From Desulfobacterales bacterium (GTDB lineage Bacteria > Desulfobacterota > Desulfobacteria > Desulfobacterales > UBA5616): 64,000 nucleotides of DNA. This document shows positions 1 to 64,000 of this stretch, piece by piece. Below the pieces are notes generated by a model. It was given only the letters and a program-made list of their open reading frames with translations. It was not told where the DNA came from and searched no databases. The stretch lies in the NCBI GenBank assembly GCA_046483495.1, contig JAWODC010000001.1:1-64000 (forward strand). The letters are read 5' to 3'. The position numbers were made by a program, and so were the translations under genes. Position 1 is the stretch's first letter. Each line of letters starts with the position of its first letter.

Positions 1-2
1 AT

Positions 3-260
3 CAAACCAGCATGAGCCACGGATTATTGTTCAACTTTGGGATACTGCTTTCTTTGGCAGGCTCTGTGGTAGTGGTTTTATTTCTGCCAATGGGAAATAT
101 TTGTACTTTAAGTAGCTCAGGTGGGCTGCTGGCCATCCTGTATCTGATGCTTATCGGACCTTTGGGAACAGCCCTAAGCAGTGGTGAAGCTGCCAATCCC
201 AATGCCAGTATCGGCGTATCCAGGAGCTTCCTGCTGGCACTGGGCTATGAGCTTCCCCTG
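3..260 (+). pseudogene. Fragment of a NuoH/HycD/MbxM-family membrane subunit (respiratory complex I subunit 1 family); open at the window edge, homology stops abruptly after YELPL
   Basis: Frame-3 translation ..SHGLLFNFGILLSLAG..GLLAILYLMLIGPLGTALSSGEAANPNASIGVSRSFLLALGYELPL matches the NuoH-family 'S.NP.a.iG..R...l.lgYElPl' segment; continues only as RKSLPSPSRAAPGP*. Confidence 0.7.
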
Positions 261-301
261 CGAAAATCCCTTCCATCTCCGTCGCGAGCCGCCCCTGGGC
301 C

Positions 302-331
302 GTAGGGTGGGCCAAGCATAGCGGGCCCACC
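302..331 (+). repeat. GTAG-type REP-like palindrome
   Basis: GTAG followed by stem GGTGGGCC-aagcatagcg-GGCCCACC; single copy in this window. Confidence 0.5.
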
Positions 332-356
332 ATCCTGGCCGTGGTGGTCTGTGGTG

Positions 357-785
357 GTCACTGCCCGAATCCGGTTCACTATACCCCGTGCACCATACAC
401 CTTCAGCTTCGGCGGCTGCAATTTTTGGAAGGTATTTCTTTTTCTGCTCTTCCGTACCGAACAACATTAAAGAGGGGCCTACCCACTTTGTTCCAGAGAC
501 GCCCATACCCAATCCCGGAATTCCCCAATAACCCGCCTCTTCCGCCAAAACCACCTGCTCCCAAACAGGCGCATCCTGACCGCCATATTCTTTGGGCCAC
601 TTCATGGTCAACCAACCTTTTTCGGCCAGTTTTTTGGCACAATTCATTCCATGGTCCCACATGTGGTCATGATGCTCCTCGGCAAACTGTATTGCTTCAT
701 TCTGGGGTACATTTTTCTTTACAAATTCTCGAATTTCACTTCTCAGTTTCTCAGCTTTTTCACCATAATCAAAATCCATGCGCAT
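357..785 (-). pseudogene. Acyl-CoA dehydrogenase, 5' part only (truncated after the FAD-binding SEPDSGSD motif)
   Basis: MDFDY..LRSEIREFV..GWLTMKWPKEYGG..LMLFGTEEQKKKYLPKI..WCTGYSEPDSGSD then unrelated sequence (HHRPPRPG..) where LASL.T.A is expected. Confidence 0.85.
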
Positions 786-1003
786 TCCCCTTTGTGAACA
801 ATTCCTGTACATTAAACATAACATTCCTTTTTTTCAGAAAATGAACTGCTTGTCAATAATAAAGTCATGATTCATAGGCATGGTTAATGCCCGGATTAGT
901 TGACCACAAATAATGACTTACAAATGAAGGTCTTTTTCAGCGAATGCTCAGGCATAACAATAAAAGGAGCAACACACAGATTGATTGGCCTTATGATTAA
1001 ACG

Positions 1004-1042
1004 AAAAAGCCCCGGAGAGTAGAAATAGCTCTCCAAGGGCTC
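1004..1042 (-). terminator. Probable intrinsic terminator downstream of DUF1329 gene
   Basis: Minus strand AGCCC-TT-GGAGAG..CTCTCC-G-GGGCT imperfect hairpin followed by TTTT, about 40 bp after the stop at 1080. Confidence 0.55.
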
Positions 1043-1079
1043 TTAGCATTATGAGAAATATATGCTTCCGAAAATCGTT

Positions 1080-2321
1080 TTACTGCCAGGTATGAAAAAT
1101 GCCGGGGTCGAACAGCGAACTCGGCAGCCCGGAATCCTGAGTCACTCCATTTGTGAAGATATTCATCCAATACCCGGTCTTCATGTCAAAATCCATTTGG
1201 GCATTAAAATACCCCTTTTCGCCCTGTACGGTTTTTGTTTCAGATACGTTGTTAACCAACCCTTTCCAGGGCTGCCCTCTTTTATCATAAACGATGGAAT
1301 ATACGTTCATATAATTGAGCTTGTTCATATAAAGAACTTTTTTGGACTCCGGATAGGTGGGGTCTTTTGGGATTACATCTATTATATATACATCTGCAAT
1401 GCCGTACGGGTATTCGGGTCCATGGAATAAGGGTGATTCGTATCGCAAATCCGGATATCTTCGAATATGAGCCTGTGCGTCCATATTTATGTTGCCGATG
1501 ACCTTTTTTTCTTCTGACAGCTTGTAGGTAAATTTGTTCAGCTTTCCGTCAAATCCCATGAAATCATCATAGGTTAGAGGCGTCCCGTTTATGGGATTGG
1601 CCCTTTCCGATGAAACCATCCGAAGTGTCCTTCGAAGAGTAGGGATATAGGACCACATGTCATCGTCTTTTTTCGGATCAAGATACCGCCATTGGAGCGT
1701 TCGAAGGTTTTTAAAGGAGGGCTGTAAAAAACGATTCATTTGCACCCAGAACAAATCATTTGGATTGTCCAGATTCGTTTCTAAGCCGGGAGCCGTCCGT
1801 CCAACGTATCGGACAAGTGCCGATGTGGTATTGTAGCAGGTAATTCTTCCACCTTTCCGCTTCGATGTCGTGGCAAACGGTTCTTTGTAATAGTAATCGT
1901 CCGAACGCCACCTGTAGTAATAATTGCAGAGTATTTTTTCAACTTTATTTGGTTCTTCAACGTCAGGAAACGGGATTCCGCAATATTCAAATCCGGTCAA
2001 TTTCATGTCTTCGGGATTCAGGGTAACCTTTCCACTGTTTTTTTCAGATTCCTTCCTGAAAGATTCCGGTGCAAGCGGTGTATGGACGTCTCCAACATAT
2101 ATCGGAGACGTAACGTCCGGGCTTACGACACCAAATCCGTCTTTTATGAACTGGACGACAAAAGGAGGAAGATAATCGGTGTACTGGTCCACGTTGGCCG
2201 GGGTTATTATGTCGCCGACATTGACCTGCTGCGCCGAAGATATTCCATGAATGGATAAAAGAAACATGCAAGCCAAAACAAGGGATTTTTTGAAGTGTAG
2301 CATTACTCGATTTCCTTTCAT
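1080..2321 (-). CDS. DUF1329 family periplasmic protein (outer-membrane lipoprotein-sorting-like), paralogue 1
   Basis: Signal peptide; GDIITPANVDQY; DDDMWSYIPTLRRTLRMVSSERANPINGTPLTYDDF; YDKRGQPWK. Confidence 0.88.
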   Translation of the reverse strand: MKGNRVMLHFKKSLVLACMFLLSIHGISSAQQVNVGDIITPANVDQYTDYLPPFVVQFIKDGFGVVSPDVTSPIYVGDVHTPLAPESFRKESEKNSGKVTLNPEDMKLTGFEYCGIPFPDVEEPNKVEKILCNYYYRWRSDDYYYKEPFATTSKRKGGRITCYNTTSALVRYVGRTAPGLETNLDNPNDLFWVQMNRFLQPSFKNLRTLQWRYLDPKKDDDMWSYIPTLRRTLRMVSSERANPINGTPLTYDDFMGFDGKLNKFTYKLSEEKKVIGNINMDAQAHIRRYPDLRYESPLFHGPEYPYGIADVYIIDVIPKDPTYPESKKVLYMNKLNYMNVYSIVYDKRGQPWKGLVNNVSETKTVQGEKGYFNAQMDFDMKTGYWMNIFTNGVTQDSGLPSSLFDPGIFHTWQ

Positions 2322-2435
2322 TCAATACTCAATGGGCATGGGAGTTTACCCCAAGCCCTGTTAATCTTCCGGCTGTAAACAGCCTCTATTATTTCAATTA
2401 TCTCAGCCGCTTTTATTCATCTTTACCGTAATGTA

Positions 2436-3524
2436 TTATTGCCTTTTTGTTGAGGCCGCCACAGCCGTCATCAACTCACGAAAACTCTTGGGAGGCACCA
2501 GGGGTTTGGATCGAATTACCATCTCAAGAGCATTCGATGGACAGGCAGAGACACATAATCCGCATCCAATGCAGAGCTCGTCATCAAGTTCGACTGCGTC
2601 GTCATCATTAAGGAAAAGCGCGTCTATAGGACACATTTCAATACAGGTCTCACACCCGTTGCAGGCGCCCTCAACTGGGCTTACGATATAATTCGACGGT
2701 GCACCGAAATTGATCTTCTGTTTATCCTTAAAAGTTTGGATAATCCCGCAGTGGCATATGCAGCAGTTGCAGATAAAATCGATTCTGTCCGAAACATTAC
2801 TCGAGCAATGAACCAGCCCGGCCTTTTCCGAACGGTCCAGGATATCCATAGCCTCCTCCTTCGAGACAAGCCGACCGATACCTCTCTCGTCCACGTATTG
2901 AGCTGTCGGCCCGAAGGTCAGACAGGTGTCTTTCGGTTTGTCGCACGGGTTCCCCAGAAGCTCGGCCTGATGTCTGCAAAAACACGTACCTTGTGCGATG
3001 TAATCGGCACCTTTTATATACTCGGAGACCTTATCATATGGATGTACCGTCGTACCGGAAGATATATTCTCTTCGATGGTAATAACACGGGAAAATGGAA
3101 ATGTAGGCCGATTCTTCTCAGCCTCGGGTGCCCCCCAGGTGACGTGATGCATTTTTTCGAAGAGCATCGCGAGTTTTTTGTCACGTTCAGTCGTTCCTCC
3201 GCGCATGAATTGATATTCCGAAATTCCGGGCACCAGCTGGAGCATCGTATAAAGTGTCACTCCGTCTTTTTTCCTTGAGAAAAGAAGGCCCTGATCGGCC
3301 ATTTTTTCAAGCAGCGGCTCGATCTCCTTTATGGGTATGCCCGTTTCCCGGGCGATCTGCTCTGCAGAAACAGGTCCCATGGGCATATTCACCGCCACCT
3401 CCGCCTGTTCGTTCGTAAACAGCTCCTCTACAAGAGCATAGAATTCTTTGCATTTAACAGGAGGAATCGCGCCGCCGCGCTTCATTAGAGCTTCAACCAA
3501 TTGTTCATAAATTTCTTCTGCCAT
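2436..3524 (-). CDS. HTH-containing 4Fe-4S dicluster protein
   Basis: N-terminal winged-HTH-like region, CFCR, ICNCCICHC and two CxxCxxCxxxCP motifs. Confidence 0.85.
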   Translation of the reverse strand: MAEEIYEQLVEALMKRGGAIPPVKCKEFYALVEELFTNEQAEVAVNMPMGPVSAEQIARETGIPIKEIEPLLEKMADQGLLFSRKKDGVTLYTMLQLVPGISEYQFMRGGTTERDKKLAMLFEKMHHVTWGAPEAEKNRPTFPFSRVITIEENISSGTTVHPYDKVSEYIKGADYIAQGTCFCRHQAELLGNPCDKPKDTCLTFGPTAQYVDERGIGRLVSKEEAMDILDRSEKAGLVHCSSNVSDRIDFICNCCICHCGIIQTFKDKQKINFGAPSNYIVSPVEGACNGCETCIEMCPIDALFLNDDDAVELDDELCIGCGLCVSACPSNALEMVIRSKPLVPPKSFRELMTAVAASTKRQ

Positions 3525-3564
3525 TATTTCTCCTAAAATTTATTTCTGATATCATTGGTAAGAT

Positions 3565-4365
3565 TCATTTGCCTTGAAACTTCGGCTCTCTTTTTTCGAG
3601 AAAGGCGTTCAATCCTTCCAGGCGATCTTCTGTTTGAAAGCAGTGGGAGATCACGAAAATTTCCCGTTCGAGAAAAGTCGTCATGTTTTCAGTTTCCATA
3701 CCATGATAAATGAGTTGCTTTGTTGCCCCGATGGCAATGGGCGGCCCCTTGGCCATGGTTTTGGCCATTTCGTAAGTAAAATCCATCAAGTCGTCGGCAG
3801 GGACGACGTGATTGACAAGCCCTATTTCTTTCGCTTCCGATGCATCCACGAGTTTCCCCGTAAAACAAAGTTCGAAAGTTTTTGCCGGTCCGATGATGCG
3901 GGGCAAATTAAATGCGCCTCCGGACTCCGGGGGTATGCCTCTTTTCACCCAGAAGGCACCGAACCTTGCATTTTCAGAAGCGATTCTTATGTCACAGCAA
4001 AGTGTGATGGCGAATCCCTGCCCCACTGCCGCTCCGTTGACGGCGGCAATGACGGGTTTGGGCATTCCTCTCATGACAACAGGAAAAGCCGGTTGAACTT
4101 CGACTGCCAAAACACCCCTTTTGGTTGAAACCTTTCTGGTGATATCGGTTTGCGGCGATTCCTTTATGTCTTCTCCTGCGCAAAAACCGCGCCCTGCTCC
4201 GGTAATCACGATGACTTTTACCTCATCGTCGGTGCGGATTTCCAATAAGGCGTGTTCAAATTCTTCCAGCAGTCGATTGGTAATGGCGTTCAACCGTTCC
4301 GGTCGATTAAAGGTAATCGTGGCAATTCCGTCCTGCTTGTTCAGAATAATTGTTCGATAATTCAA
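3565..4365 (-). CDS. Enoyl-CoA hydratase/isomerase (crotonase) family protein
   Basis: ITFNRPERLNAI, ITGAGRGFCAGED, PKPVIAAVNGAAVG, FLEKREPKF; TTG start with GAGGAG RBS. Confidence 0.92.
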   Translation of the reverse strand: MNYRTIILNKQDGIATITFNRPERLNAITNRLLEEFEHALLEIRTDDEVKVIVITGAGRGFCAGEDIKESPQTDITRKVSTKRGVLAVEVQPAFPVVMRGMPKPVIAAVNGAAVGQGFAITLCCDIRIASENARFGAFWVKRGIPPESGGAFNLPRIIGPAKTFELCFTGKLVDASEAKEIGLVNHVVPADDLMDFTYEMAKTMAKGPPIAIGATKQLIYHGMETENMTTFLEREIFVISHCFQTEDRLEGLNAFLEKREPKFQGK

Positions 4366-4526
4366 TATTATCTCCTCATAGGATCAGTTGAAAACAAAAA
4401 CATGCTTCGGCTATTTTGAGACAACCTGCATTGCATACCTTCGACTTTCGAAATGTCTAAAGAAATGTATTTTAAAATAGCTCTTTAGATCTTCTCTTTC
4501 GATGTGCTAAAGCGCTTAAAACAGGT

Positions 4527-5753
4527 TTAAAAATGAAGAAAAAAATTACCGGGATCAAATATGTCATGGGGAACTCCCGAATCCTGAATATTTTTATTTG
4601 TTACAACATTAAGCCAATGCCCGGTTTTGAAATCTGTAACGGATTGAGCAAACCACAAAGCATCCTCACCTTTTGATGTTTTATTCTTTGAAACATTGAA
4701 AATATAACCCTTCCAGAGTCCCCCCTTTCTATCATAAACCTCGGAATACATAGCCATGTAGTTGGTCTTGTTCATGTACAGTACTTTTTTGGACTCCGGG
4801 TATGAGGGATCTTTCGGATGTATTTCGATCACATAGGCTTCTGATTCACCATAAGGATAATTCGGACCATGATAGATCGGGTGATGATAATATCCTTTGG
4901 AATTTCTTTCATAATGGGAATCGATATCCAAATCGATCATGCCGATCATTTTTTTTTCGCTTATTAAGTTGTAGGAAAATTGACTCAATCTGCCATCGAA
5001 ACCATTAAAATCATCATACGTCAACGGTGTGCCGTTCATGGGGTTGGCTCTTTCAGACGAAACCATCCGGAGGGTTCTTCGAAGCGTTGGAATGAAAGAC
5101 CACATATCGTCGTCTTTTTCCAGGTCCAGGTATCGCCATGTCAACGTCATCAGATCTTTAAATGCCGGCTGGTGAAAATGAAGTGTCTGCGCCCAGAACA
5201 GCCCGTGCGGGTTTGGCGGATTTTTTTCAAACCCTGGAGCTGTTCGTCCGACAAAACGTATGAATGCAGAGCCGCTATTAGAGCAGGTTACTCTCCCCCC
5301 CTTTCTTTGCTGAGAGTTGGCGCACAAATATTCGGGTTCGTAATAATAGTCGTCTGTGCGCCACCTGTAATAGAAGTTGGCTATTATTTTTTCAGGCAGG
5401 TTGGGCTCTTTTAATTCAGGGAAAGGAATGCCGCAGTAATCGAACCCGGTCAGTGACAGGTCCTCGGGGTTTATCGTAACTTTTCCGATGTTCTCCTTCG
5501 ATGCGTTTCTAAATGAATCGGGAGCAAGCGGTATCGCACACTCTTCAATATGAATAGGAGATGCAGGGGGTACGATTCCATGGCCGTCTCTTATGAACCT
5601 GGCCATAAATGAAGTAAAATAATCCTTGTATTGATCGACATTTTCGGAAGTTATTACATCCCCCGGTTTTACTTCTACCGCCGTGGATATGCCTGCCAAG
5701 ACAAAAACAATGAAAACGCAGATTATGCATTTTTTTGTCTGGATTCGCATCAT
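4527..5753 (-). CDS. DUF1329 family periplasmic protein, paralogue 2
   Basis: Start after AAGGAGG RBS; signal peptide; DDDMWSFIPTLRRTLRMVSSERANPMNGTPLTYDDF. Confidence 0.88.
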   Translation of the reverse strand: MMRIQTKKCIICVFIVFVLAGISTAVEVKPGDVITSENVDQYKDYFTSFMARFIRDGHGIVPPASPIHIEECAIPLAPDSFRNASKENIGKVTINPEDLSLTGFDYCGIPFPELKEPNLPEKIIANFYYRWRTDDYYYEPEYLCANSQQRKGGRVTCSNSGSAFIRFVGRTAPGFEKNPPNPHGLFWAQTLHFHQPAFKDLMTLTWRYLDLEKDDDMWSFIPTLRRTLRMVSSERANPMNGTPLTYDDFNGFDGRLSQFSYNLISEKKMIGMIDLDIDSHYERNSKGYYHHPIYHGPNYPYGESEAYVIEIHPKDPSYPESKKVLYMNKTNYMAMYSEVYDRKGGLWKGYIFNVSKNKTSKGEDALWFAQSVTDFKTGHWLNVVTNKNIQDSGVPHDIFDPGNFFLHF

Positions 5754-6115
5754 CGCCACCTCCTTCTGGGTGATTTGTACAGAAAGGTAAGGGCCGGGGA
5801 GATTCAGGAAAATCCCCAGCCGGCCACATCGGTCCTTCAGTAGACATGGCAAAAACCATGGTTATGGCTTACATAATTATTTTATCTATATCGGTTTGAT
5901 GCTCAAGTGTAACCTCGATTGTTTTTTTGAAGCCGAAATGAATCGGGCAGCTTGAAAAAAAGTAAACTATTTGTGATATGCTTCGTAAGAGAGATTTTTT
6001 ACATACCGGCCGTTCCAGCAGGATAACGACGTACGAAAGACACGTTATTAGGGTCAGTCATGTAAAACGGATCGGCCAGGATATCGCCAGAACTGATCTT
6101 CAGAGCATGTTATAA

Positions 6116-6160
6116 ATCGACCGGTTGGTTCATATTGGCAATTTTGGAGGTAGATGTCAA
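6116..6160 (-). promoter_or_regulatory. Sigma70-like promoter (TTGACA-17-CAATAT) with ACCGA-N4-TCGGT-type operator (ACCAACCGGTCGAT) just downstream
   Basis: -35 at 6160-6155, -10 at 6137-6132, operator 6116-6129; 19/22 nt identical to the site at 10312-10333. Confidence 0.6.
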
Positions 6161-6477
6161 GCTTTTTTAAAAATGTTTTTCAATCGATTTTCAGCGCTCC
6201 GGATTGTTTTTTTTATGAGCGTTTACCTGGGTTACCGGCAAGCGAATTCAATTGCTTAGAGACCTTTCAGGCCGCCATCGTATTCATTCACATTTCGAAT
6301 ATTCGACCGGTGTCATATGAGACTGCTTGTCGTCTATGTGTAGAGGGACTGTGTTGATGCATTCCAATTGGGCCTGTTACCGCAAGCCCGGCTTACAGGT
6401 GGCGGTATCCGCTATCCGAACAGCTGATTTTATGAAGCTCACCTCATTTTTTGAAACCAAAACATCGGCATTCAGTA

Positions 6478-6501
6478 CCCGCCCGAATTTAGTCGGGCGG
6501 G
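6478..6501. repeat. GC-rich palindrome (REP-like or terminator) just downstream of the DUF1302 gene
   Basis: CCCGCCCGA-ATTTAG-TCGGGCGGG perfect 9-bp stem. Confidence 0.5.
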
Positions 6502-6521
6502 CGTTATAATATAGTAGAACA

Positions 6522-8204
6522 CTAAAAGGAAAACTGAGTGGTCAGAATCAGCATGTCGGAATCCTTTAGCAATCCATATGGATATTCATAAAAACTGTCA
6601 CCGAAAACATTGGCCCACTGGAGTTTAAACGACAGGTTGCTGTCTAAAATATCCGGTGTATAAGTGAATTCCGGCTGTATCAAACCGCTGCCGCGAAGGT
6701 TATATAAAACAGTTACTCCCGGCTTGTACATATTTGCCCGGTACCCTGTGCTGAAGCTTGTCAAGAAAGTGTGGGAATCCTTGTGATAGGTAATAAAATA
6801 AGTTGGGACGTGAATATCATCGAGATCATCGAGAATAAACTCCCCTACATACTCCACAATTAGAGAAAATGTTGCGTACTTGTTTAACGACCTGATCATA
6901 AGGTCCTTATTTAATCGGGCTTGAGCCAGGAGGTTATCCTTTTCGGTAATGCCTTCCGGATACTTTGCGAAATCCAGCGTATTGTATTGACGATCCGGCC
7001 GATAGGCGACATCAAATGCCAGTACACCGAAGCTAAAGTTTTTATTCGCAAAAAAACCGTACACGTTCTGTTTGGGATACTCTACGACCAAATTCAAAGG
7101 TGTACCGATAGGGCCTAACCCGCCCTTTACCCGTATTGTCGGGCTAAGTTCATTTGAATGCCAGAAATAAACCCCCGTCTGCCATCCCGCCAGTATCGAG
7201 GATGTTTTAAATCCCCACCTTGCATCCTCCAGGCTGGAATCGGGATAATCCGTCGTAGACACGGGGGGTCTTGTCAAATAAATCCCCGACGCCGGATAAG
7301 GCGTACCGGCAAATGCAGGACCGAAAAGGGATTCCGCCATCGCCGCATCGATCGGTGCTGTCGGGCCACCGAAGATATCGGCACCCTGGTAAATAAAACT
7401 GAATGGCGGGCCGGCCAATGGACCCGGGACAACCAGTGTAGTGCCGCCCGGACCGGCCCCCGGTATCGCGATAACGGCATCACGGGTACCGAACAGCTTT
7501 TCCATTCGGATTTCAGGATAAGCGGCGAACCGAGGAGCGGGCGTGAATGATCCGTCCGAGTTAACGGTAAGAGCGGCTGATGGGGTTCGATTCACGCGAT
7601 AACGGTCCGCTTGTATGTAAGGAGAAAACACCCAGTCAAGACTGGTGTTGATGGATGTAAAAAGGTGAAGTCCCCGGATCATCCAGATGGGCATTCGGGT
7701 GTCTTCCAGGTTGGTAAAACCCAGATCAAACCGAGAGTCTACGGGGTTGATTACATCCCCGACGCGGGCGCTGATGGATTCACCCCAATTAACGATCTGG
7801 CGGCCGATGCGAAGACTGTGGAGCGGGGTTATTCGCCAGTCCAGGCGAAGTTCTCGAAAGTCAAAGTAATTGTACTCGTTGGCCGGTATTCCACCACCTT
7901 CTTCCCGTTCATATTCGGGCTCGTAAACGGCAAGCACCTCAGCTTTTAAATCGAGGTTCGATGTAAACCCGCCGTTGAGGTTCAGCCGAAACCAGTTTCT
8001 GAAGGAAGCCAATGGATCCTGGTTATTTACATAATCCATGCTTTCCAACCAGACAGCCGTGTTGTTCCTAACGAAACCATCCAATTCCCAAGGCTGCTTC
8101 GGCATCTCAAAAGCATTGGCAAAAGAGGGGAAAAACAGAAATATCGCCCAAAGCAATCCAATCTGTTTAAAACTACTCACAATAGGTGTAAAGCGTTTCT
8201 TCAT
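6522..8204 (-). CDS. DUF1302 family outer-membrane beta-barrel protein
   Basis: Signal peptide; LRIGRQIVNWGE..DVINP.D..LEDTRMPIWMIR; C-terminal F; co-oriented with DUF1329 genes as is usual for this family. Confidence 0.8.
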   Translation of the reverse strand: MKKRFTPIVSSFKQIGLLWAIFLFFPSFANAFEMPKQPWELDGFVRNNTAVWLESMDYVNNQDPLASFRNWFRLNLNGGFTSNLDLKAEVLAVYEPEYEREEGGGIPANEYNYFDFRELRLDWRITPLHSLRIGRQIVNWGESISARVGDVINPVDSRFDLGFTNLEDTRMPIWMIRGLHLFTSINTSLDWVFSPYIQADRYRVNRTPSAALTVNSDGSFTPAPRFAAYPEIRMEKLFGTRDAVIAIPGAGPGGTTLVVPGPLAGPPFSFIYQGADIFGGPTAPIDAAMAESLFGPAFAGTPYPASGIYLTRPPVSTTDYPDSSLEDARWGFKTSSILAGWQTGVYFWHSNELSPTIRVKGGLGPIGTPLNLVVEYPKQNVYGFFANKNFSFGVLAFDVAYRPDRQYNTLDFAKYPEGITEKDNLLAQARLNKDLMIRSLNKYATFSLIVEYVGEFILDDLDDIHVPTYFITYHKDSHTFLTSFSTGYRANMYKPGVTVLYNLRGSGLIQPEFTYTPDILDSNLSFKLQWANVFGDSFYEYPYGLLKDSDMLILTTQFSF

Positions 8205-8284
8205 CAGCATCTCCTCCTCCTCTCTGTTTCCGATAATAGGTTCGGTGTTAACTCTTAAGTTAATGGTATTATCGGTAGATTGCA

Positions 8285-9511
8285 TTATGGCCAGGTTTGA
8301 AAAATGGCCGGATCGAATAATTCGGTTGGAAACCCGGAATCGATTACAAGCTTATTTGTTATTATCTGGAGCCAATGGCCGGTTTTTAGGTCGAAATCCA
8401 TTTGCGAGTTGTAAGGGCCGTATTCGCCTTTTTCTGTTTTTACTTTAGATACATTGCAAATCAATCCCTTCCACTGTTCTCCCCTCTTATCGTAAACCTC
8501 GGTATACACGTTCCAGTAATTATGCTTATTCATAAAAAGAACTTTTTTTGACTCTGGATATTTTGGATCCCTGGGAATGACTTCTATTTCATAAACATCG
8601 ACGAGACCGTACGGATAATCCGGTCCATGAAAGACGGGATACGGATAGTATCCCTCCGGATATTTCTCGTAATGAAGGTCCTCATCATAATTTATATTTC
8701 CGATAACCTTTTTTTCAGCAACCAAATTATAGGTAAATTGCTGCAGTTTTCCGTCAAAGCCCATAAAATCATCGTAGGTAAGAGGCGATCCGTTTATGGG
8801 ATTGGCCCTTTCAGAGGAGACCATTCGCAGCGTTCTGCGAAGAGTAGGGATGTAAGACCACATATCATCGTCCTTAACAGGGTCTATATAACGCCACTGC
8901 AGGGTCTGGAGATTTCTGTATGCAGGCTGAAAAAATCGGTTCATTTGTGCCCAGTACAACTCGTTTGGATTATTTAAATTTTTTTTGAACCCGGGAGCTG
9001 TTCGCCCAATGTAGCGTACCAGGGCCGATTTGCTGTAGGATTTAGTTATTCTCCCGCCCCTCCGTTGCTGGGTTGAAGCCGTCAGGTGAGGTTCCCTGAA
9101 ATAATAATCATCCGTCCGCCACCTGTAATAGTAGTTCGCCATTATTTTTTCGATTTTGTTTGGTTCTTTGACATCAGGAAATGGATATCCACAATATTCA
9201 AAACCGGCCAATTCAAAATTCTCCGGATTCAGCGTAACCTTTCCTTTGTTTTTTTCAGATGCTTCCCTAAATGACTTGGGTGGGAGAGGTATTTCAAGAT
9301 CCTCCACATGTATAGGAGTAGTAGGTTCTACAAGGCCAAAACCATCCTTGATGAACCGAACCACGAAGGGTGGAAAATATTCTTCGTATTCCTCGACATT
9401 TTCCGAATTGACCACATCTCCAAAATTGACTTCCTTGGCTATGGTGAAGTATGGCGTTATCAGCATTATAATAGATAACACTAAAATAAATTTACCGATT
9501 TTTTGAATCAT
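8285..9511 (-). CDS. DUF1329 family periplasmic protein, paralogue 3
   Basis: Signal peptide; DDDMWSYIPTLRRTLRMVSSERANPINGSPLTYDDF; closely similar to 1080..2321. Confidence 0.88.
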   Translation of the reverse strand: MIQKIGKFILVLSIIMLITPYFTIAKEVNFGDVVNSENVEEYEEYFPPFVVRFIKDGFGLVEPTTPIHVEDLEIPLPPKSFREASEKNKGKVTLNPENFELAGFEYCGYPFPDVKEPNKIEKIMANYYYRWRTDDYYFREPHLTASTQQRRGGRITKSYSKSALVRYIGRTAPGFKKNLNNPNELYWAQMNRFFQPAYRNLQTLQWRYIDPVKDDDMWSYIPTLRRTLRMVSSERANPINGSPLTYDDFMGFDGKLQQFTYNLVAEKKVIGNINYDEDLHYEKYPEGYYPYPVFHGPDYPYGLVDVYEIEVIPRDPKYPESKKVLFMNKHNYWNVYTEVYDKRGEQWKGLICNVSKVKTEKGEYGPYNSQMDFDLKTGHWLQIITNKLVIDSGFPTELFDPAIFQTWP

Positions 9512-10070
9512 TCCTAAACTCCTTTCAGATTGTTCTTAGTTTGACTGAAATAAGCAAACAATAACATTTTGTGACGTATCAGAAACGAATTATCTGCAAT
9601 GTACCCAGAGGATTGCTACAAAACAGATGTATTCCAATACCCCGGACCCATATAGCGCTAAGAAAATGAGCCTTCATCATCTGAAATTATTTAGAAACAA
9701 ATTGAAGGCGCTAATCTTTTCGGCATGCTATAATGGCATCGAAAGTTGCATGCATTTTACAGATCGATGTGCTACTCACCAATAAAGAAAGCCCCTACTA
9801 TTTATTTGGCAAAAAAGAGGTCCTTACAAAATCACGTGAGAAGCTATCCACAGACATATGCAGTCTCTACAGTGCAAAGGATGGTTGTCCTTGATCTTTG
9901 ACAAAATCCGATTTTTATAACAGCCTTTCAGGTATGTTTATGTTCCGGAGCTCATCATATAATGTTTAGTGTTCCCTAAAATCTCAAGAGGGGAGATAAT
10001 CAGCTGGTAATCGAAGTCAAATGAAATTGAGTGAGGAACGATTTAAAAATTAGGCATTATTTTTCATCTA

Positions 10071-10110
10071 ATGTGTAATTAGCACTTACACATAAAAAAA
10101 AGCATGTCAA
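10071..10110 (-). promoter_or_regulatory. Promoter (TTGACA-16-TAAGTG) overlapped by palindromic operator ATGTGTAA-N7-TTACACAT
   Basis: Perfect 8-bp inverted repeat 10071-10093; same architecture at 31008-31044 and 46066-46103. Confidence 0.65.
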
Positions 10111-10315
10111 CAAAAAAATAATTTGCCCCAATTTATTAGCCGGGCCGGATATTTATTTGGTAGCTATTTACATCGGAGGCTTCAGGCCAATAAATGGATA
10201 TCGGCATATTATTATCATAAATAACAATAGGTTAATATGTATAACCAATGGCAAACCAATTGCGAATCACGTTAGTCCTGATAAGATTCAACAGGGTGGA
10301 GGTTTTGCTGGATGA

Positions 10316-10329
10316 ACCGACCGGTCGGC
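10316..10329. promoter_or_regulatory. ACCGA-N4-TCGGT-type TetR operator (ACCGACCGGTCGGC)
   Basis: Perfect 12-bp palindrome CCGACCGGTCGG in intergenic DNA; related copies at 6116, 28707, 44311, 44489. Confidence 0.55.
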
Positions 10330-10533
10330 TTATGTACCCTTATTCAGGCCTGCTTTTAATCGTTGCCGGCCGGATGGATTTTTTAATCGGGTTTTGTAGC
10401 GTTGCTTCAATCAAGTAATCCATTTTAAAAAGATTCATTTTGGCGGGTCATTGACCATTCTGCTATGTCCGGACCATCGATTATATAAACATCTCCAAAC
10501 AGAATTATCTGATTTAAATCTATCCGGATGGTA

Positions 10534-11040
10534 CTATCGGTGCAAAAACCGCCATTGGCAGCAAATTTCATCATCAGAAAGCCTGGGAGGCAACTTAAGA
10601 GCCTCCACCTCGATGCGCCCATCGCAAATACCGGCTATTCCGTTAAGGTAAGCCGTTTCAACGGGCTCACAAGTCAGCTTTTTCCTTCCCATTCTCTCCA
10701 TAGCTTCAAGAGCAGGGCATTTGGATACTTGAAATATCATGCTGTTAATATTTTCAGTAATAAATTCAAACTCTAAGGGAACCATCATCGGATCATGTTC
10801 AATTAAACCTTTTATCGCATCAAGCCCTACCTCATTGAATTTGTAGTATTTTGATATTCTTTTTTTTAATACTTTAGGATACCGCTTCCATACGTTTATA
10901 TCCATTTCAAGCGCCCTTTGATATCCATTTTGCTCTTCTGCGGCCAAAAACCACATTCCATCCACGGCCGTGGCAATATCCATGGCCAGTTTCAATTTTC
11001 TGACCAGCTCTCTTTTAGACAGCAATTCCAGATTCAGCAT
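10534..11040 (-). CDS. DUF6125-like protein (V4R/ATC-hydrolase-like fold, Cys-containing)
   Basis: AVDGMWFLAAE..ALEMDINVW; KCP...CEPVE...CCQWRF. Confidence 0.65.
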   Translation of the reverse strand: MLNLELLSKRELVRKLKLAMDIATAVDGMWFLAAEEQNGYQRALEMDINVWKRYPKVLKKRISKYYKFNEVGLDAIKGLIEHDPMMVPLEFEFITENINSMIFQVSKCPALEAMERMGRKKLTCEPVETAYLNGIAGICDGRIEVEALKLPPRLSDDEICCQWRFLHR

Positions 11041-11175
11041 GGGTCCTCCGATTTCTTCATACGTAATCGCCGTTGGTTGGTTTAAATTAAGAATGAAGGC
11101 GCCGTACGAACCTGCTCGTGTTTGTTGATTTCACTTGGGATAGGTGCCGAAGGAGAATCCCACCATATTTATTTC

Positions 11176-12414
11176 TCATTCGGGAAAATCGTACAGTCCC
11201 TTCTCGGTGTAATACTTATGATCTTCCACCATTAGTGTTCGCATGCTGTAAACCAGGTCTCTGAATATCTTGTGTCCGCCGACCCCCAAAAAGGTGGCAG
11301 GTCTTATCCACGGCTTTTCCAATATTCTATCAACCTTCTCCGAAAAGGCCCTTATTTCTCTCGTAAGCTCTTCGGTATCGCCGCACTCGTCGGTTTGAAA
11401 ACCGATAAAAGGGTTTTTGCCGACTTCCATATGGGCGGTGAATATTTCTCTTAAATTCGGAAGCTGGCGAAGGGGACCACCGAAGAGAAATCCCATGGGC
11501 TTTCCATTGAGTATCGGCCTGTGGCCATTCACGAAGTTCCGGTCAAAATATTGTTTCCATATTGAAGAAATATAGCGGTTTTTTATGGCTGCTGCGTATA
11601 TGATAGAATCCGCCGGCTTTACCGTTTCGTTAAAAAAGGACATAAAATCATCCTTGTATACACAAACAGCCGTAGCCATGCACTCGCCGCACCCCAGGCA
11701 GCCGCCCTTGATGCCGAGTGCGTTTAAATCAACAACTCTTGCTTTGTTTGTGGTTGATTTCACAAAAACATCTATCATCCTATTCAGATTGGTGTCATCG
11801 GATCCGGCATTCGTGAGAACCAGGATATTCTTGCTTCCCTTTTTTGGGGTCTCGATGGTTTTTTTCGGATTATAAACAAAGCTGCCGTATGAGATCGTGA
11901 AAGACAACCTTTCAACCGGCACCCTCTTTTCAGACATTTGAAAAAATTCACCGAAAAAGGATGCTAAGTTCCGCTGCAATTCCTCCTTTTCCATCTCCAT
12001 CGCAGATGCTGAAAATCCTTCAAAATATCGCAGGCCAAAATCCTCGGAGACTTCTCGCATATACGTATGTGCCGTATGATCAAAAAAATTCAGTGATGTC
12101 GATATGGATGTTGCATATTTCCCCTTTAGTAGATCCTTCGGCGCATGCATCTGAATCAGCTCGATAAATCGCATAAGTTGAGAGGGGACAACCATGACAT
12201 AAACCGGAAACGACCATATGAGGACATCTGCTTTTTTCAACTCGTCGATGGCAGCGTCCATTTTGGCTGAATCCTTTTCCAATGCTTTGATCGATGCGCC
12301 GACTGGAAGTTCAGCATACTCATATGCACCAAATTTGTTTTGAACCACCTGTACCAGCTGTAAAGTTGTGCTCTTTTTCCCCTTCGGGCTTCCATTGATA
12401 ATTGCAATTTTCAT
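11176..12414 (-). CDS. Tandem flavodoxin-like NAD(P)H-dependent FMN oxidoreductase (iron-sulfur flavoprotein-like)
   Basis: IINGSPKG..ST, WSFPVY, second domain with GCLGCGEC....C..KDD. Confidence 0.85.
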   Translation of the reverse strand: MKIAIINGSPKGKKSTTLQLVQVVQNKFGAYEYAELPVGASIKALEKDSAKMDAAIDELKKADVLIWSFPVYVMVVPSQLMRFIELIQMHAPKDLLKGKYATSISTSLNFFDHTAHTYMREVSEDFGLRYFEGFSASAMEMEKEELQRNLASFFGEFFQMSEKRVPVERLSFTISYGSFVYNPKKTIETPKKGSKNILVLTNAGSDDTNLNRMIDVFVKSTTNKARVVDLNALGIKGGCLGCGECMATAVCVYKDDFMSFFNETVKPADSIIYAAAIKNRYISSIWKQYFDRNFVNGHRPILNGKPMGFLFGGPLRQLPNLREIFTAHMEVGKNPFIGFQTDECGDTEELTREIRAFSEKVDRILEKPWIRPATFLGVGGHKIFRDLVYSMRTLMVEDHKYYTEKGLYDFPE

Positions 12415-12428
12415 TTATTATCTCCATC

Positions 12429-13949
12429 TTAAATGTTGGCAACCCTCTCTGAATATTCTTCTCGCAGTTTTCTCTTTAGAATTTTTCCCGACGAAGTCAT
12501 GGGCATCTCTTTTCTGAATATGACACGTTTTGGAGATTTGTAGTCCGCTAGCCGCTCTCTACAGAAGCGGACTAGTTCCTCTTCTGTAAGGTCGATGCCA
12601 TGCCTTGGCACTACAACGGCTGTGACGATTTCACCCCACTTTTCATGCGGGAGGCCGATGACGGCGGTTTGGGATACTTTGGGGTTCATATAGATGGCGT
12701 TCTCGATTTCAGCCGGATATATATTGAGCCCGCCGCTGATAATCATATCTTTAACCCGGTCTATAATGAAATAATAACCGTCTTCATCGATGGATGCGAG
12801 GTCACCGGTATAAAGCCAGCCATCTCTGATGGTTTCCGCGGTCGCTTCCGGCATTCCCCAATACTCCCTGAAAACTACCGAACCCTTGATCAATATTTCA
12901 CCAATCTCGCCTCCCGGACTGATTGGGTTGCCGTCACTGTTTACCACCTTAATAAGATTCCACATCATCGGAATATACCCCCCCTTTTTATGATTCGCCA
13001 TTTTAAAGGGTAGATACATGTTAAAACCTCCGCCCTCTGTAAGTCCGTAACCCGCGGAGAAGGTAACCCCCTTTTCCTGATAGGCCTTTAATATGCTATC
13101 CGGAACAGGGGCACCCCCGGAAAAAGCAAAACGCAGGGAACTCAAATCCGCATCGGCGAATTCAGGCAAATCCGAGACGACTTTCCAGATGGTGGGCACC
13201 GCAGCGCACCACGTAATGTTTTCTTTTTGAATGAGCTCAAGCGTTCTCTGTGGTATAAATGTTTTTTCCAAAACAATGGAGCCCCCGGAATAAAACATCG
13301 GCATCGATAACGTGACCAGGCCACCTGTAAAGCAAAGGGGGGCCTGGATTAGAACTTTACTTTCCGATCCGTGTGAATACGCAGTAACTGCATTTTGGCA
13401 TATGGTCTTAATATTTTCCTGGGTTAGAACCGCGCCTTTGGGGTAACCCGTTGTCCCCGAAGTATATAAGATTGCAAAATCATCGGACCAGCACGCCTGA
13501 TCCTCCGGTTCCCTATTAGAGGCCATATCCATGAGCCTTTTGAAGCTGCTTTCCTCAAGATTGATGAACGCCCGCTTGCGCACAAGGTCCTTTACGGTGT
13601 CCAATACGGCCAGAAAACTATTTTCACTTATAAGTAATTTCGGTTCACAATTTTTCAGGACATAACCGATTTCGTTTCCAGAGAGTCGTATGTTTATTGG
13701 TACAAATCGCGCACCGGTTTTCGCACATGCAAATACAAATTCGTAATATTCTATCGCGTTGTTCAGCAGGCAGCAAACGCGGTCCCCTTTCTTGACATGG
13801 AAATGCTCCTTAAGCAAACCGGCGACTTTGTTGATGTTATCATTCAATTCACCATAGCTGATGCATTTGCCGTGAAATACGACCGCTTTCCTTTCATATT
13901 CAACCCGGCTCCACCATGCAATCCAGTGTCCCATATTGCCAATTTCCAT
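12429..13949 (-). CDS. Acyl-CoA synthetase / long-chain fatty-acid-CoA ligase
   Basis: ILYTSGTTGYPKG, GYGLTE, WLYTGD, DRVKDMIISGGLNIYPAEIE, SGKILK. Confidence 0.93.
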   Translation of the reverse strand: MEIGNMGHWIAWWSRVEYERKAVVFHGKCISYGELNDNINKVAGLLKEHFHVKKGDRVCCLLNNAIEYYEFVFACAKTGARFVPINIRLSGNEIGYVLKNCEPKLLISENSFLAVLDTVKDLVRKRAFINLEESSFKRLMDMASNREPEDQACWSDDFAILYTSGTTGYPKGAVLTQENIKTICQNAVTAYSHGSESKVLIQAPLCFTGGLVTLSMPMFYSGGSIVLEKTFIPQRTLELIQKENITWCAAVPTIWKVVSDLPEFADADLSSLRFAFSGGAPVPDSILKAYQEKGVTFSAGYGLTEGGGFNMYLPFKMANHKKGGYIPMMWNLIKVVNSDGNPISPGGEIGEILIKGSVVFREYWGMPEATAETIRDGWLYTGDLASIDEDGYYFIIDRVKDMIISGGLNIYPAEIENAIYMNPKVSQTAVIGLPHEKWGEIVTAVVVPRHGIDLTEEELVRFCRERLADYKSPKRVIFRKEMPMTSSGKILKRKLREEYSERVANI

Positions 13950-14094
13950 ATCCTGGTCCTTTCACTATATTCTCAGAAATTGTTTTTCTAAAACACTCTG
14001 AATTATAGAGGGAGTTCAATCTTTTCAAAGGAGGCTTCTTCAAAATAACGCGGCTCATCCCTTCATTCACCCCGAAACCGCCTTTTTTGCTTAT

Positions 14095-14329
14095 AAATGC
14101 TTGGCACTTTTACGGCACCGTTTTCAAATCTGGCGCCTTCTTTATCTCTCCTGCAGCACATGATGGGTAGAGAACGTCTATGGCAGATTTGCGCGCTTCG
14201 TTAATTATCATTTCAAAGGTCATTCTGCTGAAATCTTTATATATTTCTATTTTTGGCAAATTCTTCTACATAAAATTGTTCGAACAGCACGAAATCCTGG
14301 TCCGGTCTATCAGCAATTTTTTGGGCCAT
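14095..14329 (-). pseudogene. Frameshifted 5' remnant of an acyl-CoA dehydrogenase (not in ORF track)
   Basis: MAQKIADRPDQDFVLFEQFYVEEFAK /fs/ YKDFSRMTFEMIINEARKSAIDVLYP /fs/ DKEGARFENGAVKVP matches the N-terminus of long-type acyl-CoA dehydrogenases. Confidence 0.75.
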
Positions 14330-14387
14330 TTTTCTCTTTCTCTCTATTGCACGTATATTATAATAAGGGTCTTTCAATTGACTTTCA

Positions 14388-15824
14388 TTATGATTCAGAA
14401 GTATTTCTCCTTAAAAAAAGATTTTCCATACGTAAAGAAGGGGTCTGTAATAGAGCTGTTCGTTTTAGACTATCCGGATCAAAATCGATTTGTCGGTATC
14501 TGATCTTTGAATCGGGTTTGGCACTGGTGAATTTTCCGTTATTTCTAATCACAAGGCCATCTTTGATCAAACACCAGCAGTTGGAGAGCGCCTCGACTGT
14601 TTGAGCGGCAGACATATTCGGTTTAAGATCATACACGGCGATATTGGCTGCCGCACCCACTTTTAAATGTCCAAGATCATCAAGACCGAGTTGAGAAGCA
14701 GGTCCCAGGCGCGTAAAACGCGCAATATCGAATAAATCAAATTCTCGGCCATCGAGGACGTTATCGATCGATTCCGGACGCTGAGCTTTATTTATCAGCC
14801 ATGATACAACAAGGGGGATCCGGTCCATATATCCCATAGGGGGTGAAATCGAAGAGAGAGAAATCCCGCCTGAATTACCGCACCTATTCATCGTAATCCA
14901 TCCGATTTGCGATAAATCGCTCATAATTTCAATTTTACGCATTCTGTACTGCAGTGGGTAAGCGTTTTGAATGCCCGCATCGATTGAAAATGTACCGGGC
15001 AAATATTCATCTGTGCATGAAACATCAAGAAATTTTCGGTTATGATTGAGCCCGAGCGATGCTTTACCGCCGGAGTTAAGAAAGCATTCCATATTTTCCA
15101 GGGAATTTTCCGATTCGAAAGTATCGGCCAAACAGGAAATGACAAAGCGTTCCGCCATCGGAATAGTATTTTCCAGCAAAGAGGGAACTCCCCAAAGGGC
15201 TAATGGAAAAACATCGGGGTCATCTATCTCGGAAAGAAATTCAAACGTCTTTTTAGTGCTGATGTTTTTCTGGATGTAATAGGGCTGTTTATGTCTGAGG
15301 AACGGAAAAGTAATGAACAATCCGATGGCTCCGGTCAGGTGGATCAGCGCTCGAATTTCATCACAAAACCCGTTTACATTTTTTGATTTGATGTTTTTCC
15401 CCATATCCCTGAAGTCAAGCGAGATATTAAAGGACTTATCAACATACGGTATTTGGTTAAGCGTCCGTTGCACATCGTGGGCCATGAGCAACGAGGTAAA
15501 CGGATGATGAACGTGGACATATCCCATTCGGGAGAATGCAGTGCCGATATTTACCGGACTGGGAATCCCTTTATCCAAGAGCGGGGCAAACTGCTGTCCG
15601 GGAAAGGCGAGATGGCAGTTTGGATCTATACCCCCAGCCATTGCGATTCTTTCCTCAAGGTCGATAACCATATCGGGATTATCAATAGGCGGACATATTA
15701 CGCCATCGGTCATATGAATATTCCTGAGTTCACCATTCCAATCCTGGGCGGGATCGTACACTCTGGCGTTTCGAATGCAAATTTTTGGTCTAATTTCCAT
15801 GCGTACACGAATTGTGGGGTTCAA
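14388..15824 (-). CDS. fwdA: Formylmethanofuran dehydrogenase subunit A-like amidohydrolase, metal ligands largely lost
   Basis: IRNARVYDP, AGGIDPNCH, FSRMGY..IPYVDK, FDIARFTRLGPA..LGHLKVGAAANIAVYD align to FwdA; HxH reads NCH and the carbamylated-Lys position reads F. Confidence 0.8.
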   Translation of the reverse strand: MNPTIRVRMEIRPKICIRNARVYDPAQDWNGELRNIHMTDGVICPPIDNPDMVIDLEERIAMAGGIDPNCHLAFPGQQFAPLLDKGIPSPVNIGTAFSRMGYVHVHHPFTSLLMAHDVQRTLNQIPYVDKSFNISLDFRDMGKNIKSKNVNGFCDEIRALIHLTGAIGLFITFPFLRHKQPYYIQKNISTKKTFEFLSEIDDPDVFPLALWGVPSLLENTIPMAERFVISCLADTFESENSLENMECFLNSGGKASLGLNHNRKFLDVSCTDEYLPGTFSIDAGIQNAYPLQYRMRKIEIMSDLSQIGWITMNRCGNSGGISLSSISPPMGYMDRIPLVVSWLINKAQRPESIDNVLDGREFDLFDIARFTRLGPASQLGLDDLGHLKVGAAANIAVYDLKPNMSAAQTVEALSNCWCLIKDGLVIRNNGKFTSAKPDSKIRYRQIDFDPDSLKRTALLQTPSLRMENLFLRRNTSES

Positions 15825-17149
15825 TCGATTCTGTTTAAAAGTTCCTTTAAAACGAAGGCCCCCGAAGGATAGGCCTCTACATGAAGCCCTTCAATTTTTT
15901 CAGTTAAGAGAGGGAGCCCTTCCGCTCTAAAAAATATCCCGCCCGTCTCGACACCCGGCAACGATAAAGGTATTGAAACACAGGCACTTGCGTACGGTTC
16001 CTGTTTGAAATGATTCAGAACGATGAGCTTCTTTTCAGAAAAAATTTCCGGCGGCAATATCCGATTCGCTCCTTCCGGACCCGATTCCACCATTAAAACA
16101 CATCCTGAAATTTCCGCCGCGGATTTCAATGCGTCAACGGTGTCGGTTTCGGTAAGGGTCCCTGAGTAGTCGAATCCGCCGCATACATTGTGGTGTTCAA
16201 GTGATATGCGTTTAAAACCTTCTATGTTGGCCCCTGTACGCGACAGCGGTAAAATCACCGCTCTTTTACGGCCTGATAGGTTTACGTTTGCCGCCCATTC
16301 AAATAAAGAGTTCAGGCCATCCATGGCTGTTTTCTCCGCATCGACGAATACGGCTATATAGGATGCCCGCTGTAGAGAATTGATCAGTAAGGGAAAATCA
16401 CGATGATCATACGGCTCCGCCTGCGGCGGTGTCATTAGAGCTTTTAAAAAGCGGCTGTCATCACAAGATTTTAACATGAAAAACTGTTGGCAAAGCGGTT
16501 CGATTATCATTTTTTGGTCTGCAACGCCAATTAATGTGCGATCACTGTTGCCTCTTTCCGTATAACGCCCTCGGGGAAAATAGGAATAACGAGAAAGGTG
16601 TCTGTGATGTGTATCCAACGGATCGGCTCGCCAAAAAATCACGGCATCGGCTCTGTCTCTGATTTCATCGAGCAGGGCTGTTGCCCACCCGTACGTTTTT
16701 GCGCATCGATAAAATCGGTTTATTCCCGTCACACCCCACGGCATCCAAATGCCGTTTAGCCTTTCCGCGAGCTTCCGGGATTCTACAATGGCATTTTCAT
16801 CCAATGCATCCGCCCCCAGAATAAGCGGCGCTTTACCGGTTTTGAGCAGCTCTGCCGCAGCATTCAGATTGTGATCCAGAGCATGGGAAGAAAGTGGAAC
16901 TACACGATCTTCAGCAGAAATCGTACGAATTCGTTTCATTGCGATTTCACACAAATTCAAGGTCCTGACAAGCCGCCCGTCCTTTACATAATATGAAATA
17001 TCGTCACAAAGACAGCTGCAGCCGGAGCATACCTTGGAGTGGCATGCCAGATCATAATCATCGAATTCATTCTGCTTAACAACCGGATCTTGAATCGTAC
17101 CATTTTCTACCATCTCAAGGTTTTCTTTTGTAAACTTTTGGATGCTCAT
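15821..17149 (-). CDS. fwdB: Formylmethanofuran dehydrogenase subunit B-like protein lacking the Mo/W-ligating Cys
   Basis: VCSGCSCLCDDI..NLC FeS motif; LDEIRDRADAVIFW..HRHLSRYSYFPRG...ERG..DRTLI is an FwdB signature; no CHG motif. Confidence 0.85.
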   Translation of the reverse strand: MSIQKFTKENLEMVENGTIQDPVVKQNEFDDYDLACHSKVCSGCSCLCDDISYYVKDGRLVRTLNLCEIAMKRIRTISAEDRVVPLSSHALDHNLNAAAELLKTGKAPLILGADALDENAIVESRKLAERLNGIWMPWGVTGINRFYRCAKTYGWATALLDEIRDRADAVIFWRADPLDTHHRHLSRYSYFPRGRYTERGNSDRTLIGVADQKMIIEPLCQQFFMLKSCDDSRFLKALMTPPQAEPYDHRDFPLLINSLQRASYIAVFVDAEKTAMDGLNSLFEWAANVNLSGRKRAVILPLSRTGANIEGFKRISLEHHNVCGGFDYSGTLTETDTVDALKSAAEISGCVLMVESGPEGANRILPPEIFSEKKLIVLNHFKQEPYASACVSIPLSLPGVETGGIFFRAEGLPLLTEKIEGLHVEAYPSGAFVLKELLNRID

Positions 17150-17299
17150 GAATGGATTTTGTATTTTGGTTATTTTTGCAATACTGGAGTAGACGCCGTT
17201 TAATTGGATTGGTTTTTTTCATCCGAGGCCGGTATATGCCGTCATACATATGCCTGCCAGGCAGAGGAGCCGCACTTTTACTTACGGCCGGAAAACGGT

Positions 17300-17761
17300 T
17301 TATACAAGTTCCATTGCATCGGTGGGGCAATAATCGGCGCAGGCTTTACAAGGAGGTGCAGAGGGTATCGCCCTGTTGCAAAGCTCAGGATGAACCAGAA
17401 TAATCCGTGCATCGACAATCTGCATAACGACAATATCGTCCCAAGCCGGCCCTTTTCCAAGGGTCACTTCAAAATTGTTCGCTCCGTGAACGGGGCAAAC
17501 GTTAATACATATTCCGCACCCGATACACCGGTCTTGATCCACTATCAGGCCGGTAAGTTCGTTCTTTATTCCGTCTCCAAGCAAATCTTTCAAGTATTTC
17601 TTATTTTCGGCAAACTCCGGTTCAGAAAGGGTCGGGCAATCTTCGGGTCTCACGTCCCTTGACAAAAGGTAACCGGCGAATTTGATGCAATTCATTCCGC
17701 ATTCCCCACAGTTTGTCTTGGGAAGGTATTCATATATATCGTACATGCTTTTTTGAGACAT
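17300..17761 (-). CDS. fwdG: FwdG-like ferredoxin with N-terminal AcsC/CdhE/RnfB-type FeS domain
   Basis: IYEYLPKTNCGECG..C..FA..L...CP domain plus CIGCGICINVCPV..GKGP..VMQIVD..PELC..CKACADYCP (the GKGP insert is typical of FwdG). Confidence 0.75.
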   Translation of the reverse strand: MSQKSMYDIYEYLPKTNCGECGMNCIKFAGYLLSRDVRPEDCPTLSEPEFAENKKYLKDLLGDGIKNELTGLIVDQDRCIGCGICINVCPVHGANNFEVTLGKGPAWDDIVVMQIVDARIILVHPELCNRAIPSAPPCKACADYCPTDAMELV

Positions 17762-17778
17762 GGAAATTTTGTTTCTAT

Positions 17779-18327
17779 TTATTCAAACTCATCGGAAATT
17801 AGTCTTTTGGTTGCTTTATTTGCAATGAAACCGGAAAAGCCGACCATATTCGGATTCGAAAAATAATGCTTGAATTCCTCGTTTCTCGGCCATCCGATGA
17901 GGCAGTCGACCTTTTCTTTTTCCGGATTCACCAGCCAGAGCTGAAAAAGGTGGTCTTTAACCGGAAAGAACCATTCCTCTTTATCAATCAGGAATTCAAT
18001 AAGATAATGCTCCGAAACAGGCGGTAGGGCCAGAACGTAATCAATCGTATTTTGTCGAAAGCATTTTGCCGCAGCGAGTTCCCGGAAACCCTCGACGGCA
18101 TCGTTTACCCCTTCACGGACCACAAAAATAATTTCATCTTTTATTTTATTGTTCTTGCGAACAGCCCTGATATCGGGCTTCATAAAGCCGATGGGTTTTT
18201 CAGGGACCAGTTTATAGCCGGCATAATCCAGGAACCATCTCAACGTATTAATGATCTGATGCCTGTTATAAAGAGGTATTTCATCATATTTTCTGAACCA
18301 GCGCTGGTCGTTTTCTTCTGTTTTCAT
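17779..18327 (-). CDS. Conserved hypothetical protein, possible restriction-endonuclease-like fold; paralogue of 27199..27960
   Basis: Clean ORF with GAGG RBS, tightly packed in the operon; FLDYAGY..KPDIRA..DYVLAL pattern. Confidence 0.65.
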   Translation of the reverse strand: MKTEENDQRWFRKYDEIPLYNRHQIINTLRWFLDYAGYKLVPEKPIGFMKPDIRAVRKNNKIKDEIIFVVREGVNDAVEGFRELAAAKCFRQNTIDYVLALPPVSEHYLIEFLIDKEEWFFPVKDHLFQLWLVNPEKEKVDCLIGWPRNEEFKHYFSNPNMVGFSGFIANKATKRLISDEFE

Positions 18328-18368
18328 GCGCGCTTCCTCGATTAAGCCTTTTTACTGCCTGTCGGCAA

Positions 18369-19742
18369 TCAGATATTTTCCTCACCAGGCCATTCTTCAT
18401 TAGGACCGGGTATCTTCAGAGGGACCGGTTCGCCCTCTTTCCAGAACTCCTTGATGATCGGGTGCTCAACCCTCTTGAGAAACTCTTTTATTTCATTTGG
18501 TTCAATGCTTACTTCTTCCGTAGCGATTTTGTCGTATATCTCTTCAGGGATGCAGTCGGCCAACAACACCTTGAATTCTTTAGGCATCCAAACAACTCTT
18601 TTCCAGCCCCCGTCTCCCTGGAGGAATTTTTTGGATTTCGGCGTCCTTGCGGAAAGCCCCATCGATCCATGATTCTGGTTTCCACCACTCATGTATCCCG
18701 CCATTTTTGAAAAATTAATGCCAAGTGGCGTGTCGCCGGGATGGCGCCGGTCAACCAGGCCGATGCCGTCAAGTTCCGGTAAATAGAAAGCCGCCGCTTC
18801 AAAACACCCACAGTTGGTTTGCGGATATTTAAGGCAGCTGTAAAGATTGACTTTTCTAACCCGTCTCGAAGAGCGTTCATAAATCGCTTGGTCCACTCCG
18901 GTATACCGACCCATAACCGGATCGATACACTCTCCTTTAGGCATCATAAATGAATATCCATAAGGATCTATTTCTACAATTGCTTTGGCACCGAGATAGC
19001 TCATAATCCCGCAATAAGGGTTTCGCTGGGGAGTTATGCAGCATACATGGTTAGGCGCAAATGTTTGACAAAGTGTACATCCATAAAACGTGTCGACATC
19101 TTCATCTTCCACCCCCTGCAGTCGGGCATCATAGGCTTCCCACTCAGGACGAATAGTGCTGTCTAAGATATCTCGTATGAGTTCGACTCCACCGACCTCG
19201 GGCGTAGCGATAATGATTTGCACCTCCGCTTTTTCCACAAGCGGGAAATTGATTTTACAATTTCCGATAAGCGCCTGTCCCATTCGTTGCCATGAATTCT
19301 TGTGGGCACTTTCATTGTTCAGCCTGATCCAAATGGTATCGCGGGTATTGACAAGCATCCATCCTTCACCGTCCTCAAAAGGCTTGAATCCCGCCCGGAT
19401 CAGGGGATCGATGTGATCTTCGGTCAGCTGAGTTCCCCAGTACCTCATCCAGATGCCAAAAGGAAAAGATGAGCCGGGCTCTGTCTCGTCGATTTCCGGC
19501 CCGATCAGTTCAATGCGGCCGTCTTCAACATCTTCAGCGTTTTTCATCACGTCACAATGGATGTAACTTGTATATCCGTGCTTGGGCCCCCCTATTTCCA
19601 TGTACATATCGCTTTTTCGAACCTTTTGTCCCATCCAGCGCGGCGAAATTTCTATTTCAACACCGTCAAAGAGTTCGTCAAAATCGGTCGGTGCCTGATA
19701 AATTCGTCCTTTGGGTAGCTTTATGCCTGGTATTTCGATCAT
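18369..19742 (-). CDS. cdhC: Archaeal-type acetyl-CoA synthase beta subunit homologue (divergent)
   Basis: FYGCTLCQTFAPNHVC..PQR..CG and PQTNCGCFE carry all A-cluster Cys; GDGGWKRVVWMPK..KIATEE; lacks the bacterial AcsB N-terminal domain. Confidence 0.92.
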   Translation of the reverse strand: MIEIPGIKLPKGRIYQAPTDFDELFDGVEIEISPRWMGQKVRKSDMYMEIGGPKHGYTSYIHCDVMKNAEDVEDGRIELIGPEIDETEPGSSFPFGIWMRYWGTQLTEDHIDPLIRAGFKPFEDGEGWMLVNTRDTIWIRLNNESAHKNSWQRMGQALIGNCKINFPLVEKAEVQIIIATPEVGGVELIRDILDSTIRPEWEAYDARLQGVEDEDVDTFYGCTLCQTFAPNHVCCITPQRNPYCGIMSYLGAKAIVEIDPYGYSFMMPKGECIDPVMGRYTGVDQAIYERSSRRVRKVNLYSCLKYPQTNCGCFEAAAFYLPELDGIGLVDRRHPGDTPLGINFSKMAGYMSGGNQNHGSMGLSARTPKSKKFLQGDGGWKRVVWMPKEFKVLLADCIPEEIYDKIATEEVSIEPNEIKEFLKRVEHPIIKEFWKEGEPVPLKIPGPNEEWPGEENI

Positions 19743-19811
19743 GACTTCACCTCAAAATGATTAGTTAGAAACCATCTAACAGCGATTATATAAACTTGTT
19801 TTTCCGTGCAT

Positions 19812-20276
19812 TTATATCGTTTCAATGAAATTTTTAAGCCACTGCTCCCATTCATACAAGGTATCAGCTTCCACACATTTTTCAGCAGTTAATGACTTCC
19901 CCGGTCCCAGGTGAACACTTCCGACACCTTCCAAACCTGAAATCATTCCGTCTATAAATTCCGGCCGGTACCCGATATACAACAGGAGATCCGGACGCTT
20001 ATTTAGAATTGGATCCATCCATTCTCCTTTTAATGATGCCATTAGTTCACCAAGCCAGGCTTTTTGAATACTGATGGTCTGATGTTTTTCAAGCCCTTTG
20101 ATAGTATTCCCGGTTGCCGCTATAGGACATTTCATCTTTGTTGCGAGATCGGCGGCATACTCCAAGAGCTTTATGTTGCTCAATTTTATGTGGTCACATT
20201 CTTTTCCAGCCAAGATAAGAGGGTTTTTGTGTTGCCTGATGTACCGTATACAATCACTTAGATCGATTTGTTTCAT
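19812..20276 (-). CDS. cdhB: ACDS epsilon subunit homologue
   Basis: KNPLILAG..PIAATGN..EW......PDLLLYIG; position between cdhA and cdhC. Confidence 0.8.
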   Translation of the reverse strand: MKQIDLSDCIRYIRQHKNPLILAGKECDHIKLSNIKLLEYAADLATKMKCPIAATGNTIKGLEKHQTISIQKAWLGELMASLKGEWMDPILNKRPDLLLYIGYRPEFIDGMISGLEGVGSVHLGPGKSLTAEKCVEADTLYEWEQWLKNFIETI

Positions 20277-20278
20277 GT

Positions 20279-23005
20279 CTACTCCTTTACCGCCTCACGC
20301 ATTACCAATCTTTTGATAAGAGTAGCGTAGGCCCCCTGTTTGATCCCATAATTTTCGGTGTAATCTTCCAGTGAAACCATATTCCCTGAACGGTCCTTAA
20401 CTTTGTTTACCTGTGTGCGTTCGATTTCCCATCCGTATTCTTCCCTCAAAATCTTCAGAAGCCGCATCCGCTTCATGACATGCAATTCAAGAGGGCTTCT
20501 GACAAAGTAGGTCCAGTCATCCGGCAAATGACCGAAATATTTCTCGTGAATTTCGGTGTAATTATCGATGACGGAAAGCCTTGGGTCACGCAAATTGCAG
20601 GCCAGTGCAAACAGTTTCATCGTCATTGTAAGTGCTTCTTCCTTGGTTTCAACGGGGTAAATACCATGCATGGGGGAGGGATCAATCTCTTTTAGGTCTC
20701 CTGTTACACCATCGTATATGGTCCAGGTCGATCGGTCATATTTGTTGCCCACCAATGATCGAAACGTCTCAAGGCCGTTGGGCCCAACGACTACCTGTGC
20801 ACCCATTCTGACGAATGACGACGCCTTGGCAAGCATCTTATCCGAAGCCGCCCCCCAGATGATAACGACAAAGGGAGCGCGGTTCATACTGTAATCCGCC
20901 GGTTGCTCCAGGTTGCCTTTAATCGAAACCCCTCCTCCCAGCAGCGCGAACTTTGATAAAGATCCAAGAATATGGGAATCAGCGGTACATCCGCCGCAGT
21001 TAACAAAACCCTTTAGAGTAGCCATTGCCAAATATTTTTCCGGAAATGACTTTTCCGACTTTTCATCAATAATCCTTGAAACGTCTGCAGCGGCACACCC
21101 GGCAGTCATGACCACGCAGTTTCTATCCAGCAGCTCCTTGGCCATAAAAGCCATTTCATCATCCGTACCCGGATACCTGCCGCAGCCTAAGAGAACGGCC
21201 ATTCCGGGACCATTGCCGCCCAATACAAGTCCAAATGTAAGATCGCGGAATTCCAAATGGCTCAGGGGGCCTCTTCCCGGTCGCATCCTGAATGCATCTT
21301 TGCTTATTGCTTCTGCATTTGCCGCCAATATCAGATCGATAATGGGAATATTTTCCGGGCAAACGTCCTCGCACTTGCCGCAGAAAAAGCAAGATTTGTA
21401 AATATCTTGAAAAGTGAAGCCCTCCTCATCCTTCATTGCCGTACTGATCTGAAGGGAATTCGGGCAGGCATGAAAACACCTGTCACATGCTGTACACCGC
21501 TCCTTTTCAAACTCCAGTTCCTCTAACTTTAAAATAGTTCCCATTTTGCCGGCAAAATTTTTAAAATACACGGCAATAACGTTTGCGGCTTTTTCATACG
21601 AGCGAACGAGTACGGCTTCTCTATTATTCAGGCGGTTGCAGATTTCTTCCTCCGTTTCCTCTGAAAGGTCCGGCGCATCGAGGCACGTTGCGGAACCGGC
21701 GGCCAGTAAGGGAATCCCCGCTTTTTTCGCCTGTCCTGCAAGATCGATTGGGAAACAACTTTCAGTGGCGACAATCAAGTCCGCAATACCGGACCTAATG
21801 GCTTTGATCGCTTTGCCTGTGGACGTCAAAACCTTGCCTTCCGGATACATCCGGACGAGTTCATGGCCTGCATTTCCGATGCCGGTGATCTCTATTTTCT
21901 TTTCTATCCCTTCTTCTTCCAATACCCCTACGGTATGGAATATCGGCATGATATTATCCCCAAAAAAAGCAAGCACGGGCTTGCTCCTGTCGACCGTGCC
22001 CATACCGACAGGCGTCCTGGCTGGAGGATAATTTGCAACATCAGCCACACCCATGTCGCCTGTGGATAGAAATCCGAAACAGCAGATCTTGACCATTTCC
22101 TCGACTTCTGTTGCAAGGGCGAATATAGATCCCAGATGGAGAGAGCGAGCCTCCAGCTCCATCGGATTGCCGTTTTTCTGTTCAAGAACGGCCAATTGCT
22201 CGACAAGCTGTGATTCACCATATTCAAGGACCCCGTCCATTTCCGCCAGATTTTTAGGGTAAAACCCTGTAAGCAGGGCGATATTGCAGGTTGGATAGGC
22301 AATGGATCGACCAAGATCGATCTCCTTCTCAGGCCCAAGCGCAGCAATGGCCTCGTCTAAAACCCCGCGGGCGGACGCAAGAGCTTTGGCAGTCGCCGAG
22401 ACATGGTCTTTCAGGGTTTTCGATGCCTGAACGATATCACTTGCCTGTTTTCTTTTCCCGTGCTCGATAACATATTCCGGACTTGTATATAAAGGGCGAT
22501 ATCGGTTAAGCAGGACCTGGTCCCATTCGCTCAAATCACCTGCCTTTGGGAATGGAATAATTTTTGTACCGTATTGTCTTACCCGGGATTCATTGTAATC
22601 GGTCTTAAGAATTTTCTTTACTAATTCTTCCTTCCCGCGTATATCCGGCGTTATATCCGTCAAATCCAGTTCGTAACTCCCTACCGTTGCGGTAATATCG
22701 CCTTTTCCCGGCATTTTGAATTTTTTCAGACGGTCTTTAACAGATTCCGCATCCTCAGCAACAGCTGCATGCTCCTCTTCTTCAAAAAAATCGGTTTCTG
22801 CCAAACATCTGGCACAAACCGTAATTTTTTTCTGCGCTGGTCCGAGTACGCCTTCCGTACTCACGCCCCCCACTCTATGGGACGCGGAAATATCCTCGGT
22901 CTGCACGACCTGTTTGCACATTTCACATAGATTTATGCCGCAAATCGCGCATTTTTCGATTGCTTCATTTTCGTTACATGAACCGCAGATGATTTTTTCC
23001 GCCAT
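20279..23005 (-). CDS. cdhA: Archaeal-type CODH alpha subunit homologue, degenerate, with N-terminal Cys-rich finger
   Basis: LSEWDQVLLNRY.P.Y, GMGTVDRSKPV, two ferredoxin motifs (CTACDRCFHACP, CFFCGKCEDVCP), RPGRGP, LGC, AGC, NCGGC..SHI, WGAASDK, Y.E.H.KYFG.LPDDW..FVR. Confidence 0.88.
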   Translation of the reverse strand: MAEKIICGSCNENEAIEKCAICGINLCEMCKQVVQTEDISASHRVGGVSTEGVLGPAQKKITVCARCLAETDFFEEEEHAAVAEDAESVKDRLKKFKMPGKGDITATVGSYELDLTDITPDIRGKEELVKKILKTDYNESRVRQYGTKIIPFPKAGDLSEWDQVLLNRYRPLYTSPEYVIEHGKRKQASDIVQASKTLKDHVSATAKALASARGVLDEAIAALGPEKEIDLGRSIAYPTCNIALLTGFYPKNLAEMDGVLEYGESQLVEQLAVLEQKNGNPMELEARSLHLGSIFALATEVEEMVKICCFGFLSTGDMGVADVANYPPARTPVGMGTVDRSKPVLAFFGDNIMPIFHTVGVLEEEGIEKKIEITGIGNAGHELVRMYPEGKVLTSTGKAIKAIRSGIADLIVATESCFPIDLAGQAKKAGIPLLAAGSATCLDAPDLSEETEEEICNRLNNREAVLVRSYEKAANVIAVYFKNFAGKMGTILKLEELEFEKERCTACDRCFHACPNSLQISTAMKDEEGFTFQDIYKSCFFCGKCEDVCPENIPIIDLILAANAEAISKDAFRMRPGRGPLSHLEFRDLTFGLVLGGNGPGMAVLLGCGRYPGTDDEMAFMAKELLDRNCVVMTAGCAAADVSRIIDEKSEKSFPEKYLAMATLKGFVNCGGCTADSHILGSLSKFALLGGGVSIKGNLEQPADYSMNRAPFVVIIWGAASDKMLAKASSFVRMGAQVVVGPNGLETFRSLVGNKYDRSTWTIYDGVTGDLKEIDPSPMHGIYPVETKEEALTMTMKLFALACNLRDPRLSVIDNYTEIHEKYFGHLPDDWTYFVRSPLELHVMKRMRLLKILREEYGWEIERTQVNKVKDRSGNMVSLEDYTENYGIKQGAYATLIKRLVMREAVKE

Positions 23006-23077
23006 TTTCGTCTCCTTGTCTTTCGTGCATTATATTTACCAGGCAAACCGTTTTAAAACGGATTCTTGCTTTCTGTT

Positions 23078-25276
23078 TCAGTGTGCCGCCGCATGCACTT
23101 CACCGACGAGGGCGTCTTTCATGCAGGTTGTATCTTCAATTACGGTTATCCTTCCCCGGCCGATACGGGCTATTTTGGTCATTAGATCGGGATTTGCGTT
23201 TTCCTCATTGATGCAGATGCAGGAAATGGTAATTCCTTTCCTGACTGTTTTTGCGGCTTCCTTTATGGCAAAACCGGCAGGGGATGGATGCGGTGCAGTC
23301 GCATCGCCGTCTGATACGAGAATGATATGCTGCTTGCTGTGGCTTTTAGAATGACGTGCAAATAAACCTCTTGCGGTGAGCAGGCCGTATCCGATATTTG
23401 TAAATGCATTCTCCTGCAGCTCGAGATCAAGCACCCTCTCCGTCAGCATGAACGTGTTCTTTGTAAGGTCAGATATAACCCTGGCCATATTTGAAAACGT
23501 TATCAGGCCTACCCTGTCTCCATAATTCGAAGCTGCGAGTGCCAGCGCGATTACGCTTTCCTTACCGTACCAGACCTTTTCAAGCTGATCCATTGTTCCC
23601 GACATGTCCAAACACAAAAGTATATCCATTCGGTTCCGAATATCCCTTTTCATAATCCTGATATCTTCCCGCGCAATTTCCCTGTGCCTGTTCCGAATGG
23701 CTCTGCGTATAGTCCTGTTCAGGGACACATCTCTATATTTATCCCCAAAACGCCACGAACGGGTCCCGACAATCCGCCCCTCCCCTATATTGCTTTTTGT
23801 GCCGGATTTATGCATCCCCTGCCCGATGATAGTTTCGGAAAACCCAAGTCTCGGAGCAAGCTTCTCCAGCAGCAGCATAATACCGCGCATCGAGAGCGTG
23901 TACCCTCTCTCGGAACGGGATAAAATCTGATGGTCCTCCAGCATATCAAGTGTTTTAATTAGAGCCTCCTCTTCAAGCTTGGCCCTGAGCTCGGCGTTGA
24001 GTTTTAGCTGCTTTTCCTGAACGTCATCAATTTCGGATAAGAGTTCGAGGGTCAGTTCCTCGCCGAGATACGAACTACTGTGTTTATCGAGAAGCCGGTC
24101 GACCATCCTTCCGTGTACATTAGCCAATTCGGAATCCGGAAAGCGCTTGATTCTCTTCAAAAGGATATCGAACATTCCAAATTTCAAGGGTTTCCTGAAT
24201 TGATCTTTTCGGGCTATTTCATCTACGATAGCCAGCATTTTTTCCTTCGAAAGAGGCATAACGTCTTCGCTTTTTTCCGAAAGGCCGAGTGCATGCATTA
24301 CAATCTCTTGTATTATCTCGCTTGCCCGTCGATTCGTTTCGGCATGCGGCGCCACCTTGACCCGGTGCGGCAGCGATATCATCGATGCTGCCTGAAGAAT
24401 ACCATTCGGGTCGTCTTCGCCGTTCAATCGGGTGTAAGCGGATGCCAATTCGCCGAACCGGATGGTCCCCCTGATGGAAATGCCCCTTGAAAGGTCTTCA
24501 TGACGACGTGTATTCGCAACCACTTCTATTCCGGGCTCTACCCATGCAAAGTCATTCGATCCGGCAAAAATTTTCTTTTCGAATACCGGATCGACCTTAT
24601 TTGAAAGCGAAATGGAATCAAAATGATCTGATAGGTCGGCCGGGAAAAGGGCCAATGTGCCCCTTGCGCCGGTGGCAATTATCATCGTGTCAAGAGGAAA
24701 AGCCTCATCGAATTTCCCAATAGTAATCACATCCCCCGAAAGGCCGGCTAAGAGCGTGTTGAGGACCCTCTCCGGCATTCGGTCCATGAAATCGAGTATG
24801 AGAATACGCCCATTAGCCTTTAACATTTTACCTGGAACAAATGCCCTGAGATCAAAGATTCCGTATTCAAATGCCGTTTGAGGATCAAGATCACCGATAA
24901 GATCGGCAACGGCCAAATCGGAACTTCCGGACACCCTGACAAACCTGTCTTTTCCCTTCAACGTCTTCGAATACAACGGTTCATCGTTTGTTAATCGGCG
25001 GAGGCACCATGGACATTCAGGTGAATCGATGCGGCAATTGACAGGGCATCCGTCTACAACCTTCCTGTCCTGCAACAGATTTACAACCCGCTCAGCAAGA
25101 GTTGTTTTCCCGATACCGGGCTGCCCTTCCAATAAAACGTGGTGCCCGCATATTAAGGAGGCCATAAAGTTTTTTTTGTGATCCTCGGGGAGGGACAATC
25201 CCTTAAAGAGCGCATCGCGAATGTTATTGTCCCCTGCCGAGAGGATCGAATTGTTTATTTCATCGGTTATCTTCAT
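23078..25276 (-). CDS. ChlD/BchD-like AAA+ ATPase (degenerate Walker B) fused to C-terminal VWA domain
   Basis: HVLLEGQPGIGKT, DGCPVNC....CPWC, PGKMLKANGRILILDFMDR; VWA LCLDMSGTM..TN...GL..ILVSDG. Confidence 0.85.
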   Translation of the reverse strand: MKITDEINNSILSAGDNNIRDALFKGLSLPEDHKKNFMASLICGHHVLLEGQPGIGKTTLAERVVNLLQDRKVVDGCPVNCRIDSPECPWCLRRLTNDEPLYSKTLKGKDRFVRVSGSSDLAVADLIGDLDPQTAFEYGIFDLRAFVPGKMLKANGRILILDFMDRMPERVLNTLLAGLSGDVITIGKFDEAFPLDTMIIATGARGTLALFPADLSDHFDSISLSNKVDPVFEKKIFAGSNDFAWVEPGIEVVANTRRHEDLSRGISIRGTIRFGELASAYTRLNGEDDPNGILQAASMISLPHRVKVAPHAETNRRASEIIQEIVMHALGLSEKSEDVMPLSKEKMLAIVDEIARKDQFRKPLKFGMFDILLKRIKRFPDSELANVHGRMVDRLLDKHSSSYLGEELTLELLSEIDDVQEKQLKLNAELRAKLEEEALIKTLDMLEDHQILSRSERGYTLSMRGIMLLLEKLAPRLGFSETIIGQGMHKSGTKSNIGEGRIVGTRSWRFGDKYRDVSLNRTIRRAIRNRHREIAREDIRIMKRDIRNRMDILLCLDMSGTMDQLEKVWYGKESVIALALAASNYGDRVGLITFSNMARVISDLTKNTFMLTERVLDLELQENAFTNIGYGLLTARGLFARHSKSHSKQHIILVSDGDATAPHPSPAGFAIKEAAKTVRKGITISCICINEENANPDLMTKIARIGRGRITVIEDTTCMKDALVGEVHAAAH

Positions 25277-25304
25277 GTTGAGCCTTTGAGCGTTCAGGAT
25301 TCAG

Positions 25305-26138
25305 CTAAATTTCCAGGCTTCTTATTTCACTCATTTTTTCTTTTCGGATATCGTCGATCCTGGCAAAAGCATCCTTTGCCGCCGTCATTGTCCCGGAATT
25401 TTTCGGCAGCTGCCATATTGGCTTTGCCAGGGCATCCATTTCAGCCACATCGGGGTCAAAGGGCAAAAAGCCAAGCAATTCCAAGCCTGCTTCATCGGCG
25501 TATTTCTTGATTATATCCCTTGTTTTATCGGCTATCTTATTGGCCAGTACCATCATACGGCCAAACTCGATGTTTAATTCCTCGGCGATTTTTTTTACAC
25601 GCGCCGCCGTCGCCATTCCCTTTGCCGACCCATCGCTTACGATAAGCATAAGATCCACATTCCTGGCGGTTCTTCTGGAGATATGCTCAAGTCCGGCTTC
25701 CGAGTCAATGACAATGGTGGAATAATTCTTTGCCTGGCTGTCGATAATGGAACGAAGAATGTGATTAATATGGCAATAGCATCCTTCCCCTTCACTTCGT
25801 CCCATTACCAAAAGATCGAAGTGCCTGTCTTCTACAATAGCCTCCATAATGCCTTTTTCAAGGACCTTGTCGACAGTGACATTCCGGTTTTCAGTCTGTC
25901 GCGTCTTAAACTTAAGAAGTGATTCACGTATATCGCCTACCGAATGCACTGCTGCTACCCCAAGCGCTTCCGGAAGGTTTGAGTCGGGATCTGCATCGAT
26001 GGCCAGAACAGGTCCGAAATCTACGAAATATCTGACCAGCAGGGAACTGATCAGCGTCTTGCCGGTACCTCCTTTTCCGGCGACAACAATAGTAAATCCC
26101 GTCAGTTTATCCCTTGTTGGCATCACCTTATTCTCCAT
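25305..26138 (-). CDS. cooC: CODH/ACS nickel-insertion ATPase (CooC/AcsF family)
   Basis: AGKGGTGKT, AIDADPDSNL, MGRSEGEGCYC, DSEAGLEHISR. Confidence 0.92.
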   Translation of the reverse strand: MENKVMPTRDKLTGFTIVVAGKGGTGKTLISSLLVRYFVDFGPVLAIDADPDSNLPEALGVAAVHSVGDIRESLLKFKTRQTENRNVTVDKVLEKGIMEAIVEDRHFDLLVMGRSEGEGCYCHINHILRSIIDSQAKNYSTIVIDSEAGLEHISRRTARNVDLMLIVSDGSAKGMATAARVKKIAEELNIEFGRMMVLANKIADKTRDIIKKYADEAGLELLGFLPFDPDVAEMDALAKPIWQLPKNSGTMTAAKDAFARIDDIRKEKMSEIRSLEI

Positions 26139-27165
26139 TCATAATATCTTTGACAATTTCTTTTACGAGCCCCATACTATCGTCGTAGTATCTGGATTCC
26201 GGACTCGTTTTGACACGACCTGCGATCGTAGATATCGCTGCCTCTTTTATATGATCGATCGACACCTCATCTTTTTTCTCAAGCCACGCATATGCTTGGA
26301 TTTTCTCATATAATGCCAGTCCGGCCCGGACAGATGCCCCCTGGTCCATATCCTTGTTCCATGGCTCCTCACGTGTCGACCGAATAATCTTTATAACCAG
26401 ATCGAGCATCTGTTCCGGAACCTGAACGTTATCGATTCGGCTGCCATATTTCTCAACGATATTTTTCTCGATTTCAGGTGTTTCCGGGTAATCCATAGTT
26501 ACAACGTCAAACCGGTCCAACAGGACGTCGGAAAGCTCCTCGACACCGGCATGTTCACGTGGATTCATGGTGGCAATCATCAGAAAGTTTGCCGCATAAT
26601 CGAGATCATAGGGACCGATTGTAGCTGTACGCTCCTCCAGAACCTGCAAGAGGGCATTCTGAAGCTTTTCGGGAATCCGATTGAGTTCGTCGAAAAACAC
26701 AATTCCCCTGTTGCCCTTGAGCAGCTTTCCAGGCGTAAATGCCCGCCAGTCATGGGGTCCATATTTGAAGGCCATACTAGGGTCTACATCCCCCAAGAGG
26801 TCTTCTGCCGTCAAATCAGGGCTCCCCTGTATGCGGACGAACCGCTGTGCGCCGGAAATTAACGTTTTTATAAGCGCTTTGCTTTCTTTTTTCCTTGCAA
26901 GGCAGGAAGGACAAACGGGATCCTCCGGCCGGCAGTGAAAAGGGCATCCGTCAACAGCCTCGACAGGAGGCAAAATTGCAGCAAGCTGCCTGGCCAGTGT
27001 GGTTTTGCCCACTCCGGGCGGGCCCTCGATCAAAACGTGGTGACCGGAAAGAACCGAAGCAAGAATTCCCTTTTTCGTTACGATTTGTCCCATAATGTTG
27101 TTTAGAGGATCGTCTCCCCTTTCCAAGAAACTTTCTATCGTCTCTTTCAATCCCTCTACGACCAT
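26128..27165 (-). CDS. ChlI/MoxR-like AAA+ ATPase
   Basis: HVLIEGPPGVGKT, DGCPFHC.P..PVCPSC, RIQGSPDLTAEDLLG, FFDELNR, IATMNP, LLDRF. Confidence 0.9.
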   Translation of the reverse strand: MVVEGLKETIESFLERGDDPLNNIMGQIVTKKGILASVLSGHHVLIEGPPGVGKTTLARQLAAILPPVEAVDGCPFHCRPEDPVCPSCLARKKESKALIKTLISGAQRFVRIQGSPDLTAEDLLGDVDPSMAFKYGPHDWRAFTPGKLLKGNRGIVFFDELNRIPEKLQNALLQVLEERTATIGPYDLDYAANFLMIATMNPREHAGVEELSDVLLDRFDVVTMDYPETPEIEKNIVEKYGSRIDNVQVPEQMLDLVIKIIRSTREEPWNKDMDQGASVRAGLALYEKIQAYAWLEKKDEVSIDHIKEAAISTIAGRVKTSPESRYYDDSMGLVKEIVKDIMNGE

Positions 27166-27198
27166 ATTTTTTTCCTTTTTCTGTTTTTCCCCGAATTA

Positions 27199-27960
27199 TC
27201 ACTCTCGAGCCATTACATACTGCATTCGAATATCCTGCCACTGTCTTGAGGAGGCCGAAAAATAGCGCACCAATCCGTGAACCTGCGGATAAACGGTAAA
27301 CGGATATATCCGGTTTGGATCCGAATTATCAACACCGTAAACACCAATCCGATGTGATGCCAATTTATCCATATTGGCCATTACCCATGACTCCTGAACG
27401 GACAAAGGTATACCGAACGGTTCCTGAAAGGCTGCAACCACCAATCCATAATCATGCGTGTGTTTGTGCTCTTTGCGAAACTCGATAAGCTTCCTTGCCT
27501 TTTCCGATGCTTTTTCATTGCAGCATGGTGTAATCATAAGAAAGAACCGGCGCTTTTTGATAAAACCAAATAGATCGGTTCCGGGATAATCGCCAATTTC
27601 ATACCCGTTATCCAGGAGCAGCTCGGAAAAGGCGGTTCTTATATATGTCACTGCATCATTTTCATCGTCAAAATCAAACCTGTTGCGAACCGGAAGAATA
27701 TGGCTCGTCTTCGTCGGATTCACCCATGGATCTAAAATCTTGGGCCTCTCGCGTTCGATCTCACCTGCCAGATAACATATATCCTTGACTATTGTGTTTT
27801 CATGAATGAGCTCAACCGACAGCAGAACCTTCACCTCTTTTGAGGCATCTTTTTTTTCCAGTATTCGAATATCCTTGACCCGCCAATCTTCTGGATAAGG
27901 GAGTACGATCGACATTTTCCGATCAGAAAAAGCTTTATTCACATCACGAACCGTGGTCAT
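27199..27960 (-). CDS. Conserved hypothetical protein; C-terminal domain paralogous to 17779..18327
   Basis: 253-aa ORF, first gene of the cluster; LLLDNGY..TDLFG..DYGLVV pattern. Confidence 0.65.
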   Translation of the reverse strand: MTTVRDVNKAFSDRKMSIVLPYPEDWRVKDIRILEKKDASKEVKVLLSVELIHENTIVKDICYLAGEIERERPKILDPWVNPTKTSHILPVRNRFDFDDENDAVTYIRTAFSELLLDNGYEIGDYPGTDLFGFIKKRRFFLMITPCCNEKASEKARKLIEFRKEHKHTHDYGLVVAAFQEPFGIPLSVQESWVMANMDKLASHRIGVYGVDNSDPNRIYPFTVYPQVHGLVRYFSASSRQWQDIRMQYVMARE

Positions 27961-28044
27961 TTATTCACAGATCCTGTTATGTTTTTCAGTTTTCTATTTG
28001 CTGTCAAAAGCACCTGCCACATCCAATGATCTGATACCATAAGG

Positions 28045-28683
28045 TTAATTTTCATCGGGAAGCACAGATTCAATGCTTTTTTGATCATTCATATGAAGAA
28101 TTTTCATAAACTGATCCACCATTTCATTAATACTAAACTTTCCGTCCTTTTGGTACCAGGTCAGAGACCAGTTGCAAATCCCATAAATGACCATGGCAAA
28201 AACCCTGATATTGATCCCTGAAATAGCTTCAGGATGCTCTTGACGAATTTGTACAAGTATTTTTTCTATAAGTTTCAGATAGTTTCGTTCCGTTTGCTTC
28301 ATAAGAGCCTTGTTTTCATCGACAAGATATTTACTCTCGCTGAAAAACACCTTAAGGGCGTCTCTCTTTTCCGGCAACTGCCCCAAATAGGAATAAAACA
28401 GGTATCCTAATTTTTGTATTCCATCATAGGAATCGTTCTCAACTATTCGTTCCAGTTCATTGATAAAACCCGGAGTCAATTCGGCAAGCATTGTCCGAAG
28501 AATGTCATCCTTATTTTTAAAGTAATAAAACAGCGTACTGCTTTGAATGCCCACCTCTTCTGAAATCATTCGAATCGAAGTGCCATGATACCCCTTCTCA
28601 ACCATCAGCTTCGCTGTTGAATCGAGAATATTCTTATAGGTATTGTTGTGGTTGATGTCTCCGGACTGTTTCATTTTTTCCAT
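28045..28683 (-). CDS. TetR/AcrR family regulator (PaaR/KstR2-like)
   Basis: KGYHGTSIRMISEEVGI..STLFYYFKNKDDIL; C-terminal GICNWSLTWYQKDG.FS. Confidence 0.92.
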   Translation of the reverse strand: MEKMKQSGDINHNNTYKNILDSTAKLMVEKGYHGTSIRMISEEVGIQSSTLFYYFKNKDDILRTMLAELTPGFINELERIVENDSYDGIQKLGYLFYSYLGQLPEKRDALKVFFSESKYLVDENKALMKQTERNYLKLIEKILVQIRQEHPEAISGINIRVFAMVIYGICNWSLTWYQKDGKFSINEMVDQFMKILHMNDQKSIESVLPDEN

Positions 28684-28706
28684 TTCAGACTTTTATAAGT
28701 TATTTT

Positions 28707-28761
28707 ACCGATCGTTCGCTAGATATAATTCCATTTAAAATACCACTTGTGTTGTTGTCAA
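28707..28761 (-). promoter_or_regulatory. Promoter (-35 TTGACA at 28761-28756) and ACCGATCGTTCGCT operator upstream of TetR (probable autoregulation)
   Basis: Operator 28707-28720; region 28705-28724 is 18/20 identical to 44307-44326 in reverse orientation. Confidence 0.6.
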
Positions 28762-28810
28762 GATTTATTTTTACTTGATGGCGGGTTTTAATTTTGGAAG
28801 GGAAGAGAGT

Positions 28811-30754
28811 TTACGAACCGGACTTTTTCAAAAATCGGATGACCTCGTAAGCCTCCTGAACTGCATTGAATATATTACCAGGGTCCCTTGCATCCCCGAT
28901 GATACATATTTCCGGCACGGCATCATGAAGCTCGGTTGTCAATCGATTCACGGATACTGCACCGGCAGCCACGACAATATGATTGAACGGACCTATCTTT
29001 TTCACCCCATCAACAGAACGAATGGTCACATCATCGGTGCCAATTTCCATAATTTTTGTCGATGTTAATATATGTACATTTTTTTCATTCAACCGATTTA
29101 ATAGAAAATGGCGTTGTGGCGGCATCATGCCACGAGCGACTTTCCCAAGAACCTCGACAATCGTGACGTGCTTCTCCTGATCGGCAAAATATTCAGCTAT
29201 TTCACATCCGACCGCACCGCCTCCTATAATCAGGATATCATTGCCCGCAAGTTCACCGGCGAGTGCTTCTGCTGCTGTTAAAGGATTTGCCCGGTCAATA
29301 CCGGGAATTTCAGGCATACAGCCGGTGGACCCTGTGGCAATTACCAAAACATCCGGTTTAATATTGTTGACAGCGCTTGCATCAAGCTCTTTACCGAGCC
29401 TTATGTCGACGTTCAGCCGTTCGAGTTCCTTGACCCTGGAGGAAACCACATTCTTCAAAAGATCTTTTTTCGGCAAAACAGCAGCTGCGTTAATTTGCCC
29501 CCCGAGTTTGGTTTCTTTTTCGCAAAGAATAACATGATGCCCCAAGACGGCGGCTGTTCTTGCCGCTTCTAAACCTGCCGGCCCCCCGCCTGCAATCAGT
29601 ATTCTGCGTACAACCGACGGAGACAGGGATTCGTGTTCTCGCTCTCTGCCCAAAACCGGATTCTGGACACATTTAATTGGATTTCCACGCCAGGCAAGGG
29701 ACAGGCATTCGAGACAAGAGAGGCACTTTACAATTTGGTCGGTGCGATTTTGAGCCGTTTTGATCCCCCACAACGGATCGGCAAGGGATTGCCGCCCGAC
29801 GGCTACAAGGTCCGCCTTGCCGGACGCTATGACTTCTTCCGCCAAAAATGGATCATGTATGCGGCCTACCGCGATAACCGGTACGGATACGGCGGATTTC
29901 ACGGCAGAGGCGCCTTTGATATTGTATCCCTGATCCATATCGGCGGGAGCCATGGTTAAAAAAGACGTCTCATATACGCCCATGGAGACATGGATCGCAT
30001 CAATGCCGGCATCCACCAAGCACTTTACCATTTTCACGGTGCCATCAAGAGAGCGACCGCCGGGCACTCCTTCATCCGAACTGATTCTGAAAATAATCGG
30101 ATAGTCCTGACCGACAGCCGCGCGGGTTTTTTTGATTATTTCAACAGGGAACTTGATAAATCCATTGAAATCTCTACCATATTCATCACGACGCTTGTTT
30201 GCGTAACCCGACATAAACTGGGATATGAGATAACCGTGCCCCCCATGGATCTCAACGGCATCAAACCCGGCCTCTTTTGCCCGCCGGGCAGCGGCTGCAA
30301 ACGCCTCAACAACGGCTTTGATTTCTTCAGTTGTTATCTCTCCGGGCAAATACCGAATTACCGGATCGGCCACAGCCGAAGGGCCTATCGGTTGGCGCCC
30401 GAATATCGCATCCGGGCGGGTATTGCGACCGGCATGCATCAGCTGGAGAGCGGCTTTTGAACCATTCTCATGCACACCGTTAACAGCCTCCTTTAATTCA
30501 GGAATAAAACTATCGTCCCAGAAGCCAACCTGTTTGGAAGACCCCCTGCCCCTCGGGTCAACGGCAACACCCTCTACGATAATCAGCCCAAATCCTCCTT
30601 TGGCTCTTTCATTTAAGTACGGGCTCAAACGCTTGTCGAAATGAGCGTCGGTTCCGCTGAAAATAGTCCCAATCGGAGGTACGACCAACCTGTTTTTCAA
30701 TACCATGTTTCCAATGGATATCGGCTTGAATAAGTGAGGAAACGAGCATCTCAT
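28811..30754 (-). CDS. OYE-family NADH:flavin oxidoreductase with FeS and FAD domains (2,4-dienoyl-CoA reductase/BaiCD-like)
   Basis: LKNRLVVPPI, ERAKGGFG, EIHGGHGYLISQF, CLSCLEC..C..NP, IAGGGPAGLEAA. Confidence 0.9.
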   Translation of the reverse strand: MRCSFPHLFKPISIGNMVLKNRLVVPPIGTIFSGTDAHFDKRLSPYLNERAKGGFGLIIVEGVAVDPRGRGSSKQVGFWDDSFIPELKEAVNGVHENGSKAALQLMHAGRNTRPDAIFGRQPIGPSAVADPVIRYLPGEITTEEIKAVVEAFAAAARRAKEAGFDAVEIHGGHGYLISQFMSGYANKRRDEYGRDFNGFIKFPVEIIKKTRAAVGQDYPIIFRISSDEGVPGGRSLDGTVKMVKCLVDAGIDAIHVSMGVYETSFLTMAPADMDQGYNIKGASAVKSAVSVPVIAVGRIHDPFLAEEVIASGKADLVAVGRQSLADPLWGIKTAQNRTDQIVKCLSCLECLSLAWRGNPIKCVQNPVLGREREHESLSPSVVRRILIAGGGPAGLEAARTAAVLGHHVILCEKETKLGGQINAAAVLPKKDLLKNVVSSRVKELERLNVDIRLGKELDASAVNNIKPDVLVIATGSTGCMPEIPGIDRANPLTAAEALAGELAGNDILIIGGGAVGCEIAEYFADQEKHVTIVEVLGKVARGMMPPQRHFLLNRLNEKNVHILTSTKIMEIGTDDVTIRSVDGVKKIGPFNHIVVAAGAVSVNRLTTELHDAVPEICIIGDARDPGNIFNAVQEAYEVIRFLKKSGS

Positions 30755-30972
30755 ATTTTTCAGCTTAACGGTTTTGAGGTGATCGAAATGTTGCCTTTGT
30801 GCGAAGAAGCAATATCATTCTTCTTCCATGCTACCGAGGAGTTGTTTGCGGCGGCTCACGGTTTAAAGCATGAATGACGTTGTATTTGAAATATTATTTT
30901 CGACAAGCAAATCATTTTGTCAACAAATATTTTTTTTACCTGAAAACCGATCTGAATGAATCAAATTAAATA

Positions 30973-31044
30973 TGAAAGCATAACTTACATATTCATATTT
31001 TTTTTATTTGACATTCCATTCATTATGTGTAAGCTTTAATTACA
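30973..31044 (+). promoter_or_regulatory. Promoter TTGACA-16-TAAGCT with two TG(T/A)AA-N7-TTACA operators
   Basis: Operators 30973-30989 and 31028-31044; -35 at 31008-31013. Confidence 0.65.
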
Positions 31045-31124
31045 CTTGATCAATAGCTACGATTATCGTCCGACTTGCCTCTTAGTGCCGCCTCATGCGT
31101 TTAAAGAAGCAAAAGGAGACAAAT

Positions 31125-32195
31125 ATGGCCCATGATATTTACCATTTGCTTAGAGAACGGTTGGATCGATACTCTCATGGCTTTGCCGCAACCGAATCCG
31201 GAATCGAGATAAAAATACTTGAGCGGTTCTTTACAGTTGAAGAAGCCCATATGTATTTGCATCTTTCCGATAAATTACAGTCGACGGTTGAGATAGCTGA
31301 AAAATCCGGTCTTCCTATCGAAAAAGCGTCTGATTTGCTGCACCAAATGACGGAAAAGGGACTTACATTTCCAAAATTTTCAAAAAAGCCCGATGCCCCC
31401 TGTTATTTTGCCGCTGCGCCATGGAGCCATGGTATTTGGGAGCATAATGCAAGATTCCTGGATAGGGGAACCTCGGAGATGATCTTGGATTATTTTCGTC
31501 AGGGGGTTTTTACGCGGGGGCCAAATCCGATTAGAAGCATACCCGTAAATTCTTCGATACAAGCAAATCAAAAAATTGCTCCCTTCGATAACGTAAAGTC
31601 TATTATTTTGAGCAAAAACCTTATCAGCGTTACTCCATGCGCCTGCCATGACGCCCATAGTGCCGCAGGGTACCGTTGCGACCGGGACCGTGAGGTTTGC
31701 ATATGGTTTGACTTTTATGCGGAATATTATATCGCGCAAAAAAAGGCGCGTCGCATCTCGGCGGACGAAGCTATGGCATTATTGATAAAAACCGAAAAGG
31801 CCGGCCTTGTTCACCAGATGGCAAACAGCCTTAGTCCGGACTCAATCTGCAATTGCTGCCCCGAATGCTGCCTTGGCATGAAGTTCCTTAAAAAAATGCG
31901 CAAACCAGCAAAGGCAACCGTTACCAATTTTCAGGCACGGATCTATTCCGAAATGTGCTCCGGCTGTGGAACCTGCATGGATCGATGCCCTGTGAATGCC
32001 GTGACGGTGAACCGGGATGCCGTCGCCGAAATTAATCCTGACAGGTGTATCGGCTGCGGTTTATGCGTAAGCACCTGTCCTGAGGGGGCATTGAGCCTGA
32101 GGCAAAAGCCGGAAGAAGCATACTGGATTCCGCCGTTAAGTGCACCTGTCATGAGACCGTCAAAAGAAATAGAAGACAGCATCACTTCCGGATGA
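31125..32195 (+). CDS. HTH-containing 4Fe-4S dicluster protein (paralogue of 2436..3524)
   Basis: AGGAG RBS; PCAC, ICNCCPECC, two CxxCxxCxxxCP motifs. Confidence 0.85.
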   Translation: MAHDIYHLLRERLDRYSHGFAATESGIEIKILERFFTVEEAHMYLHLSDKLQSTVEIAEKSGLPIEKASDLLHQMTEKGLTFPKFSKKPDAPCYFAAAPWSHGIWEHNARFLDRGTSEMILDYFRQGVFTRGPNPIRSIPVNSSIQANQKIAPFDNVKSIILSKNLISVTPCACHDAHSAAGYRCDRDREVCIWFDFYAEYYIAQKKARRISADEAMALLIKTEKAGLVHQMANSLSPDSICNCCPECCLGMKFLKKMRKPAKATVTNFQARIYSEMCSGCGTCMDRCPVNAVTVNRDAVAEINPDRCIGCGLCVSTCPEGALSLRQKPEEAYWIPPLSAPVMRPSKEIEDSITSG

Positions 32196-32207
32196 ACTCA
32201 CCTGGAC

Positions 32208-32573
32208 ATGATTTTTATCGGCACCATTCAATTTAATCGCCCCCAACGATTAAATGCGCTTACACTTAATATGTCAAAGCGGTTACTCAAAGAGCTGACA
32301 GCCTGGGAAAAGGACGACAACATTCGAACAATCGTCATCACCGGTAGAGGAAGAGCTTTCTGCTCTGGAGCGGATATAAATTCCGATGAAAATAAGGATG
32401 ATTTAACAGGAGAAATTGTAAGTGTTCTAAATGCCGTCATTCTTAAAATCAAAGACATTTCCAAACCCGTCATTGCATCCATAAGAGGGTACGCCAGCGG
32501 CGCAGGCTTCAGTCTTGTTCTTCCGTGCGGCCTTGCCATCGCTTCCGAAACCGATTTTTTGCATCCCGAATAA
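32208..32573 (+). pseudogene. Truncated enoyl-CoA hydratase/isomerase
   Basis: FNRPQRLNAL, ITGRGRAFCSGAD, SKPVIASIRG..SGAG; only 121 aa, C-terminal half missing. Confidence 0.8.
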
Positions 32574-32679
32574 AATGCATACATTCCAATGAACAGGGAA
32601 TTATATGTGGAGATTCAGAGTGGAAAAATAAAATTTTAGGCATCCGTGGAAAACCGGAAAAAATGTGGGAGGATTCTTT

Positions 32680-34323
32680 ATGAATGTCGATTCTGAACTG
32701 AATATGATGCGCAGATTTTGTGTTGGGGACATATTGAGAAGAGTTTCTTGCAACAAACCTCATAAAACAGCATTTATTTACAGCTACGCAGGGGAAATAA
32801 AACGACGCCTTACGTTCAAAGAGTTGAACACCGAGGCAAACAGGTTTGCAAACGCCTTAAAGCAAATGGGGGTTGAAAAAGGAGACCGGATTGCCATCAT
32901 TTCATATAACTGTATTCAGTATGTTATTTATGTTTTGGCGCTTGCGAAAATCGGCGCATGGATTACTCCCTTCAATTTTGCATTGAAAGGGAGAGAAATA
33001 AAGGACCTGGTCAATCATAGTGAACCGGTAATGCTTATTGTTGAAGACGATATCACCCGGACCATTCTTGAAATAGCCGATGAACTGCCGAGCATCAAAA
33101 ATTTTATAATGATCGATCTTAACGGCAAAACCCCCCTGCCGAAAACATGGCTGGATTTTGATTCCTTATGTTCAGAACAATATCCCGATGATGAACCAAA
33201 TGAAATTATAACCGGTGACGATGTCTGCTGCCTTATGTACACGAGTGGTACAGAAGCAATGCCCAAGGGCGTCATGAATACACACGGAAACTGGTACGCA
33301 ACCCTGCTGAGTGGTCTTACGGATTTTGGCCGGCTCATGTCCGAAGATTCACTTGCTCTTGGCGTGGCGCCCTTTTTCCATGTCGCGGGCATTTCCGCCA
33401 TTCTTGGATATGTAAATATCGGTGCGACAACCGTCCTGCTCCATCGCCCGGACCCCGACCTGGTGATGAAGGCCTTCAGAAGCTTTAAATTTACAGATGC
33501 CAATCTTGCCCCAACCGTACTTGCAAATTTACTGAACATGCCCGAGGGCGAAAAGTTAATCAGGTCTCTTTTCGGGTCACTGAGGTACGCGACCCTCTAC
33601 GGGAGCCCCACAAATGACGCCATGATGAAAAAAATCATGGACCTGTTGCCGAACACCTCGTTTCAGAATTATTATGGGCAATCGGAATTGACGCCGCTCG
33701 GCACAACACTTACGTCAAAAGACCTTTTACGAAAAATGAAAGAATCCAACCAGCGGTTCAATGGGGCAGAGGCCATCGGGCAGTCTCATGCCATGGTTGA
33801 GATGAAAATCGTCGACTCGAATGATGATGAACTGCCTCCTGGAGAAACCGGTGAAATGGTGGCACGGGGCCCTTCCGTTATGCTTGGATATTACAAGGAA
33901 GAGGAAAAAACCGATGCAACTTTCAAAAACGGCTGGCACCACACGGGGGATTTGGCCGTTATGGATGAAGAACGCTTTTACTATTTCGTGGACCGAAAGA
34001 AAGATATTATCAAATCGGGGGCCGAAAACATATCCTCTGTAGAGATCGAACAGTGGATAGCCACCCACCCAAAAGTGGGGGAATGCTGCGTTTTGGGTCT
34101 TTACCACCCCAAATGGGTAGAAGCCGTCACAGCTTTTGTAGTACCCCAGCAATCCGAAAAAATAACATCTGAAGAAATAAGGGCGTTTTGCAAGGAGGGG
34201 CTTGCCGGCTATAAGGTTCCAAAGAAAGTAATAATTTTAGACGAAATCCCTAAGCTTCCAAGTGGTAAATTTCTAAAGCGGGATTTAAAATCAGCATATC
34301 AACATCTATATGAAGACGTTTAG
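32680..34323 (+). CDS. Acyl-CoA synthetase / fatty-acid-CoA ligase
   Basis: MYTSGTEAMPKG, YYGQSE, WHHTGD, DRKKDIIKSGAENI, SGKFLK. Confidence 0.93.
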   Translation: MNVDSELNMMRRFCVGDILRRVSCNKPHKTAFIYSYAGEIKRRLTFKELNTEANRFANALKQMGVEKGDRIAIISYNCIQYVIYVLALAKIGAWITPFNFALKGREIKDLVNHSEPVMLIVEDDITRTILEIADELPSIKNFIMIDLNGKTPLPKTWLDFDSLCSEQYPDDEPNEIITGDDVCCLMYTSGTEAMPKGVMNTHGNWYATLLSGLTDFGRLMSEDSLALGVAPFFHVAGISAILGYVNIGATTVLLHRPDPDLVMKAFRSFKFTDANLAPTVLANLLNMPEGEKLIRSLFGSLRYATLYGSPTNDAMMKKIMDLLPNTSFQNYYGQSELTPLGTTLTSKDLLRKMKESNQRFNGAEAIGQSHAMVEMKIVDSNDDELPPGETGEMVARGPSVMLGYYKEEEKTDATFKNGWHHTGDLAVMDEERFYYFVDRKKDIIKSGAENISSVEIEQWIATHPKVGECCVLGLYHPKWVEAVTAFVVPQQSEKITSEEIRAFCKEGLAGYKVPKKVIILDEIPKLPSGKFLKRDLKSAYQHLYEDV

Positions 34324-34363
34324 ATGGCGTTCCTGATAACAATATCTCTGGAAGGTATGTACG

Positions 34364-35872
34364 ATGAAGCGAGAAAGCCACAGTTATGATGCCGTTATTA
34401 TCGGCGCCGGTATCGGGGGATTGATCACCGGCGCCATACTTGCCACAAAAGAAGACTGGAAAATACTTGTGCTCGAACAGTCCGATGTTATCGGAGGAAA
34501 ATGCTATTCATTTGAGCACTTCGATGGTGATGAAGACACCTTTAGAAATAGGCTGCTTCTAAATGCCCGAAGCAGACTGCTGCAGTCAAACCCACCACTT
34601 GACCACCTGATAAAAACCAAAACTTTTTCGTCCTATATATTTGAAGGAGGATATCACGCCATACAGGGTGGCGATAGAAGCCGCGTCTCTTTTATATCAG
34701 CCGCATTAGGGGCGGATCTGCCGGTACATAACAGCAGGGGGGTTCGCATATACGGCAACGGCAAATGGAACGACCTCCGCTACCTGATGAGAAACTGGAC
34801 TCCCGATGAATTCAAAGAGGGAAATAGAATTTCGAGGGAAATGGCTTTGATGTCGCCGCAGGAGGCTGCATGCTATGATCACATCGATCTCTCTTCGTAT
34901 ATCCGATCGAAAACCCGCAGCAAAAATATACAGGCCTTTCACGAATGGGTTGCGGCATATTCCGTGGGTTTAAATGATCCTGGAATGGTGTCTGCTGGAG
35001 AATATATACGGGCGGGATTAATTATCCAGTGCGCGGGTCGCAGATTCGACAACGGCGGGGCAGGACAACCCGTCGGGGGTTACAATGCCATGACGCGTCT
35101 TTTTGCCCGATTAATTGAAGAAAAAGGAGGGCTCATCAAAACCGGTGCCCCGGTCGTTGAGATTCTTGCCAGGGATTACGTCGCTGTCGGCGTAAGGACG
35201 GCTGATGATGATTACCTTTCCAAATTAATCATATGCAATGTGCCTGTTCAGAGGGCTCTCACCCTCTTACCGGACGATCACTGGCCCGAAGAGCATCGAA
35301 AGCAGGTTGAAACAAAACAGCCCCTTGCAGGTATTCACGGGTGGATCAATGTAAAAAAACAGTTGGATCCCGAATTCGAGGGATTTTATATTGTCCCGCC
35401 GCTACCCGGATGCAGGGCTTCGGACGGTTTTCGGGGGGATGTAACTTGTGCTTTTGAAGACCTCGCCACGCATGATAAAAACAGGGCCCCAGACGGCGAG
35501 GGACTTATCGCTTTTTTTGCTGGACTCCTCCCGCGCAATCCCGATGAAATACATAATAAAGAACTGCAGAATAAAATAATCAACGGTCTCTTTTCATTTT
35601 TCAGGGAAGAGTGTCCTGATTTTGATAAGAATGTCAACTGGTATACAATTCTGGCCGGTGAAGAGTTCTATAGTGTCTCCACAACACCAGGAATGATTGG
35701 AGATCGATTCTTGCCGATTAAACATCCCCTTGTCAAAAATCTTTTTTTTACGGGAGACAGCGTCGAAAGCTGGGGGTTGGGGATCAACTTTGCCGCAGGT
35801 AGTGCGGTCCGCTGTGCTTCAGCTGCATCAGGAAAAAATTATTCAACGATACTGCCTTTCTACATGAGATAG
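34364..35872 (+). CDS. Phytoene-dehydrogenase-like (COG1233) FAD-dependent oxidoreductase
   Basis: DAVIIGAGIGG..VLEQ...GG; PVGG; NLFFTGDS. Confidence 0.8.
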   Translation: MKRESHSYDAVIIGAGIGGLITGAILATKEDWKILVLEQSDVIGGKCYSFEHFDGDEDTFRNRLLLNARSRLLQSNPPLDHLIKTKTFSSYIFEGGYHAIQGGDRSRVSFISAALGADLPVHNSRGVRIYGNGKWNDLRYLMRNWTPDEFKEGNRISREMALMSPQEAACYDHIDLSSYIRSKTRSKNIQAFHEWVAAYSVGLNDPGMVSAGEYIRAGLIIQCAGRRFDNGGAGQPVGGYNAMTRLFARLIEEKGGLIKTGAPVVEILARDYVAVGVRTADDDYLSKLIICNVPVQRALTLLPDDHWPEEHRKQVETKQPLAGIHGWINVKKQLDPEFEGFYIVPPLPGCRASDGFRGDVTCAFEDLATHDKNRAPDGEGLIAFFAGLLPRNPDEIHNKELQNKIINGLFSFFREECPDFDKNVNWYTILAGEEFYSVSTTPGMIGDRFLPIKHPLVKNLFFTGDSVESWGLGINFAAGSAVRCASAASGKNYSTILPFYMR

Positions 35873-36002
35873 AGTTAACTTTACGCAACCAATTATCCTT
35901 TTGTTTGTCGGGAGAGCTGCTTCTTACAGGCTTTAATGTTTTCCGGCCCTTTAGACTGAAACTTGGGTTCTTTCAAAAAATCATTCCAGGAGAGTTAAAA
36001 CA

Positions 36003-36794
36003 ATGGTCTATGAAACGATAACCTATATAAAAGAAAGGCAAGTCGCTGTTATTACACTCAATCGTCCTCAAAGACGAAACGCTTGGAATTATCGAATGCG
36101 CGACGAGGTGACCAGCGCTATCGAGGCCATCACCGACGATACGGAAATTCGTGTTTTGATCTTGACCGGAGCGGGTCCCAGCTTCTGTTCAGGAGCGGAT
36201 GTCACCGATCTTATTGCGCCGGCGGTTGAACAAAGCGATATAGACCGGCTTCCGCTGGATAAGAATGTCGTCTGGATAGCGGCTCAGCTCCGAAATCTGG
36301 AAATACCCATTATCGCAGCTATAAACGGTCCCGCCGTAGGCCTCGGCCTTTCTCTTGCTTTGGCCGCAGATATTCGAATCGCGTCGGAAAGAGCCACTTT
36401 CTCTCTTGCTTTTATCAAGAGAGGATTCGTACCGGATACTGGAGCTACATTTTTTCTGTCGCGATTGATCGGGACGGGGCGAGCGTGTGAGTTTGTCTTC
36501 ACCGGGGATTCAATACCCGCCGAAAAAGCCGAACAAATCGGAATGGTCAATTCGGTCGTTCCGCATGACAATCTTCTAAAGTCAGCAAAAGATTTAGCCG
36601 CAAGAATCGCCGGCAACCCACCGATAGCAATAAAACTGGCAAAAACCGCTATCTATCGGGGCGCAGAATCAGATCTTTTTTCCCAGCTTAAACACGAGCT
36701 GTTATCCAACAAAGTCGTACTGAGGACAGAGGATTATAAAGAAGCGATGGCCGCTTACATGGAAAAGAGAGAACCTGTTTTCAAGGGGCGATAA
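36003..36794 (+). CDS. Enoyl-CoA hydratase/isomerase (PaaG-like)
   Basis: ITLNRPQRRNA, LTGAGPSFCSGAD, AFIKRGFVPDTG, EKREPVFKGR. Confidence 0.92.
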   Translation: MVYETITYIKERQVAVITLNRPQRRNAWNYRMRDEVTSAIEAITDDTEIRVLILTGAGPSFCSGADVTDLIAPAVEQSDIDRLPLDKNVVWIAAQLRNLEIPIIAAINGPAVGLGLSLALAADIRIASERATFSLAFIKRGFVPDTGATFFLSRLIGTGRACEFVFTGDSIPAEKAEQIGMVNSVVPHDNLLKSAKDLAARIAGNPPIAIKLAKTAIYRGAESDLFSQLKHELLSNKVVLRTEDYKEAMAAYMEKREPVFKGR

Positions 36795-36902
36795 TTCATT
36801 GAAGCAGCCGCAGTGAAAAGCCCGAACCGCCTTGCCGTGGGAAGAAGGCCATCATATGATCGAAGAATTTACGATGCCGGGCACCACAGTGCTTTCTATC
36901 CA

Positions 36903-37016
36903 AGTGCCATTTATCTTGGCACCGGCAAATTCAGGCTTGTTCCGGGGACTGATACACTGGACGATGATGCCATCCTCGAATCCCGAAAGCTCGCGGAAAG
37001 GCTAAACGGTATTTAA
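36903..37016 (+). pseudogene. About 110-bp remnant of a second fwdB-like gene
   Basis: TGKFRLVPGTDTLDDDAILESRKLAERLNGI* vs TGKAPLILGADALDENAIVESRKLAERLNGIW in 15821..17149; DNA similarity to the reverse complement of about 16748-16860. Confidence 0.8.
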
Positions 37017-37034
37017 AAACGGATACAAATACAA

Positions 37035-38633
37035 TTATAGACCGGCAGCATGATTTGCCGACCTGTATCCAAAAACCACTCCTTGTCCCAATGTTCCGCC
37101 GGCACCGGGATAAATATTTCCAAGAAATGCTGCTGCGGCATTTCCTGCTGCATACAAACCCGAGACTGTTCCGCCGTTTTCCAATTGTACGCGGCCGAAT
37201 TCATCGGTTATCGGCCCCATTTTAGTCCCTAAACATCCCGGGTAAACGCGAACCGCCTGAAATGGCGGCTCCACACGTTCTATGTTGGGGTGTGCTTCCC
37301 TGAATCGATCGCCCATGTACCGGTCGTAAGGGCTCTCACCTCGATGAAAATCGTCATCTCTTTCTCGTACGGCCATTTCATTCCAGTGCTCCAGTGTAGC
37401 CTTCAAATTCTCGGCAGGCACCCCGATTTTCCCCGCGAGTTCTTCTATTCCTTTGGACTTGTTCATGTAGGATTTGGCGGGTTGAAAAGGTGAAGTGACG
37501 CCACGGATATAATGTTTGACATAATAGTTCCCCCAAATAAGCCACACCCGATTCAGCATGGGATCCTCATCCAGCGCAAGAATGCCTCCCACGGAATTAT
37601 AACAGGCAGATTCGTTGGTGAACCGTTTACCATCAGAGTTTACCATGATACCACCCGGCCACGCCCTGTCATAAAGCATGGGGTGGTAGGCCCACAGGTC
37701 CGGACCCGGTTTCGAATCGTTCTCATCATAAATTTTCATAATCGGCACCCACCAGCAATAAGGATTGCCGATTTTTAACCCGGCCTCCAATGCCAGCTGC
37801 AAACCGCCCCCTGTATCACATGCCTCCGGTGCAACACTCAAGAATGGTCTGACGGCGGCCAAACGGTTTGTCAATTCCGGGTTGTGGGAAAATCCGCCGC
37901 AAGCAATGACAATGATTGGAGCATCCGTTTTTTTACCGTTAATTACGGCACCCTGTACTTGTCCATTTTGTATGAGAAGTCCTTCAGTTTTACAATTCAG
38001 GGCGATGTGAACACCCGCATTCAGGCAGGCTTCCACCAAAAAACCAATAAACGCGCGCCCCATTGTCTGGTGGCCGAGCATTTTCCGTTTCGCCAGCAAT
38101 GTCTTGTCCCAATTGAGAATGCGGTGGGGGCCCCAGTCCATAGCCTCCCTCACGGAAAAAGGTGGGAAAAAATGAGGCACTTGCCGAATCAGTTTTCGAA
38201 CCCGTTTGGGCCCCGTGTACGTGTCAGGAGAAACGGAATGACCGTACCCGGATCCCTGGATCTCCATGTAATAATCAGGATAATCCGATATGGCCTCCAT
38301 TTTCAAACCGCTTGACAGCATAAACTCCAATGCACGAGGAGAATCCGTCAAAAAGCCGTCAAGGGAGGGTTCATGTATCTGTGGAAAAGCGTTTTTAAGG
38401 TAAATTCTCGCTTTTTCGGCATCCCGCTCCGGATTGTTCATAAACTGGTGTCCCGGCAGCCAGCAGACGCCTCCACTATAAGACGTACTGCCCCCTAACA
38501 GATCGGATTGTTCGATTAGCCAGACTGACCAATCTTTTTTAAGTCGCTTCAGTCGTAAAGCGGCAACCAATCCCGCACCTCCCGATCCGATAACAACTGC
38601 ATCACATTTTGCCGGTATCGCTTCTTTAATCAT
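37035..38633 (-). CDS. 3-ketosteroid-delta1-dehydrogenase-like FAD oxidoreductase (FAD_binding_2)
   Basis: VIGSGGAG, GGSTSYSGG..W.P, YPDYY, RFTNESACY, DDDFHRGES.YD, GTKMG, YPGAGGTLG: all three KstD-type catalytic Tyr positions present. Confidence 0.8.
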   Translation of the reverse strand: MIKEAIPAKCDAVVIGSGGAGLVAALRLKRLKKDWSVWLIEQSDLLGGSTSYSGGVCWLPGHQFMNNPERDAEKARIYLKNAFPQIHEPSLDGFLTDSPRALEFMLSSGLKMEAISDYPDYYMEIQGSGYGHSVSPDTYTGPKRVRKLIRQVPHFFPPFSVREAMDWGPHRILNWDKTLLAKRKMLGHQTMGRAFIGFLVEACLNAGVHIALNCKTEGLLIQNGQVQGAVINGKKTDAPIIVIACGGFSHNPELTNRLAAVRPFLSVAPEACDTGGGLQLALEAGLKIGNPYCWWVPIMKIYDENDSKPGPDLWAYHPMLYDRAWPGGIMVNSDGKRFTNESACYNSVGGILALDEDPMLNRVWLIWGNYYVKHYIRGVTSPFQPAKSYMNKSKGIEELAGKIGVPAENLKATLEHWNEMAVRERDDDFHRGESPYDRYMGDRFREAHPNIERVEPPFQAVRVYPGCLGTKMGPITDEFGRVQLENGGTVSGLYAAGNAAAAFLGNIYPGAGGTLGQGVVFGYRSANHAAGL

Positions 38634-38727
38634 GAAAAACCTCCTTTTTACCTGAACAGCCTAAACCGGTATATGCGTCCGTTTTCAGTCAAGTCCAAAA
38701 TTTCGGCTGCAATTGCGGACGCAGGCA

Positions 38728-39597
38728 TCATTTCAAATTTGGCACCTTTGATTTTATAATCTGCATTATTTTTTCAGCAAGTTCGACCGGATTCCCCTCC
38801 AGCAAACGTGTTTCTTTCTTAATAGGTCCGGACATCATCATGTCCATCCGTTCATCTGCCGAGAGTTCGCTATTGAATACAAACTGCTTTTTCGGCCGGG
38901 GTCTGGGGAGGGAATAGTGAACGAAACTTTTTGCCGATTTTAATTTATGGATGGATTCCTCGGATTCCAATTCTTTAAAATCGATACGTTTTACATCGGA
39001 ACGGGCGGCGTGCATAATGTCCGGTAGTGTTACATAACGAGGACTTTCGGCTTCGGGCTCTATGCTAACCACGGCTGGAAGGCGGCAGTCAAGGGCCACC
39101 CGCCTTCCCCTTTCAAGCTTTCGTTCAACCCTCATCTGCTTGCAAACCGGATACAATTCCCAGGCTGTAATTCCGGTCAGCTGTGGAAAATCAAGCCATT
39201 CTGCCAAAAAAGCAGGAATTTCCGACTCATTGTTGTCCAGAGATCTGCTTCCGCAAACGACGATATCCGGAATTAACGGCTTGATTATCCGTGACAGCGC
39301 GTGAGCCACGATTCGGGAATCGGGCATTGCCTCTTCACAGAGTATGTGAATCGCCTCGTCTCCTCCAAATGCCATGGATTTGCGAAGGGCACGTTCAACT
39401 CGAGAAGGACCGAGTGAAATATAGATGATTTGCCCGTTCGTGGCCTCCTTCATTTTGAGTGCCGCCTCGGCCGCGCACAGATCGGCCGGATTTACAATAT
39501 AAAACAGATCGTCCAGCGCTATCTCACACGTTTCAGAATCCAGATCGAAAGGAAATGCAACATCCACCACCTGTTTTATACAAACCACTATCTTCAA
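38728..39597 (-). CDS. etfB: Electron transfer flavoprotein beta subunit (FixA-like)
   Basis: KIVVCIKQV, VNPADLCAAEAAL, AFGGDEAIH, PRYVTL; TTG start after AGGAG. Confidence 0.85.
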   Translation of the reverse strand: MKIVVCIKQVVDVAFPFDLDSETCEIALDDLFYIVNPADLCAAEAALKMKEATNGQIIYISLGPSRVERALRKSMAFGGDEAIHILCEEAMPDSRIVAHALSRIIKPLIPDIVVCGSRSLDNNESEIPAFLAEWLDFPQLTGITAWELYPVCKQMRVERKLERGRRVALDCRLPAVVSIEPEAESPRYVTLPDIMHAARSDVKRIDFKELESEESIHKLKSAKSFVHYSLPRPRPKKQFVFNSELSADERMDMMMSGPIKKETRLLEGNPVELAEKIMQIIKSKVPNLK

Positions 39598-39613
39598 GAA
39601 AACCGCTCCTTTT

Positions 39614-39886
39614 TCATCCGTAGCGATAACAAACCCCAAAACCCCCTCTTGGAAAATTCCATTCCAGGGCATTCATCGGGCATACGATGCGGCAGGTGCC
39701 GCATTCAACGCAATTTTCCCATGTAAAAAGGACTTCATCATTTTCCATGCGATAGCACTGAACGGGGCAAGCGGTAAGGCAAGGTCTTTCCTTGCACGTC
39801 GAACATAGAACCTTGTTGAGCCGGATGTGAGCATTCATCGGATCGACCAAAAATCTGGTTTTAAAAAGCTTCTCTTCTATGCTCAT
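39614..39886 (-). CDS. fixX: Ferredoxin-like protein FixX
   Basis: AHI..C..C..PC...CP..CY..CVECGTCRIVC...W.FPRGGFGV.YRYG. Confidence 0.9.
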   Translation of the reverse strand: MSIEEKLFKTRFLVDPMNAHIRLNKVLCSTCKERPCLTACPVQCYRMENDEVLFTWENCVECGTCRIVCPMNALEWNFPRGGFGVCYRYG

Positions 39887-41181
39887 CCTAAAGCCCTCCA
39901 TGCGCTGTATACATCTTTGAGAATTCGAGTCCTGGAAAGGCGGCCATTTATTCGTTCTCTGAAAACAGTTCCGATTCCTTTACGGGAACCCGGTTCCACA
40001 CTGAATAGCCCTTCAGCCAGACCGTTCGTCAACTCGGGGTATTCTTTATACAGGCGCCGGTTTTTAAAAAAATCCGGTGCATGCCTAAATTTTTTAAGAT
40101 CTTCAAGCAAGCCGTACTTTTCCAAGTATTCATGATACAGATGGAGATTCTTGGCGGTATAACCGCCCTGCCCCGCAGCTTTTATAATGGCTTCGGCCGC
40201 TGCTCGTCCTGAGGTAATCGCCGGATTTGCACCCTCAAGACGCAATCCCGTATTCAAGGTAAACCCGGCGGCATCCCCGGTTATCAGCAGTCCGTCGGCA
40301 TAGAAATTGTTTTTTGAACAGAATTTTGGTTCCGGAATTAAATGGGCCAGGTATTCACTAGGCTCGGAATCTTTTACATAGGGTTGAACCAGTGGATGCC
40401 GTTTAAATTTTTCCAGCAAGTCTGGAGTATTGAGCCTGCTCCGAACCAGATATGCAAGATTAACGACAATGCCGACCGAAATGGAATCTTTATTCGTATA
40501 GATGAAAGCGCCGCCGGGAACATTATCCGTGACATCACCTATATACAGGTGTGCAGCCCCCTCATTATCCGAAAGGTTAAAATTTTTCTTCAGGGCTTTT
40601 TCAGAAATCGACAGAATTTCTTTGACGCCCAGATATGTTTCATCTTCGCACAATTCACCAAGAAGTTCGGCCTTTCTTCGAACAATCGTATTTACACCAT
40701 CGGCAGCAACAACGACATCGGCGATAATTTCGCCGTTATCCCGGCCGGTTCGTACGCCGACAATTTTATTGTTTTCGTAAAGCAGATCTTCAACCAGGGT
40801 TTCGGTAACAAGAACGGCGCCGGCCTCTTGCACGACATCGGCATACCATTGGTCAAACCGGGCACGTAGAACCGTAAAGGCATTGTAAGGGGGCATGTTG
40901 TACTGCAGGTTTTCATAATTCAGGGAAATTTTTGATCCTCCCCTTAAAAAACTGGCATTCCAATGCATGACCGGCCTTTCCACCGGGGCTTTTTCCCAAA
41001 ATTCTGGTATGATTTCATTTAGTTCGCGGCAATAAAGAACGCCTCCGAACATATTTTTTGAACCGGGGTACTGACCCCTTTCGACAACCACAACACTCAT
41101 TCCGGACCGGGCCAAAATCAGCGCCGCGGTGAGTCCGGCCGGTCCGGCACCGATAATGACACAATCGAACTTTTCAGCCAC
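39883..41181 (-). CDS. fixC: ETF:quinone oxidoreductase FixC
   Basis: IIGAGPAG, ERGQYPGSKNMFGG.LY, APVER, TVLRARFD.W, EYLAHLIPE, GDAAG; adjacent to fixX. Confidence 0.9.
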   Translation of the reverse strand: MAEKFDCVIIGAGPAGLTAALILARSGMSVVVVERGQYPGSKNMFGGVLYCRELNEIIPEFWEKAPVERPVMHWNASFLRGGSKISLNYENLQYNMPPYNAFTVLRARFDQWYADVVQEAGAVLVTETLVEDLLYENNKIVGVRTGRDNGEIIADVVVAADGVNTIVRRKAELLGELCEDETYLGVKEILSISEKALKKNFNLSDNEGAAHLYIGDVTDNVPGGAFIYTNKDSISVGIVVNLAYLVRSRLNTPDLLEKFKRHPLVQPYVKDSEPSEYLAHLIPEPKFCSKNNFYADGLLITGDAAGFTLNTGLRLEGANPAITSGRAAAEAIIKAAGQGGYTAKNLHLYHEYLEKYGLLEDLKKFRHAPDFFKNRRLYKEYPELTNGLAEGLFSVEPGSRKGIGTVFRERINGRLSRTRILKDVYSAWRALG

Positions 41182-41210
41182 GATACACTTCCTGTCTTAT
41201 TCTTCCGAAG

Positions 41211-42218
41211 TTAGCTGTTTTCCTCGGAATGTTGGAGTTCTTTTTTAAGCCGTTCCGCCAGCAGCGGAATGATCTCATTCATGTCCCCCAACACCGACAC
41301 ATCGGCAATGTTAAAAATCGGCGCATTGCGGTCTGTGTTGATCGCTACAATGAATTTTGATTCCCGCATACCCATGGTGAATTGCTGGGCGCCTGAAATA
41401 CCGCAGCACAAGATAAACCCGGGTGAGATGGTTTTGCCGGTCTGTCCGATCTGTCGAACGAACGATATCCATCCCTCATCGACAGCAGCTCTTGAACCGG
41501 CAAGAGATGCATTCATGATTTTTGCCGTTTTTTTAACTTCGGGCAGATAAGACCCTTTCCCAAGCCCCTTTCCCACAGCAAAAACGACGTCTGCTTCAGA
41601 AATGTCGAGTTTTTCTTTTTCAATTCTTCTAAAACCTGCATACATGGTTCTGATCATCTCCGGCTCGAGCATCACTTTCATCCGGATCGTTTCGGAAGTC
41701 CTACCGACGGGAGAAGGATCTACACCAAGGATACCGGGCCGAATAGTGACAATTTGCATTCCTGTTTCGGGACCGGTAAATGCGGCATAAACCCTTCCAC
41801 CATATATGGGCCTGGTCATTTCCAAAGCACCGTTTCCCTGATGTTTGAGAACCGCGCAATCACTTGTTAATCCGCATTGCAGTCGTGCGGCGAGACGGGG
41901 GGCAAGATCTTTACCAAGCGCCGTTGCAGCCATGAGCAAAACCGATGCGTTTCGATGTTTTAGAAAATCTTCAAGCACCTTGCAGTAGCCATCGGTGGAA
42001 TAGTGCGCTAAAAGGGGATGATCCGCAATATATACCTTATCTGCACCGTAACGCTCCAAATCCATGCTCAATTCTTTTATATCATTACCTAAAACAAGTG
42101 CGGAAACAAGCGATTCTGAAAACCCAGATAGTCTGACGGCCTCTCCTATAACTTCCAGCGCAGCCTCCGCGATTCCGTCCTCGTCGTGTTCGATCAGAAC
42201 AAAGATTTCTTTTTTCAT
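41211..42218 (-). CDS. etfA: Electron transfer flavoprotein alpha subunit (FixB-like)
   Basis: GKDLAPRLAARL, SRAAVDEGW, QIGQTGKTI, GISGAQQF..GM, AINTD.NAPIF. Confidence 0.9.
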   Translation of the reverse strand: MKKEIFVLIEHDEDGIAEAALEVIGEAVRLSGFSESLVSALVLGNDIKELSMDLERYGADKVYIADHPLLAHYSTDGYCKVLEDFLKHRNASVLLMAATALGKDLAPRLAARLQCGLTSDCAVLKHQGNGALEMTRPIYGGRVYAAFTGPETGMQIVTIRPGILGVDPSPVGRTSETIRMKVMLEPEMIRTMYAGFRRIEKEKLDISEADVVFAVGKGLGKGSYLPEVKKTAKIMNASLAGSRAAVDEGWISFVRQIGQTGKTISPGFILCCGISGAQQFTMGMRESKFIVAINTDRNAPIFNIADVSVLGDMNEIIPLLAERLKKELQHSEENS

Positions 42219-42255
42219 AATTCTCAAGTGCGTTAATTCATTAAACACTATTCGG

Positions 42256-44247
42256 TCAAAGTATTCTTCCAACCCGCTCACCATCGCGAACAGCATCTCC
42301 GATCATCCGCGGCGCAACACAATCGCCAATCCGGTAAACTTCCGGAAAAGAATCCTTGAGATCAAAATATAGGAAATCATTCGCCTCATGATAGTATGCC
42401 AATACGACATGATCGATATTCTCAAGCACCTTTTCCTCTCGGGAATAAATATTATAAACCGTTACGTTCGAACCACTGATTTCTTTGATCATGGTATAGG
42501 GAAGAATAGAAGGATTTTTTCTCAGGATCCTGCGGAGCAGCGGCGTCTTTCGTTCGGCGGTGATGTCATGAGCAAATTCAAAGGGTGTTGTAAATATAAC
42601 CTGCTTGTTTCTATCCAGGAGGAGTTCGGCAATACTGATTCCCTTCCAGCTGCCCTCCCCGTCATCTGCAACCAGTACACGTTGCCCCACCTCGACTTCT
42701 CTTTCAAGCAAATCCCACGAAGTCAGCACATGATTTTGGTCGACCCCTTTCGGATCCGGGTTTATTCCATCAAAAAAAGGTATGCCCGTAAAGCTGCTTT
42801 TTCTCGGTGTTGATCCTGTTGCGACAACCACGGCATCAGGATTCTTTTCCATTACGAATTTTTTGGATACTTCTGTCGAAATGTTGATCTCTACGCCAAG
42901 TTTTTTTACCTGCCGAATCAGGTAGCGTGTAATTTCTTCCAGTTCCGACCGTCCGGCACCTTTCGATGCTATACTCACCTGCCCACCTAATTGCGGGCGT
43001 TTTTCATAGAGCACGACTTTGTGGCCCCTGCGTGCTGCAATTTCAGCAGCCTTTAAACCTGCCGGCCCCCCCCCGATTACAAATACGGACTTATGGGCGC
43101 CCGCCGGCCTCAATGTTCCGCTTCCCAACCGTTTTTCATTCCCGACTGCCGGGTTGTGGGTGCAGCCGAATCGTCCTCCGTAAATCATACCCCAGCAGCC
43201 ATCGTTGCATGCGGCACAAGGACGTATATCATCAAGGCGTCCCTCTTTGACTTTATTCGCCAATTCGGGATCTGCTATTTGAGCCCGCGTCATACCGACC
43301 ATATCCGCATGCCCGTCAGCCAGAACTTTTTCAGCGAATACAGGATCATTAATTCGACCGACAGCTATTATTGAAGCATTTTCAGTTACTTCCTTTATTC
43401 CTGATGAAAATGGCACCCATAAACCAAGGGGATGTTGCATGTCGGGAATAACCATGTTGGGAACCCAGTAAGTCCCGGCTTTTACGACAATATAATCCAC
43501 CTGTTTTTCTTGGTCGATCAAAGCGGCAACCTTCTTGTAATCGTCCAGACTTAAGCCACCGGGTGTCAAATCATCTCCGTTGAGCTGCAGTCCTACAAGA
43601 TATTCTTCTCCGACATTTTTTCTGACGGCATCCATCACCTCATAGATAATCCGCATTCTATTTTCCAGGCTCCCCCCATAGGCATCCGTACGCTTGTTGC
43701 TGTAGGGAGACAAAAATCCCCCTAGTAAGTAGTTGCCGTATAACGAATGGATTTCAACACCGTCAAATCCGCTTTGCCTGGTTATGTAGGCCGCCTTACC
43801 CCAGCCGTTCACAACGTCTTGAATCTCATGAATCTCCATTTCCTTCGGTGTAAGGCCGACAACATCAAAAAATCGGTACGGCATGGGGGACGGCGCCCAC
43901 GCCAATCGACGTCCGAAAAAACGCTGCCGTCCGGTATGGCCGATTTGTAGAACAATTCTGCCACCATGTGCATGAACGGCATCGGTTAATTTTTTGTATT
44001 CAGCAATCAATTCTTCATTATAGCCGATGAGCGGAGTCATACACGAAGGGTGAACACTCGCCAATTCTACGACAATAAGGCCGCAGCCCCCTTTCGCTCG
44101 TTCGACATGGTAGTCGGTCAAGCGCTGTGAGGGCGCACCGTGTTCACCTAAATTTGTTCCATGACCGGTGCTCACGATTCTGTTGCGAAAATCAATATTT
44201 TTTATCCGCAACGGCGAGAGTAAGTATGGAAATTGTACTTCGGCCAT
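42256..44247 (-). CDS. OYE-family FMN/FeS/FAD oxidoreductase with atypical active-site motif
   Basis: RNRIVSTGH, ERAKGGCG, EIHSLYGNYLL, CAACNDGC..C.HNP, IGGGPAGLKAA. Confidence 0.88.
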   Translation of the reverse strand: MAEVQFPYLLSPLRIKNIDFRNRIVSTGHGTNLGEHGAPSQRLTDYHVERAKGGCGLIVVELASVHPSCMTPLIGYNEELIAEYKKLTDAVHAHGGRIVLQIGHTGRQRFFGRRLAWAPSPMPYRFFDVVGLTPKEMEIHEIQDVVNGWGKAAYITRQSGFDGVEIHSLYGNYLLGGFLSPYSNKRTDAYGGSLENRMRIIYEVMDAVRKNVGEEYLVGLQLNGDDLTPGGLSLDDYKKVAALIDQEKQVDYIVVKAGTYWVPNMVIPDMQHPLGLWVPFSSGIKEVTENASIIAVGRINDPVFAEKVLADGHADMVGMTRAQIADPELANKVKEGRLDDIRPCAACNDGCWGMIYGGRFGCTHNPAVGNEKRLGSGTLRPAGAHKSVFVIGGGPAGLKAAEIAARRGHKVVLYEKRPQLGGQVSIASKGAGRSELEEITRYLIRQVKKLGVEINISTEVSKKFVMEKNPDAVVVATGSTPRKSSFTGIPFFDGINPDPKGVDQNHVLTSWDLLEREVEVGQRVLVADDGEGSWKGISIAELLLDRNKQVIFTTPFEFAHDITAERKTPLLRRILRKNPSILPYTMIKEISGSNVTVYNIYSREEKVLENIDHVVLAYYHEANDFLYFDLKDSFPEVYRIGDCVAPRMIGDAVRDGERVGRIL

Positions 44248-44310
44248 TCCTCTTCTCCTGATCTGGGTTCATTAATGGAAAGCACGGATTCAGTTCTGGA
44301 TGCGAAATCT

Positions 44311-44358
44311 AGCAAACAATCGGTAAGGAATTCTTGCATTTTCAATTCCGGGTGTCAA
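44311..44358 (-). promoter_or_regulatory. Promoter TTGACA-17-AAGAAT with operator AGCAAACAATCGGT at the start site; weaker copy ACTTACCGTTCGGT at 44489-44502
   Basis: -35 44358-44353, -10 44335-44330, operator 44311-44324 nearly identical to the TetR-proximal site at 28707. Confidence 0.6.
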
Positions 44359-44732
44359 GTTTATTTTTTATACCCTCTGCGATCAACACGGTCCCATCCG
44401 GTCTATGTCAATTTTATTTTACTTAATTAATTGATAATTTTATTTATTGTCGCGGCATTTAAATTCGCCGGATGATAAGAAGAAAATGACTTACCGTTCG
44501 GTATCCTTTTTTATTTCGATTTTTTTTGTGTAATACCGGTTTTCATTAATGATAAGGCAGGCAACTCGGACCGGTGAGTTCATTTGAGGATGGGCGAAAA
44601 AAATGCCCGCATCAAGTTGACGAGTGCCGGCCGGACCGGTCAACATATGAAAATAGATGGCGCTTACCTTTAAATCCTGCCAAATCAGAAGAAATTGGCC
44701 TGTCAGAATCATTAAAATGAACTATATGTGCC

Positions 44733-45170
44733 TTATCCTTTACGAAGCTGGTAAAAACCTTCTGCAACAGCCACAACAGTGCCGTCTTTATCTTGTAGTT
44801 GCATATTCAGGTTGTAGTCCGCTTTTTTATTTTTATCGCATTCATCCATGATCTTTTGCGCTTCATCCAGGCCCATCGTGTATTCACAACGAACATTCGA
44901 ATTTGCAGGACGAGTAAATTTAATGTTCAGCCCCTTGACAATCGGGTATGTGTCACCCTTCATTAGATATACCGCTGCTACGGCACCTCCGGTAACCTCT
45001 GCCAAAGTAAACAAAGCGCCGGCATACATGGTGCCGATATGGTTTGCATTTCCCTCTTGAGGCATTTCAAGAATCACCTTTTCCGCATCAAGCTGTACGG
45101 CTCTCAACCCGATTTTCCTGGTAAATTCGATGTTTTTTCCGAATTGATCCAAATCCAAATCTATTTTCAT
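44733..45170 (-). CDS. Hotdog-fold thioesterase (PaaI/YiiD-C/DUF4442-like)
   Basis: NANHIGTMYAGALFTLAE..GG; IKFTRPA. Confidence 0.85.
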   Translation of the reverse strand: MKIDLDLDQFGKNIEFTRKIGLRAVQLDAEKVILEMPQEGNANHIGTMYAGALFTLAEVTGGAVAAVYLMKGDTYPIVKGLNIKFTRPANSNVRCEYTMGLDEAQKIMDECDKNKKADYNLNMQLQDKDGTVVAVAEGFYQLRKG

Positions 45171-45359
45171 CTGTTTCTCCTCTCGTCTTGTAAACAATAA
45201 AAAGGATTAAAGGGTGGTGTTCGATCCGCCATCGGTATATATTTTTACGCCATTTACAGAATGAGATTCATCCGACGCTAAAAAGAATGCAGGGAAGGCT
45301 GTTTCCAAGGGCGACAAACGTGCGGAAAGCGGCTGATACCGAAAGAACGCCCATTTTTT

Positions 45360-45977
45360 TTAACTCTTCCTCAATATGCCGTCGAATATCATTTCGAACA
45401 GATCCTCGGCAAATTCGTCCGTCCTTATTTTTCGGTTATAAATTATGTAGGGCAGGCATATGTATTCAATTCCGCCTAAAATCGTCTGCCTGATCCGGTG
45501 GGGATGTATATCATTTCTGATTTCACCTTCTTCAACACCCTCTTCGATAATATTGAGAAGAAGTTCGGAGTAGGACTTTGTCATTTGAAAATACTTGCTT
45601 TCAAAGTAGTCGGAAAAGCTATTGATTTCAGCAACGATGATTTTGGCGAAAACGGGGTTTCTATCGTAATAATCCATGTGGCTCCAAATCAGTTTCCGCA
45701 ACTTATTAAAGGCCCCTTTTATGCCCCTGAGATCATCATTTATTTTAACTTGAAAAATTTCAAAATCATCGGCCAAAACCTGATAAAGCAGCCCTTTTTT
45801 ATTTTCAAAATGCCTGAAAATAAGGGACTGGTTAACTCCCGCCGCTGCGGCCAATTCGGCTGTAGTGATAGCTTGAAAATCTTTTTCCATTAGTAGTGTT
45901 CTGAAAGCGTCGTTTATTTTCTGACGACTGGGTGGCGACATATCTTTAATCGAGTTGGCGGCGGAATTTTTAGGCAT
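45360..45977 (-). CDS. TetR/AcrR family regulator
   Basis: KDFQAITTAELAAAAGVNQSLIFRHFENKKGLL; divergent from the 46260 operon. Confidence 0.92.
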   Translation of the reverse strand: MPKNSAANSIKDMSPPSRQKINDAFRTLLMEKDFQAITTAELAAAAGVNQSLIFRHFENKKGLLYQVLADDFEIFQVKINDDLRGIKGAFNKLRKLIWSHMDYYDRNPVFAKIIVAEINSFSDYFESKYFQMTKSYSELLLNIIEEGVEEGEIRNDIHPHRIRQTILGGIEYICLPYIIYNRKIRTDEFAEDLFEMIFDGILRKS

Positions 45978-46030
45978 TTTATTTCTCTATTATTGTTTTT
46001 TCAAGTTGGTGGTCTAAGATAAATACCTTA

Positions 46031-46103
46031 TGAAATTAAAACTTACATAATGTTCATTTTTAATGTTGACAAAGGCATTATTTATATGTAAGTGCTAATT
46101 GCA
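46031..46103 (+). promoter_or_regulatory. Promoter TTGACA-17-TAAGTG with two TG(T/A)AA-N7-TT(A/G)CA operators between TetR and the oxidoreductase operon
   Basis: Operators 46031-46047 and 46087-46103; -35 at 46066-46071. Confidence 0.65.
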
Positions 46104-46259
46104 TTATTTGATAATTATGTCAAATCAAATTGACATTTTAATTTTGCAATGTCAATAAAATTCCATTTTTCAGGATTCTGGAATGCACTCGAAAATACAA
46201 TCCATAACCACACCTTTCTTGCCCAAAAAGATCTTTCAATAACCTGTGAGGTATATAGA

Positions 46260-47804
46260 ATGAGCAAACCCTTACACATACCCGCTTTCGACAATCTTTG
46301 CTGGAATTCGAGTCGTTTTGTCCCGCCATGCCAGAAAGCCTGCCCGTTGGGTACGGATGTTTCGGGTTATATTATGGCAGCAATGATGGGAGAATACAGG
46401 GAGGCTTTCCGCCTTGTAAAGGACAGGAACCCCTTACCTTCGGTATGCAGCAGAATTTGTCACCACCCATGTGAAGATCAATGCATCCGCGGCCGAATAG
46501 ACCAGCCGATTTCCATTCGTGCATTGAAGCGATTTGTGATAGAAAATACGGATAAAGAATTTCGGCAAAGAATCCCCGATATGAACAAGGCCGGCGGGAA
46601 ACGGGTCGCTGTTATCGGTTCCGGACCGGCAGGCCTTTCCGCGGCGCACGACCTCGCTCTTCAAGGTCATCAAGTAACGATTTTTGAAAAATACGACAGG
46701 CTCGGAGGGGTTCTAGGTTTAGCTATTCCTGCTTTTATTCTTCCAAATAGTATTTTAAAAGAGGATATTTCTCGAATCAAATCCTTGGGGGTCCGCTTCC
46801 AAACCGGAGCCGAAATAAAGAAAGCTGAAGCCATAAAAAGCCTTTTCGACACCGGATTTTCATCCGTTCTTCTCGCCACCGGTGCTCACGACAGCGTTAT
46901 TCTGAACAATATCGACTACTCTTTGCCAAAGATATTCAGTGCTTTGGCTTTTTTAATCGAAAATAAGAACGGCAAAAACAGTAAAATGGAAGGGCGCGCC
47001 CTGATCATTGGCGGCGGAAATGTCGCCGTCGATTCAGCGAGACTCTGCATTCGGAAGGGTGTTTCAAAAGTGGATGTTTACTGCCTCGAAAAGCAGAATG
47101 AAATGGCCGCCTTTGATTGGGAAATTGAAAGGGCACGACGGGAAGGAGTTGAATTTCACAGTGAACAGTCTCTTGTCGAGACAACCGCAAATCCTGATGG
47201 ATCCATCACCTGCCGGTTTGCCGATGTAAAGCACATTGTGGTCGAGGACGGTAAAATCAAACCTGTCATAGACAAGCGGCGAATGCGAGAAGAGGCTACG
47301 GATTATCTGATTATCGCAGCCGGACAGAAAATCGGAACAGATCATTTAAACGGCATTCCTTTTAATTTAACGCCACAAGGCTCTGTCAGCATGGGTGCCG
47401 AACTCATGATCAGTGGTTTTCCGGGGCTTTTTATTGCCGGGGATATGGCGTCATTCCCCGGAACGCTTATTGATTCAATTGCTTCAGGTAAAAAAGCAGC
47501 TGAATCGATAGAAGTGTTTTTAAACGGCGGAAAAAGTGTTACGACTTCCATTAAAAATGGCACCGGCAGACTTTTGAGCGAGATTCCGGAAAAAATTATA
47601 TCTGTTTTTCCCAAAAGGAAAAGGCAAATTCCCCCCGAAACCAGCTCTGCTAAAGCTAAAAAATCATATGCCGAACCTGAAAAAACATACAGCCTTTCAG
47701 CAGCAAAAGAAGAGGCATCGAGGTGCTTAAATTGCGCCGTGTGCGGAAATTGCATCTATGAACGTGAACAATTATGCCTCCAAACCGGATCTAGACTTTT
47801 ATAG
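46260..47804 (+). CDS. GltD/NfnB-like NAD(P)-dependent FAD/FeS oxidoreductase
   Basis: PPCQKACP, NPLPSVCSRICHHPCEDQC.R, VIGSGPAGL, IGGGNVAVD, EASRCLNC. Confidence 0.88.
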   Translation: MSKPLHIPAFDNLCWNSSRFVPPCQKACPLGTDVSGYIMAAMMGEYREAFRLVKDRNPLPSVCSRICHHPCEDQCIRGRIDQPISIRALKRFVIENTDKEFRQRIPDMNKAGGKRVAVIGSGPAGLSAAHDLALQGHQVTIFEKYDRLGGVLGLAIPAFILPNSILKEDISRIKSLGVRFQTGAEIKKAEAIKSLFDTGFSSVLLATGAHDSVILNNIDYSLPKIFSALAFLIENKNGKNSKMEGRALIIGGGNVAVDSARLCIRKGVSKVDVYCLEKQNEMAAFDWEIERARREGVEFHSEQSLVETTANPDGSITCRFADVKHIVVEDGKIKPVIDKRRMREEATDYLIIAAGQKIGTDHLNGIPFNLTPQGSVSMGAELMISGFPGLFIAGDMASFPGTLIDSIASGKKAAESIEVFLNGGKSVTTSIKNGTGRLLSEIPEKIISVFPKRKRQIPPETSSAKAKKSYAEPEKTYSLSAAKEEASRCLNCAVCGNCIYEREQLCLQTGSRLL

Positions 47805-47822
47805 GGAAAAAAAGGATGGCCT

Positions 47823-48092
47823 ATGGAAATCATTGTAAATGAATTAAAGTGTGTCGGATGCGGTCTCTGCGCGGCTGCCTGCCCTCGGGAAGCCCTCAAA
47901 ACTTACGGCATTGTTTTGATAGATCATGATAAATGCAGAGAATGTTTCGGCGGTATCGGTCTTATCGGTTCGCTTACCCGGGAAGACATCAAAGTATTTC
48001 TAAAAGAAGAAAACAACTGGCAAAAGGCATGTATACGAAACTGTCCGGTTGAAGCCATCACGGAGATAAATAATGAAAAAAAGGAAATTTGA
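47823..48092 (+). CDS. Small 4Fe-4S ferredoxin
   Basis: CVGCGLCAAACP and split C..C...CIRNCP motif. Confidence 0.8.
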   Translation: MEIIVNELKCVGCGLCAAACPREALKTYGIVLIDHDKCRECFGGIGLIGSLTREDIKVFLKEENNWQKACIRNCPVEAITEINNEKKEI

Positions 48093-49377
48093 TGCCGTTG
48101 TTTTGGGATCCGGGGTGGGTGGTCTTTGTGCCGCCGCCAGAATGATGCGCATGGATATGAAAGTCCTTGTTGTTGAGAGACTTCCCTTCTTGGGCGGACG
48201 GTTTTCAACACGCCTTATTAAAGGATTTAGACTGCCTACCGGTGCGATGGTGGTGCCTCACGGACCACGGAGCGCCTTTCAGGAAGCCTTCGATCTTGCC
48301 GGAATTCCTTTAGAAGTACGAATGCCCAAAGGCGAAACCACTTACAGGCTGCCGCACGGCGATTATGAAGTTCCGCCGGATGGCGGAGGAATGGCTGGAA
48401 TGCTTGAGTTTGCACTTCAGGACAAAGAAGAGGCAAAACGCGTCTTCAGGGAATTCAAACGTGCTTTGGTCTGGTGGGAGCCTGTCGGAAACATAACGTT
48501 TCGACAATGGCTCGAGCAACACACACATAACACAAATGTGCACAATATGTTTCAAGGATTTTGCGCCGCCTTTGTCGGAGTCAACAGCAATGAAGTGCCT
48601 GCCTCTGAATTTTTTCGTTTCATCAAGGCAATGGGAAGGAATGTAGCCTACGGCATCGCTCCCATGGGCAACATGAAGCTAATGAACGATTTGGCCGACG
48701 GAATAGCGGACAAAGGGGTGGATATCGTTCGCGAATGCAACTGCAAGCAAATACTCGTTGAAAAAAACATGGTCACCGGCGTTATCATTGAAAAGAATAT
48801 GCAGGAAGAGCTTATCGAGGCAGATTTCGTTATCAGCAATGCCGGGCCGTCGCAAACTGTGGTGCTTGCCGGACCTGAAAATTTTGAGCTAAGCTACCTT
48901 ACGCTCCTCAGGGAACACAATTTTACCGTTCCGGTAGTCTATATTGCCATAAGCTCACCCGAACCACTCAATAAGCGCCATGGAGTGCTGAACTTCGGCA
49001 ACACCCGAAGATTGGTTTTTCTGGAAACACCCACCATTACCTGTCCCGAACTTGCTCCAGAGGGCAGACACATGACCATAACTTTCAGTGTGCCGAAATT
49101 TTCAACGGGTCCGCTGAATTTAAGGGAAACCATTGATATGGCTCTTCTGGACCTCCAGGAAAATTTCCCCGGCTTCAAAAATGCGGAATTGCTTCATGTG
49201 GGGACACATCACGGCGACTGGCCAACCATGCATAGATGGCCTGGATATCCTATGCCGATCCGCACGTCAATAGAAAATCTTTACAATGTGGGTGACGGGT
49301 GCATGCCTTCCGGTACGGTCGGGGTGGAGGCATGTGCCATCACTGCCAGGATGGTGGCGGATGATATAAAAAGGTAA
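48073..49377 (+). CDS. Phytoene-dehydrogenase-like (COG1233) FAD-dependent oxidoreductase
   Basis: DAVVLGSGVGG..VVER...GGRF...GF...TGA; NLYNVGDG...G..GVEAC. Confidence 0.82.
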   Translation: MKKRKFDAVVLGSGVGGLCAAARMMRMDMKVLVVERLPFLGGRFSTRLIKGFRLPTGAMVVPHGPRSAFQEAFDLAGIPLEVRMPKGETTYRLPHGDYEVPPDGGGMAGMLEFALQDKEEAKRVFREFKRALVWWEPVGNITFRQWLEQHTHNTNVHNMFQGFCAAFVGVNSNEVPASEFFRFIKAMGRNVAYGIAPMGNMKLMNDLADGIADKGVDIVRECNCKQILVEKNMVTGVIIEKNMQEELIEADFVISNAGPSQTVVLAGPENFELSYLTLLREHNFTVPVVYIAISSPEPLNKRHGVLNFGNTRRLVFLETPTITCPELAPEGRHMTITFSVPKFSTGPLNLRETIDMALLDLQENFPGFKNAELLHVGTHHGDWPTMHRWPGYPMPIRTSIENLYNVGDGCMPSGTVGVEACAITARMVADDIKR

Positions 49378-49393
49378 CGGATAGGAGACGATA

Positions 49394-50983
49394 ATGTGGG
49401 ATGTGGAAGTCGATCTTGTGTCGGCGGGTTCCAGTTGTGGTGGACTAGTGGGTGCGATTACCGGTCATGATCACGGGTTGTCCACCATGGTCATCGAAAA
49501 GTCATATTGCTTTGGCGGTGGTGCGGCATTATCAGGTGGTGTAATATGGATACCCAACAACCATCACATGGCCAAAAAAGGTCTTGAAGATTCCCGTGAA
49601 GATGCGCTAACCCACCTGCAGCATATCGGTCTTGGACGCCATGACGAAAAAAGAGCAATTGCATTCATCGATTACGGACCGGAAATGCTCAAATATATCG
49701 AGGAGAATACGCCTTTAAAAATGACGATCCTTCCCCGTTACCCGGATTACAGGTCCGAACTCCCGGGGGGACGGTTTGCAGGTCGTTATCTTCTCCCGAG
49801 TCCTCTTCCCATGGCCATGGTGCTGGCGGAGGCTGAAAAAAAATATCCGATTCTAGACAAGGTCAGAAAACCTCCTGTGTCCCTGCAGCTGGGTATGCCC
49901 GATGAATTGTGGGCCGGCGGTCGAACACTTATCGGACCTCTTGTTCTGGCATGTATCGACCGGGGCATTGAAATCCGGCTTAAAACCCGTGCAAAAAAAC
50001 TTATTGTAGAGAACGGCAGGGTAATCGGGCTTCGTGCCGAACATGACGGAAAAGACCTGTTAATTAAAGCAAACAAAGGCGTCCTTCTTGCCACAGGCGG
50101 ATTTGAATGGAACCTTCAAATGAACAAAAGATTTATCGAGGGTGATATTCATCCGTTTACCAACCCCCAGAATGAAGGGGACGGTCATATCATGGGAATG
50201 GAAATCGGAGCCGCCGTCGCCTTGATGGATCATACGGTACGATTGCCCACCATCCGCATCCCCGGTGAGGAAATTGACGGAAAACCGCTTTATCGTCTGT
50301 TTCTTGCAAGCTGCGGCAAGCCCGGGGACATCATCGTTAACCGACAAGGAAAGAGATGCTGTAACGAATCCTTCTATCTTGATATGGGGCGCGCCTTTCT
50401 GGAGAGGAATACATCCAGTCTGGCGTATACAAACAGGCCTATTTACTGGATTGCGGATCAGTCCCATCGCAATAAATATTTCTGCGGTCCACTGGCGCCC
50501 GGAAAACCGGCCGACGGCTGCACATGGATACAAAAAGCAGATTCAATACAAAGCCTTGCGGAAAAGCTCAATCTCCCCTCGGAACAGCTTGAGCAAACGG
50601 TGGAAGAGTTCAACCGGTATGCCAAAGAAGGAAAAGATCCGGTTTTTCATCGAGGCGAAACCGCTTACGACCGTATTGCTGGTGACCCGAACCATTCCCC
50701 CAATCCGTCTATCGGCCCCCTTGAAAAGCCCCCGTTCTACGGCATCGAATTGTTTCCCGGTACTGCCGGAAATCAGGGCGGCCTTGTAACGAACCGCTGT
50801 GCGCAAGTAATTGGCATCAGAGGAGAAGTGATTCCGGGGCTGTACGGAACAAGCAACGCCACCGCACATCTTGCTATGGGATCGGGATACAACAGCGGAT
50901 TCTTCAACGGCCGCAGCATGGTTTTCGGATATGTCGCTGCAAAACATATGGCCGGTTATCCGGAGCTTGAACAATCAGAATAG
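49394..50983 (+). CDS. KstD/flavocytochrome-family FAD oxidoreductase
   Basis: WDVEVDLV, GGGAALSGG.IWIPNN, YPDY, GVLLATGGFEWN, RCCNES.Y, GKDPVFHRGE.AYD. Confidence 0.82.
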   Translation: MWDVEVDLVSAGSSCGGLVGAITGHDHGLSTMVIEKSYCFGGGAALSGGVIWIPNNHHMAKKGLEDSREDALTHLQHIGLGRHDEKRAIAFIDYGPEMLKYIEENTPLKMTILPRYPDYRSELPGGRFAGRYLLPSPLPMAMVLAEAEKKYPILDKVRKPPVSLQLGMPDELWAGGRTLIGPLVLACIDRGIEIRLKTRAKKLIVENGRVIGLRAEHDGKDLLIKANKGVLLATGGFEWNLQMNKRFIEGDIHPFTNPQNEGDGHIMGMEIGAAVALMDHTVRLPTIRIPGEEIDGKPLYRLFLASCGKPGDIIVNRQGKRCCNESFYLDMGRAFLERNTSSLAYTNRPIYWIADQSHRNKYFCGPLAPGKPADGCTWIQKADSIQSLAEKLNLPSEQLEQTVEEFNRYAKEGKDPVFHRGETAYDRIAGDPNHSPNPSIGPLEKPPFYGIELFPGTAGNQGGLVTNRCAQVIGIRGEVIPGLYGTSNATAHLAMGSGYNSGFFNGRSMVFGYVAAKHMAGYPELEQSE

Positions 50984-50986
50984 ATA

Positions 50987-51289
50987 GTGTCTGGAATAAA
51001 AATGATACCCATACCTGAATCCAAAATAAACAAAAGGGCCGCAAGGATACTTACAGATGAAGGCAGGAGTATTATCGATATTGAAAAGATGACCCGGGAT
51101 GGCGGCAGGCTCTATATGCACGGCATGCTTATGGGACAATTTGAAACATCCGTTTTTATTACGGTAGGGGATCTCTTCAAAATGATTTCCATGATTTTAA
51201 GACCGGGGCCACTAATGTTCGTGTTTTTTTCTCCATTTTTGTGGCTGAAATGCAAGTTTGGAAAAAAGAAAGAAATCGATGAGCCGTAA
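50987..51289 (+). CDS. Small hypothetical protein with C-terminal hydrophobic segment
   Basis: Fills the gap between co-oriented genes; overlaps the downstream start. Confidence 0.55.
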   Translation: MSGIKMIPIPESKINKRAARILTDEGRSIIDIEKMTRDGGRLYMHGMLMGQFETSVFITVGDLFKMISMILRPGPLMFVFFSPFLWLKCKFGKKKEIDEP

Positions 51290-51893
51290 AAACAAAAAAA
51301 AAGAGACAGAAAATATCCTCAAACCTATAAAAAAGGCTGCCGGATATATCCTTGTCGATCCGAAAAAGTGCCAGGGATGTCTGTCCTGCATGCTGGCATG
51401 CTCTCTGGCACATGAAGGACTCGAAAGCCTTTCTTTATCAAGAATCCAGGTGACGCAGAACTCCTTTGAAAAATGGCCGGACGATTTAATGATTTACCAG
51501 TGCAGACAATGCGTGGAAGCTCCTTGTGTCCATGCTTGCCCCTACAGCGCCTTAAGGGCTGATCCGGAAAATGGATACGTCAGAATGGTCGACCGGGAAA
51601 AGTGTATCGGCTGTGGCAAATGCGTCCGGGCATGCCCTTATCAACCGGGCGGCCCTATCGCATCCGCCGACCGAGCATATGAAGGCCAAAAGAAAAGCCG
51701 CAAGTGCGACTTATGTGCAGATACACCGTTCTGGGAAGAAACCGGCGGTGTGGGTGGAAAACAGATTTGTATCGAAGTCTGCACCCTAAACGCGATATCT
51801 TATACCACCGACACACCCGAACAATCTGATGACGGATATCGGGTAAACTTAAGAGATGAGGATTGGGGAAAATTAGGCTTTCCGACGGATTGA
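51279..51893 (+). CDS. 4Fe-4S dicluster subunit of AOR
   Basis: CQGCLSCMLAC, CRQC..APC...CP, CIGCGKCVRACP, KCDLC..C.EVC; directly upstream of aor. Confidence 0.85.
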   Translation: MSRKNKKKETENILKPIKKAAGYILVDPKKCQGCLSCMLACSLAHEGLESLSLSRIQVTQNSFEKWPDDLMIYQCRQCVEAPCVHACPYSALRADPENGYVRMVDREKCIGCGKCVRACPYQPGGPIASADRAYEGQKKSRKCDLCADTPFWEETGGVGGKQICIEVCTLNAISYTTDTPEQSDDGYRVNLRDEDWGKLGFPTD

Positions 51894-51947
51894 TCCGGAA
51901 CAGTCCCGGTTCCCCCTCCTTGATAGGTTAAAAAAAGAGGGATTCGA

Positions 51948-54068
51948 ATGAATGGTTATGCCGGCAAGATATTGAGGGTAAATTTAAGCAATAGAGCAAT
52001 CAACGTAATCCCGACGATGAAATACGAACAATGGGTCGGCGGGCACGGAATGGGTTCGGCCATATTTTACGATATCATGATCAAGGAAAAAAAAATCGAC
52101 CTGGAACGGATTGATGGTTTTCATCCGGAAAGCGTTATGACGCTTATGACCTCGCCTTTGTCGGGAACTTTGGTCCCTGCCGCATCCGGAAGAACTGAAG
52201 TCCAGGCAATCGGATTAAGCACCTCACCTATCGGATGGTTTACGAGAGGAAATTTTGGAGGCCGTTTTTCCAGCCAGTTGAAATTTGCCGGGTGGGACGG
52301 TATCGTCATCGAAGGAAAAGCGGATTCACCGGTCTGGCTGGACATAAGAGACGACGATGTTCACATAAACTATTGTGAAGAATTGTCACTATGGGGAACA
52401 AATACCCGTGAATGCCAAGAACGAATCTGGGAATATGTCGCCGGCAATCGGAAATACGGGGGATGGATAAAACCGAGAGGCGGGGGAAAAGGCCGAACGA
52501 CCCAGAGACCCGCCGTATTGGCGACCGGTCCTGCAGGGGAAAATCTATGCCGCATAGCGTGTCTCATTCATGATGCGGCCAATGCCGTAGGTTACGGAGG
52601 TTTCGGCGCCGTATGGGGTGCAAAAAACCTCAAGGCCGTCAGTGTCATCGGAACATCCGGCTTCACGGTAGCCGATCCAAAGTCCCTGCTGAGAGCCCGG
52701 CTGGCCCACCAGCAAAATTACGTATTCAAATTTGAAAAAGCAGCTGCCTATCAGCCCTCATCGTCCTTCGGACATACCCCGACAAATCCTTCCTTGATAA
52801 AATACAAACCGGGCAAAAATCGTCCCCAGGCATGTGTCGGTTGCCACGCGGGCTGCCGAAGCAGGTTTGAAGGCGGTCTTGCCAAAGAGGTAAAGTGCGG
52901 TCCCGGTGTTTTTTACTGGAAGGCAAAAAATCACGAGGTGCGCTTCAAATCCATGGATTTGATGAATGAGCTTGGACTTAATTATTACGAAGTAAACGCT
53001 CTTCTCGATTACCTTGTGCCTCTTTATAAGAAGGGCCTTGTCGGACCCGGCAAGCAGATCTCCTGCGATATAGATTTTGGCGATTTCGGCAGCTATGATT
53101 TCATCCATGATTTTTTTCATTCGATCACCTATAGAAAGGGCGGGTTTGGGGATGCAATGGCCCAGGGCTGCTACAGGGCATCCCGAAAATGGGGAAGAGC
53201 CGAGGAAGACCTGGCAAGCGGCCTTCTTGAATGTCCGTATTGGGGCCTTCCTGAACATGCTTATGATCCGAGAGCGGAAGTATCCTATGGTTACGGCACC
53301 GTACTGGCCGATCGGGACATCACCGAGCATGACTTCAACGGTCTTTTCTACGATCCCACCTTTGCCGTAATGTTAAAAAAGGAGGCGGCCGCAAGCGCTG
53401 AGCGGGCCGTCGCCATATATACAGGCAAAATAATCCCATACAGCGATGATATGCTGATGCTCGATTACAGCACGGAAAATATTTACTCCGAACACATGGT
53501 CAAGCTGGTGTCCTGGCATCGCCATTACACACGGTTTTGGAAACATTCCGTTTTGTACTGCGATTTGCGATGGCCGGATATGCTCAACATAATGGCCCCG
53601 GATCTGGTGGGATCCAGCGGAACTGCGGAACCTGAATTTTTCAATATCGTTACAGGCAAAAACCTGACTTTCCTTGACGGTATCGCACTTGGAAAAAAAA
53701 TCTGGAATCTCGATCATGCCATATGGACCCTTCAGGGCCGGCACCGGGACATGGTTCAATTTGCCGAATACATTTACACCAAACCATTTGACCAGGTTCC
53801 AAAGCTGGGGGTAAATTATTATCTGCTGCCCGGCAAGGAAAACGGCGAGTGGAAATACATCGACGTAACGGGAAGGCATCTTGACAGAGATAAATTTGAA
53901 CAGTTTAAAACCAATTTCTACGAATTTGAAGGATGGGACCCTTCTTCGGGATATCCCCTAAACAGCACTTTAAATGATTTGGGACTGGAAGATGTCTCGT
54001 CTGAGCTTGCTCTTAAAAACAAAATAGGCGCCGAACACGACATTAAAAACGGCGTGAGCCATACATGA
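51948..54068 (+). CDS. aor: Tungsten-containing aldehyde:ferredoxin oxidoreductase family protein
   Basis: GYAGKILRVNLS, GG.G, LKFAGWDGIVIEGKA, GPAGEN, GFGAVWGAKNLKAV, ACVGCHAGC, FYEFEGWD..G.P. Confidence 0.9.
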   Translation: MNGYAGKILRVNLSNRAINVIPTMKYEQWVGGHGMGSAIFYDIMIKEKKIDLERIDGFHPESVMTLMTSPLSGTLVPAASGRTEVQAIGLSTSPIGWFTRGNFGGRFSSQLKFAGWDGIVIEGKADSPVWLDIRDDDVHINYCEELSLWGTNTRECQERIWEYVAGNRKYGGWIKPRGGGKGRTTQRPAVLATGPAGENLCRIACLIHDAANAVGYGGFGAVWGAKNLKAVSVIGTSGFTVADPKSLLRARLAHQQNYVFKFEKAAAYQPSSSFGHTPTNPSLIKYKPGKNRPQACVGCHAGCRSRFEGGLAKEVKCGPGVFYWKAKNHEVRFKSMDLMNELGLNYYEVNALLDYLVPLYKKGLVGPGKQISCDIDFGDFGSYDFIHDFFHSITYRKGGFGDAMAQGCYRASRKWGRAEEDLASGLLECPYWGLPEHAYDPRAEVSYGYGTVLADRDITEHDFNGLFYDPTFAVMLKKEAAASAERAVAIYTGKIIPYSDDMLMLDYSTENIYSEHMVKLVSWHRHYTRFWKHSVLYCDLRWPDMLNIMAPDLVGSSGTAEPEFFNIVTGKNLTFLDGIALGKKIWNLDHAIWTLQGRHRDMVQFAEYIYTKPFDQVPKLGVNYYLLPGKENGEWKYIDVTGRHLDRDKFEQFKTNFYEFEGWDPSSGYPLNSTLNDLGLEDVSSELALKNKIGAEHDIKNGVSHT

Positions 54069-56245
54069 ATCAAAACCAGGATAAAACAACGCGCGTAATT
54101 CCGACGGTATGTGCCAGTCATTGCGGAGGTTCTTGCCTTCTTAAAGTTCATGTAAAAGACGGCATAATTAAGCGAATAGAAACCGATGATGGTCCGGAGC
54201 CCCAGCTGCGCGGCTGCATGAGGGGCCGGGCATACCGCCAGCGCGTGTACGCAAAAGATCGATTGCGGCAACCGTTAAAGCGGGTCGGAAACCGGGGAGC
54301 TGATCGGTTCGAGCCGATTACGTGGGACGAAGCACTGGACACGGTGGCGGACCGAATGCGGCATACCAAAAAACATTACGGAAACAAATCGATTCTTTAT
54401 CTAAGCATGTCAGGGGACGTCGTCAGCCTTCACAATACATCCACCATATCCAGATTACTGGCGATGTTCGGAGGCTTTACGACTTGGTGGGGGACTACCT
54501 CATTTCACGGCGGAATGTTTGCATCCTACTTTGCCTACGGCACAATTTTCGCCTCCAATACCCGGGATGATCTCCTAAATTCAAATATGATCATCATGTG
54601 GGGATGGAATCCTGCCGTTACCGTCACCGGAACCAATACGGCCTATTATCTGTTCCAGGCCCGGGAAAAAGGAGCTCGTATCATAGCCGTCGACCCTTAC
54701 TATACGGATTCTGCCGCAGCGTTTGCAGGGCAGTGGATTCCCATAAAGCCGGGGACCGATACGGCGATGCTTGTAGCGATGGCGTACGTCATCATTAAAG
54801 AGGGTCTTCTGGATCAACAGTTCACCGACACCTATACGGTGGGATTTGATAAGTTCAAGGCGTATGTCCTGGGGACGGACGACGGCGTGTCCAAAACGCC
54901 GATATGGGCCGAGGCAATCACCGGAGTATCGGCAGATACAATAATCTCTCTTGCCCGGGAATATGCCTCCCAAAAACCGGCGGCCTTGATGTCCGGCACC
55001 GGGCCCGGACGAACCGCTTATGGGGAACAGTTTCATCGCGCCACCATTACCCTTTCGGCAATAACCGGTAATGTTGGAATCCCCGGTGGGGATGCCGCAG
55101 CCAGAGCCTGGGAATCCATCGTAGGGGGTTACCCCTATCAATTCGCCGGCGCGCTGCCATACACCGTCAATCCGGTTGAAAAACCGGTGCCGTATCCCGG
55201 GTTATGGCTGCAGAAGACATATCCGAATATCCATTATACCAAAATCGCCGACGCCATCCTTAACGGCAAAAAAGGCGGGTACCCGGCGGATTACAAAATG
55301 GCGATTATTTGCAATGCAAATTATGTTAACGCCCTGCCCAACATCAACAAGATCATAAAAGCGATGTCCGCCCTGGAATTCGTGGTTGTAGAGGAACAGT
55401 TCATGACGGCAACGGCAAAATATGCCGATATTATTCTACCCACCACAACCTATATGGAAAGAAACGACCTGATCAAAGGGGTAGGATCGGCTTTTTATGG
55501 AATACAGAACCGGGTGATCGAGCCGGTGGGCGACACCCGATCCCATAACGAGATCGCCAAGGAACTGGCCGAACGCCTCCATATCGACGATTATGACCCA
55601 CTTAGTGAAGAAGATCGCCTGAACAAGCTCTTGAACCGAATGAAAATCGATGACGTGGAAGCCTTTAAAAGAACAGGTATTCACAGGCTTCCCCTGACCG
55701 GTTCTCATGTAGCTTTTAAAGAACAAATCGATGATCCTGTCAACCATCCGTTTGGTACACCTTCCGGAAAGATCGAAATTTATTCTCAACGGATTGCGGA
55801 TATGAACAATCCCCTGATCCCTCCTATCCCTCGTTACATCGAACCCTGGGAAGGCCCCAATGATCCACTGCGGAAAAAATACCCGCTTCAGCTCCTCACA
55901 AATCACTGGAAAGGGCGGGCCAACTGCCAGTATGCCAACATGCCGTGGGTCCGGGAGCACACGCCCCAGGCCCTTTACATGAACACGAAAGATGCCGAGG
56001 CTCGGAGCATTCGAGACGGGGATGACGTCCGTGTGTTCAATGATCGTGGAGAAACCGTAACACCGGCTGCTGTGACGGAACGGATTATTCCGGGAACGGT
56101 AATTCTTCCCTTCGGAACATGGTACAATCCGGATAATAACGGTGTGGACCGTGCCGGCACAAGCAATGTTCTGACGCGAGATGAGCCGTCTCCGGCCGGT
56201 GCGTTTGCCTATAATACGGCCCTGGTGGAAGTTCAAAAGTTATAG
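54065..56245 (+). CDS. dmsA: Molybdopterin oxidoreductase, DmsA/YnfE family, no Tat signal
   Basis: CASHCGGSC..LRGC.RGR.YR, WGTTS (Ser-ligand position), WG.NP, PGTDTA, TPSGKIEIYS, KYPLQL. Confidence 0.85.
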   Translation: MNQNQDKTTRVIPTVCASHCGGSCLLKVHVKDGIIKRIETDDGPEPQLRGCMRGRAYRQRVYAKDRLRQPLKRVGNRGADRFEPITWDEALDTVADRMRHTKKHYGNKSILYLSMSGDVVSLHNTSTISRLLAMFGGFTTWWGTTSFHGGMFASYFAYGTIFASNTRDDLLNSNMIIMWGWNPAVTVTGTNTAYYLFQAREKGARIIAVDPYYTDSAAAFAGQWIPIKPGTDTAMLVAMAYVIIKEGLLDQQFTDTYTVGFDKFKAYVLGTDDGVSKTPIWAEAITGVSADTIISLAREYASQKPAALMSGTGPGRTAYGEQFHRATITLSAITGNVGIPGGDAAARAWESIVGGYPYQFAGALPYTVNPVEKPVPYPGLWLQKTYPNIHYTKIADAILNGKKGGYPADYKMAIICNANYVNALPNINKIIKAMSALEFVVVEEQFMTATAKYADIILPTTTYMERNDLIKGVGSAFYGIQNRVIEPVGDTRSHNEIAKELAERLHIDDYDPLSEEDRLNKLLNRMKIDDVEAFKRTGIHRLPLTGSHVAFKEQIDDPVNHPFGTPSGKIEIYSQRIADMNNPLIPPIPRYIEPWEGPNDPLRKKYPLQLLTNHWKGRANCQYANMPWVREHTPQALYMNTKDAEARSIRDGDDVRVFNDRGETVTPAAVTERIIPGTVILPFGTWYNPDNNGVDRAGTSNVLTRDEPSPAGAFAYNTALVEVQKL

Positions 56246-56287
56246 AAGCCGATCACCCGCAATTGTGATCGGTATTCGGGAAAATAT

Positions 56288-56836
56288 ATGCAACTCGGAT
56301 TCTATTTCGATCAAACCCGATGCACGGGATGTTTTACATGTTGTGTTGCCTGCAAAGACTGGCATGATATACCGGCGGGATCCGTGCATTGGATCAAAGT
56401 GACGTGCCTTGAGAGCGGGACTTTTCCCGCAGTATCCGTGGCCTACCGGGTCAGACCCTGCTACCATTGTTCCGAACCAATCTGTATTGAAGCATGTCCC
56501 GTCGATGCCATAAAAAAACGAAAGGAGGACGGCATCGTGACCGTGGACCGGAATTTATGCATTGGTTGCAAGGAATGCCTGAATGCATGTCCTTTCGGCG
56601 CACCGCAATTCGAAGAAAGTAATCCCGATCCAAAGATGCAGAAATGCGATCTTTGCCTCGATCGCTGGATGGAAGGGAAAAAACCGATATGTGTGACTGC
56701 ATGCCCGACACGTGCACTGGACGCAGGCCCAATGGATGAGCTGGCAGAAAAATACGGTGCGATGCTTGAGACCGCCGGATTCAACTATTTCCGGGAAGCA
56801 GGTCCGTCGGTGATTTTTAAGCACAAGCCTGTTTAG
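56288..56836 (+). CDS. dmsB: DmsB-like iron-sulfur subunit
   Basis: QLGFYFDQTRCTGC.TC.VACKDW, CYHC..P.C...CP, CIGC..C..ACPFGAPQ, KCDLC. Confidence 0.88.
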   Translation: MQLGFYFDQTRCTGCFTCCVACKDWHDIPAGSVHWIKVTCLESGTFPAVSVAYRVRPCYHCSEPICIEACPVDAIKKRKEDGIVTVDRNLCIGCKECLNACPFGAPQFEESNPDPKMQKCDLCLDRWMEGKKPICVTACPTRALDAGPMDELAEKYGAMLETAGFNYFREAGPSVIFKHKPV

Positions 56837-56890
56837 CCCTTTTTCCTTCGGTTTTTTCAAAAATAATTCTTTTTTTTGCAGGGAGAGATC

Positions 56891-57364
56891 ATGACGGATA
56901 AACCAGTTTTTCAGGAAGTCCTACAAGTGGGTCTGGTGGTCAGAGACCTGGATAAATCAATTGAAAAATACACAAAAATTATGGGCATTGGTCCATGGAA
57001 AGTATATCATCTGGATAAACGAACCCTGAAAAATGTGACGGTGAAAGGCAAACCGCAAGACCTCAGCATGAAAGTCGGGTTTGCCCAAATCGGAAAAGTG
57101 CAGATTGAATTGATTCAACCTCTGGAGGACGGCGGGATTTACGCAGAATTTTTGGAGATGCACGGCGAAGGTCTTCATCACATTGCCTGTGCTGTGGATG
57201 ACTATGATGAGACGATCACCCGTCTTGCAAAGGGAAATATCGGTATTCTGCAGGCGGGCGATACCTCGGATGGTATGGGCTTTGCCTACTTGGATACCAT
57301 GAACGTCATGGGATGCATCACCGAAATTTATCGATACCCAAAACGAAGGTCGGCAGAAAGATAA
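56891..57364 (+). CDS. VOC/glyoxalase family protein (methylmalonyl-CoA epimerase-like)
   Basis: QVGLVVRDLD..GIGPW, QIELIQP, FL..HGEGLHHIA, FAYLDT. Confidence 0.88.
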   Translation: MTDKPVFQEVLQVGLVVRDLDKSIEKYTKIMGIGPWKVYHLDKRTLKNVTVKGKPQDLSMKVGFAQIGKVQIELIQPLEDGGIYAEFLEMHGEGLHHIACAVDDYDETITRLAKGNIGILQAGDTSDGMGFAYLDTMNVMGCITEIYRYPKRRSAER

Positions 57365-57366
57365 AA

Positions 57367-59328
57367 ATGATGTTTAAATACGTACTTGAACCGGTAAATA
57401 TCGGCTCATGCACCATACCCAACAGGGTGGTGTTTGCCGGTCACGGAACAAACTTTGCAAGGGGATGTGTTACCGACAAAATGATCGCCTACCATGAAGC
57501 GCGGGCGAAAGGCGGAGTTGGACTTACTGTTCTTGAAATACTTGCCGTTCATCGAACCAGTCCTCACTCGTTCAGTGCATTCGACAAAAATCTTAAAAGC
57601 TCTTATGAAAAACTGTTAAAAGCGATCAGGCCCCACGGCACGAAAGTGTTTCAGCAGTTATGGCACGGCGGCCACCACGCATTCACACTCGATGGATCAC
57701 CACCCTGGTCTTCCTCGGATATTCCGGGTGTTAACGAAAGAGTTGTTCCCCATCCAATGACCCACGATGAAATTCAGGAAATCATTGACGCTTTTGCAAA
57801 AGCCGCCTGCATCTGTGAAGAGGCCGGCCTTGACGGCGTTGAGCTTCATGGCGCTCACGGTTATCTTATTCAGCAATTCATGTCGGCGCTTACCAATAAA
57901 AGAACGGATCAATACGGCGGCAGTTTTGAAAACCGGATTCGGTTCACGCGTGAAGTTCTTCAGGCGATCCGCAAAGCCGTAAGCGAAAGCTTCGTCGTGG
58001 GCATTCGATTAAGCCACGAAGCCACACCCGGCGGCGTAGATTCCGATGAAAATATCAGAATCGTTAAAAATCTTGAGGCGGATCGGCTGGTGGATTATAT
58101 CAGCGTTTCTCTGGGTGGATATATCGCTTTTCCAAAAATGATCGGGGCCATGCACGAACCTATGGGATATGAACTTCCTACAAGTGCTCCGGTCACCGCC
58201 TCGACCCCCCTTCCGTCAATTATTGTGGGCCGGGTGAGAACACTGGAAGAAGCCGACCAGGTTTTAAAGGACGGCATAGCCGATCTGGTGGGCATGACCC
58301 GCGCCCATATTGCCGATCCTGAACTCATATCCAAAACACGCGCCGGGCGTGAAAAGGAAGTCCGGCCGTGCATCGCCTGCAATCAGGGGTGTGTTGGTGA
58401 GCTAAACGGCCCCCAAGGAAGACTGGGATGTGTGGTAAACATTGCCGTCGGTAAAGAACGTATCCTTGGAGAAGATAAACTGGAGAAGGCAAACCCACCG
58501 AAAAAGGTTCTGGTGGTCGGGGGAGGCCCAGCCGGTCTCGAGGCAGCCCGAGTCGCTGCATTACGGGGACATCACGTCATGTTGATGGAAGCACAGAACA
58601 AGCTGGGCGGCACCGTCAACCTTGCGCGACTGGTCCCCCATCTGTACGGGCTTCACGATTTTATCCACTGGCAAATATCCGAAATTGACCGTCTGGGTGT
58701 CCATGTCCAAACCAATACATACGTGGAAGCATATGAAGTGAATCGGACATCGCCCGATGCGGTCATTATTGCTACGGGCGCCCTTCCCCGCATGGACGGT
58801 ATTCAAACGGCAATTCCGGGTGAACCGGCCAAAGGCCTGGACCAAAAACATGTATTGTCCTCAATAGATTTATTGTCGTCTTCTCGAATTCCCACGGGCA
58901 AAAAGGCGGTTGTATTTGACGATGTCGGACATTATGAAGCGATCGGTGTAGCGGAGTATCTGATGGAAAACGGCTTTTCAGTCACTTTTGTAACGAGCCT
59001 GAGAGAATTTGCACCTCACATGCACACGGCATTGCGGGCAAATGCCGCTCTTGAACGGTTGTCAAAAGGAGATTTCAATCTTATGACAAGGGGTCGGCTT
59101 TGCGAAATAAACGAGAAAAGTGTTGAGGTGAAGTACCTTTACGGCGATGAAAGCCTGCTTATACCCACTGATGTGGTGATACCGGTTTTTCATTACAAGC
59201 CCGACTGTTCCCTGAAAGAGGAACTTGTCGATTTTTCAGGCGACATGCTCGTGGTGGGGGATGCACTTTCACCCAGATTCTTAAAAGGCGCCATTCATGA
59301 CGGATATCGCGCGGGCATGTCGATATAA
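57367..59328 (+). CDS. OYE-family FMN/FeS/FAD oxidoreductase
   Basis: NRVVFAGHGT, ARAKGGVG, ELHGAHGYLIQQF, CIACNQGC..C..N, VGGGPAGLEAA. Confidence 0.9.
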   Translation: MMFKYVLEPVNIGSCTIPNRVVFAGHGTNFARGCVTDKMIAYHEARAKGGVGLTVLEILAVHRTSPHSFSAFDKNLKSSYEKLLKAIRPHGTKVFQQLWHGGHHAFTLDGSPPWSSSDIPGVNERVVPHPMTHDEIQEIIDAFAKAACICEEAGLDGVELHGAHGYLIQQFMSALTNKRTDQYGGSFENRIRFTREVLQAIRKAVSESFVVGIRLSHEATPGGVDSDENIRIVKNLEADRLVDYISVSLGGYIAFPKMIGAMHEPMGYELPTSAPVTASTPLPSIIVGRVRTLEEADQVLKDGIADLVGMTRAHIADPELISKTRAGREKEVRPCIACNQGCVGELNGPQGRLGCVVNIAVGKERILGEDKLEKANPPKKVLVVGGGPAGLEAARVAALRGHHVMLMEAQNKLGGTVNLARLVPHLYGLHDFIHWQISEIDRLGVHVQTNTYVEAYEVNRTSPDAVIIATGALPRMDGIQTAIPGEPAKGLDQKHVLSSIDLLSSSRIPTGKKAVVFDDVGHYEAIGVAEYLMENGFSVTFVTSLREFAPHMHTALRANAALERLSKGDFNLMTRGRLCEINEKSVEVKYLYGDESLLIPTDVVIPVFHYKPDCSLKEELVDFSGDMLVVGDALSPRFLKGAIHDGYRAGMSI

Positions 59329-59342
59329 AAAGGAGTGGACAT

Positions 59343-60089
59343 GTGAAAATTCTCGTTTCGGTAAAACGGGTCCCCGACCCCGAAATGACTGTAGAAATCG
59401 AGCCTGACGGCAAGGGAATCGATGTATCACGCATAAAATACAAGGCCAACCCGTTTGATGAGATTGCCTTGGAGGAGGCACTGCGCATCAGGGAAGCAGA
59501 GGGGGGGGAGGTGGTGATTGCCAGCATTGGACCTGAAAGTGCACAATTTGAAATCAGAGGCTGTCTTGCAATGGGCGCCGATTGGGCAATACTGGTCGTG
59601 ACCGATTCGTATCTCGACCCCGATTCGGTTGCCCGCATCCTGGTCGAACTGGTTAGGTCCGAAAAACCGGATATCGTCCTGATGGGAAAGCAGGCATCGG
59701 ACAGCGATGATGTTCAAGCCCCGCAATTATTGGCTGAATATCTCGGTTGGGGTCAGGCATGTTTTGCTTCAAAAATAAACATCGAAAAAGGCCGGGCCGT
59801 TGTGCATCGGGAGATTGACGGCGGCACCGAAGTTGTGGCCCTTAATCTTCCCGGTGTGATCAGCGCCGATCTCCGATTAAATGAACCCCGCTACGCCAAA
59901 CTTCAGGATATTTTAAAGGCGAAAAAAAAAGATATAATAAAATTATGTGCTTCCGATCTCGGTATCGATATCGATCCAAAAGTTGTGGTTAACCGCTACG
60001 CCTATCCACCAAAACGAAAACCCGGACGGATTGTCACGGATGTGACCGAACTCATTGCAGCTCTGAAGCATGAGGCAAAGGTTATTTAG
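59343..60089 (+). CDS. etfB: Electron transfer flavoprotein beta subunit
   Basis: KILVSVKRVPD, NPFDEIALEEALR, LAMGAD, GKQASD, DLRLNEPRYA. Confidence 0.93.
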   Translation: MKILVSVKRVPDPEMTVEIEPDGKGIDVSRIKYKANPFDEIALEEALRIREAEGGEVVIASIGPESAQFEIRGCLAMGADWAILVVTDSYLDPDSVARILVELVRSEKPDIVLMGKQASDSDDVQAPQLLAEYLGWGQACFASKINIEKGRAVVHREIDGGTEVVALNLPGVISADLRLNEPRYAKLQDILKAKKKDIIKLCASDLGIDIDPKVVVNRYAYPPKRKPGRIVTDVTELIAALKHEAKVI

Positions 60090-60105
60090 AAGGCTTGGTA
60101 AAAAG

Positions 60106-61068
60106 ATGGCAAATGTCTTGATTATCTCGGAACATCATAAGGGAAAGCTTAAAAAATCAACCCTGAATTCAATTACTTTCGGCAGGAAGGCAGCGGAAAA
60201 GGTTGGCGGAAAACTTTACCTCTTAGTAATCGGCTACTGTGTAAAGGATATCGCCGACCAGCTAACGGTTTTCGGCGCCGACAAAATCTATCTGGTGGAT
60301 GATTGCGCCCTTTCACATTATACGGCACAGTCCTGGGCGGGCATTACAGCCGAAGCCGCCCAGATCAGCGGATCGCAAATTATCGGTATATGTGCCGGTA
60401 CGACCGGCAAAGATTTTATGCCCCGAGTGGCCGCTAAACTGAATGCAGGGATGTCGTCCGCGGTCATTGATTTCGATGGAACCTTCTTTACTCGTGAAAT
60501 GTGGGCCGGACATGCTGTCGCCGAAATTGAGATAAAGACAGATATCAAATGCGTAACCATTCAGCACACGGCCTTTGATCCGGCCCACCCTGTCGGCCGC
60601 CAAACACCAGTTGAACGGATAAGCGTCCCTGTACCTGAATCCGATATCTTTTTCGTCGAGATGCAGGAAACTGTAAATGACCGCCCCGACCTCATCGAAG
60701 CCAACATCGTCATCGCAGGGGGACGAGGCATGAAAAGCCGCGAAAATTTTAAATTGCTGGAGGATTTGGCCGATATTTTCGGCGCGGCTGTCGGAGCAAC
60801 CCGTTCAGCTGTCGATGCCGGTTGGGCGCCCAATGATCTTCAGATCGGCCAAACCGGAAAAATCGTCGCGCCTGACCTTTATTTTGCAGTCGGTCTTTCC
60901 GGCGCCGCTCAACATACGGCCGGCATGAAAAACAGCAAGATTATCGTTGCAATCAACAAAGACGAAGACGCACCTATTTTCAGAGTTGCCGATTACGGTC
61001 TTGTCGGCGATCTTTTTTACGTGGTGCCTGTATTGACAAAAGCGATCAAAAACGATTCAGCTGTGTAA
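60106..61068 (+). CDS. etfA: Electron transfer flavoprotein alpha subunit
   Basis: [52 protein letters not shown]. Confidence 0.93.
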
Positions 61069-61085
61069 ATCAACAATGGGGATAT

Positions 61086-61853
61086 ATGAAAAAGCTTAAA
61101 GGGAAAGTGGCGATCATTACAGGGGGCGCCTCAGGAATGGGAGCTGCTGCCGTTGCCCGATTCGCAGCGGAAGGGGCGCATGTTATTTCCACCGATATTC
61201 AAATTTACCAGGGAGAGGAAGTCGCCCATTCCGCCGGGGCTCATTTTATGGAGCAGGATACATGCGAGGAGGCCGGCTGGGAACAGGTGACAGAATTTGC
61301 GCTGGACCGTTTCGGACGACTCGATATCGTTATGAACAACGCTGGAATTACGACAGGAAAATCGATTGAAAAGGTTGATTTGAAAAAATGGAACCGGGTA
61401 ATCGAAGTCAATCTTACAGGGGTTATGCTCGGGTGCCGATACGGAATTCGCGTTATGAAGCAAAACCCCGGCGGCTCATCCGGATCAATCATCAATATCG
61501 CCTCCACGACCGCCTTTGCCGCGCTTCCGGAAGATGTCGGATATACCGCATCCAAAGGCGGCGTGCGGATGTTGACCAAATCCATTGCGGCCTATTGCGG
61601 CCGTGCCGGCTTGAACATCCGCTGCAACAACATCGTCCCTGGTGCCGTTTACACCGGTCTTACCTCCATCAGAATGGAGAAGGATTCAGGATTATACGAA
61701 CGTTTGGCAAAAATTTCCCCTTTAAATCGTATGGGCACGGGAGATGACATTGCCGCGGCGGCACTTTTTCTTGCCTCCGAAGACTCGTCTTTTATTACGG
61801 GTGCGGATCTGCTCGTGGACGGCGGAACAATGGCCGTCCATCCGGGCTTTTGA
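61086..61853 (+). CDS. Short-chain dehydrogenase/reductase (3beta/17beta-HSD or cyclic alcohol dehydrogenase-like)
   Basis: ITGGASGMG, NNAG, GSIINIAS, YTASK, IRCN...PG. Confidence 0.9.
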   Translation: MKKLKGKVAIITGGASGMGAAAVARFAAEGAHVISTDIQIYQGEEVAHSAGAHFMEQDTCEEAGWEQVTEFALDRFGRLDIVMNNAGITTGKSIEKVDLKKWNRVIEVNLTGVMLGCRYGIRVMKQNPGGSSGSIINIASTTAFAALPEDVGYTASKGGVRMLTKSIAAYCGRAGLNIRCNNIVPGAVYTGLTSIRMEKDSGLYERLAKISPLNRMGTGDDIAAAALFLASEDSSFITGADLLVDGGTMAVHPGF

Positions 61854-61941
61854 ACAGGCTTGATTTGGTTTTCATTGGGTGCTCAAGCGTTGACGAGGGG
61901 GTGCAAATGCCGGTTGTGAACCATTTAGAAAGAGAATAAAA

Positions 61942-62047
61942 ATGCGGAATATTTATGAAGAGTTGAGGCAGCACTTTAACATGGGAGCGAACTCGAGACT
62001 TCGCAAGACAAAAGATCTTATGGTAATTCTTAAGATCCTCTTCACTG
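61942..62047 (+). pseudogene. 5' remnant of an HTH-4Fe-4S protein like 2436..3524 and 31125..32195
   Basis: MRNIYEELRQHF......L.KT....ILKILFT resembles their N-termini; similarity ends after about 35 codons. Confidence 0.5.
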
Positions 62048-62335
62048 CGGGCTCTGTCAGTCTCATTGTCCGGAGGATGCCGTCAGTATGCATAAAAAAA
62101 GAGATTATATTCCCGCAGCCAATTTAAAAGAGATGAATGTAAATTACCTCCGTGATAAGGTGTGGTAAATACTGTTTGAAATTGCAGGAAGAAGAGATGA
62201 TCGATCAAGTACGGTTGTGCCGGTTCATGGTAAGGCGGAAAAAAGAATGTCGCAGCACCACGCTTCTCTGGAAACGTGGTTGCCTTTTCCATAATAAATA
62301 GGTCCAAGCCCACAAAAAACCGTTCGGCTCTGAAA

Positions 62336-62791
62336 TTAGTCCGAAAATGTTGTCGGTTTTTCCTTGAAACCAATAACGTGTGCGCTCATATTTCCGACCA
62401 AAGCAAATCTGACCGTACGACTGGCAAAGCACCAGGAGCCGTCAACCTGTTTAAACTCATCGAAATAATGGCCTGAAAAGATGGGCTGCAGGGGAAAATT
62501 ATCTGTTTCCTGGAGAACCGTAACGTAGCACTGACCGGTAGAAACACCTTTTTCATTATCAATCTGTATATCCACATTGGTGGTGATGTGCTTTGTCCGT
62601 GGCGTACCGTCTCTGTATATCTTTATTCCTTTTATCAAATGGAGCATTCCTTTTTTACCGAAATACGGTTGGGAACCTTCTATTGCCCACTGTCCATATT
62701 CGAAAAGACCGGCAAACTTTTCCATATCTCCGGTATCCACCGCAAAACAATATTGGTTCATCAAATGCAAGATTTCTTCTCTATCATCCAT
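62336..62791 (-). CDS. NTF2/SnoaL-like protein
   Basis: DREEI..LM..YC.AVD.GD....LF, T.HI.TN..I, G.Y.D.F....G.W.F..R. Confidence 0.85.
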   Translation of the reverse strand: MDDREEILHLMNQYCFAVDTGDMEKFAGLFEYGQWAIEGSQPYFGKKGMLHLIKGIKIYRDGTPRTKHITTNVDIQIDNEKGVSTGQCYVTVLQETDNFPLQPIFSGHYFDEFKQVDGSWCFASRTVRFALVGNMSAHVIGFKEKPTTFSD

Positions 62792-62891
62792 GTAATCATT
62801 CCATTTTTTACGGGTTTTAGTTGTATCGAATGGCCTATTTCCGGCTTTTGCCGCCTCCACGGGAAAGTTATGATTATGGCCGGCACGACTA

Positions 62892-63230
62892 TCATGATGA
62901 GAAAGAGCGGTCAACTTCGTACCACCCGGCACTGACTATTTTAAGCGAATTGTTTGCCGGTTTACTTCCGGGCCATGTCGGCGCTGCAAGATAGTCGGAC
63001 AGCGCTTTTTCTGCAGCTTCCATGGAATCCGTATCAAATTCATAAATTGTAATATACTGAGGCGGATCGGTTTTCATAAAGGGTTTCACCAATCGGTGCG
63101 CTGTAGCCCGTATGATCCCAGGCGTATGGGAAACATCTTCTATATGGTTTCCCAGGTACCATTCCTCGAATGCTTCCCTTGAAGCTTCTGAAACAGGTTC
63201 AACCAAGCCGATCAATTTTACCTTTGGCAT
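62892..63230 (-). CDS. EthD/DUF4286-like dimeric alpha-beta barrel protein
   Basis: FEEWY...HI.DV...PG...A..Y..IYEFD; AGGAG RBS. Confidence 0.75.
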   Translation of the reverse strand: MPKVKLIGLVEPVSEASREAFEEWYLGNHIEDVSHTPGIIRATAHRLVKPFMKTDPPQYITIYEFDTDSMEAAEKALSDYLAAPTWPGSKPANNSLKIVSAGWYEVDRSFSS

Positions 63231-63463
63231 TTTCCTTCTCCTTTTTAAAGAATTCGGATGATGAATCTTCTCTTTTTTTCCGCCGTTCAGATATTGTATG
63301 TGAATCGGCCGCTCGCATTTTAAAATTGCGGAATGCGACCAATATAGAACAACCTTTCGATGTAATACCTTTCATTAGCCGTTTCGCTTCTCAAAACGAT
63401 CGACGTATCTTCCTGCCCGATCAGATGAAAATTTAAAAAGGCAAACGCTGCTGTAAGTGAAAT

Positions 63464-64000
63464 CTAAACCCCGCATTTTCCCGACTCACGGATCATATCG
63501 GCGCCCTTATGAAATCTCCGACCGGCCTTCCCGCCCGTTGTTTGCCCGGCATCGACAACTAGTGTGTGTCCGGAAACGTATCGCGATTCCTCACTGGCGA
63601 GATAGAGAATGGCATTGGCGATATCAATCGGATACCCGGCAATCCCAAGGGGGGACATTTCCGCAATGGCTTTTGCAGCTTCCGATGGTTTGTTCGGATC
63701 GCCGGTTACGGCAACCGATGTCATGACGGTTACGATATTGCCCGGAGCAACCGCATTCACACGGATGCCGTATCTCCCGAGTTCGGATGCCACTGATTTT
63801 GTGAGCCCCACGACCGCATGCTTGGCAGCCGTGTATGCATGCGGCCCCAGTCCTCCGGCGACACCGGCAGTGCTCGAAAGGGAGATGATGGAGCCGGATC
63901 TTTGCGGTATCATCACCCGTGCCGCATGCTTCATCCCCAAAAAGGCGCCGCGCAACAGGATTTCAATGGTCGCATCCCAGGCAGACAGGGGAATCTCGCC
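63464..64000 (-). CDS. Short-chain dehydrogenase/reductase, 5' end outside window
   Basis: GSIISLSS.AG, YTAAKHAVVGLTK, GIRVNAVAPG, L.VDAG; frame open to the window edge. Confidence 0.9.
   Translation of the reverse strand, partial: GEIPLSAWDATIEILLRGAFLGMKHAARVMIPQRSGSIISLSSTAGVAGGLGPHAYTAAKHAVVGLTKSVASELGRYGIRVNAVAPGNIVTVMTSVAVTGDPNKPSEAAKAIAEMSPLGIAGYPIDIANAILYLASEESRYVSGHTLVVDAGQTTGGKAGRRFHKGADMIRESGKCGV

Follow-up and report, generated by a model that had tools for sequence, protein, structure and literature searches.

A selected gene cluster with an ACS-type A-cluster subunit in Desulfobacterales and its candidate role in non-acetyl acyl-CoA chemistry

The association of a complete A-cluster subunit of the acetyl-CoA synthase (ACS) type with CO dehydrogenase (CODH) and Fwd homologues that have lost catalytic ligands raises the question of whether the locus examined here is the remnant of a Wood-Ljungdahl module or a system selected for some other reaction. 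The locus lies within a window of 64,000 nucleotides, the whole stretch of Desulfobacterales DNA that was analysed, and comprises 11 co-oriented ORFs on the minus strand (14388..27960; all genes given coordinates in the window below lie on this strand), with no internal stops and with intergenic gaps of -11 to 150 bp. These values agree with an earlier note on the sequence, which had described 11 full-length, tightly spaced genes free of frameshifts and had taken them for a repurposed complex.

Conservation, distribution and genomic context

The cluster recurs elsewhere in the synteny comparison suggested by that note: 7 of 23 metagenome loci, and two more genomes, show its complete 11-gene order. 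Every gene is under purifying selection (median dN/dS 0.07-0.24) and orthologues carry identical ligand losses, unlike the neutral decay with ratios near 1 that would have spoken against the earlier reading. Within the 11-gene cluster there is no cdhD/cdhE, methyltransferase, fwdC, fwdD or ftr, so that the absences reported by the earlier note hold at this level; cdhD/cdhE were likewise unrecognised in all related loci inspected. CdhD and CdhE, a feature of the ACDS complex (CdhABCDE), occur only at a separate acs operon (C45:17769-25135), the existence of which the note had proposed to check, and the host thereby encodes CFeSP, CODH and canonical ACS in trans. Full-length canonical AcsB is present in the host and in 18 of the 22 bacterial carriers, and the CdhC-like system is not a replacement for it.

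A quick IQ-TREE phylogeny of CdhC-like proteins (70 clade rows and only 7 canonical rows, midpoint root) and one of CdhA-like proteins (27 clade rows) each recover the clade as distinct from its canonical counterparts (SH-aLRT 100), placing CdhC outside canonical ACS against those 7 rows. Shared ligand losses, dN/dS well below 1 and this separate position bear out the view of a repurposed, selected complex rather than a Wood-Ljungdahl module. In both trees the window's proteins are sister to archaeal Syntropharchaeia sequences; the clades include Alkanophaga and ANME-1 archaea, and the window's subfamily has Ca. Alkanophaga proteins as its sister group. Among 79 Syntropharchaeia genomes, CdhA-like and CdhC-like proteins were found together in 29, singly in 4 and not at all in 46, and their genes are often unlinked. 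Several paralogues per genome occur among carriers, and at the archaeal locus L116 the second copy in one genome is fragmented. An ACS clade with a structured N-terminal extension has been described as two-domain, without prismane domain or C-terminal extension, accompanied by an early-branching CdhA and hosted by Chloroflexota, Thermodesulfobacteriota, Myxococcota and archaea (PMC13370988). Judging from this description, the CdhC-like clade is very probably the same one, already catalogued in print but with no function assigned; in the available part of that source it appears as a phylogenetic remark only, and neither lost ligands nor an altered pocket, selenocysteine, accessory genes or a function are mentioned.

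A probable TetR-family regulator (28045..28683; Pfam TetR_N/TetR_C_24) stands directly upstream of the cluster and co-oriented with it, and a similar gene also precedes the cluster at locus L029. Downstream lies an acyl-CoA ligase (12429..13949), a possible substrate-activating partner, similar ligases being found at loci L020 and L021, but upstream of the cluster. Neighbourhoods across loci contain acyl-CoA ligases, dehydrogenases, hydratases, thiolase-DUF35 pairs, mutases and AORs. The loci compared do not all share any one of these flanking catabolic genes, and hence no single substrate is picked out.

The A-cluster subunit and its CODH-alpha partner

The ACS-beta homologue (CdhC-like, 18369..19742) scores 422 bits against TIGR00316, the cdhC equivalog profile, above its cut-off of 356, and is the most conserved gene of the cluster, with about 80% identity among orthologues and a median dN/dS of 0.081. 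As the earlier note had it, all A-cluster cysteines are present (C222, C225, C234, C244 and C311-G312-C313), and every one of the 70 clade rows retains the ligands, with TGA codons at both Ni-bridging cysteines in 5 of them. In a structure of ACS with bound acetyl-CoA, Trp405 stacks on the adenine, Arg383 lies near the acyl group, and His386 touches the methyl of the acetyl group and is possibly the base that deprotonates CoA (bioRxiv 10.1101/2024.08.05.606187). When pocket residues are mapped onto this C. autoethanogenum numbering, the CoA anchors are kept (W138 for Trp405 in 70/70 rows, R116 for Arg383 in 68/70), as is the equivalent of Phe512 in the window (F228). The His386 position is F119 in the window, and is His in a single clade row (1/70) as opposed to all 7 canonical rows; 12 different residues take its place across the clade. 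The C-terminal tether, present in the canonical CdhC at L037, is missing. From its sequence, the CdhC-like protein is predicted to bind a Ni-Ni-[4Fe-4S] A-cluster and CoA, its acyl pocket is rebuilt, and this combination of replaced His386 and kept anchors supports the earlier suggestion of chemistry on non-acetyl acyl-CoA.

At the codons of the Ni-bridging Cys-Gly-Cys, 11 of 23 genomes carry TGA-GGN-TGA. The same hairpin follows the TGA codons in each of the 11 and is missing from four Cys-coding controls, so these positions probably hold selenocysteine. Such variants are consistent with a working catalytic site.

The CODH-alpha homologue (CdhA-like, 20279..23005) is recognised by matches to 8riu and 9c0q (E<=5e-100), by Foldseek, whose best matches are archaeal CODH, and by residues invariant in 24 homologues; in the profile search CdhA, CdhB, FwdA and FwdB all match their own families below cut-off. 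Only four of the six C-cluster ligands that define a CODH are present (C417, C608, C637, C673): the His is D350 and the first Cys is gone (GNAGH), a loss identical in 27 of 27 clade rows. Of the acid-base pair of CODH, the catalytic His region is replaced, and the catalytic Lys position, K723, is K in 22 of 24 homologues, R in the other two and replaced in distant variants. The eight E/F-cluster cysteines (C504, C507, C510, C514, C539, C542, C545, C549) are invariant in 24/24 homologues. Those of the B/D clusters are all missing from the window's protein and its near relatives, while B-type cysteines are present in most distant variants, and an N-terminal finger of eight cysteines has been gained. 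The earlier statement that CdhA had lost its defining ligands therefore stands for the His, the first Cys, the catalytic His region and the B/D cysteines, and falls for the four C-site cysteines, K723 and the E/F cysteines. As the B-cluster is gone in the window's subfamily, the rebuilt C-site would have no known electron path. The CdhB-like epsilon subunit (19812..20276; TIGR00315, E 7e-5, below cut-off) comes after cdhA in most loci.

The place of ACS domain A1 is taken in archaeal ACDS by the second Rossmann fold of CdhA, which forms a CO alcove with R500, L504, V507 and F601 (PMC11474084). These align with R587, F591, V594 and G690 here, each invariant in 24 homologues, and the A-cluster-capping helix (residues 574-601) is the most conserved stretch of the protein, with 23 of 28 columns invariant. 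The CdhA-like protein is predicted to be unable to make or oxidise CO by the known route, yet it conserves the helix that would close over the proximal Ni. The earlier picture of a pseudo-CODH serving as dead scaffold fits poorly with this helix and with the four retained C-site cysteines, and the protein is better read as a putative structural lid, itself carrying a rebuilt metal site, over the A-cluster.

Overall, the cluster shares with archaeal ACDS CdhABC (9c0s/9c0t, 3cf4, 8riu) the alpha, epsilon, beta order, the two-domain ACS and the A-cluster ligands, as well as the Rossmann-2 residue R500 and the E/F clusters. It differs in lacking CdhD/CdhE, the C-cluster His and first Cys, the catalytic His, the B/D clusters and the C-terminal tether, in substitutions of the alcove (F601 to Gly, L504 to Phe) and of ACS His386 (to Phe), and in the addition of an AAA+/VWA pair and two conserved proteins. 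A further comparison is with groups A-4 and A-6 of the clade-A Ni-CODHs, bacterial Cdh-type proteins in which His and Cys1 are replaced (D and P in A-4; N and S in A-6), the last four Cys are kept, the D-cluster is absent and the genes cluster with ACS beta (PMC6344411). In the available part of that source they are assigned candidate activity only and treated as Wood-Ljungdahl-associated, with no discussion of the ACS pocket or accessory genes. The CdhA-like protein, compared by description only, reads D and N there, retains the Lys, lacks the B-cluster as well and carries the eight-Cys finger.

Putative maturation and electron-transfer proteins and the Fwd-like part

The cluster encodes a nickel-insertion ATPase of the CooC/AcsF type (25305..26138; closest solved structure 3kje, E 8e-25; median dN/dS 0.068), with the deviant Walker A motif GKGGTGKT at 21 and, as previously claimed, the Ni-binding CxC motif (GCYC at 119), both insertase hallmarks. 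Beside it lie a ChlI/MoxR-like AAA+ ATPase (26128..27165; Pfam/NCBIfam), whose Walker A and B motifs are intact (GPPGVGKT at 48, FFDELNR at 157) and which is 57-83% identical among variants, and a ChlD-like AAA+ fused to a VWA domain (23078..25276; profile matches), whose Walker B is degenerate. Of the 22 bacterial carriers 21 have the latter gene, as do 3 of the 6 archaeal genomes tested; AAA+/VWA genes were not found in ANME-1-like carriers (0/3 tested). ChlI/ChlD-type pairs share with this one an active AAA+ and an inactive-AAA/VWA subunit beside a metalloenzyme, but here the ChlH/CobN partner, the H/N porphyrin-binding subunit of the Mg/Co chelatases ChlIDH and CobNST, is absent from the cluster, and the client enzyme is a presumed one. 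Membership of the chelatases was rejected, the scores of 84-104 bits lying far below cut-offs of 467-779. CoxD/CoxE and NorQ/NorD are AAA+/VWA pairs for metal insertion or reactivation.

Two genes that had been called orphans turn out to belong to the system and to be conserved in it; the fold of their products is probably PD-(D/E)xK-like. The product of orph1 (27199..27960, 253 aa) has orthologues 53-73% identical at the same position and copies 35-42% identical in distant variants; its C-terminal part weakly resembles PD-(D/E)xK folds (Atlas TM <=0.49), a lead only. The orph2 product (17779..18327, 182 aa) matches a restriction-endonuclease-like cluster (Atlas TM 0.59) and is a core member, probably with a degenerate PD-(D/E)xK-like fold, present in all 22 bacterial carriers as well as archaeal genomes G689 and G690, and not found in ANME-1-like carriers (0/5 tested). 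A ferredoxin-like FeS-FwdG protein with 12 Cys (fdx, 17300..17761) joins an N-terminal [4Fe-4S] domain resembling that of the CFeSP large subunit and RnfB (NF003195, E 2e-12, residues 4-60; RnfB, E 1e-7) to a FwdG-like 2[4Fe-4S] domain (5t5i_G, E 1e-9).

The FwdB-like protein (15821..17149; median dN/dS 0.24) has lost the W/Mo site (Cys/Sec118 is G142, catalytic His119 is I143), as has distant variant L165. The earlier report of ligand loss is right in this respect and overlooks the retained [4Fe-4S] cysteines (C41, C44, C48, C67). The same report largely holds for the FwdA-like protein (14388..15824; amidohydrolase fold; median dN/dS 0.23), which is 478 aa long against about 567 in solved FwdA and starts with TTG, an ATG lying 8 codons further in. 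Five of the six ligands of its binuclear metal site (4 His, carboxy-Lys, Asp) are lost (N69, F170, W211, C231, I326), with H71 retained; all six are present in distant relatives (3/3 aligned). Searches of the 97%-complete host and four relatives gave no Ftr (0/5) and no FwdC over cut-off (0/5). A FwdD-like gene persists in L165, while the window's cluster has none, and the Fe-S partner (fdx, FwdB-like) is missing from related loci L005/L006, L163, L166, L108 and L109. The Fwd part is hence accessory, absent from some loci and more intact in others, and the formyl-CoA or formate-channel role once proposed for it is left without specific support. The Fhc complex of Methylorubrum extorquens (6s6y) offers a parallel, its FwdB homologue being a scaffold without molybdopterin site and FwdD being absent; FhcB, however, lacks the [4Fe-4S] domain whose cysteines persist here, FhcA is an active hydrolase whereas the FwdA-like protein is predicted not to be, and the FhcC and Ftr of that complex are absent from the cluster (PMC6926001, as far as the available part goes).

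Candidate reaction and its alternatives

We tentatively favour, at somewhat short of even chances, a corrinoid-independent A-cluster enzyme that would decarbonylate or carbonylate non-acetyl acyl-CoA, that is, a second A-cluster system applying ACS-type organonickel chemistry to an acyl group larger than acetyl. In this scheme CooC and the ChlI/ChlD-like AAA+/VWA pair would insert nickel or reactivate the site, and low-potential electrons for reductive activation would come from the FeS-FwdG protein and the remaining Fe-S sites of the FwdB-like and CdhA-like proteins. An acyl-CoA of the neighbouring catabolic pathway would add to Ni, and the resulting acyl-Ni would interconvert with alkyl-Ni(CO) beneath the CdhA-like lid. 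With no cobalamin acceptor, the alkyl group would leave as alkene or alkane, or enter from one in the reverse direction, and CO would be exchanged with the host's separate CO dehydrogenases. The net result would be acyl-CoA decarbonylation or carbonylation, probably at a point where propionyl, branched or ring-bound acyl groups block beta-oxidation. In favour of this reading are the intact A-cluster ligands, the kept CoA anchors with a changed acyl contact, the conserved lid helix, the separate clades, the canonical AcsB found alongside, the probable selenocysteine variants and the catabolic genes nearby. Release of alkene or alkane from Ni-alkyl is drawn from general organonickel chemistry and not from any enzyme. 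Against this reading, loss of the CoA-deprotonating His could mean slowed or different chemistry, and CFeSP in trans may provide corrinoid-mediated methyl or alkyl transfer. The missing B-cluster, the absence of the Fe-S partner from several related loci and of the AAA+/VWA and orph2 genes from the ANME-1-like carriers tested, the lack of a shared flanking catabolic gene and the fragmented copy at L116 also count against it.

The conserved CO-alcove helix is easier to explain with a CO intermediate, and it weighs against acyl-CoA redox or acyl transfer without C-C cleavage, in which acyl-Ni would be interconverted with aldehyde through an Fe-S wire, or passed to a thiol or amine, the CdhA-like protein acting only as a shield. 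We consider this unlikely, simpler enzymes being known for such reactions, although it would suit the kept CoA anchors and varied acyl contact, the Fe-S sites of the CdhA-like, FwdB-like and fdx proteins, the frequent AOR genes nearby, the intact FwdA amidohydrolase site of distant variants and the lack of a CO source or sink in cis. Marginally less likely again is an ordinary ACS isoenzyme that borrows free CO and host CFeSP, carrying methyl or a larger alkyl, under a CdhA-like protein reduced to an A1-like cap. The CdhC score above the equivalog cut-off, F228, the CFeSP and CODH of the host and the grouping of incomplete Cdh types with Wood-Ljungdahl contexts (PMC6344411, in the part available) speak for it; but only one of 70 rows retains His386, the tether of canonical CdhC is missing, no cdhD/cdhE was recognised in the inspected loci, carriers hold several paralogues per genome, and the enzyme would be redundant beside canonical AcsB in 18 of 22 carriers.

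The loss of C-cluster and CFeSP alongside a retained lid, alcove and CoA site would also be accounted for by a B12-independent isomerase of acyl-CoA carbon skeletons, converting branched to linear chains by caging CO under the lid while alkyl-Ni shifts (through beta-H elimination and re-insertion) and is re-carbonylated. Branched-chain and mutase genes lie close by, but B12 mutases occupy the same island (L159:13299-15449) and we know of no enzymatic precedent, which leaves this improbable. By far the least probable is a non-catalytic sensor of CO, nickel or acyl-CoA, or a nickel store, in which dead enzymes would be the building material and the output would run through the nuclease-fold proteins and AAA+ ATPases. 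Catalytic ligands are indeed missing from three of the four enzyme homologues, and two PD-(D/E)xK-like proteins accompany the AAA+/VWA pair; the Ni-bridging positions of 11 genomes, where selenocysteine is probable, and the strictly conserved A-cluster and CoA anchors with a varied acyl pocket, nonetheless suggest catalysis.

To our knowledge, the A-cluster is known for one reaction only, acetyl-CoA synthesis and cleavage. A widespread and selected clade has kept the A-cluster and CoA site, dropped its CO-making and methyl-donating partners and diversified its acyl pocket, an indication that anaerobic carbon degradation includes organonickel biochemistry not described so far. It is possible, if doubtful, that the CdhA-like, CdhB-like and CdhC-like proteins form the first known A-cluster family to interconvert alkyl groups and acyl-CoAs by corrinoid-free nickel carbonylation, with substrate-specific subfamilies, some selenium-ligated. 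In practice, cdhA/cdhC annotations in Desulfobacterota, Chloroflexota and ANME-1 can falsely signal a Wood-Ljungdahl module, and gene callers will split the TGA-containing members. A carbonylase acting on larger acyl groups would be of interest to biocatalysis. On the doubtful, broader reading, the family in sulfate reducers would take a carbonyl off, or put one on, acyl-CoAs that beta-oxidation cannot process. The conversion of alkyl-CoM (including subterminal) to acyl-CoA and the disposal of propionyl-CoA are called unresolved steps in Alkanophaga (PMC10322722, in the part available); the clade offers a concrete, assayable candidate for these open steps of archaeal alkane oxidation, either of which it could supply in Ca. 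Alkanophaga.

The cluster, its distribution and its component parts

The eleven minus-strand ORFs at 14388-27960 are uninterrupted and closely packed, which bears out the intact, co-oriented cluster claimed in the earlier note, and they encode orph1, a ChlI-like AAA+ ATPase, CooC, a ChlD-like AAA+/VWA protein, CdhA, CdhB, CdhC, orph2, a ferredoxin-like protein and homologues of FwdB and FwdA. A protein search with CdhA*, the divergent CODH-alpha homologue, returned 28 matches, 26 of them homologues at 58-69% identity. The synteny search proposed in the earlier note recovered the complete eleven-gene order in 7 of 23 metagenome loci, the remaining loci being contiguous subsets (several partial loci reach an end of the fetched DNA), and in two more genomes (G345 and G589). 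Across the phylum (400 other genomes) a close form occurs in 7 genomes, with 13 others carrying a form at 35-40%; across the order (300 other genomes) a 36-43% form occurs in 2, and none of five genomes of the host family gave a match. The cluster region lies within a stretch of ~100 kb with 43-51% G+C, in a genome of 51%, and this lower G+C, together with the patchy occurrence, suggests acquisition by lateral transfer.

Purifying selection is evident across orthologues in all cluster genes and is strongest for cdhC and cooC. Neutral decay, which the earlier note had named as evidence against its proposal, is ruled out for the eleven genes by a median NG86 dN/dS of 0.07-0.24 for every gene, taken from non-independent pairs among orthologous loci with 0.05<dS<1.2 (53 of 171 pairs at most, for cdhC, and 8 of 66 at least, for fwdA and fwdB), with the window's own copy outside the printed pairs. 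One close cdhC* orthologue (L101/L102, G589:C137:146932-148296) has a single in-frame TGA at about codon 100-110, outside the Cys-Gly-Cys motif, which may reflect a sequencing error or a pseudogene.

Gene order is shuffled in distant loci, where CdhA*, CdhB and CdhC* persist together with CooC, the two ATPases and orph1 or orph2. The ChlD-like gene is present in 21 of 22 bacterial carriers and orph2 in all 22, and both are also found in the archaeal genomes G689 and G690, these counts coming from genomes picked for CdhA* or CdhC*, with just two non-carriers as the orph2 control. In the same two archaea, cdhA*-cdhB-cdhC*-orph2 directly abuts a thiolase and its small partner gene, which we take to be DUF35. 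The Fwd part of the cluster, on the other hand, is peripheral, and its loss is graded across loci: L165 has a FwdD-like gene and a dead FwdB, L107/L114 have a dead FwdB beside a fully ligated FwdA (such a FwdA occurs also in L115), both proteins are dead in the window's family, and Fwd genes are missing from L005/L006, L163, L166 and the archaeal loci. Fhc provides a precedent for a dead FwdB serving as a scaffold. Two loci, L114 (G536:C168) and L115 (G507:C129), carry tandem cdhA*-cdhB pairs (seemingly identical in L114), orph2, a radical SAM protein and 2-hydroxyacyl-CoA-dehydratase-like subunits, with cdhC absent from both; L114 additionally has HdrA, fdx, fwdB* and an intact-ligand fwdA. 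At its N-terminus, the ferredoxin-like protein carries a domain similar to that of the large subunit of the corrinoid Fe-S protein (CFeSP), which the available text of PMC13370988 predicts to contact ACS domain A3. It may dock at the CFeSP position, an idea offered as a lead only, since RnfB-type domains score almost equally.

The A-cluster site of CdhC* and its probable lid

All seven A-cluster positions are retained in CdhC*, the divergent ACS-beta homologue, as the earlier note had stated. The tree proposed there places CdhC* outside canonical ACS: in a quick, midpoint-rooted tree with thin canonical sampling, the 77 rows left after de-duplication from 210 separate into a canonical group of 7 and a divergent one of 70, at an SH-aLRT of 100. 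The divergent clade includes records labelled Alkanophaga, Methanophagales/ANME-1, Chloroflexota, Syntrophales and Thermodesulfobacteriota. Residue roles were taken from the acetyl-CoA-bound ACS structure in the available part of bioRxiv 10.1101/2024.08.05.606187, where a Trp stacks on the adenine and one His touches the acetyl methyl. The Trp of this CoA anchor is invariant in the divergent clade and an Arg nearly so, whereas the methyl-contacting His, the Asn-Tyr that follows it and a second His, (nearly) invariant in canonical rows, are hypervariable, and the equivalent of Phe512 is F, I, L, N or V. Judged from sequence, a single CoA-dependent mechanism that has diversified across various acyl groups would leave such a pattern. 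A complex prediction for CdhC* and orph2, folded without alignments, was uninformative, with a score of 0.00.

The loss of CODH ligands from CdhA* is stereotyped: the C-cluster His and first Cys are missing and the last four Cys retained in 27 of 27 clade rows, so that the earlier claim of lost defining ligands holds for the former and fails for the latter. The window's subfamily has lost the B-cluster Cys as well and gained an 8-Cys finger; on the canonical side of the CdhA tree, 3 of 14 rows are degenerate too. In archaeal ACDS, according to the available parts of PMC11474084 and PMC13370988, the CODH subunit serves as a cap for the A-cluster and also makes the CO alcove. No part of CdhA* is better conserved than the capping helix, with 23 of 28 columns invariant across 24 sequences, and among the alcove positions R500 is retained, L504 has become Phe and F601 Gly. 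Hence, the simplest reason for the retention of CdhA* would be that ACS-beta depends on this lid to close its active site, here reshaped. The CdhA* tree mirrors that of CdhC*, with the window's group beside archaeal sequences in both, and an AlphaFold model of CdhA* (pLDDT 63, low near the lid) supports the fold only. In four archaeal CdhA* matches internal stops were flagged, which we do not take as evidence of decay. Another, archaeal-type CdhA (L060-L068; 29-33% identity) occurs in 22 genomes of the phylum, with full canonical ligands in the 9 inspected, and is a lineage separate from CdhA*.

The available text of PMC6344411 catalogues bacterial Cdh proteins with incomplete C-clusters beside ACS (groups A-4 and A-6) and leaves their activity open, while that of the 2026 preprint PMC13370988 remarks on an ACS clade with early-branching CdhA, very probably the divergent CdhC* clade, and gives it no function. 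The accessible portions of PMC9012536, PMC11543930 and PMC12289521 contain nothing on this clade, and those of a 2026 selenoproteome review name acetyl-CoA synthase just under HgcA. Full-text searches of the literature, subscription journals and bioRxiv supplements aside, yielded no account of the cluster's function, of the pocket changes or of a selenocysteine ACS.

Genomic setting and relatives

The ~100 kb stretch encodes many acyl-CoA ligases, dehydrogenases, hydratases and AORs, a B12 mutase, and ketosteroid-dehydrogenase-like and BaiCD-like flavoenzymes; steroid-type families fell below the cut-off. Within ~60 kb (window positions 28811-61853 and L158-L159) lie six old-yellow-enzyme/BaiCD-like flavoproteins, two ketosteroid-dehydrogenase-like FAD proteins, two AORs and two molybdopterin oxidoreductases, a concentration which suggests that the host, presumably of sulfate-reducer type, processes steroid-like or other alicyclic acids anaerobically. 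Three DUF1329 genes and one DUF1302 gene, of kinds typical of hydrophobic-substrate uptake, are found at 1080-9511, and similar genes flank the cluster in G345. Between two unrelated genes, a short non-coding fwdB*-like remnant at 36903-37013 on the plus strand (65% over 37 codons, 82.5% over 80 nt) may be the trace of a deleted second copy or of a rearrangement. The host's second catabolic locus (L162, G000:C56:1338-29438) contains a glycyl radical enzyme, a B12 mutase, radical SAM, CoA transferase, carboxyltransferase and activase genes, MoxR-like AAA+ and VWA proteins, a MoaD-like protein, CooC and a free-standing protein similar to the ACS middle domain alone, adjoined by 2-hydroxyacyl-CoA-dehydratase-like genes. 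A promoter and terminator scan gave a result close to chance level. Eight RNA runs contain a small part of the window (a share of 0.06-0.26), and four of them yielded short low-depth contigs only, over non-cluster DNA as well; these reads were left out as expression evidence because DNA carry-over is possible.

In ANME-1-like genomes, CdhA* and CdhC* are the only members of the set, almost always paired and usually alongside canonical CdhC. Both occur in 29 of 79 Syntropharchaeia genomes, one alone in 4 and neither in 46, a co-occurrence taken as descriptive because kin are non-independent; several genomes lacking the module (G760-G763) are rich in acyl-CoA dehydrogenases. Supplementary Table 7 of PMC10322722, in the portion available, lists as transcribed two cdhC genes, OD814_000200 and OD815_001263, whose lengths of 1467 and 1458 nt (computed as fragments / FPK) fit, by length only, Alkanophaga records P0082 (488 aa) and P0219 (485 aa). 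Their FPK values there are 607-757 and 261-555 in cultures with the respective species active; levels are similar for the cdhA genes two locus tags away, and canonical cdhC genes reach 634-1673 and 757-1210. The available text calls the step from alkyl-CoM to acyl-CoA, and the fate of propionyl-CoA, unknown. Alkyl-CoM conversion as a universal role is out, the module not being found in 46 of the 79 genomes and being present in bacteria. A second acyl-CoA dehydrogenase (L152:9765-10949 and relatives at 72-94% identity) is found in 30 of the 79, 28 of them with CdhA*/CdhC*; it was dropped as a partner and treated as a lineage marker, since it is missing in the two archaea whose gene set is most complete, and its best host match is 37%.

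Probable selenocysteine relatives are also found. In 11 of 23 genomes searched, TGA-GGN-TGA stands exactly at the Ni-bridging Cys-Gly-Cys of divergent cdhC, with the frame open to its normal end (one case being a 1.4-kb, possibly misbinned contig in an archaeal bin), and the same hairpin lies ~20-45 nt downstream in all 11 and in none of four Cys-coding controls; the window's own cdhC* has Cys codons. SelA was present in all three genomes tested, including two TGA carriers, and tRNA-Sec scored above gathering in the host only, not being recovered in the TGA carriers G124 and G270. In G124 (L005:11838-19995, L006:1-6053) the cluster occurs as a TGA-GGG-TGA variant, immediately preceded by a glycyl radical enzyme with its activase and bordered on the opposite side by CoA transferases. 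The gene at L169:16-1932 (G563), immediately 5' of a TGA-bearing cdhA*BC* locus, is presumably SelB.

A candidate activity and its alternatives

We tentatively favour, at somewhat short of an even chance, a decarbonylase or carbonylase of non-acetyl acyl-CoA, in which CdhA*BC* would act through the A-cluster without cobalamin. An acyl-Ni species would form from a non-acetyl acyl-CoA, CO would be de-inserted or inserted beneath the CdhA* lid, and the alkyl group would leave or enter without cobalamin; the Fe-S proteins may supply reductive activation, and CooC with the AAA+/VWA pair may mature or reactivate the site. The same conserved CoA anchor and variable acyl pocket may be read as those of a redox or acyl-transfer enzyme, which we consider unlikely. 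Behind it we rank an ordinary ACS isoenzyme served by CFeSP in trans, also doubtful. The host genome, 97% complete, was checked for a separate canonical acs operon as the earlier note had advised, and holds an entire one on another contig, together with two more prismane-family genes; the corrinoid partner of ACS is absent in cis at the cluster, and CdhC* groups apart from canonical ACS. An isomerase that retains CO beneath the lid appears less probable still, and a non-catalytic role, set beside the complete A-cluster ligand set and the conserved CoA anchor, is very improbable.

More generally, the ACS-like system is real, conserved and functionally undescribed; from its residues it appears to work like an A-cluster enzyme, and by defining features it falls outside the ACDS, CODH and Fwd families. 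Some non-canonical catalytic function, taken overall, is likely, and should assays bear out the decarbonylase/carbonylase reading, the chemistry would be categorically new.

Follow-up and report, generated by a model that had tools for sequence, protein, structure and literature searches.

The window, i.e. the whole stretch of 64,000 nucleotides analysed here, holds a run of reverse-strand genes around a gene for a CdhA paralogue, with that of a partner ACS encoded two genes downstream of it (Table 1). The paralogue had been described earlier as the frame 20279..22780, of which the end stands; the true start is at 23005 (reverse strand), and the first 75 residues, including a finger with eight Cys, had been overlooked. 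In other members of its clade this finger is a separate ORF of ~73 aa directly upstream of the cdhA paralogue (cluster c7, 17 loci), and the copy at locus L051 matched zf-B_box with an E of 4e-6. A profile search with TIGR00314 gave 483 bits for the paralogue, under the cut-off of 781. The conserved proteins of 182 and 253 aa showed no homology to each other detectable by BLASTP, and their nuclease-like folds indicated no function. A link to the accessory set of naphthalene carboxylase was rejected, as the ATPases listed for that set are MRP/ParA types and no match could be established.

Table 1. Genes of the run and features within the cdhA paralogue, by position in the window.
Feature	Position	Strand	Remarks
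FwdA-like amidohydrolase	14388..15824	-	HxH motif changed: DPNCH vs DxHSH
FwdB-like	15821..17149	-	N-terminal [4Fe-4S] motif present; W/Mo-ligand Cys/Sec missing
Small Fe-S protein	17300..17761	-	CFeSP (AcsC/CdhE)-type N-terminal [4Fe-4S] domain fused to dicluster ferredoxin; corrinoid domain absent
Conserved 182-aa protein	17779..18327	-	Predicted restriction-endonuclease-like fold; in 27/73 loci
Partner ACS (cdhC), two-domain	18369..19742	-	Six A-cluster Cys, Phe512 equivalent and R-D-x-x-W all retained
cdhB-like epsilon subunit	19812..20276	-	TIGR00315 E 7e-5
cdhA paralogue	20279..23005	-	908 aa; without C-cluster His/Cys pair, HxxHxxH and B/D Cys
Gly690 at alcove Phe601 position	20936..20938	-	
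Helix alphaA, roofing ACS nickel in archaeal CODH/ACS	21206..21283	-	Arg587 (=Arg500), Phe591 (=Leu504), Val594 (=Val507)
E/F 2x[4Fe-4S] domain	21359..21496	-	Intact
Lost Fe-u ligands	21872..21958	-	His->Asp350, Cys-Cys->Gly377-Asn378
Cys-free loop in place of D/B-cluster motif	22430..22501	-	aa 169-192
N-terminal 8-Cys B-box-like finger	22796..23005	-	aa 1-70; kept throughout subclade
ChlD-like AAA+/vWA protein	23078..25276	-	
CooC/AcsF-like MinD-type ATPase	25305..26138	-	Putative nickel insertase; COG3640 at corresponding spot in Inoue A-4 contexts
ChlI/MoxR-like AAA+ ATPase	26128..27165	-	
Conserved 253-aa protein	27199..27960	-	C-terminal domain like A. fulgidus AF2093 (2ph7, Z 13.1, rmsd 2.3, 123 aligned)
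TetR/FadR-like regulator	28045..28683	-	First gene of run

Alignment to solved CdhA (8riu, 9c0q and 31ox) confirmed the losses read from the sequence alone: no Cys follows LLNRYRPLY, where the D/B-cluster motif sits, KALASAR takes the place of HxxHxxH, the C-cluster His is Asp350 (FGDN), and GxCC is GIGN (Gly377, Asn378). The ligands are not merely shifted, with no Cys among residues 68-239 and no His among residues 291-356. Retained, as had been noted, are Cys417, 608, 637 and 673, Lys723 and both CxxCxxCxxxC motifs (504-514 and 539-549). The paralogue thus has four of the five Cys of a C-cluster and not its His, none of the four Cys of a B-cluster, and the Lys of the acid-base pair without the His. 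Its AlphaFold model (pLDDT 82.8; TM(target) 0.87-0.89 to 9c0q/8riu/3cf4) has the clade-A CdhA fold with the E/F domain and the C-terminal extension. As P0001-P0026 all lack a B-cluster motif and the His/Cys pair of the C-cluster, the substitutions are not due to chance or assembly error. Loss of the adjacent C-cluster Cys alone was reported to give a Ni-free, inactive CODH (PMC6168284), and the present protein lacks this Cys as well as both Fe-u ligands (His and Cys), the proton-relay His and the B/D relay, in support of the earlier view that this is not a normal CO dehydrogenase. That the four kept Cys carry a plain Fe-S cluster is plausible.

In a tree built with FastTree, the paralogue falls in one clade spread across Thermodesulfobacteriota, Dehalococcoidia, ANME-1 and Alkanophaga. 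A pseudogene or decaying copy was rejected from the open frame and a dN/dS of 0.11-0.18 among 15 unsaturated pairs, which indicates purifying selection; the six pairs that involve the query are saturated (pS 0.79-0.87). A vertical trait of the host lineage was likewise rejected, with 0/60 relatives positive, including a 96%-complete congener; the partner ACS occurs in only 13/300 genomes of the phylum.

The clade has been catalogued before. Groups A-4 and A-6 of Inoue et al. 2019 (PMC6344411) also have an incomplete C-cluster (D/P or N/S) with E/F retained, and the A-4 contexts contain the same gene set (COG1239, 3640, 1614, 1152, 1880, 1029, 1153 and 1456), the COG1456 match being only the small Fe-S protein here. 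The paralogue shares with these groups the His->D/N change, the loss of Cys1, the kept four Cys and E/F and the absent D cluster, and the window shares the gene context. The exact signatures are D-P-Q-R (A-4) or N-S-H-L (A-6) with a B cluster, whereas the query has D-N-K and no B; D-P-R and N-S-L/I were found in sister branches, and B-cluster substitution is unmarked in the supplement rows compared from that study. The two groups comprise about 5 and 3 sequences, only from bacteria and placed with proteins of the Wood-Ljungdahl pathway (WLP), whereas the clade described here extends to ANME-1 and Alkanophaga. A bioRxiv preprint of 2026 (PMC13370988) describes an ACS clade with an N-terminal structured extension and an 'early branching CdhA' from Chloroflexota, Thermodesulfobacteriota, Myxococcota and archaea, and its two-domain ACS with a short N-terminal extension and no disordered C-terminal tail leads us to infer that it is the same clade. 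The accessible text of the preprint mentions neither the lost C-site ligands nor the alcove change or selenocysteine and proposes no function, and neither source, as far as accessible, contains the lid or repurposed-ACS function proposed below. Our literature search brought up no paper on this function; these clusters may be described in Adam et al. 2018 (PNAS), which lay outside the search, and the accessible parts of PMC13079737 and PMC11493965 do not treat the clade.

Among the clade rows, which are related and partly duplicated, the four cubane Cys are invariant (137-140 of 137-140 rows having a residue), Asp or Asn at 350 and the nearby Cys670 are common, His381 occurs in 102/137 and the B motif in 62/132. 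Together with the CooC gene of the operon and the retained E/F clusters, this would fit a remodelled C-site that has become a catalytic centre of a new kind, Fe-S or Ni-Fe, for a substrate other than CO. Such a centre, which the sequence-only reading had considered, is nevertheless improbable, because the replacements vary freely across the clade (A/N/P/S/Q at 378, E/R/K/T/L at 723) and the B relay disappeared more than once, its loss within ANME-1 being separate from that in the query's subclade. Conservation is also lower in Rossmann 1 and the helical domain. We know of no CO activity for CODH-V or the HCP-like CooS of group D-1, which are CooS-type, keep the His and the B/D clusters, have gained an HCP-like Glu and show no tie to an ACS, all in contrast to the paralogue. 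The likeness to them lies in a CODH scaffold with an altered C-site (Inoue, PMC6344411).

The same reading had raised a heterodimer in which the protein would be the silent half beside an intact CdhA. Canonical CdhA/AcsA is present in the window's host and in 3/5 other hosts, canonical cdhA occurring in several archaeal and Chloroflexota hosts, and all five other hosts encode a canonical ACS and CFeSP elsewhere. The working system of the window's host, however, is the bacterial-type AcsAB, and tblastn of the 96.7%-complete genome found no second cdhA, nor was there one above the cut-off in G004, G005 and five f101 genomes. As the lost ligands are moreover known to inactivate CODH (PMC6168284), a silent half or a still active CODH is scarcely credible.

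In the ACS partners the four cubane Cys are present in 39/39 rows and CGC in 37/37 rows reaching that site. At CGC eight partner genes have TGA-GGG-TGA, read as Sec-Gly-Sec, with a conserved downstream hairpin, and SelA was found in 5/5 and tRNA-Sec in 4/5 tested genomes with such an ACS, which points to a catalytic nickel site. R-D-x-x-W is eroded in the Dehalococcoidia partners, so that some of the partners may not bind CoA. Clade-specific residues in the window's ACS are Pro242-Tyr243, Tyr263, Asn310 and Asn357-His358.

The best-conserved part of the CdhA paralogue is the counterpart of the helix that in archaeal CODH covers the ACS nickel. Across residues 575-600, identity is 97% inside the subclade and 77% when the ANME-1/Alkanophaga group is compared, against 29-52% for all other regions. 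This selection on the ACS-facing surface had escaped the earlier description. In archaeal CODH the alcove is formed by Arg500, Leu504, Val507 and Phe601 (PMC11474084). With equivalences on the helix counted by hand on the alignment to 9c0q, the paralogue departs from the canonical set Arg/Leu-Ile/Val/Phe/Phe by Phe601->Gly690 and Leu504->Phe591. Position 690 is G107/A17/S14/I2 in the 140 clade rows with a residue and F10/Y1 in 11 canonical rows, and the Leu504 position is mostly Phe in the clade. Phe is not universal at the Phe601 position, as 6/13 50%-cluster representatives of CdhA with an intact C-site have Leu, Met, Val or Gln, and Phe591 could fill the space freed by Gly690 and restore a CO alcove. 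For F229A at the equivalent site weaker CO binding (KD of 340 versus 12.8 uM) was reported, with methylation unaffected (PMC11321310). Each alcove type adjoins its own ACS type, tandem duplicates included. Over 35 pairs, of which 3 are canonical and 2 probably mispaired, the Mantel r was 0.90, a value that reflects shared descent. Overall, the paralogue resembles archaeal ACDS CdhA (3cf4, 9c0q-9c0t, 8riu) in fold, the four cubane Cys, Lys, E/F domain, alcove Arg/Val and the gene order cdhA-cdhB-cdhC, but differs in the missing B/D Cys and HxxHxxH, the His->Asp, CC->GN, Phe->Gly and Leu->Phe changes, the added N-terminal finger and the absence of cdhDE.

The last difference holds throughout: a corrinoid-protein gene (CFeSP, CdhDE) was found neither in the window nor in any of 73 loci, 24 of which are shorter than 12 kb, and acsD, full acsC and acsE were found in 0/73 with a positive control included. 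Our best explanation, which we put at roughly 60%, is a CODH retired to a docking lid and specificity subunit of an intact ACS, the pair being predicted to perform nickel-acyl chemistry outside the WLP. By analogy, the paralogue would dock the ACS in the manner of 9c0s/9c0t, with its four Cys holding a Ni-free structural Fe-S cluster. The reshaped alcove would admit acyl groups larger than acetyl and would bind CO poorly or plug the now useless CO tunnel, and the small Fe-S protein would meet the open A-cluster at the place of CFeSP and bring electrons, not methyl. CooC would load the A-cluster with Ni, and remodelling of the complex may fall to the AAA+/vWA pair. Against this explanation, E/F clusters normally serve the C-site, and a CFeSP could act in trans.

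CFeSP genes do lie elsewhere in the genomes of all hosts tested, and the lid may be a passive one over an ACS still engaged in acetyl-CoA synthesis or cleavage with this CFeSP, exchanging CO with a separate canonical CODH or the medium. The A-cluster ligands, Phe512 equivalent and Arg587/Val594 retained in the query's subclade, a possible offset of Gly690 by Phe591 and the placement of A-4/A-6 with WLP proteins (PMC6344411) would agree with it. We regard it as rather unlikely, given the full WLP already in the hosts, the loci free of CFeSP genes and, in the matching ACS clade, the lack of the disordered extension at the C-terminus by which ACS is proposed to be tethered in ACDS (PMC13370988); also, one substrate hardly explains up to three paralogues with differing alcove helices within a single genome.

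Among the neighbours of the loci, genes of acyl-CoA catabolism predominate (ligase, acyl-CoA dehydrogenase, thiolase, mutase, AOR). For the lid and repurposed ACS we tentatively predict from the genes a ferredoxin-linked interconversion of acyl-CoA with aldehyde plus CoA on nickel, which may well be wrong; a CO-retaining acyl rearrangement or an acyl transfer would be the next candidates. The Fwd-like partners (FwdB-like in 23/73 loci, FwdA-like in 8/73) suggest a C1/formyl origin that this reaction does not account for. They might instead have taken over from CODH as the centre of C1 oxidation, for example by converting an acyl carbonyl to formate or handling formyl-CoA, which would suit a Cys at the metal-ligand position in 7/20 FwdB rows, HSH in 4/7 FwdA rows and the glycyl-radical PFL-like gene that flanks locus L048. 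However, both window copies are stripped, lacking the W/Mo ligand of FwdB and the HxH of FwdA, and no Fwd-like gene occurs in 29 archaeal loci, so that such a machine is highly improbable.

To our knowledge, only one reaction is established for the A-cluster, that of CO, methyl and CoA. A conserved ACS family without CO source and methyl carrier, with a diversified pocket and transcribed in at least one archaeon, would, if the lid reading is true, add new organonickel chemistry to biology and offer acyl-CoA engineering a natural library. Possibly, though with the odds against it, this is a second nickel A-cluster family outside the WLP, with a CODH as specificity lid and a CFeSP as Fe-S electron carrier, whose paralogues, differing in their alcoves, would convert different acyl-CoAs to aldehydes and back, in some cases on a selenium-bridged Ni-Ni site, and which would be a candidate for the last step of the route from alkyl-CoM to acyl-CoA in Alkanophaga and, in anaerobic bacteria, for the breakdown of lipids or hydrocarbons. 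At present, genomes of ANME-1, Alkanophaga, Dehalococcoidia and Thermodesulfobacteriota are credited with CODH/ACS on account of these genes, which inflates inferences of CO oxidation and autotrophy. The alkyl-CoM -> acyl-CoA step is stated as unknown (PMC10322722), and the pair of CdhA paralogue and ACS would be a testable, patchily distributed candidate for it. A universal alkyl-CoM converter was rejected, as a close copy (at least 53% identity) is present in only 28/71 genomes of Alkanophaga's class and clade copies also occur in methane-oxidising ANME-1. Some ANME-1 copies are split or have no adjoining ACS, which tells against the lid reading.

RNA-library contigs (four runs of one study) covered the window's operon and flanks sparsely and demonstrated no transcription, and the promoter/terminator scan was uninformative, with 34 versus 25.7+-5.0 and 14 versus 18.3+-4.1, respectively. 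The Alkanophaga volatiphilum copy, matched by its length of 2529 bp, is transcribed, with FPK 609-653 versus 616-1334 for the canonical cdhA genes. A TetR gene also flanks the ACS gene at locus L135.

The ORF of cdhA*, the CdhA paralogue with a degenerate C-site, codes for 908 aa and extends to position 23005; the start chosen in the sequence-only reading had left out 75 residues with eight Cys. Alignment with solved CdhA structures placed every substitution named in that reading in register: the B/D Cys and HxxHxxH are lost, a His is replaced by Asp350 and a Cys-Cys pair by Gly377-Asn378, and Cys417, Cys608, Cys637, Cys673, Lys723 and two ferredoxin motifs are indeed kept. The residue list held no displaced Cys or His close to the gaps, and the structure-guided alignment confirmed that the ligands are absent, not shifted. 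The predicted model shows the CdhA fold (pLDDT 82.8). In D. vulgaris CODH, Fe-u is bound by the His and the second Cys, and an enzyme that lacks just the first Cys is free of Ni and inactive (PMC6168284). As these residues are gone, CO oxidation by CdhA* is predicted to be very unlikely. A silent half of a heterodimer with an intact CdhA had also been proposed; no second cdhA was found in the host genome (96.7% complete), and such a heterodimer, or an active CODH, is hardly credible. The host carries a bacterial-type cluster acsV-acsD-acsA-acsB-acsC-acsE on a different contig, with intact C-site motifs in its AcsA, and a second CooS.

In a GTDB scan 94 related stretches were confirmed, and the 73 loci that it yielded belong to Thermodesulfobacteriota, Dehalococcoidia, ANME-1, Alkanophaga and one Spirochaetota bin; 77 CdhA* rows formed a single branch with support 100 (FastTree; canonical comparison of 8 rows only). 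Among the 144 related, partly duplicated rows of the clade alignment, the C-cluster His and Cys pair is lost in 137/137 rows with a residue, HxxHxxH occurs in 0/132, and the other four C-cluster Cys are invariant. A regular expression found the B motif in 62/132 rows (L031 is a false miss, L052 truncated); B-cluster loss maps to the subclade of the window gene and, separately, to ANME-1 branches. dN/dS was 0.11-0.18 for 15 unsaturated pairs among seven subclade genes. A new catalytic C-site in CdhA* is judged improbable. Split or truncated copies occur in L047 (an ANME-1) and A. volatiphilum. Genomes of one Thermodesulfobacteriota family carry as many as three paralogues (L126, L129, L133; genome G245). 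At L060 and L065 cdhA* adjoins genes of the 2-hydroxyacyl-CoA dehydratase type and one for a radical SAM protein, at L060 also HdrA/MvhD. Outside the clade, the CdhA-like proteins P0158, P0159, P0167, P0168, P0172 and P0178 lost C-site ligands but kept the alcove Phe; CODH appears to have been retired separately in these.

In the window, a closely packed series of minus-strand genes, with gaps of −11 to 150 bp, comprises, with recurrence in the 73 loci in brackets, TetR, a 253-aa ORF (16), ChlI-like AAA+ (17), CooC-like (17), ChlD-like AAA+/vWA (20), cdhA* (73), cdhB (32), the two-domain ACS gene cdhC* (36), a 182-aa ORF (27), an Fe-S protein (24), fwdB-like (23) and fwdA-like (8), where the two AAA+ queries can cross-hit and 24 loci are below 12 kb. 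Archaeal loci mostly hold cdhA* by itself or with cdhC*. In the same 73 loci, short ones included, acsD, full acsC and acsE were absent (controls matched). The AcsC match is limited to its first 45-75 residues, on the small Fe-S protein; in ACDS this N-terminal domain helps to touch ACS domain A3 (PMC13370988), and it is found in RnfB-like proteins too. Canonical ACS chemistry with the corrinoid protein CFeSP acting in trans would suit CdhC*, which keeps all A-cluster ligands, but would have to do without these genes in the loci, and is considered unlikely. The metal ligands of FwdB-like and FwdA-like are lost in the window, though not in all relatives; that the complex is a formyl-level machine, as these genes might suggest, is very improbable.

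Coordinates of features in the window and in related loci
Feature	Location	Strand	Observation
cdhA*	window:20279-23005	minus	
FwdB-like and FwdA-like pseudo-enzymes	window:14388-17149		relatives range gradually from members with the ligand to members without it
Three DUF1329 and one DUF1302 genes	window:1080-9511		cluster
Dense catabolic set	window:28811-62932		three BaiCD-like flavoenzymes, 3-ketosteroid-dehydrogenase-like protein, SnoaL, AOR, Mo-oxidoreductase, two ETF pairs
N-terminal acyl-CoA dehydrogenase part	window:174-824		then unrelated sequence near contig start
Second cdhA* paralogue, A. volatiphilum	G001:C3:40204-41669		split or truncated
Glycyl-radical (PFL-like) enzyme and activase	L048:1303-5122		immediately upstream of operon
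TGA-GGG-TGA partner ACS	L048:14476		
TGA-GGG-TGA partner ACS	L072:7122		
TGA-GGG-TGA partner ACS	L122:2413		
TGA-GGG-TGA partner ACS	L123:1492-2859	minus	455-aa open frame with TGA=U
TGA-GGG-TGA partner ACS	L136:4602		
TGA-GGG-TGA partner ACS	L137:8350		
TGA-GGG-TGA partner ACS	L138:7163		
TGA-GGG-TGA partner ACS	L139		

Partner genes with TGA-GGG-TGA, and expression in A. volatiphilum, point to the A-cluster as the probable site of activity. Eight distinct partner ACS genes, six from one family, read TGA-GGG-TGA at the Ni-bridging CGC, and a downstream hairpin of −8.6 kcal/mol is conserved in 8/8 (43 Cys rows: mean −4.7±2.0 kcal/mol, two lower). SelA was present in 5/5 and tRNA-Sec in 4/5 genomes tested, and from sequence these are likely double-selenocysteine ACS; a term search of two selenoprotein reviews gave HgcA as the sole entry. 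Such genes may account for the paired COG1614 entries in the A-4/A-6 contexts of Inoue et al. 2019. For OD814_000198 of A. volatiphilum, FPK values of 609/637/653 are reported, and the two canonical cdhA genes range over 616-1281 and 816-1334 (PMC10322722 supplement). FPK arithmetic gave a length of 2529 bp, equal to the L036 ORF, and we therefore infer that it is the cdhA* copy of L036.

Archaeal ACS is without domain A1, and both its docking face and the alcove above the proximal Ni, with Arg500, Leu504, Val507 and Phe601, come from Rossmann 2 of CdhA (PMC11474084). Counted along the 9c0q alignment, the equivalents in CdhA* are Arg587, Phe591, Val594 and Gly690. Residues 575-600 share 97% identity within the subclade and 77% with ANME-1/Alkanophaga rows, as against 29-52% in other regions. 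Position 690 is Gly/Ala/Ser/Ile in 140/140 clade rows and Phe/Tyr in 11/11 canonical rows, and Phe occupies position 591 in 129/139 clade rows. In Moorella ACS, F229A raises KD(CO) from 12.8 to 340 uM with methylation retained (PMC11321310). The alcove helix differs sharply among sub-branches (RDLTFG, QSAFAVGW, QSAFSMVW, RDIAIT and others), each type adjoining its own ACS type, including the tandem pairs of L051, L052, L058 and L071. Contrary to a reshaped alcove, Phe591 may refill the pocket, Leu/Met/Val/Gln stand at 690 in 6/13 representatives with GxCC intact, and some unrelated C-site-degenerate CdhAs retain the Phe. Two tandem cdhC*-cdhA* pairs with unlike helices occur in Dehalococcoidia (L051, L052, L053, L058, L071), beside an SDR and, in many cases, a B12 acyl-CoA mutase; in their ACS, Leu replaces Phe512 and the R-D-x-x-W motif is eroded.

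Our preferred reading, with a probability of roughly 0.6, is that CdhA* is a retired CODH, which would serve as lid and specificity subunit over a repurposed ACS and carry a Ni-free structural cluster at the former C-site. As the predicted complex is without CO source or sink and without methyl carrier, keeps electron carriers and has a reshaped, diversified pocket, we tentatively favour a ferredoxin-linked acyl-CoA/aldehyde interconversion via a nickel-acyl intermediate, with CO-retaining acyl rearrangement or acyl transfer as lower-ranked candidates.

The family is already catalogued: Inoue et al. 2019 (PMC6344411) include groups A-4 and A-6, whose active sites are incomplete, A-4 having the same gene context as cdhA* loci, and the 2026 preprint (PMC13370988) describes an ACS clade paired with early-branching CdhA, which fits the CdhA*/CdhC* clade. 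The accessible parts of both do not mention B-cluster loss, alcove change, CFeSP absence or a role outside the Wood-Ljungdahl pathway, and a search of the openly readable literature gave nothing further. It would be categorically new only if the proposed chemistry is confirmed. Since cdhA* is patchy in Alkanophaga's class (28/71 genomes), a link to alkane oxidation is limited.

Close named homologues come from Desulfobacteraceae/Thermodesulfobacteriota, and cdhA* was found in 0/60 host relatives. The window (GC 46.7% vs 51.3% for the host genome) has many acyl-CoA ligases, hydratases, flavin oxidoreductases and ETFs, as well as an AOR, and cdhA* was presumably acquired laterally within a catabolic island. 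The dense catabolic set suggests degradation of steroids, terpenoids or alicyclics; the DUF1329/DUF1302 cluster we take to serve, plausibly, hydrophobic-substrate uptake. The acyl-CoA dehydrogenase near the contig start is possibly frameshifted or truncated.
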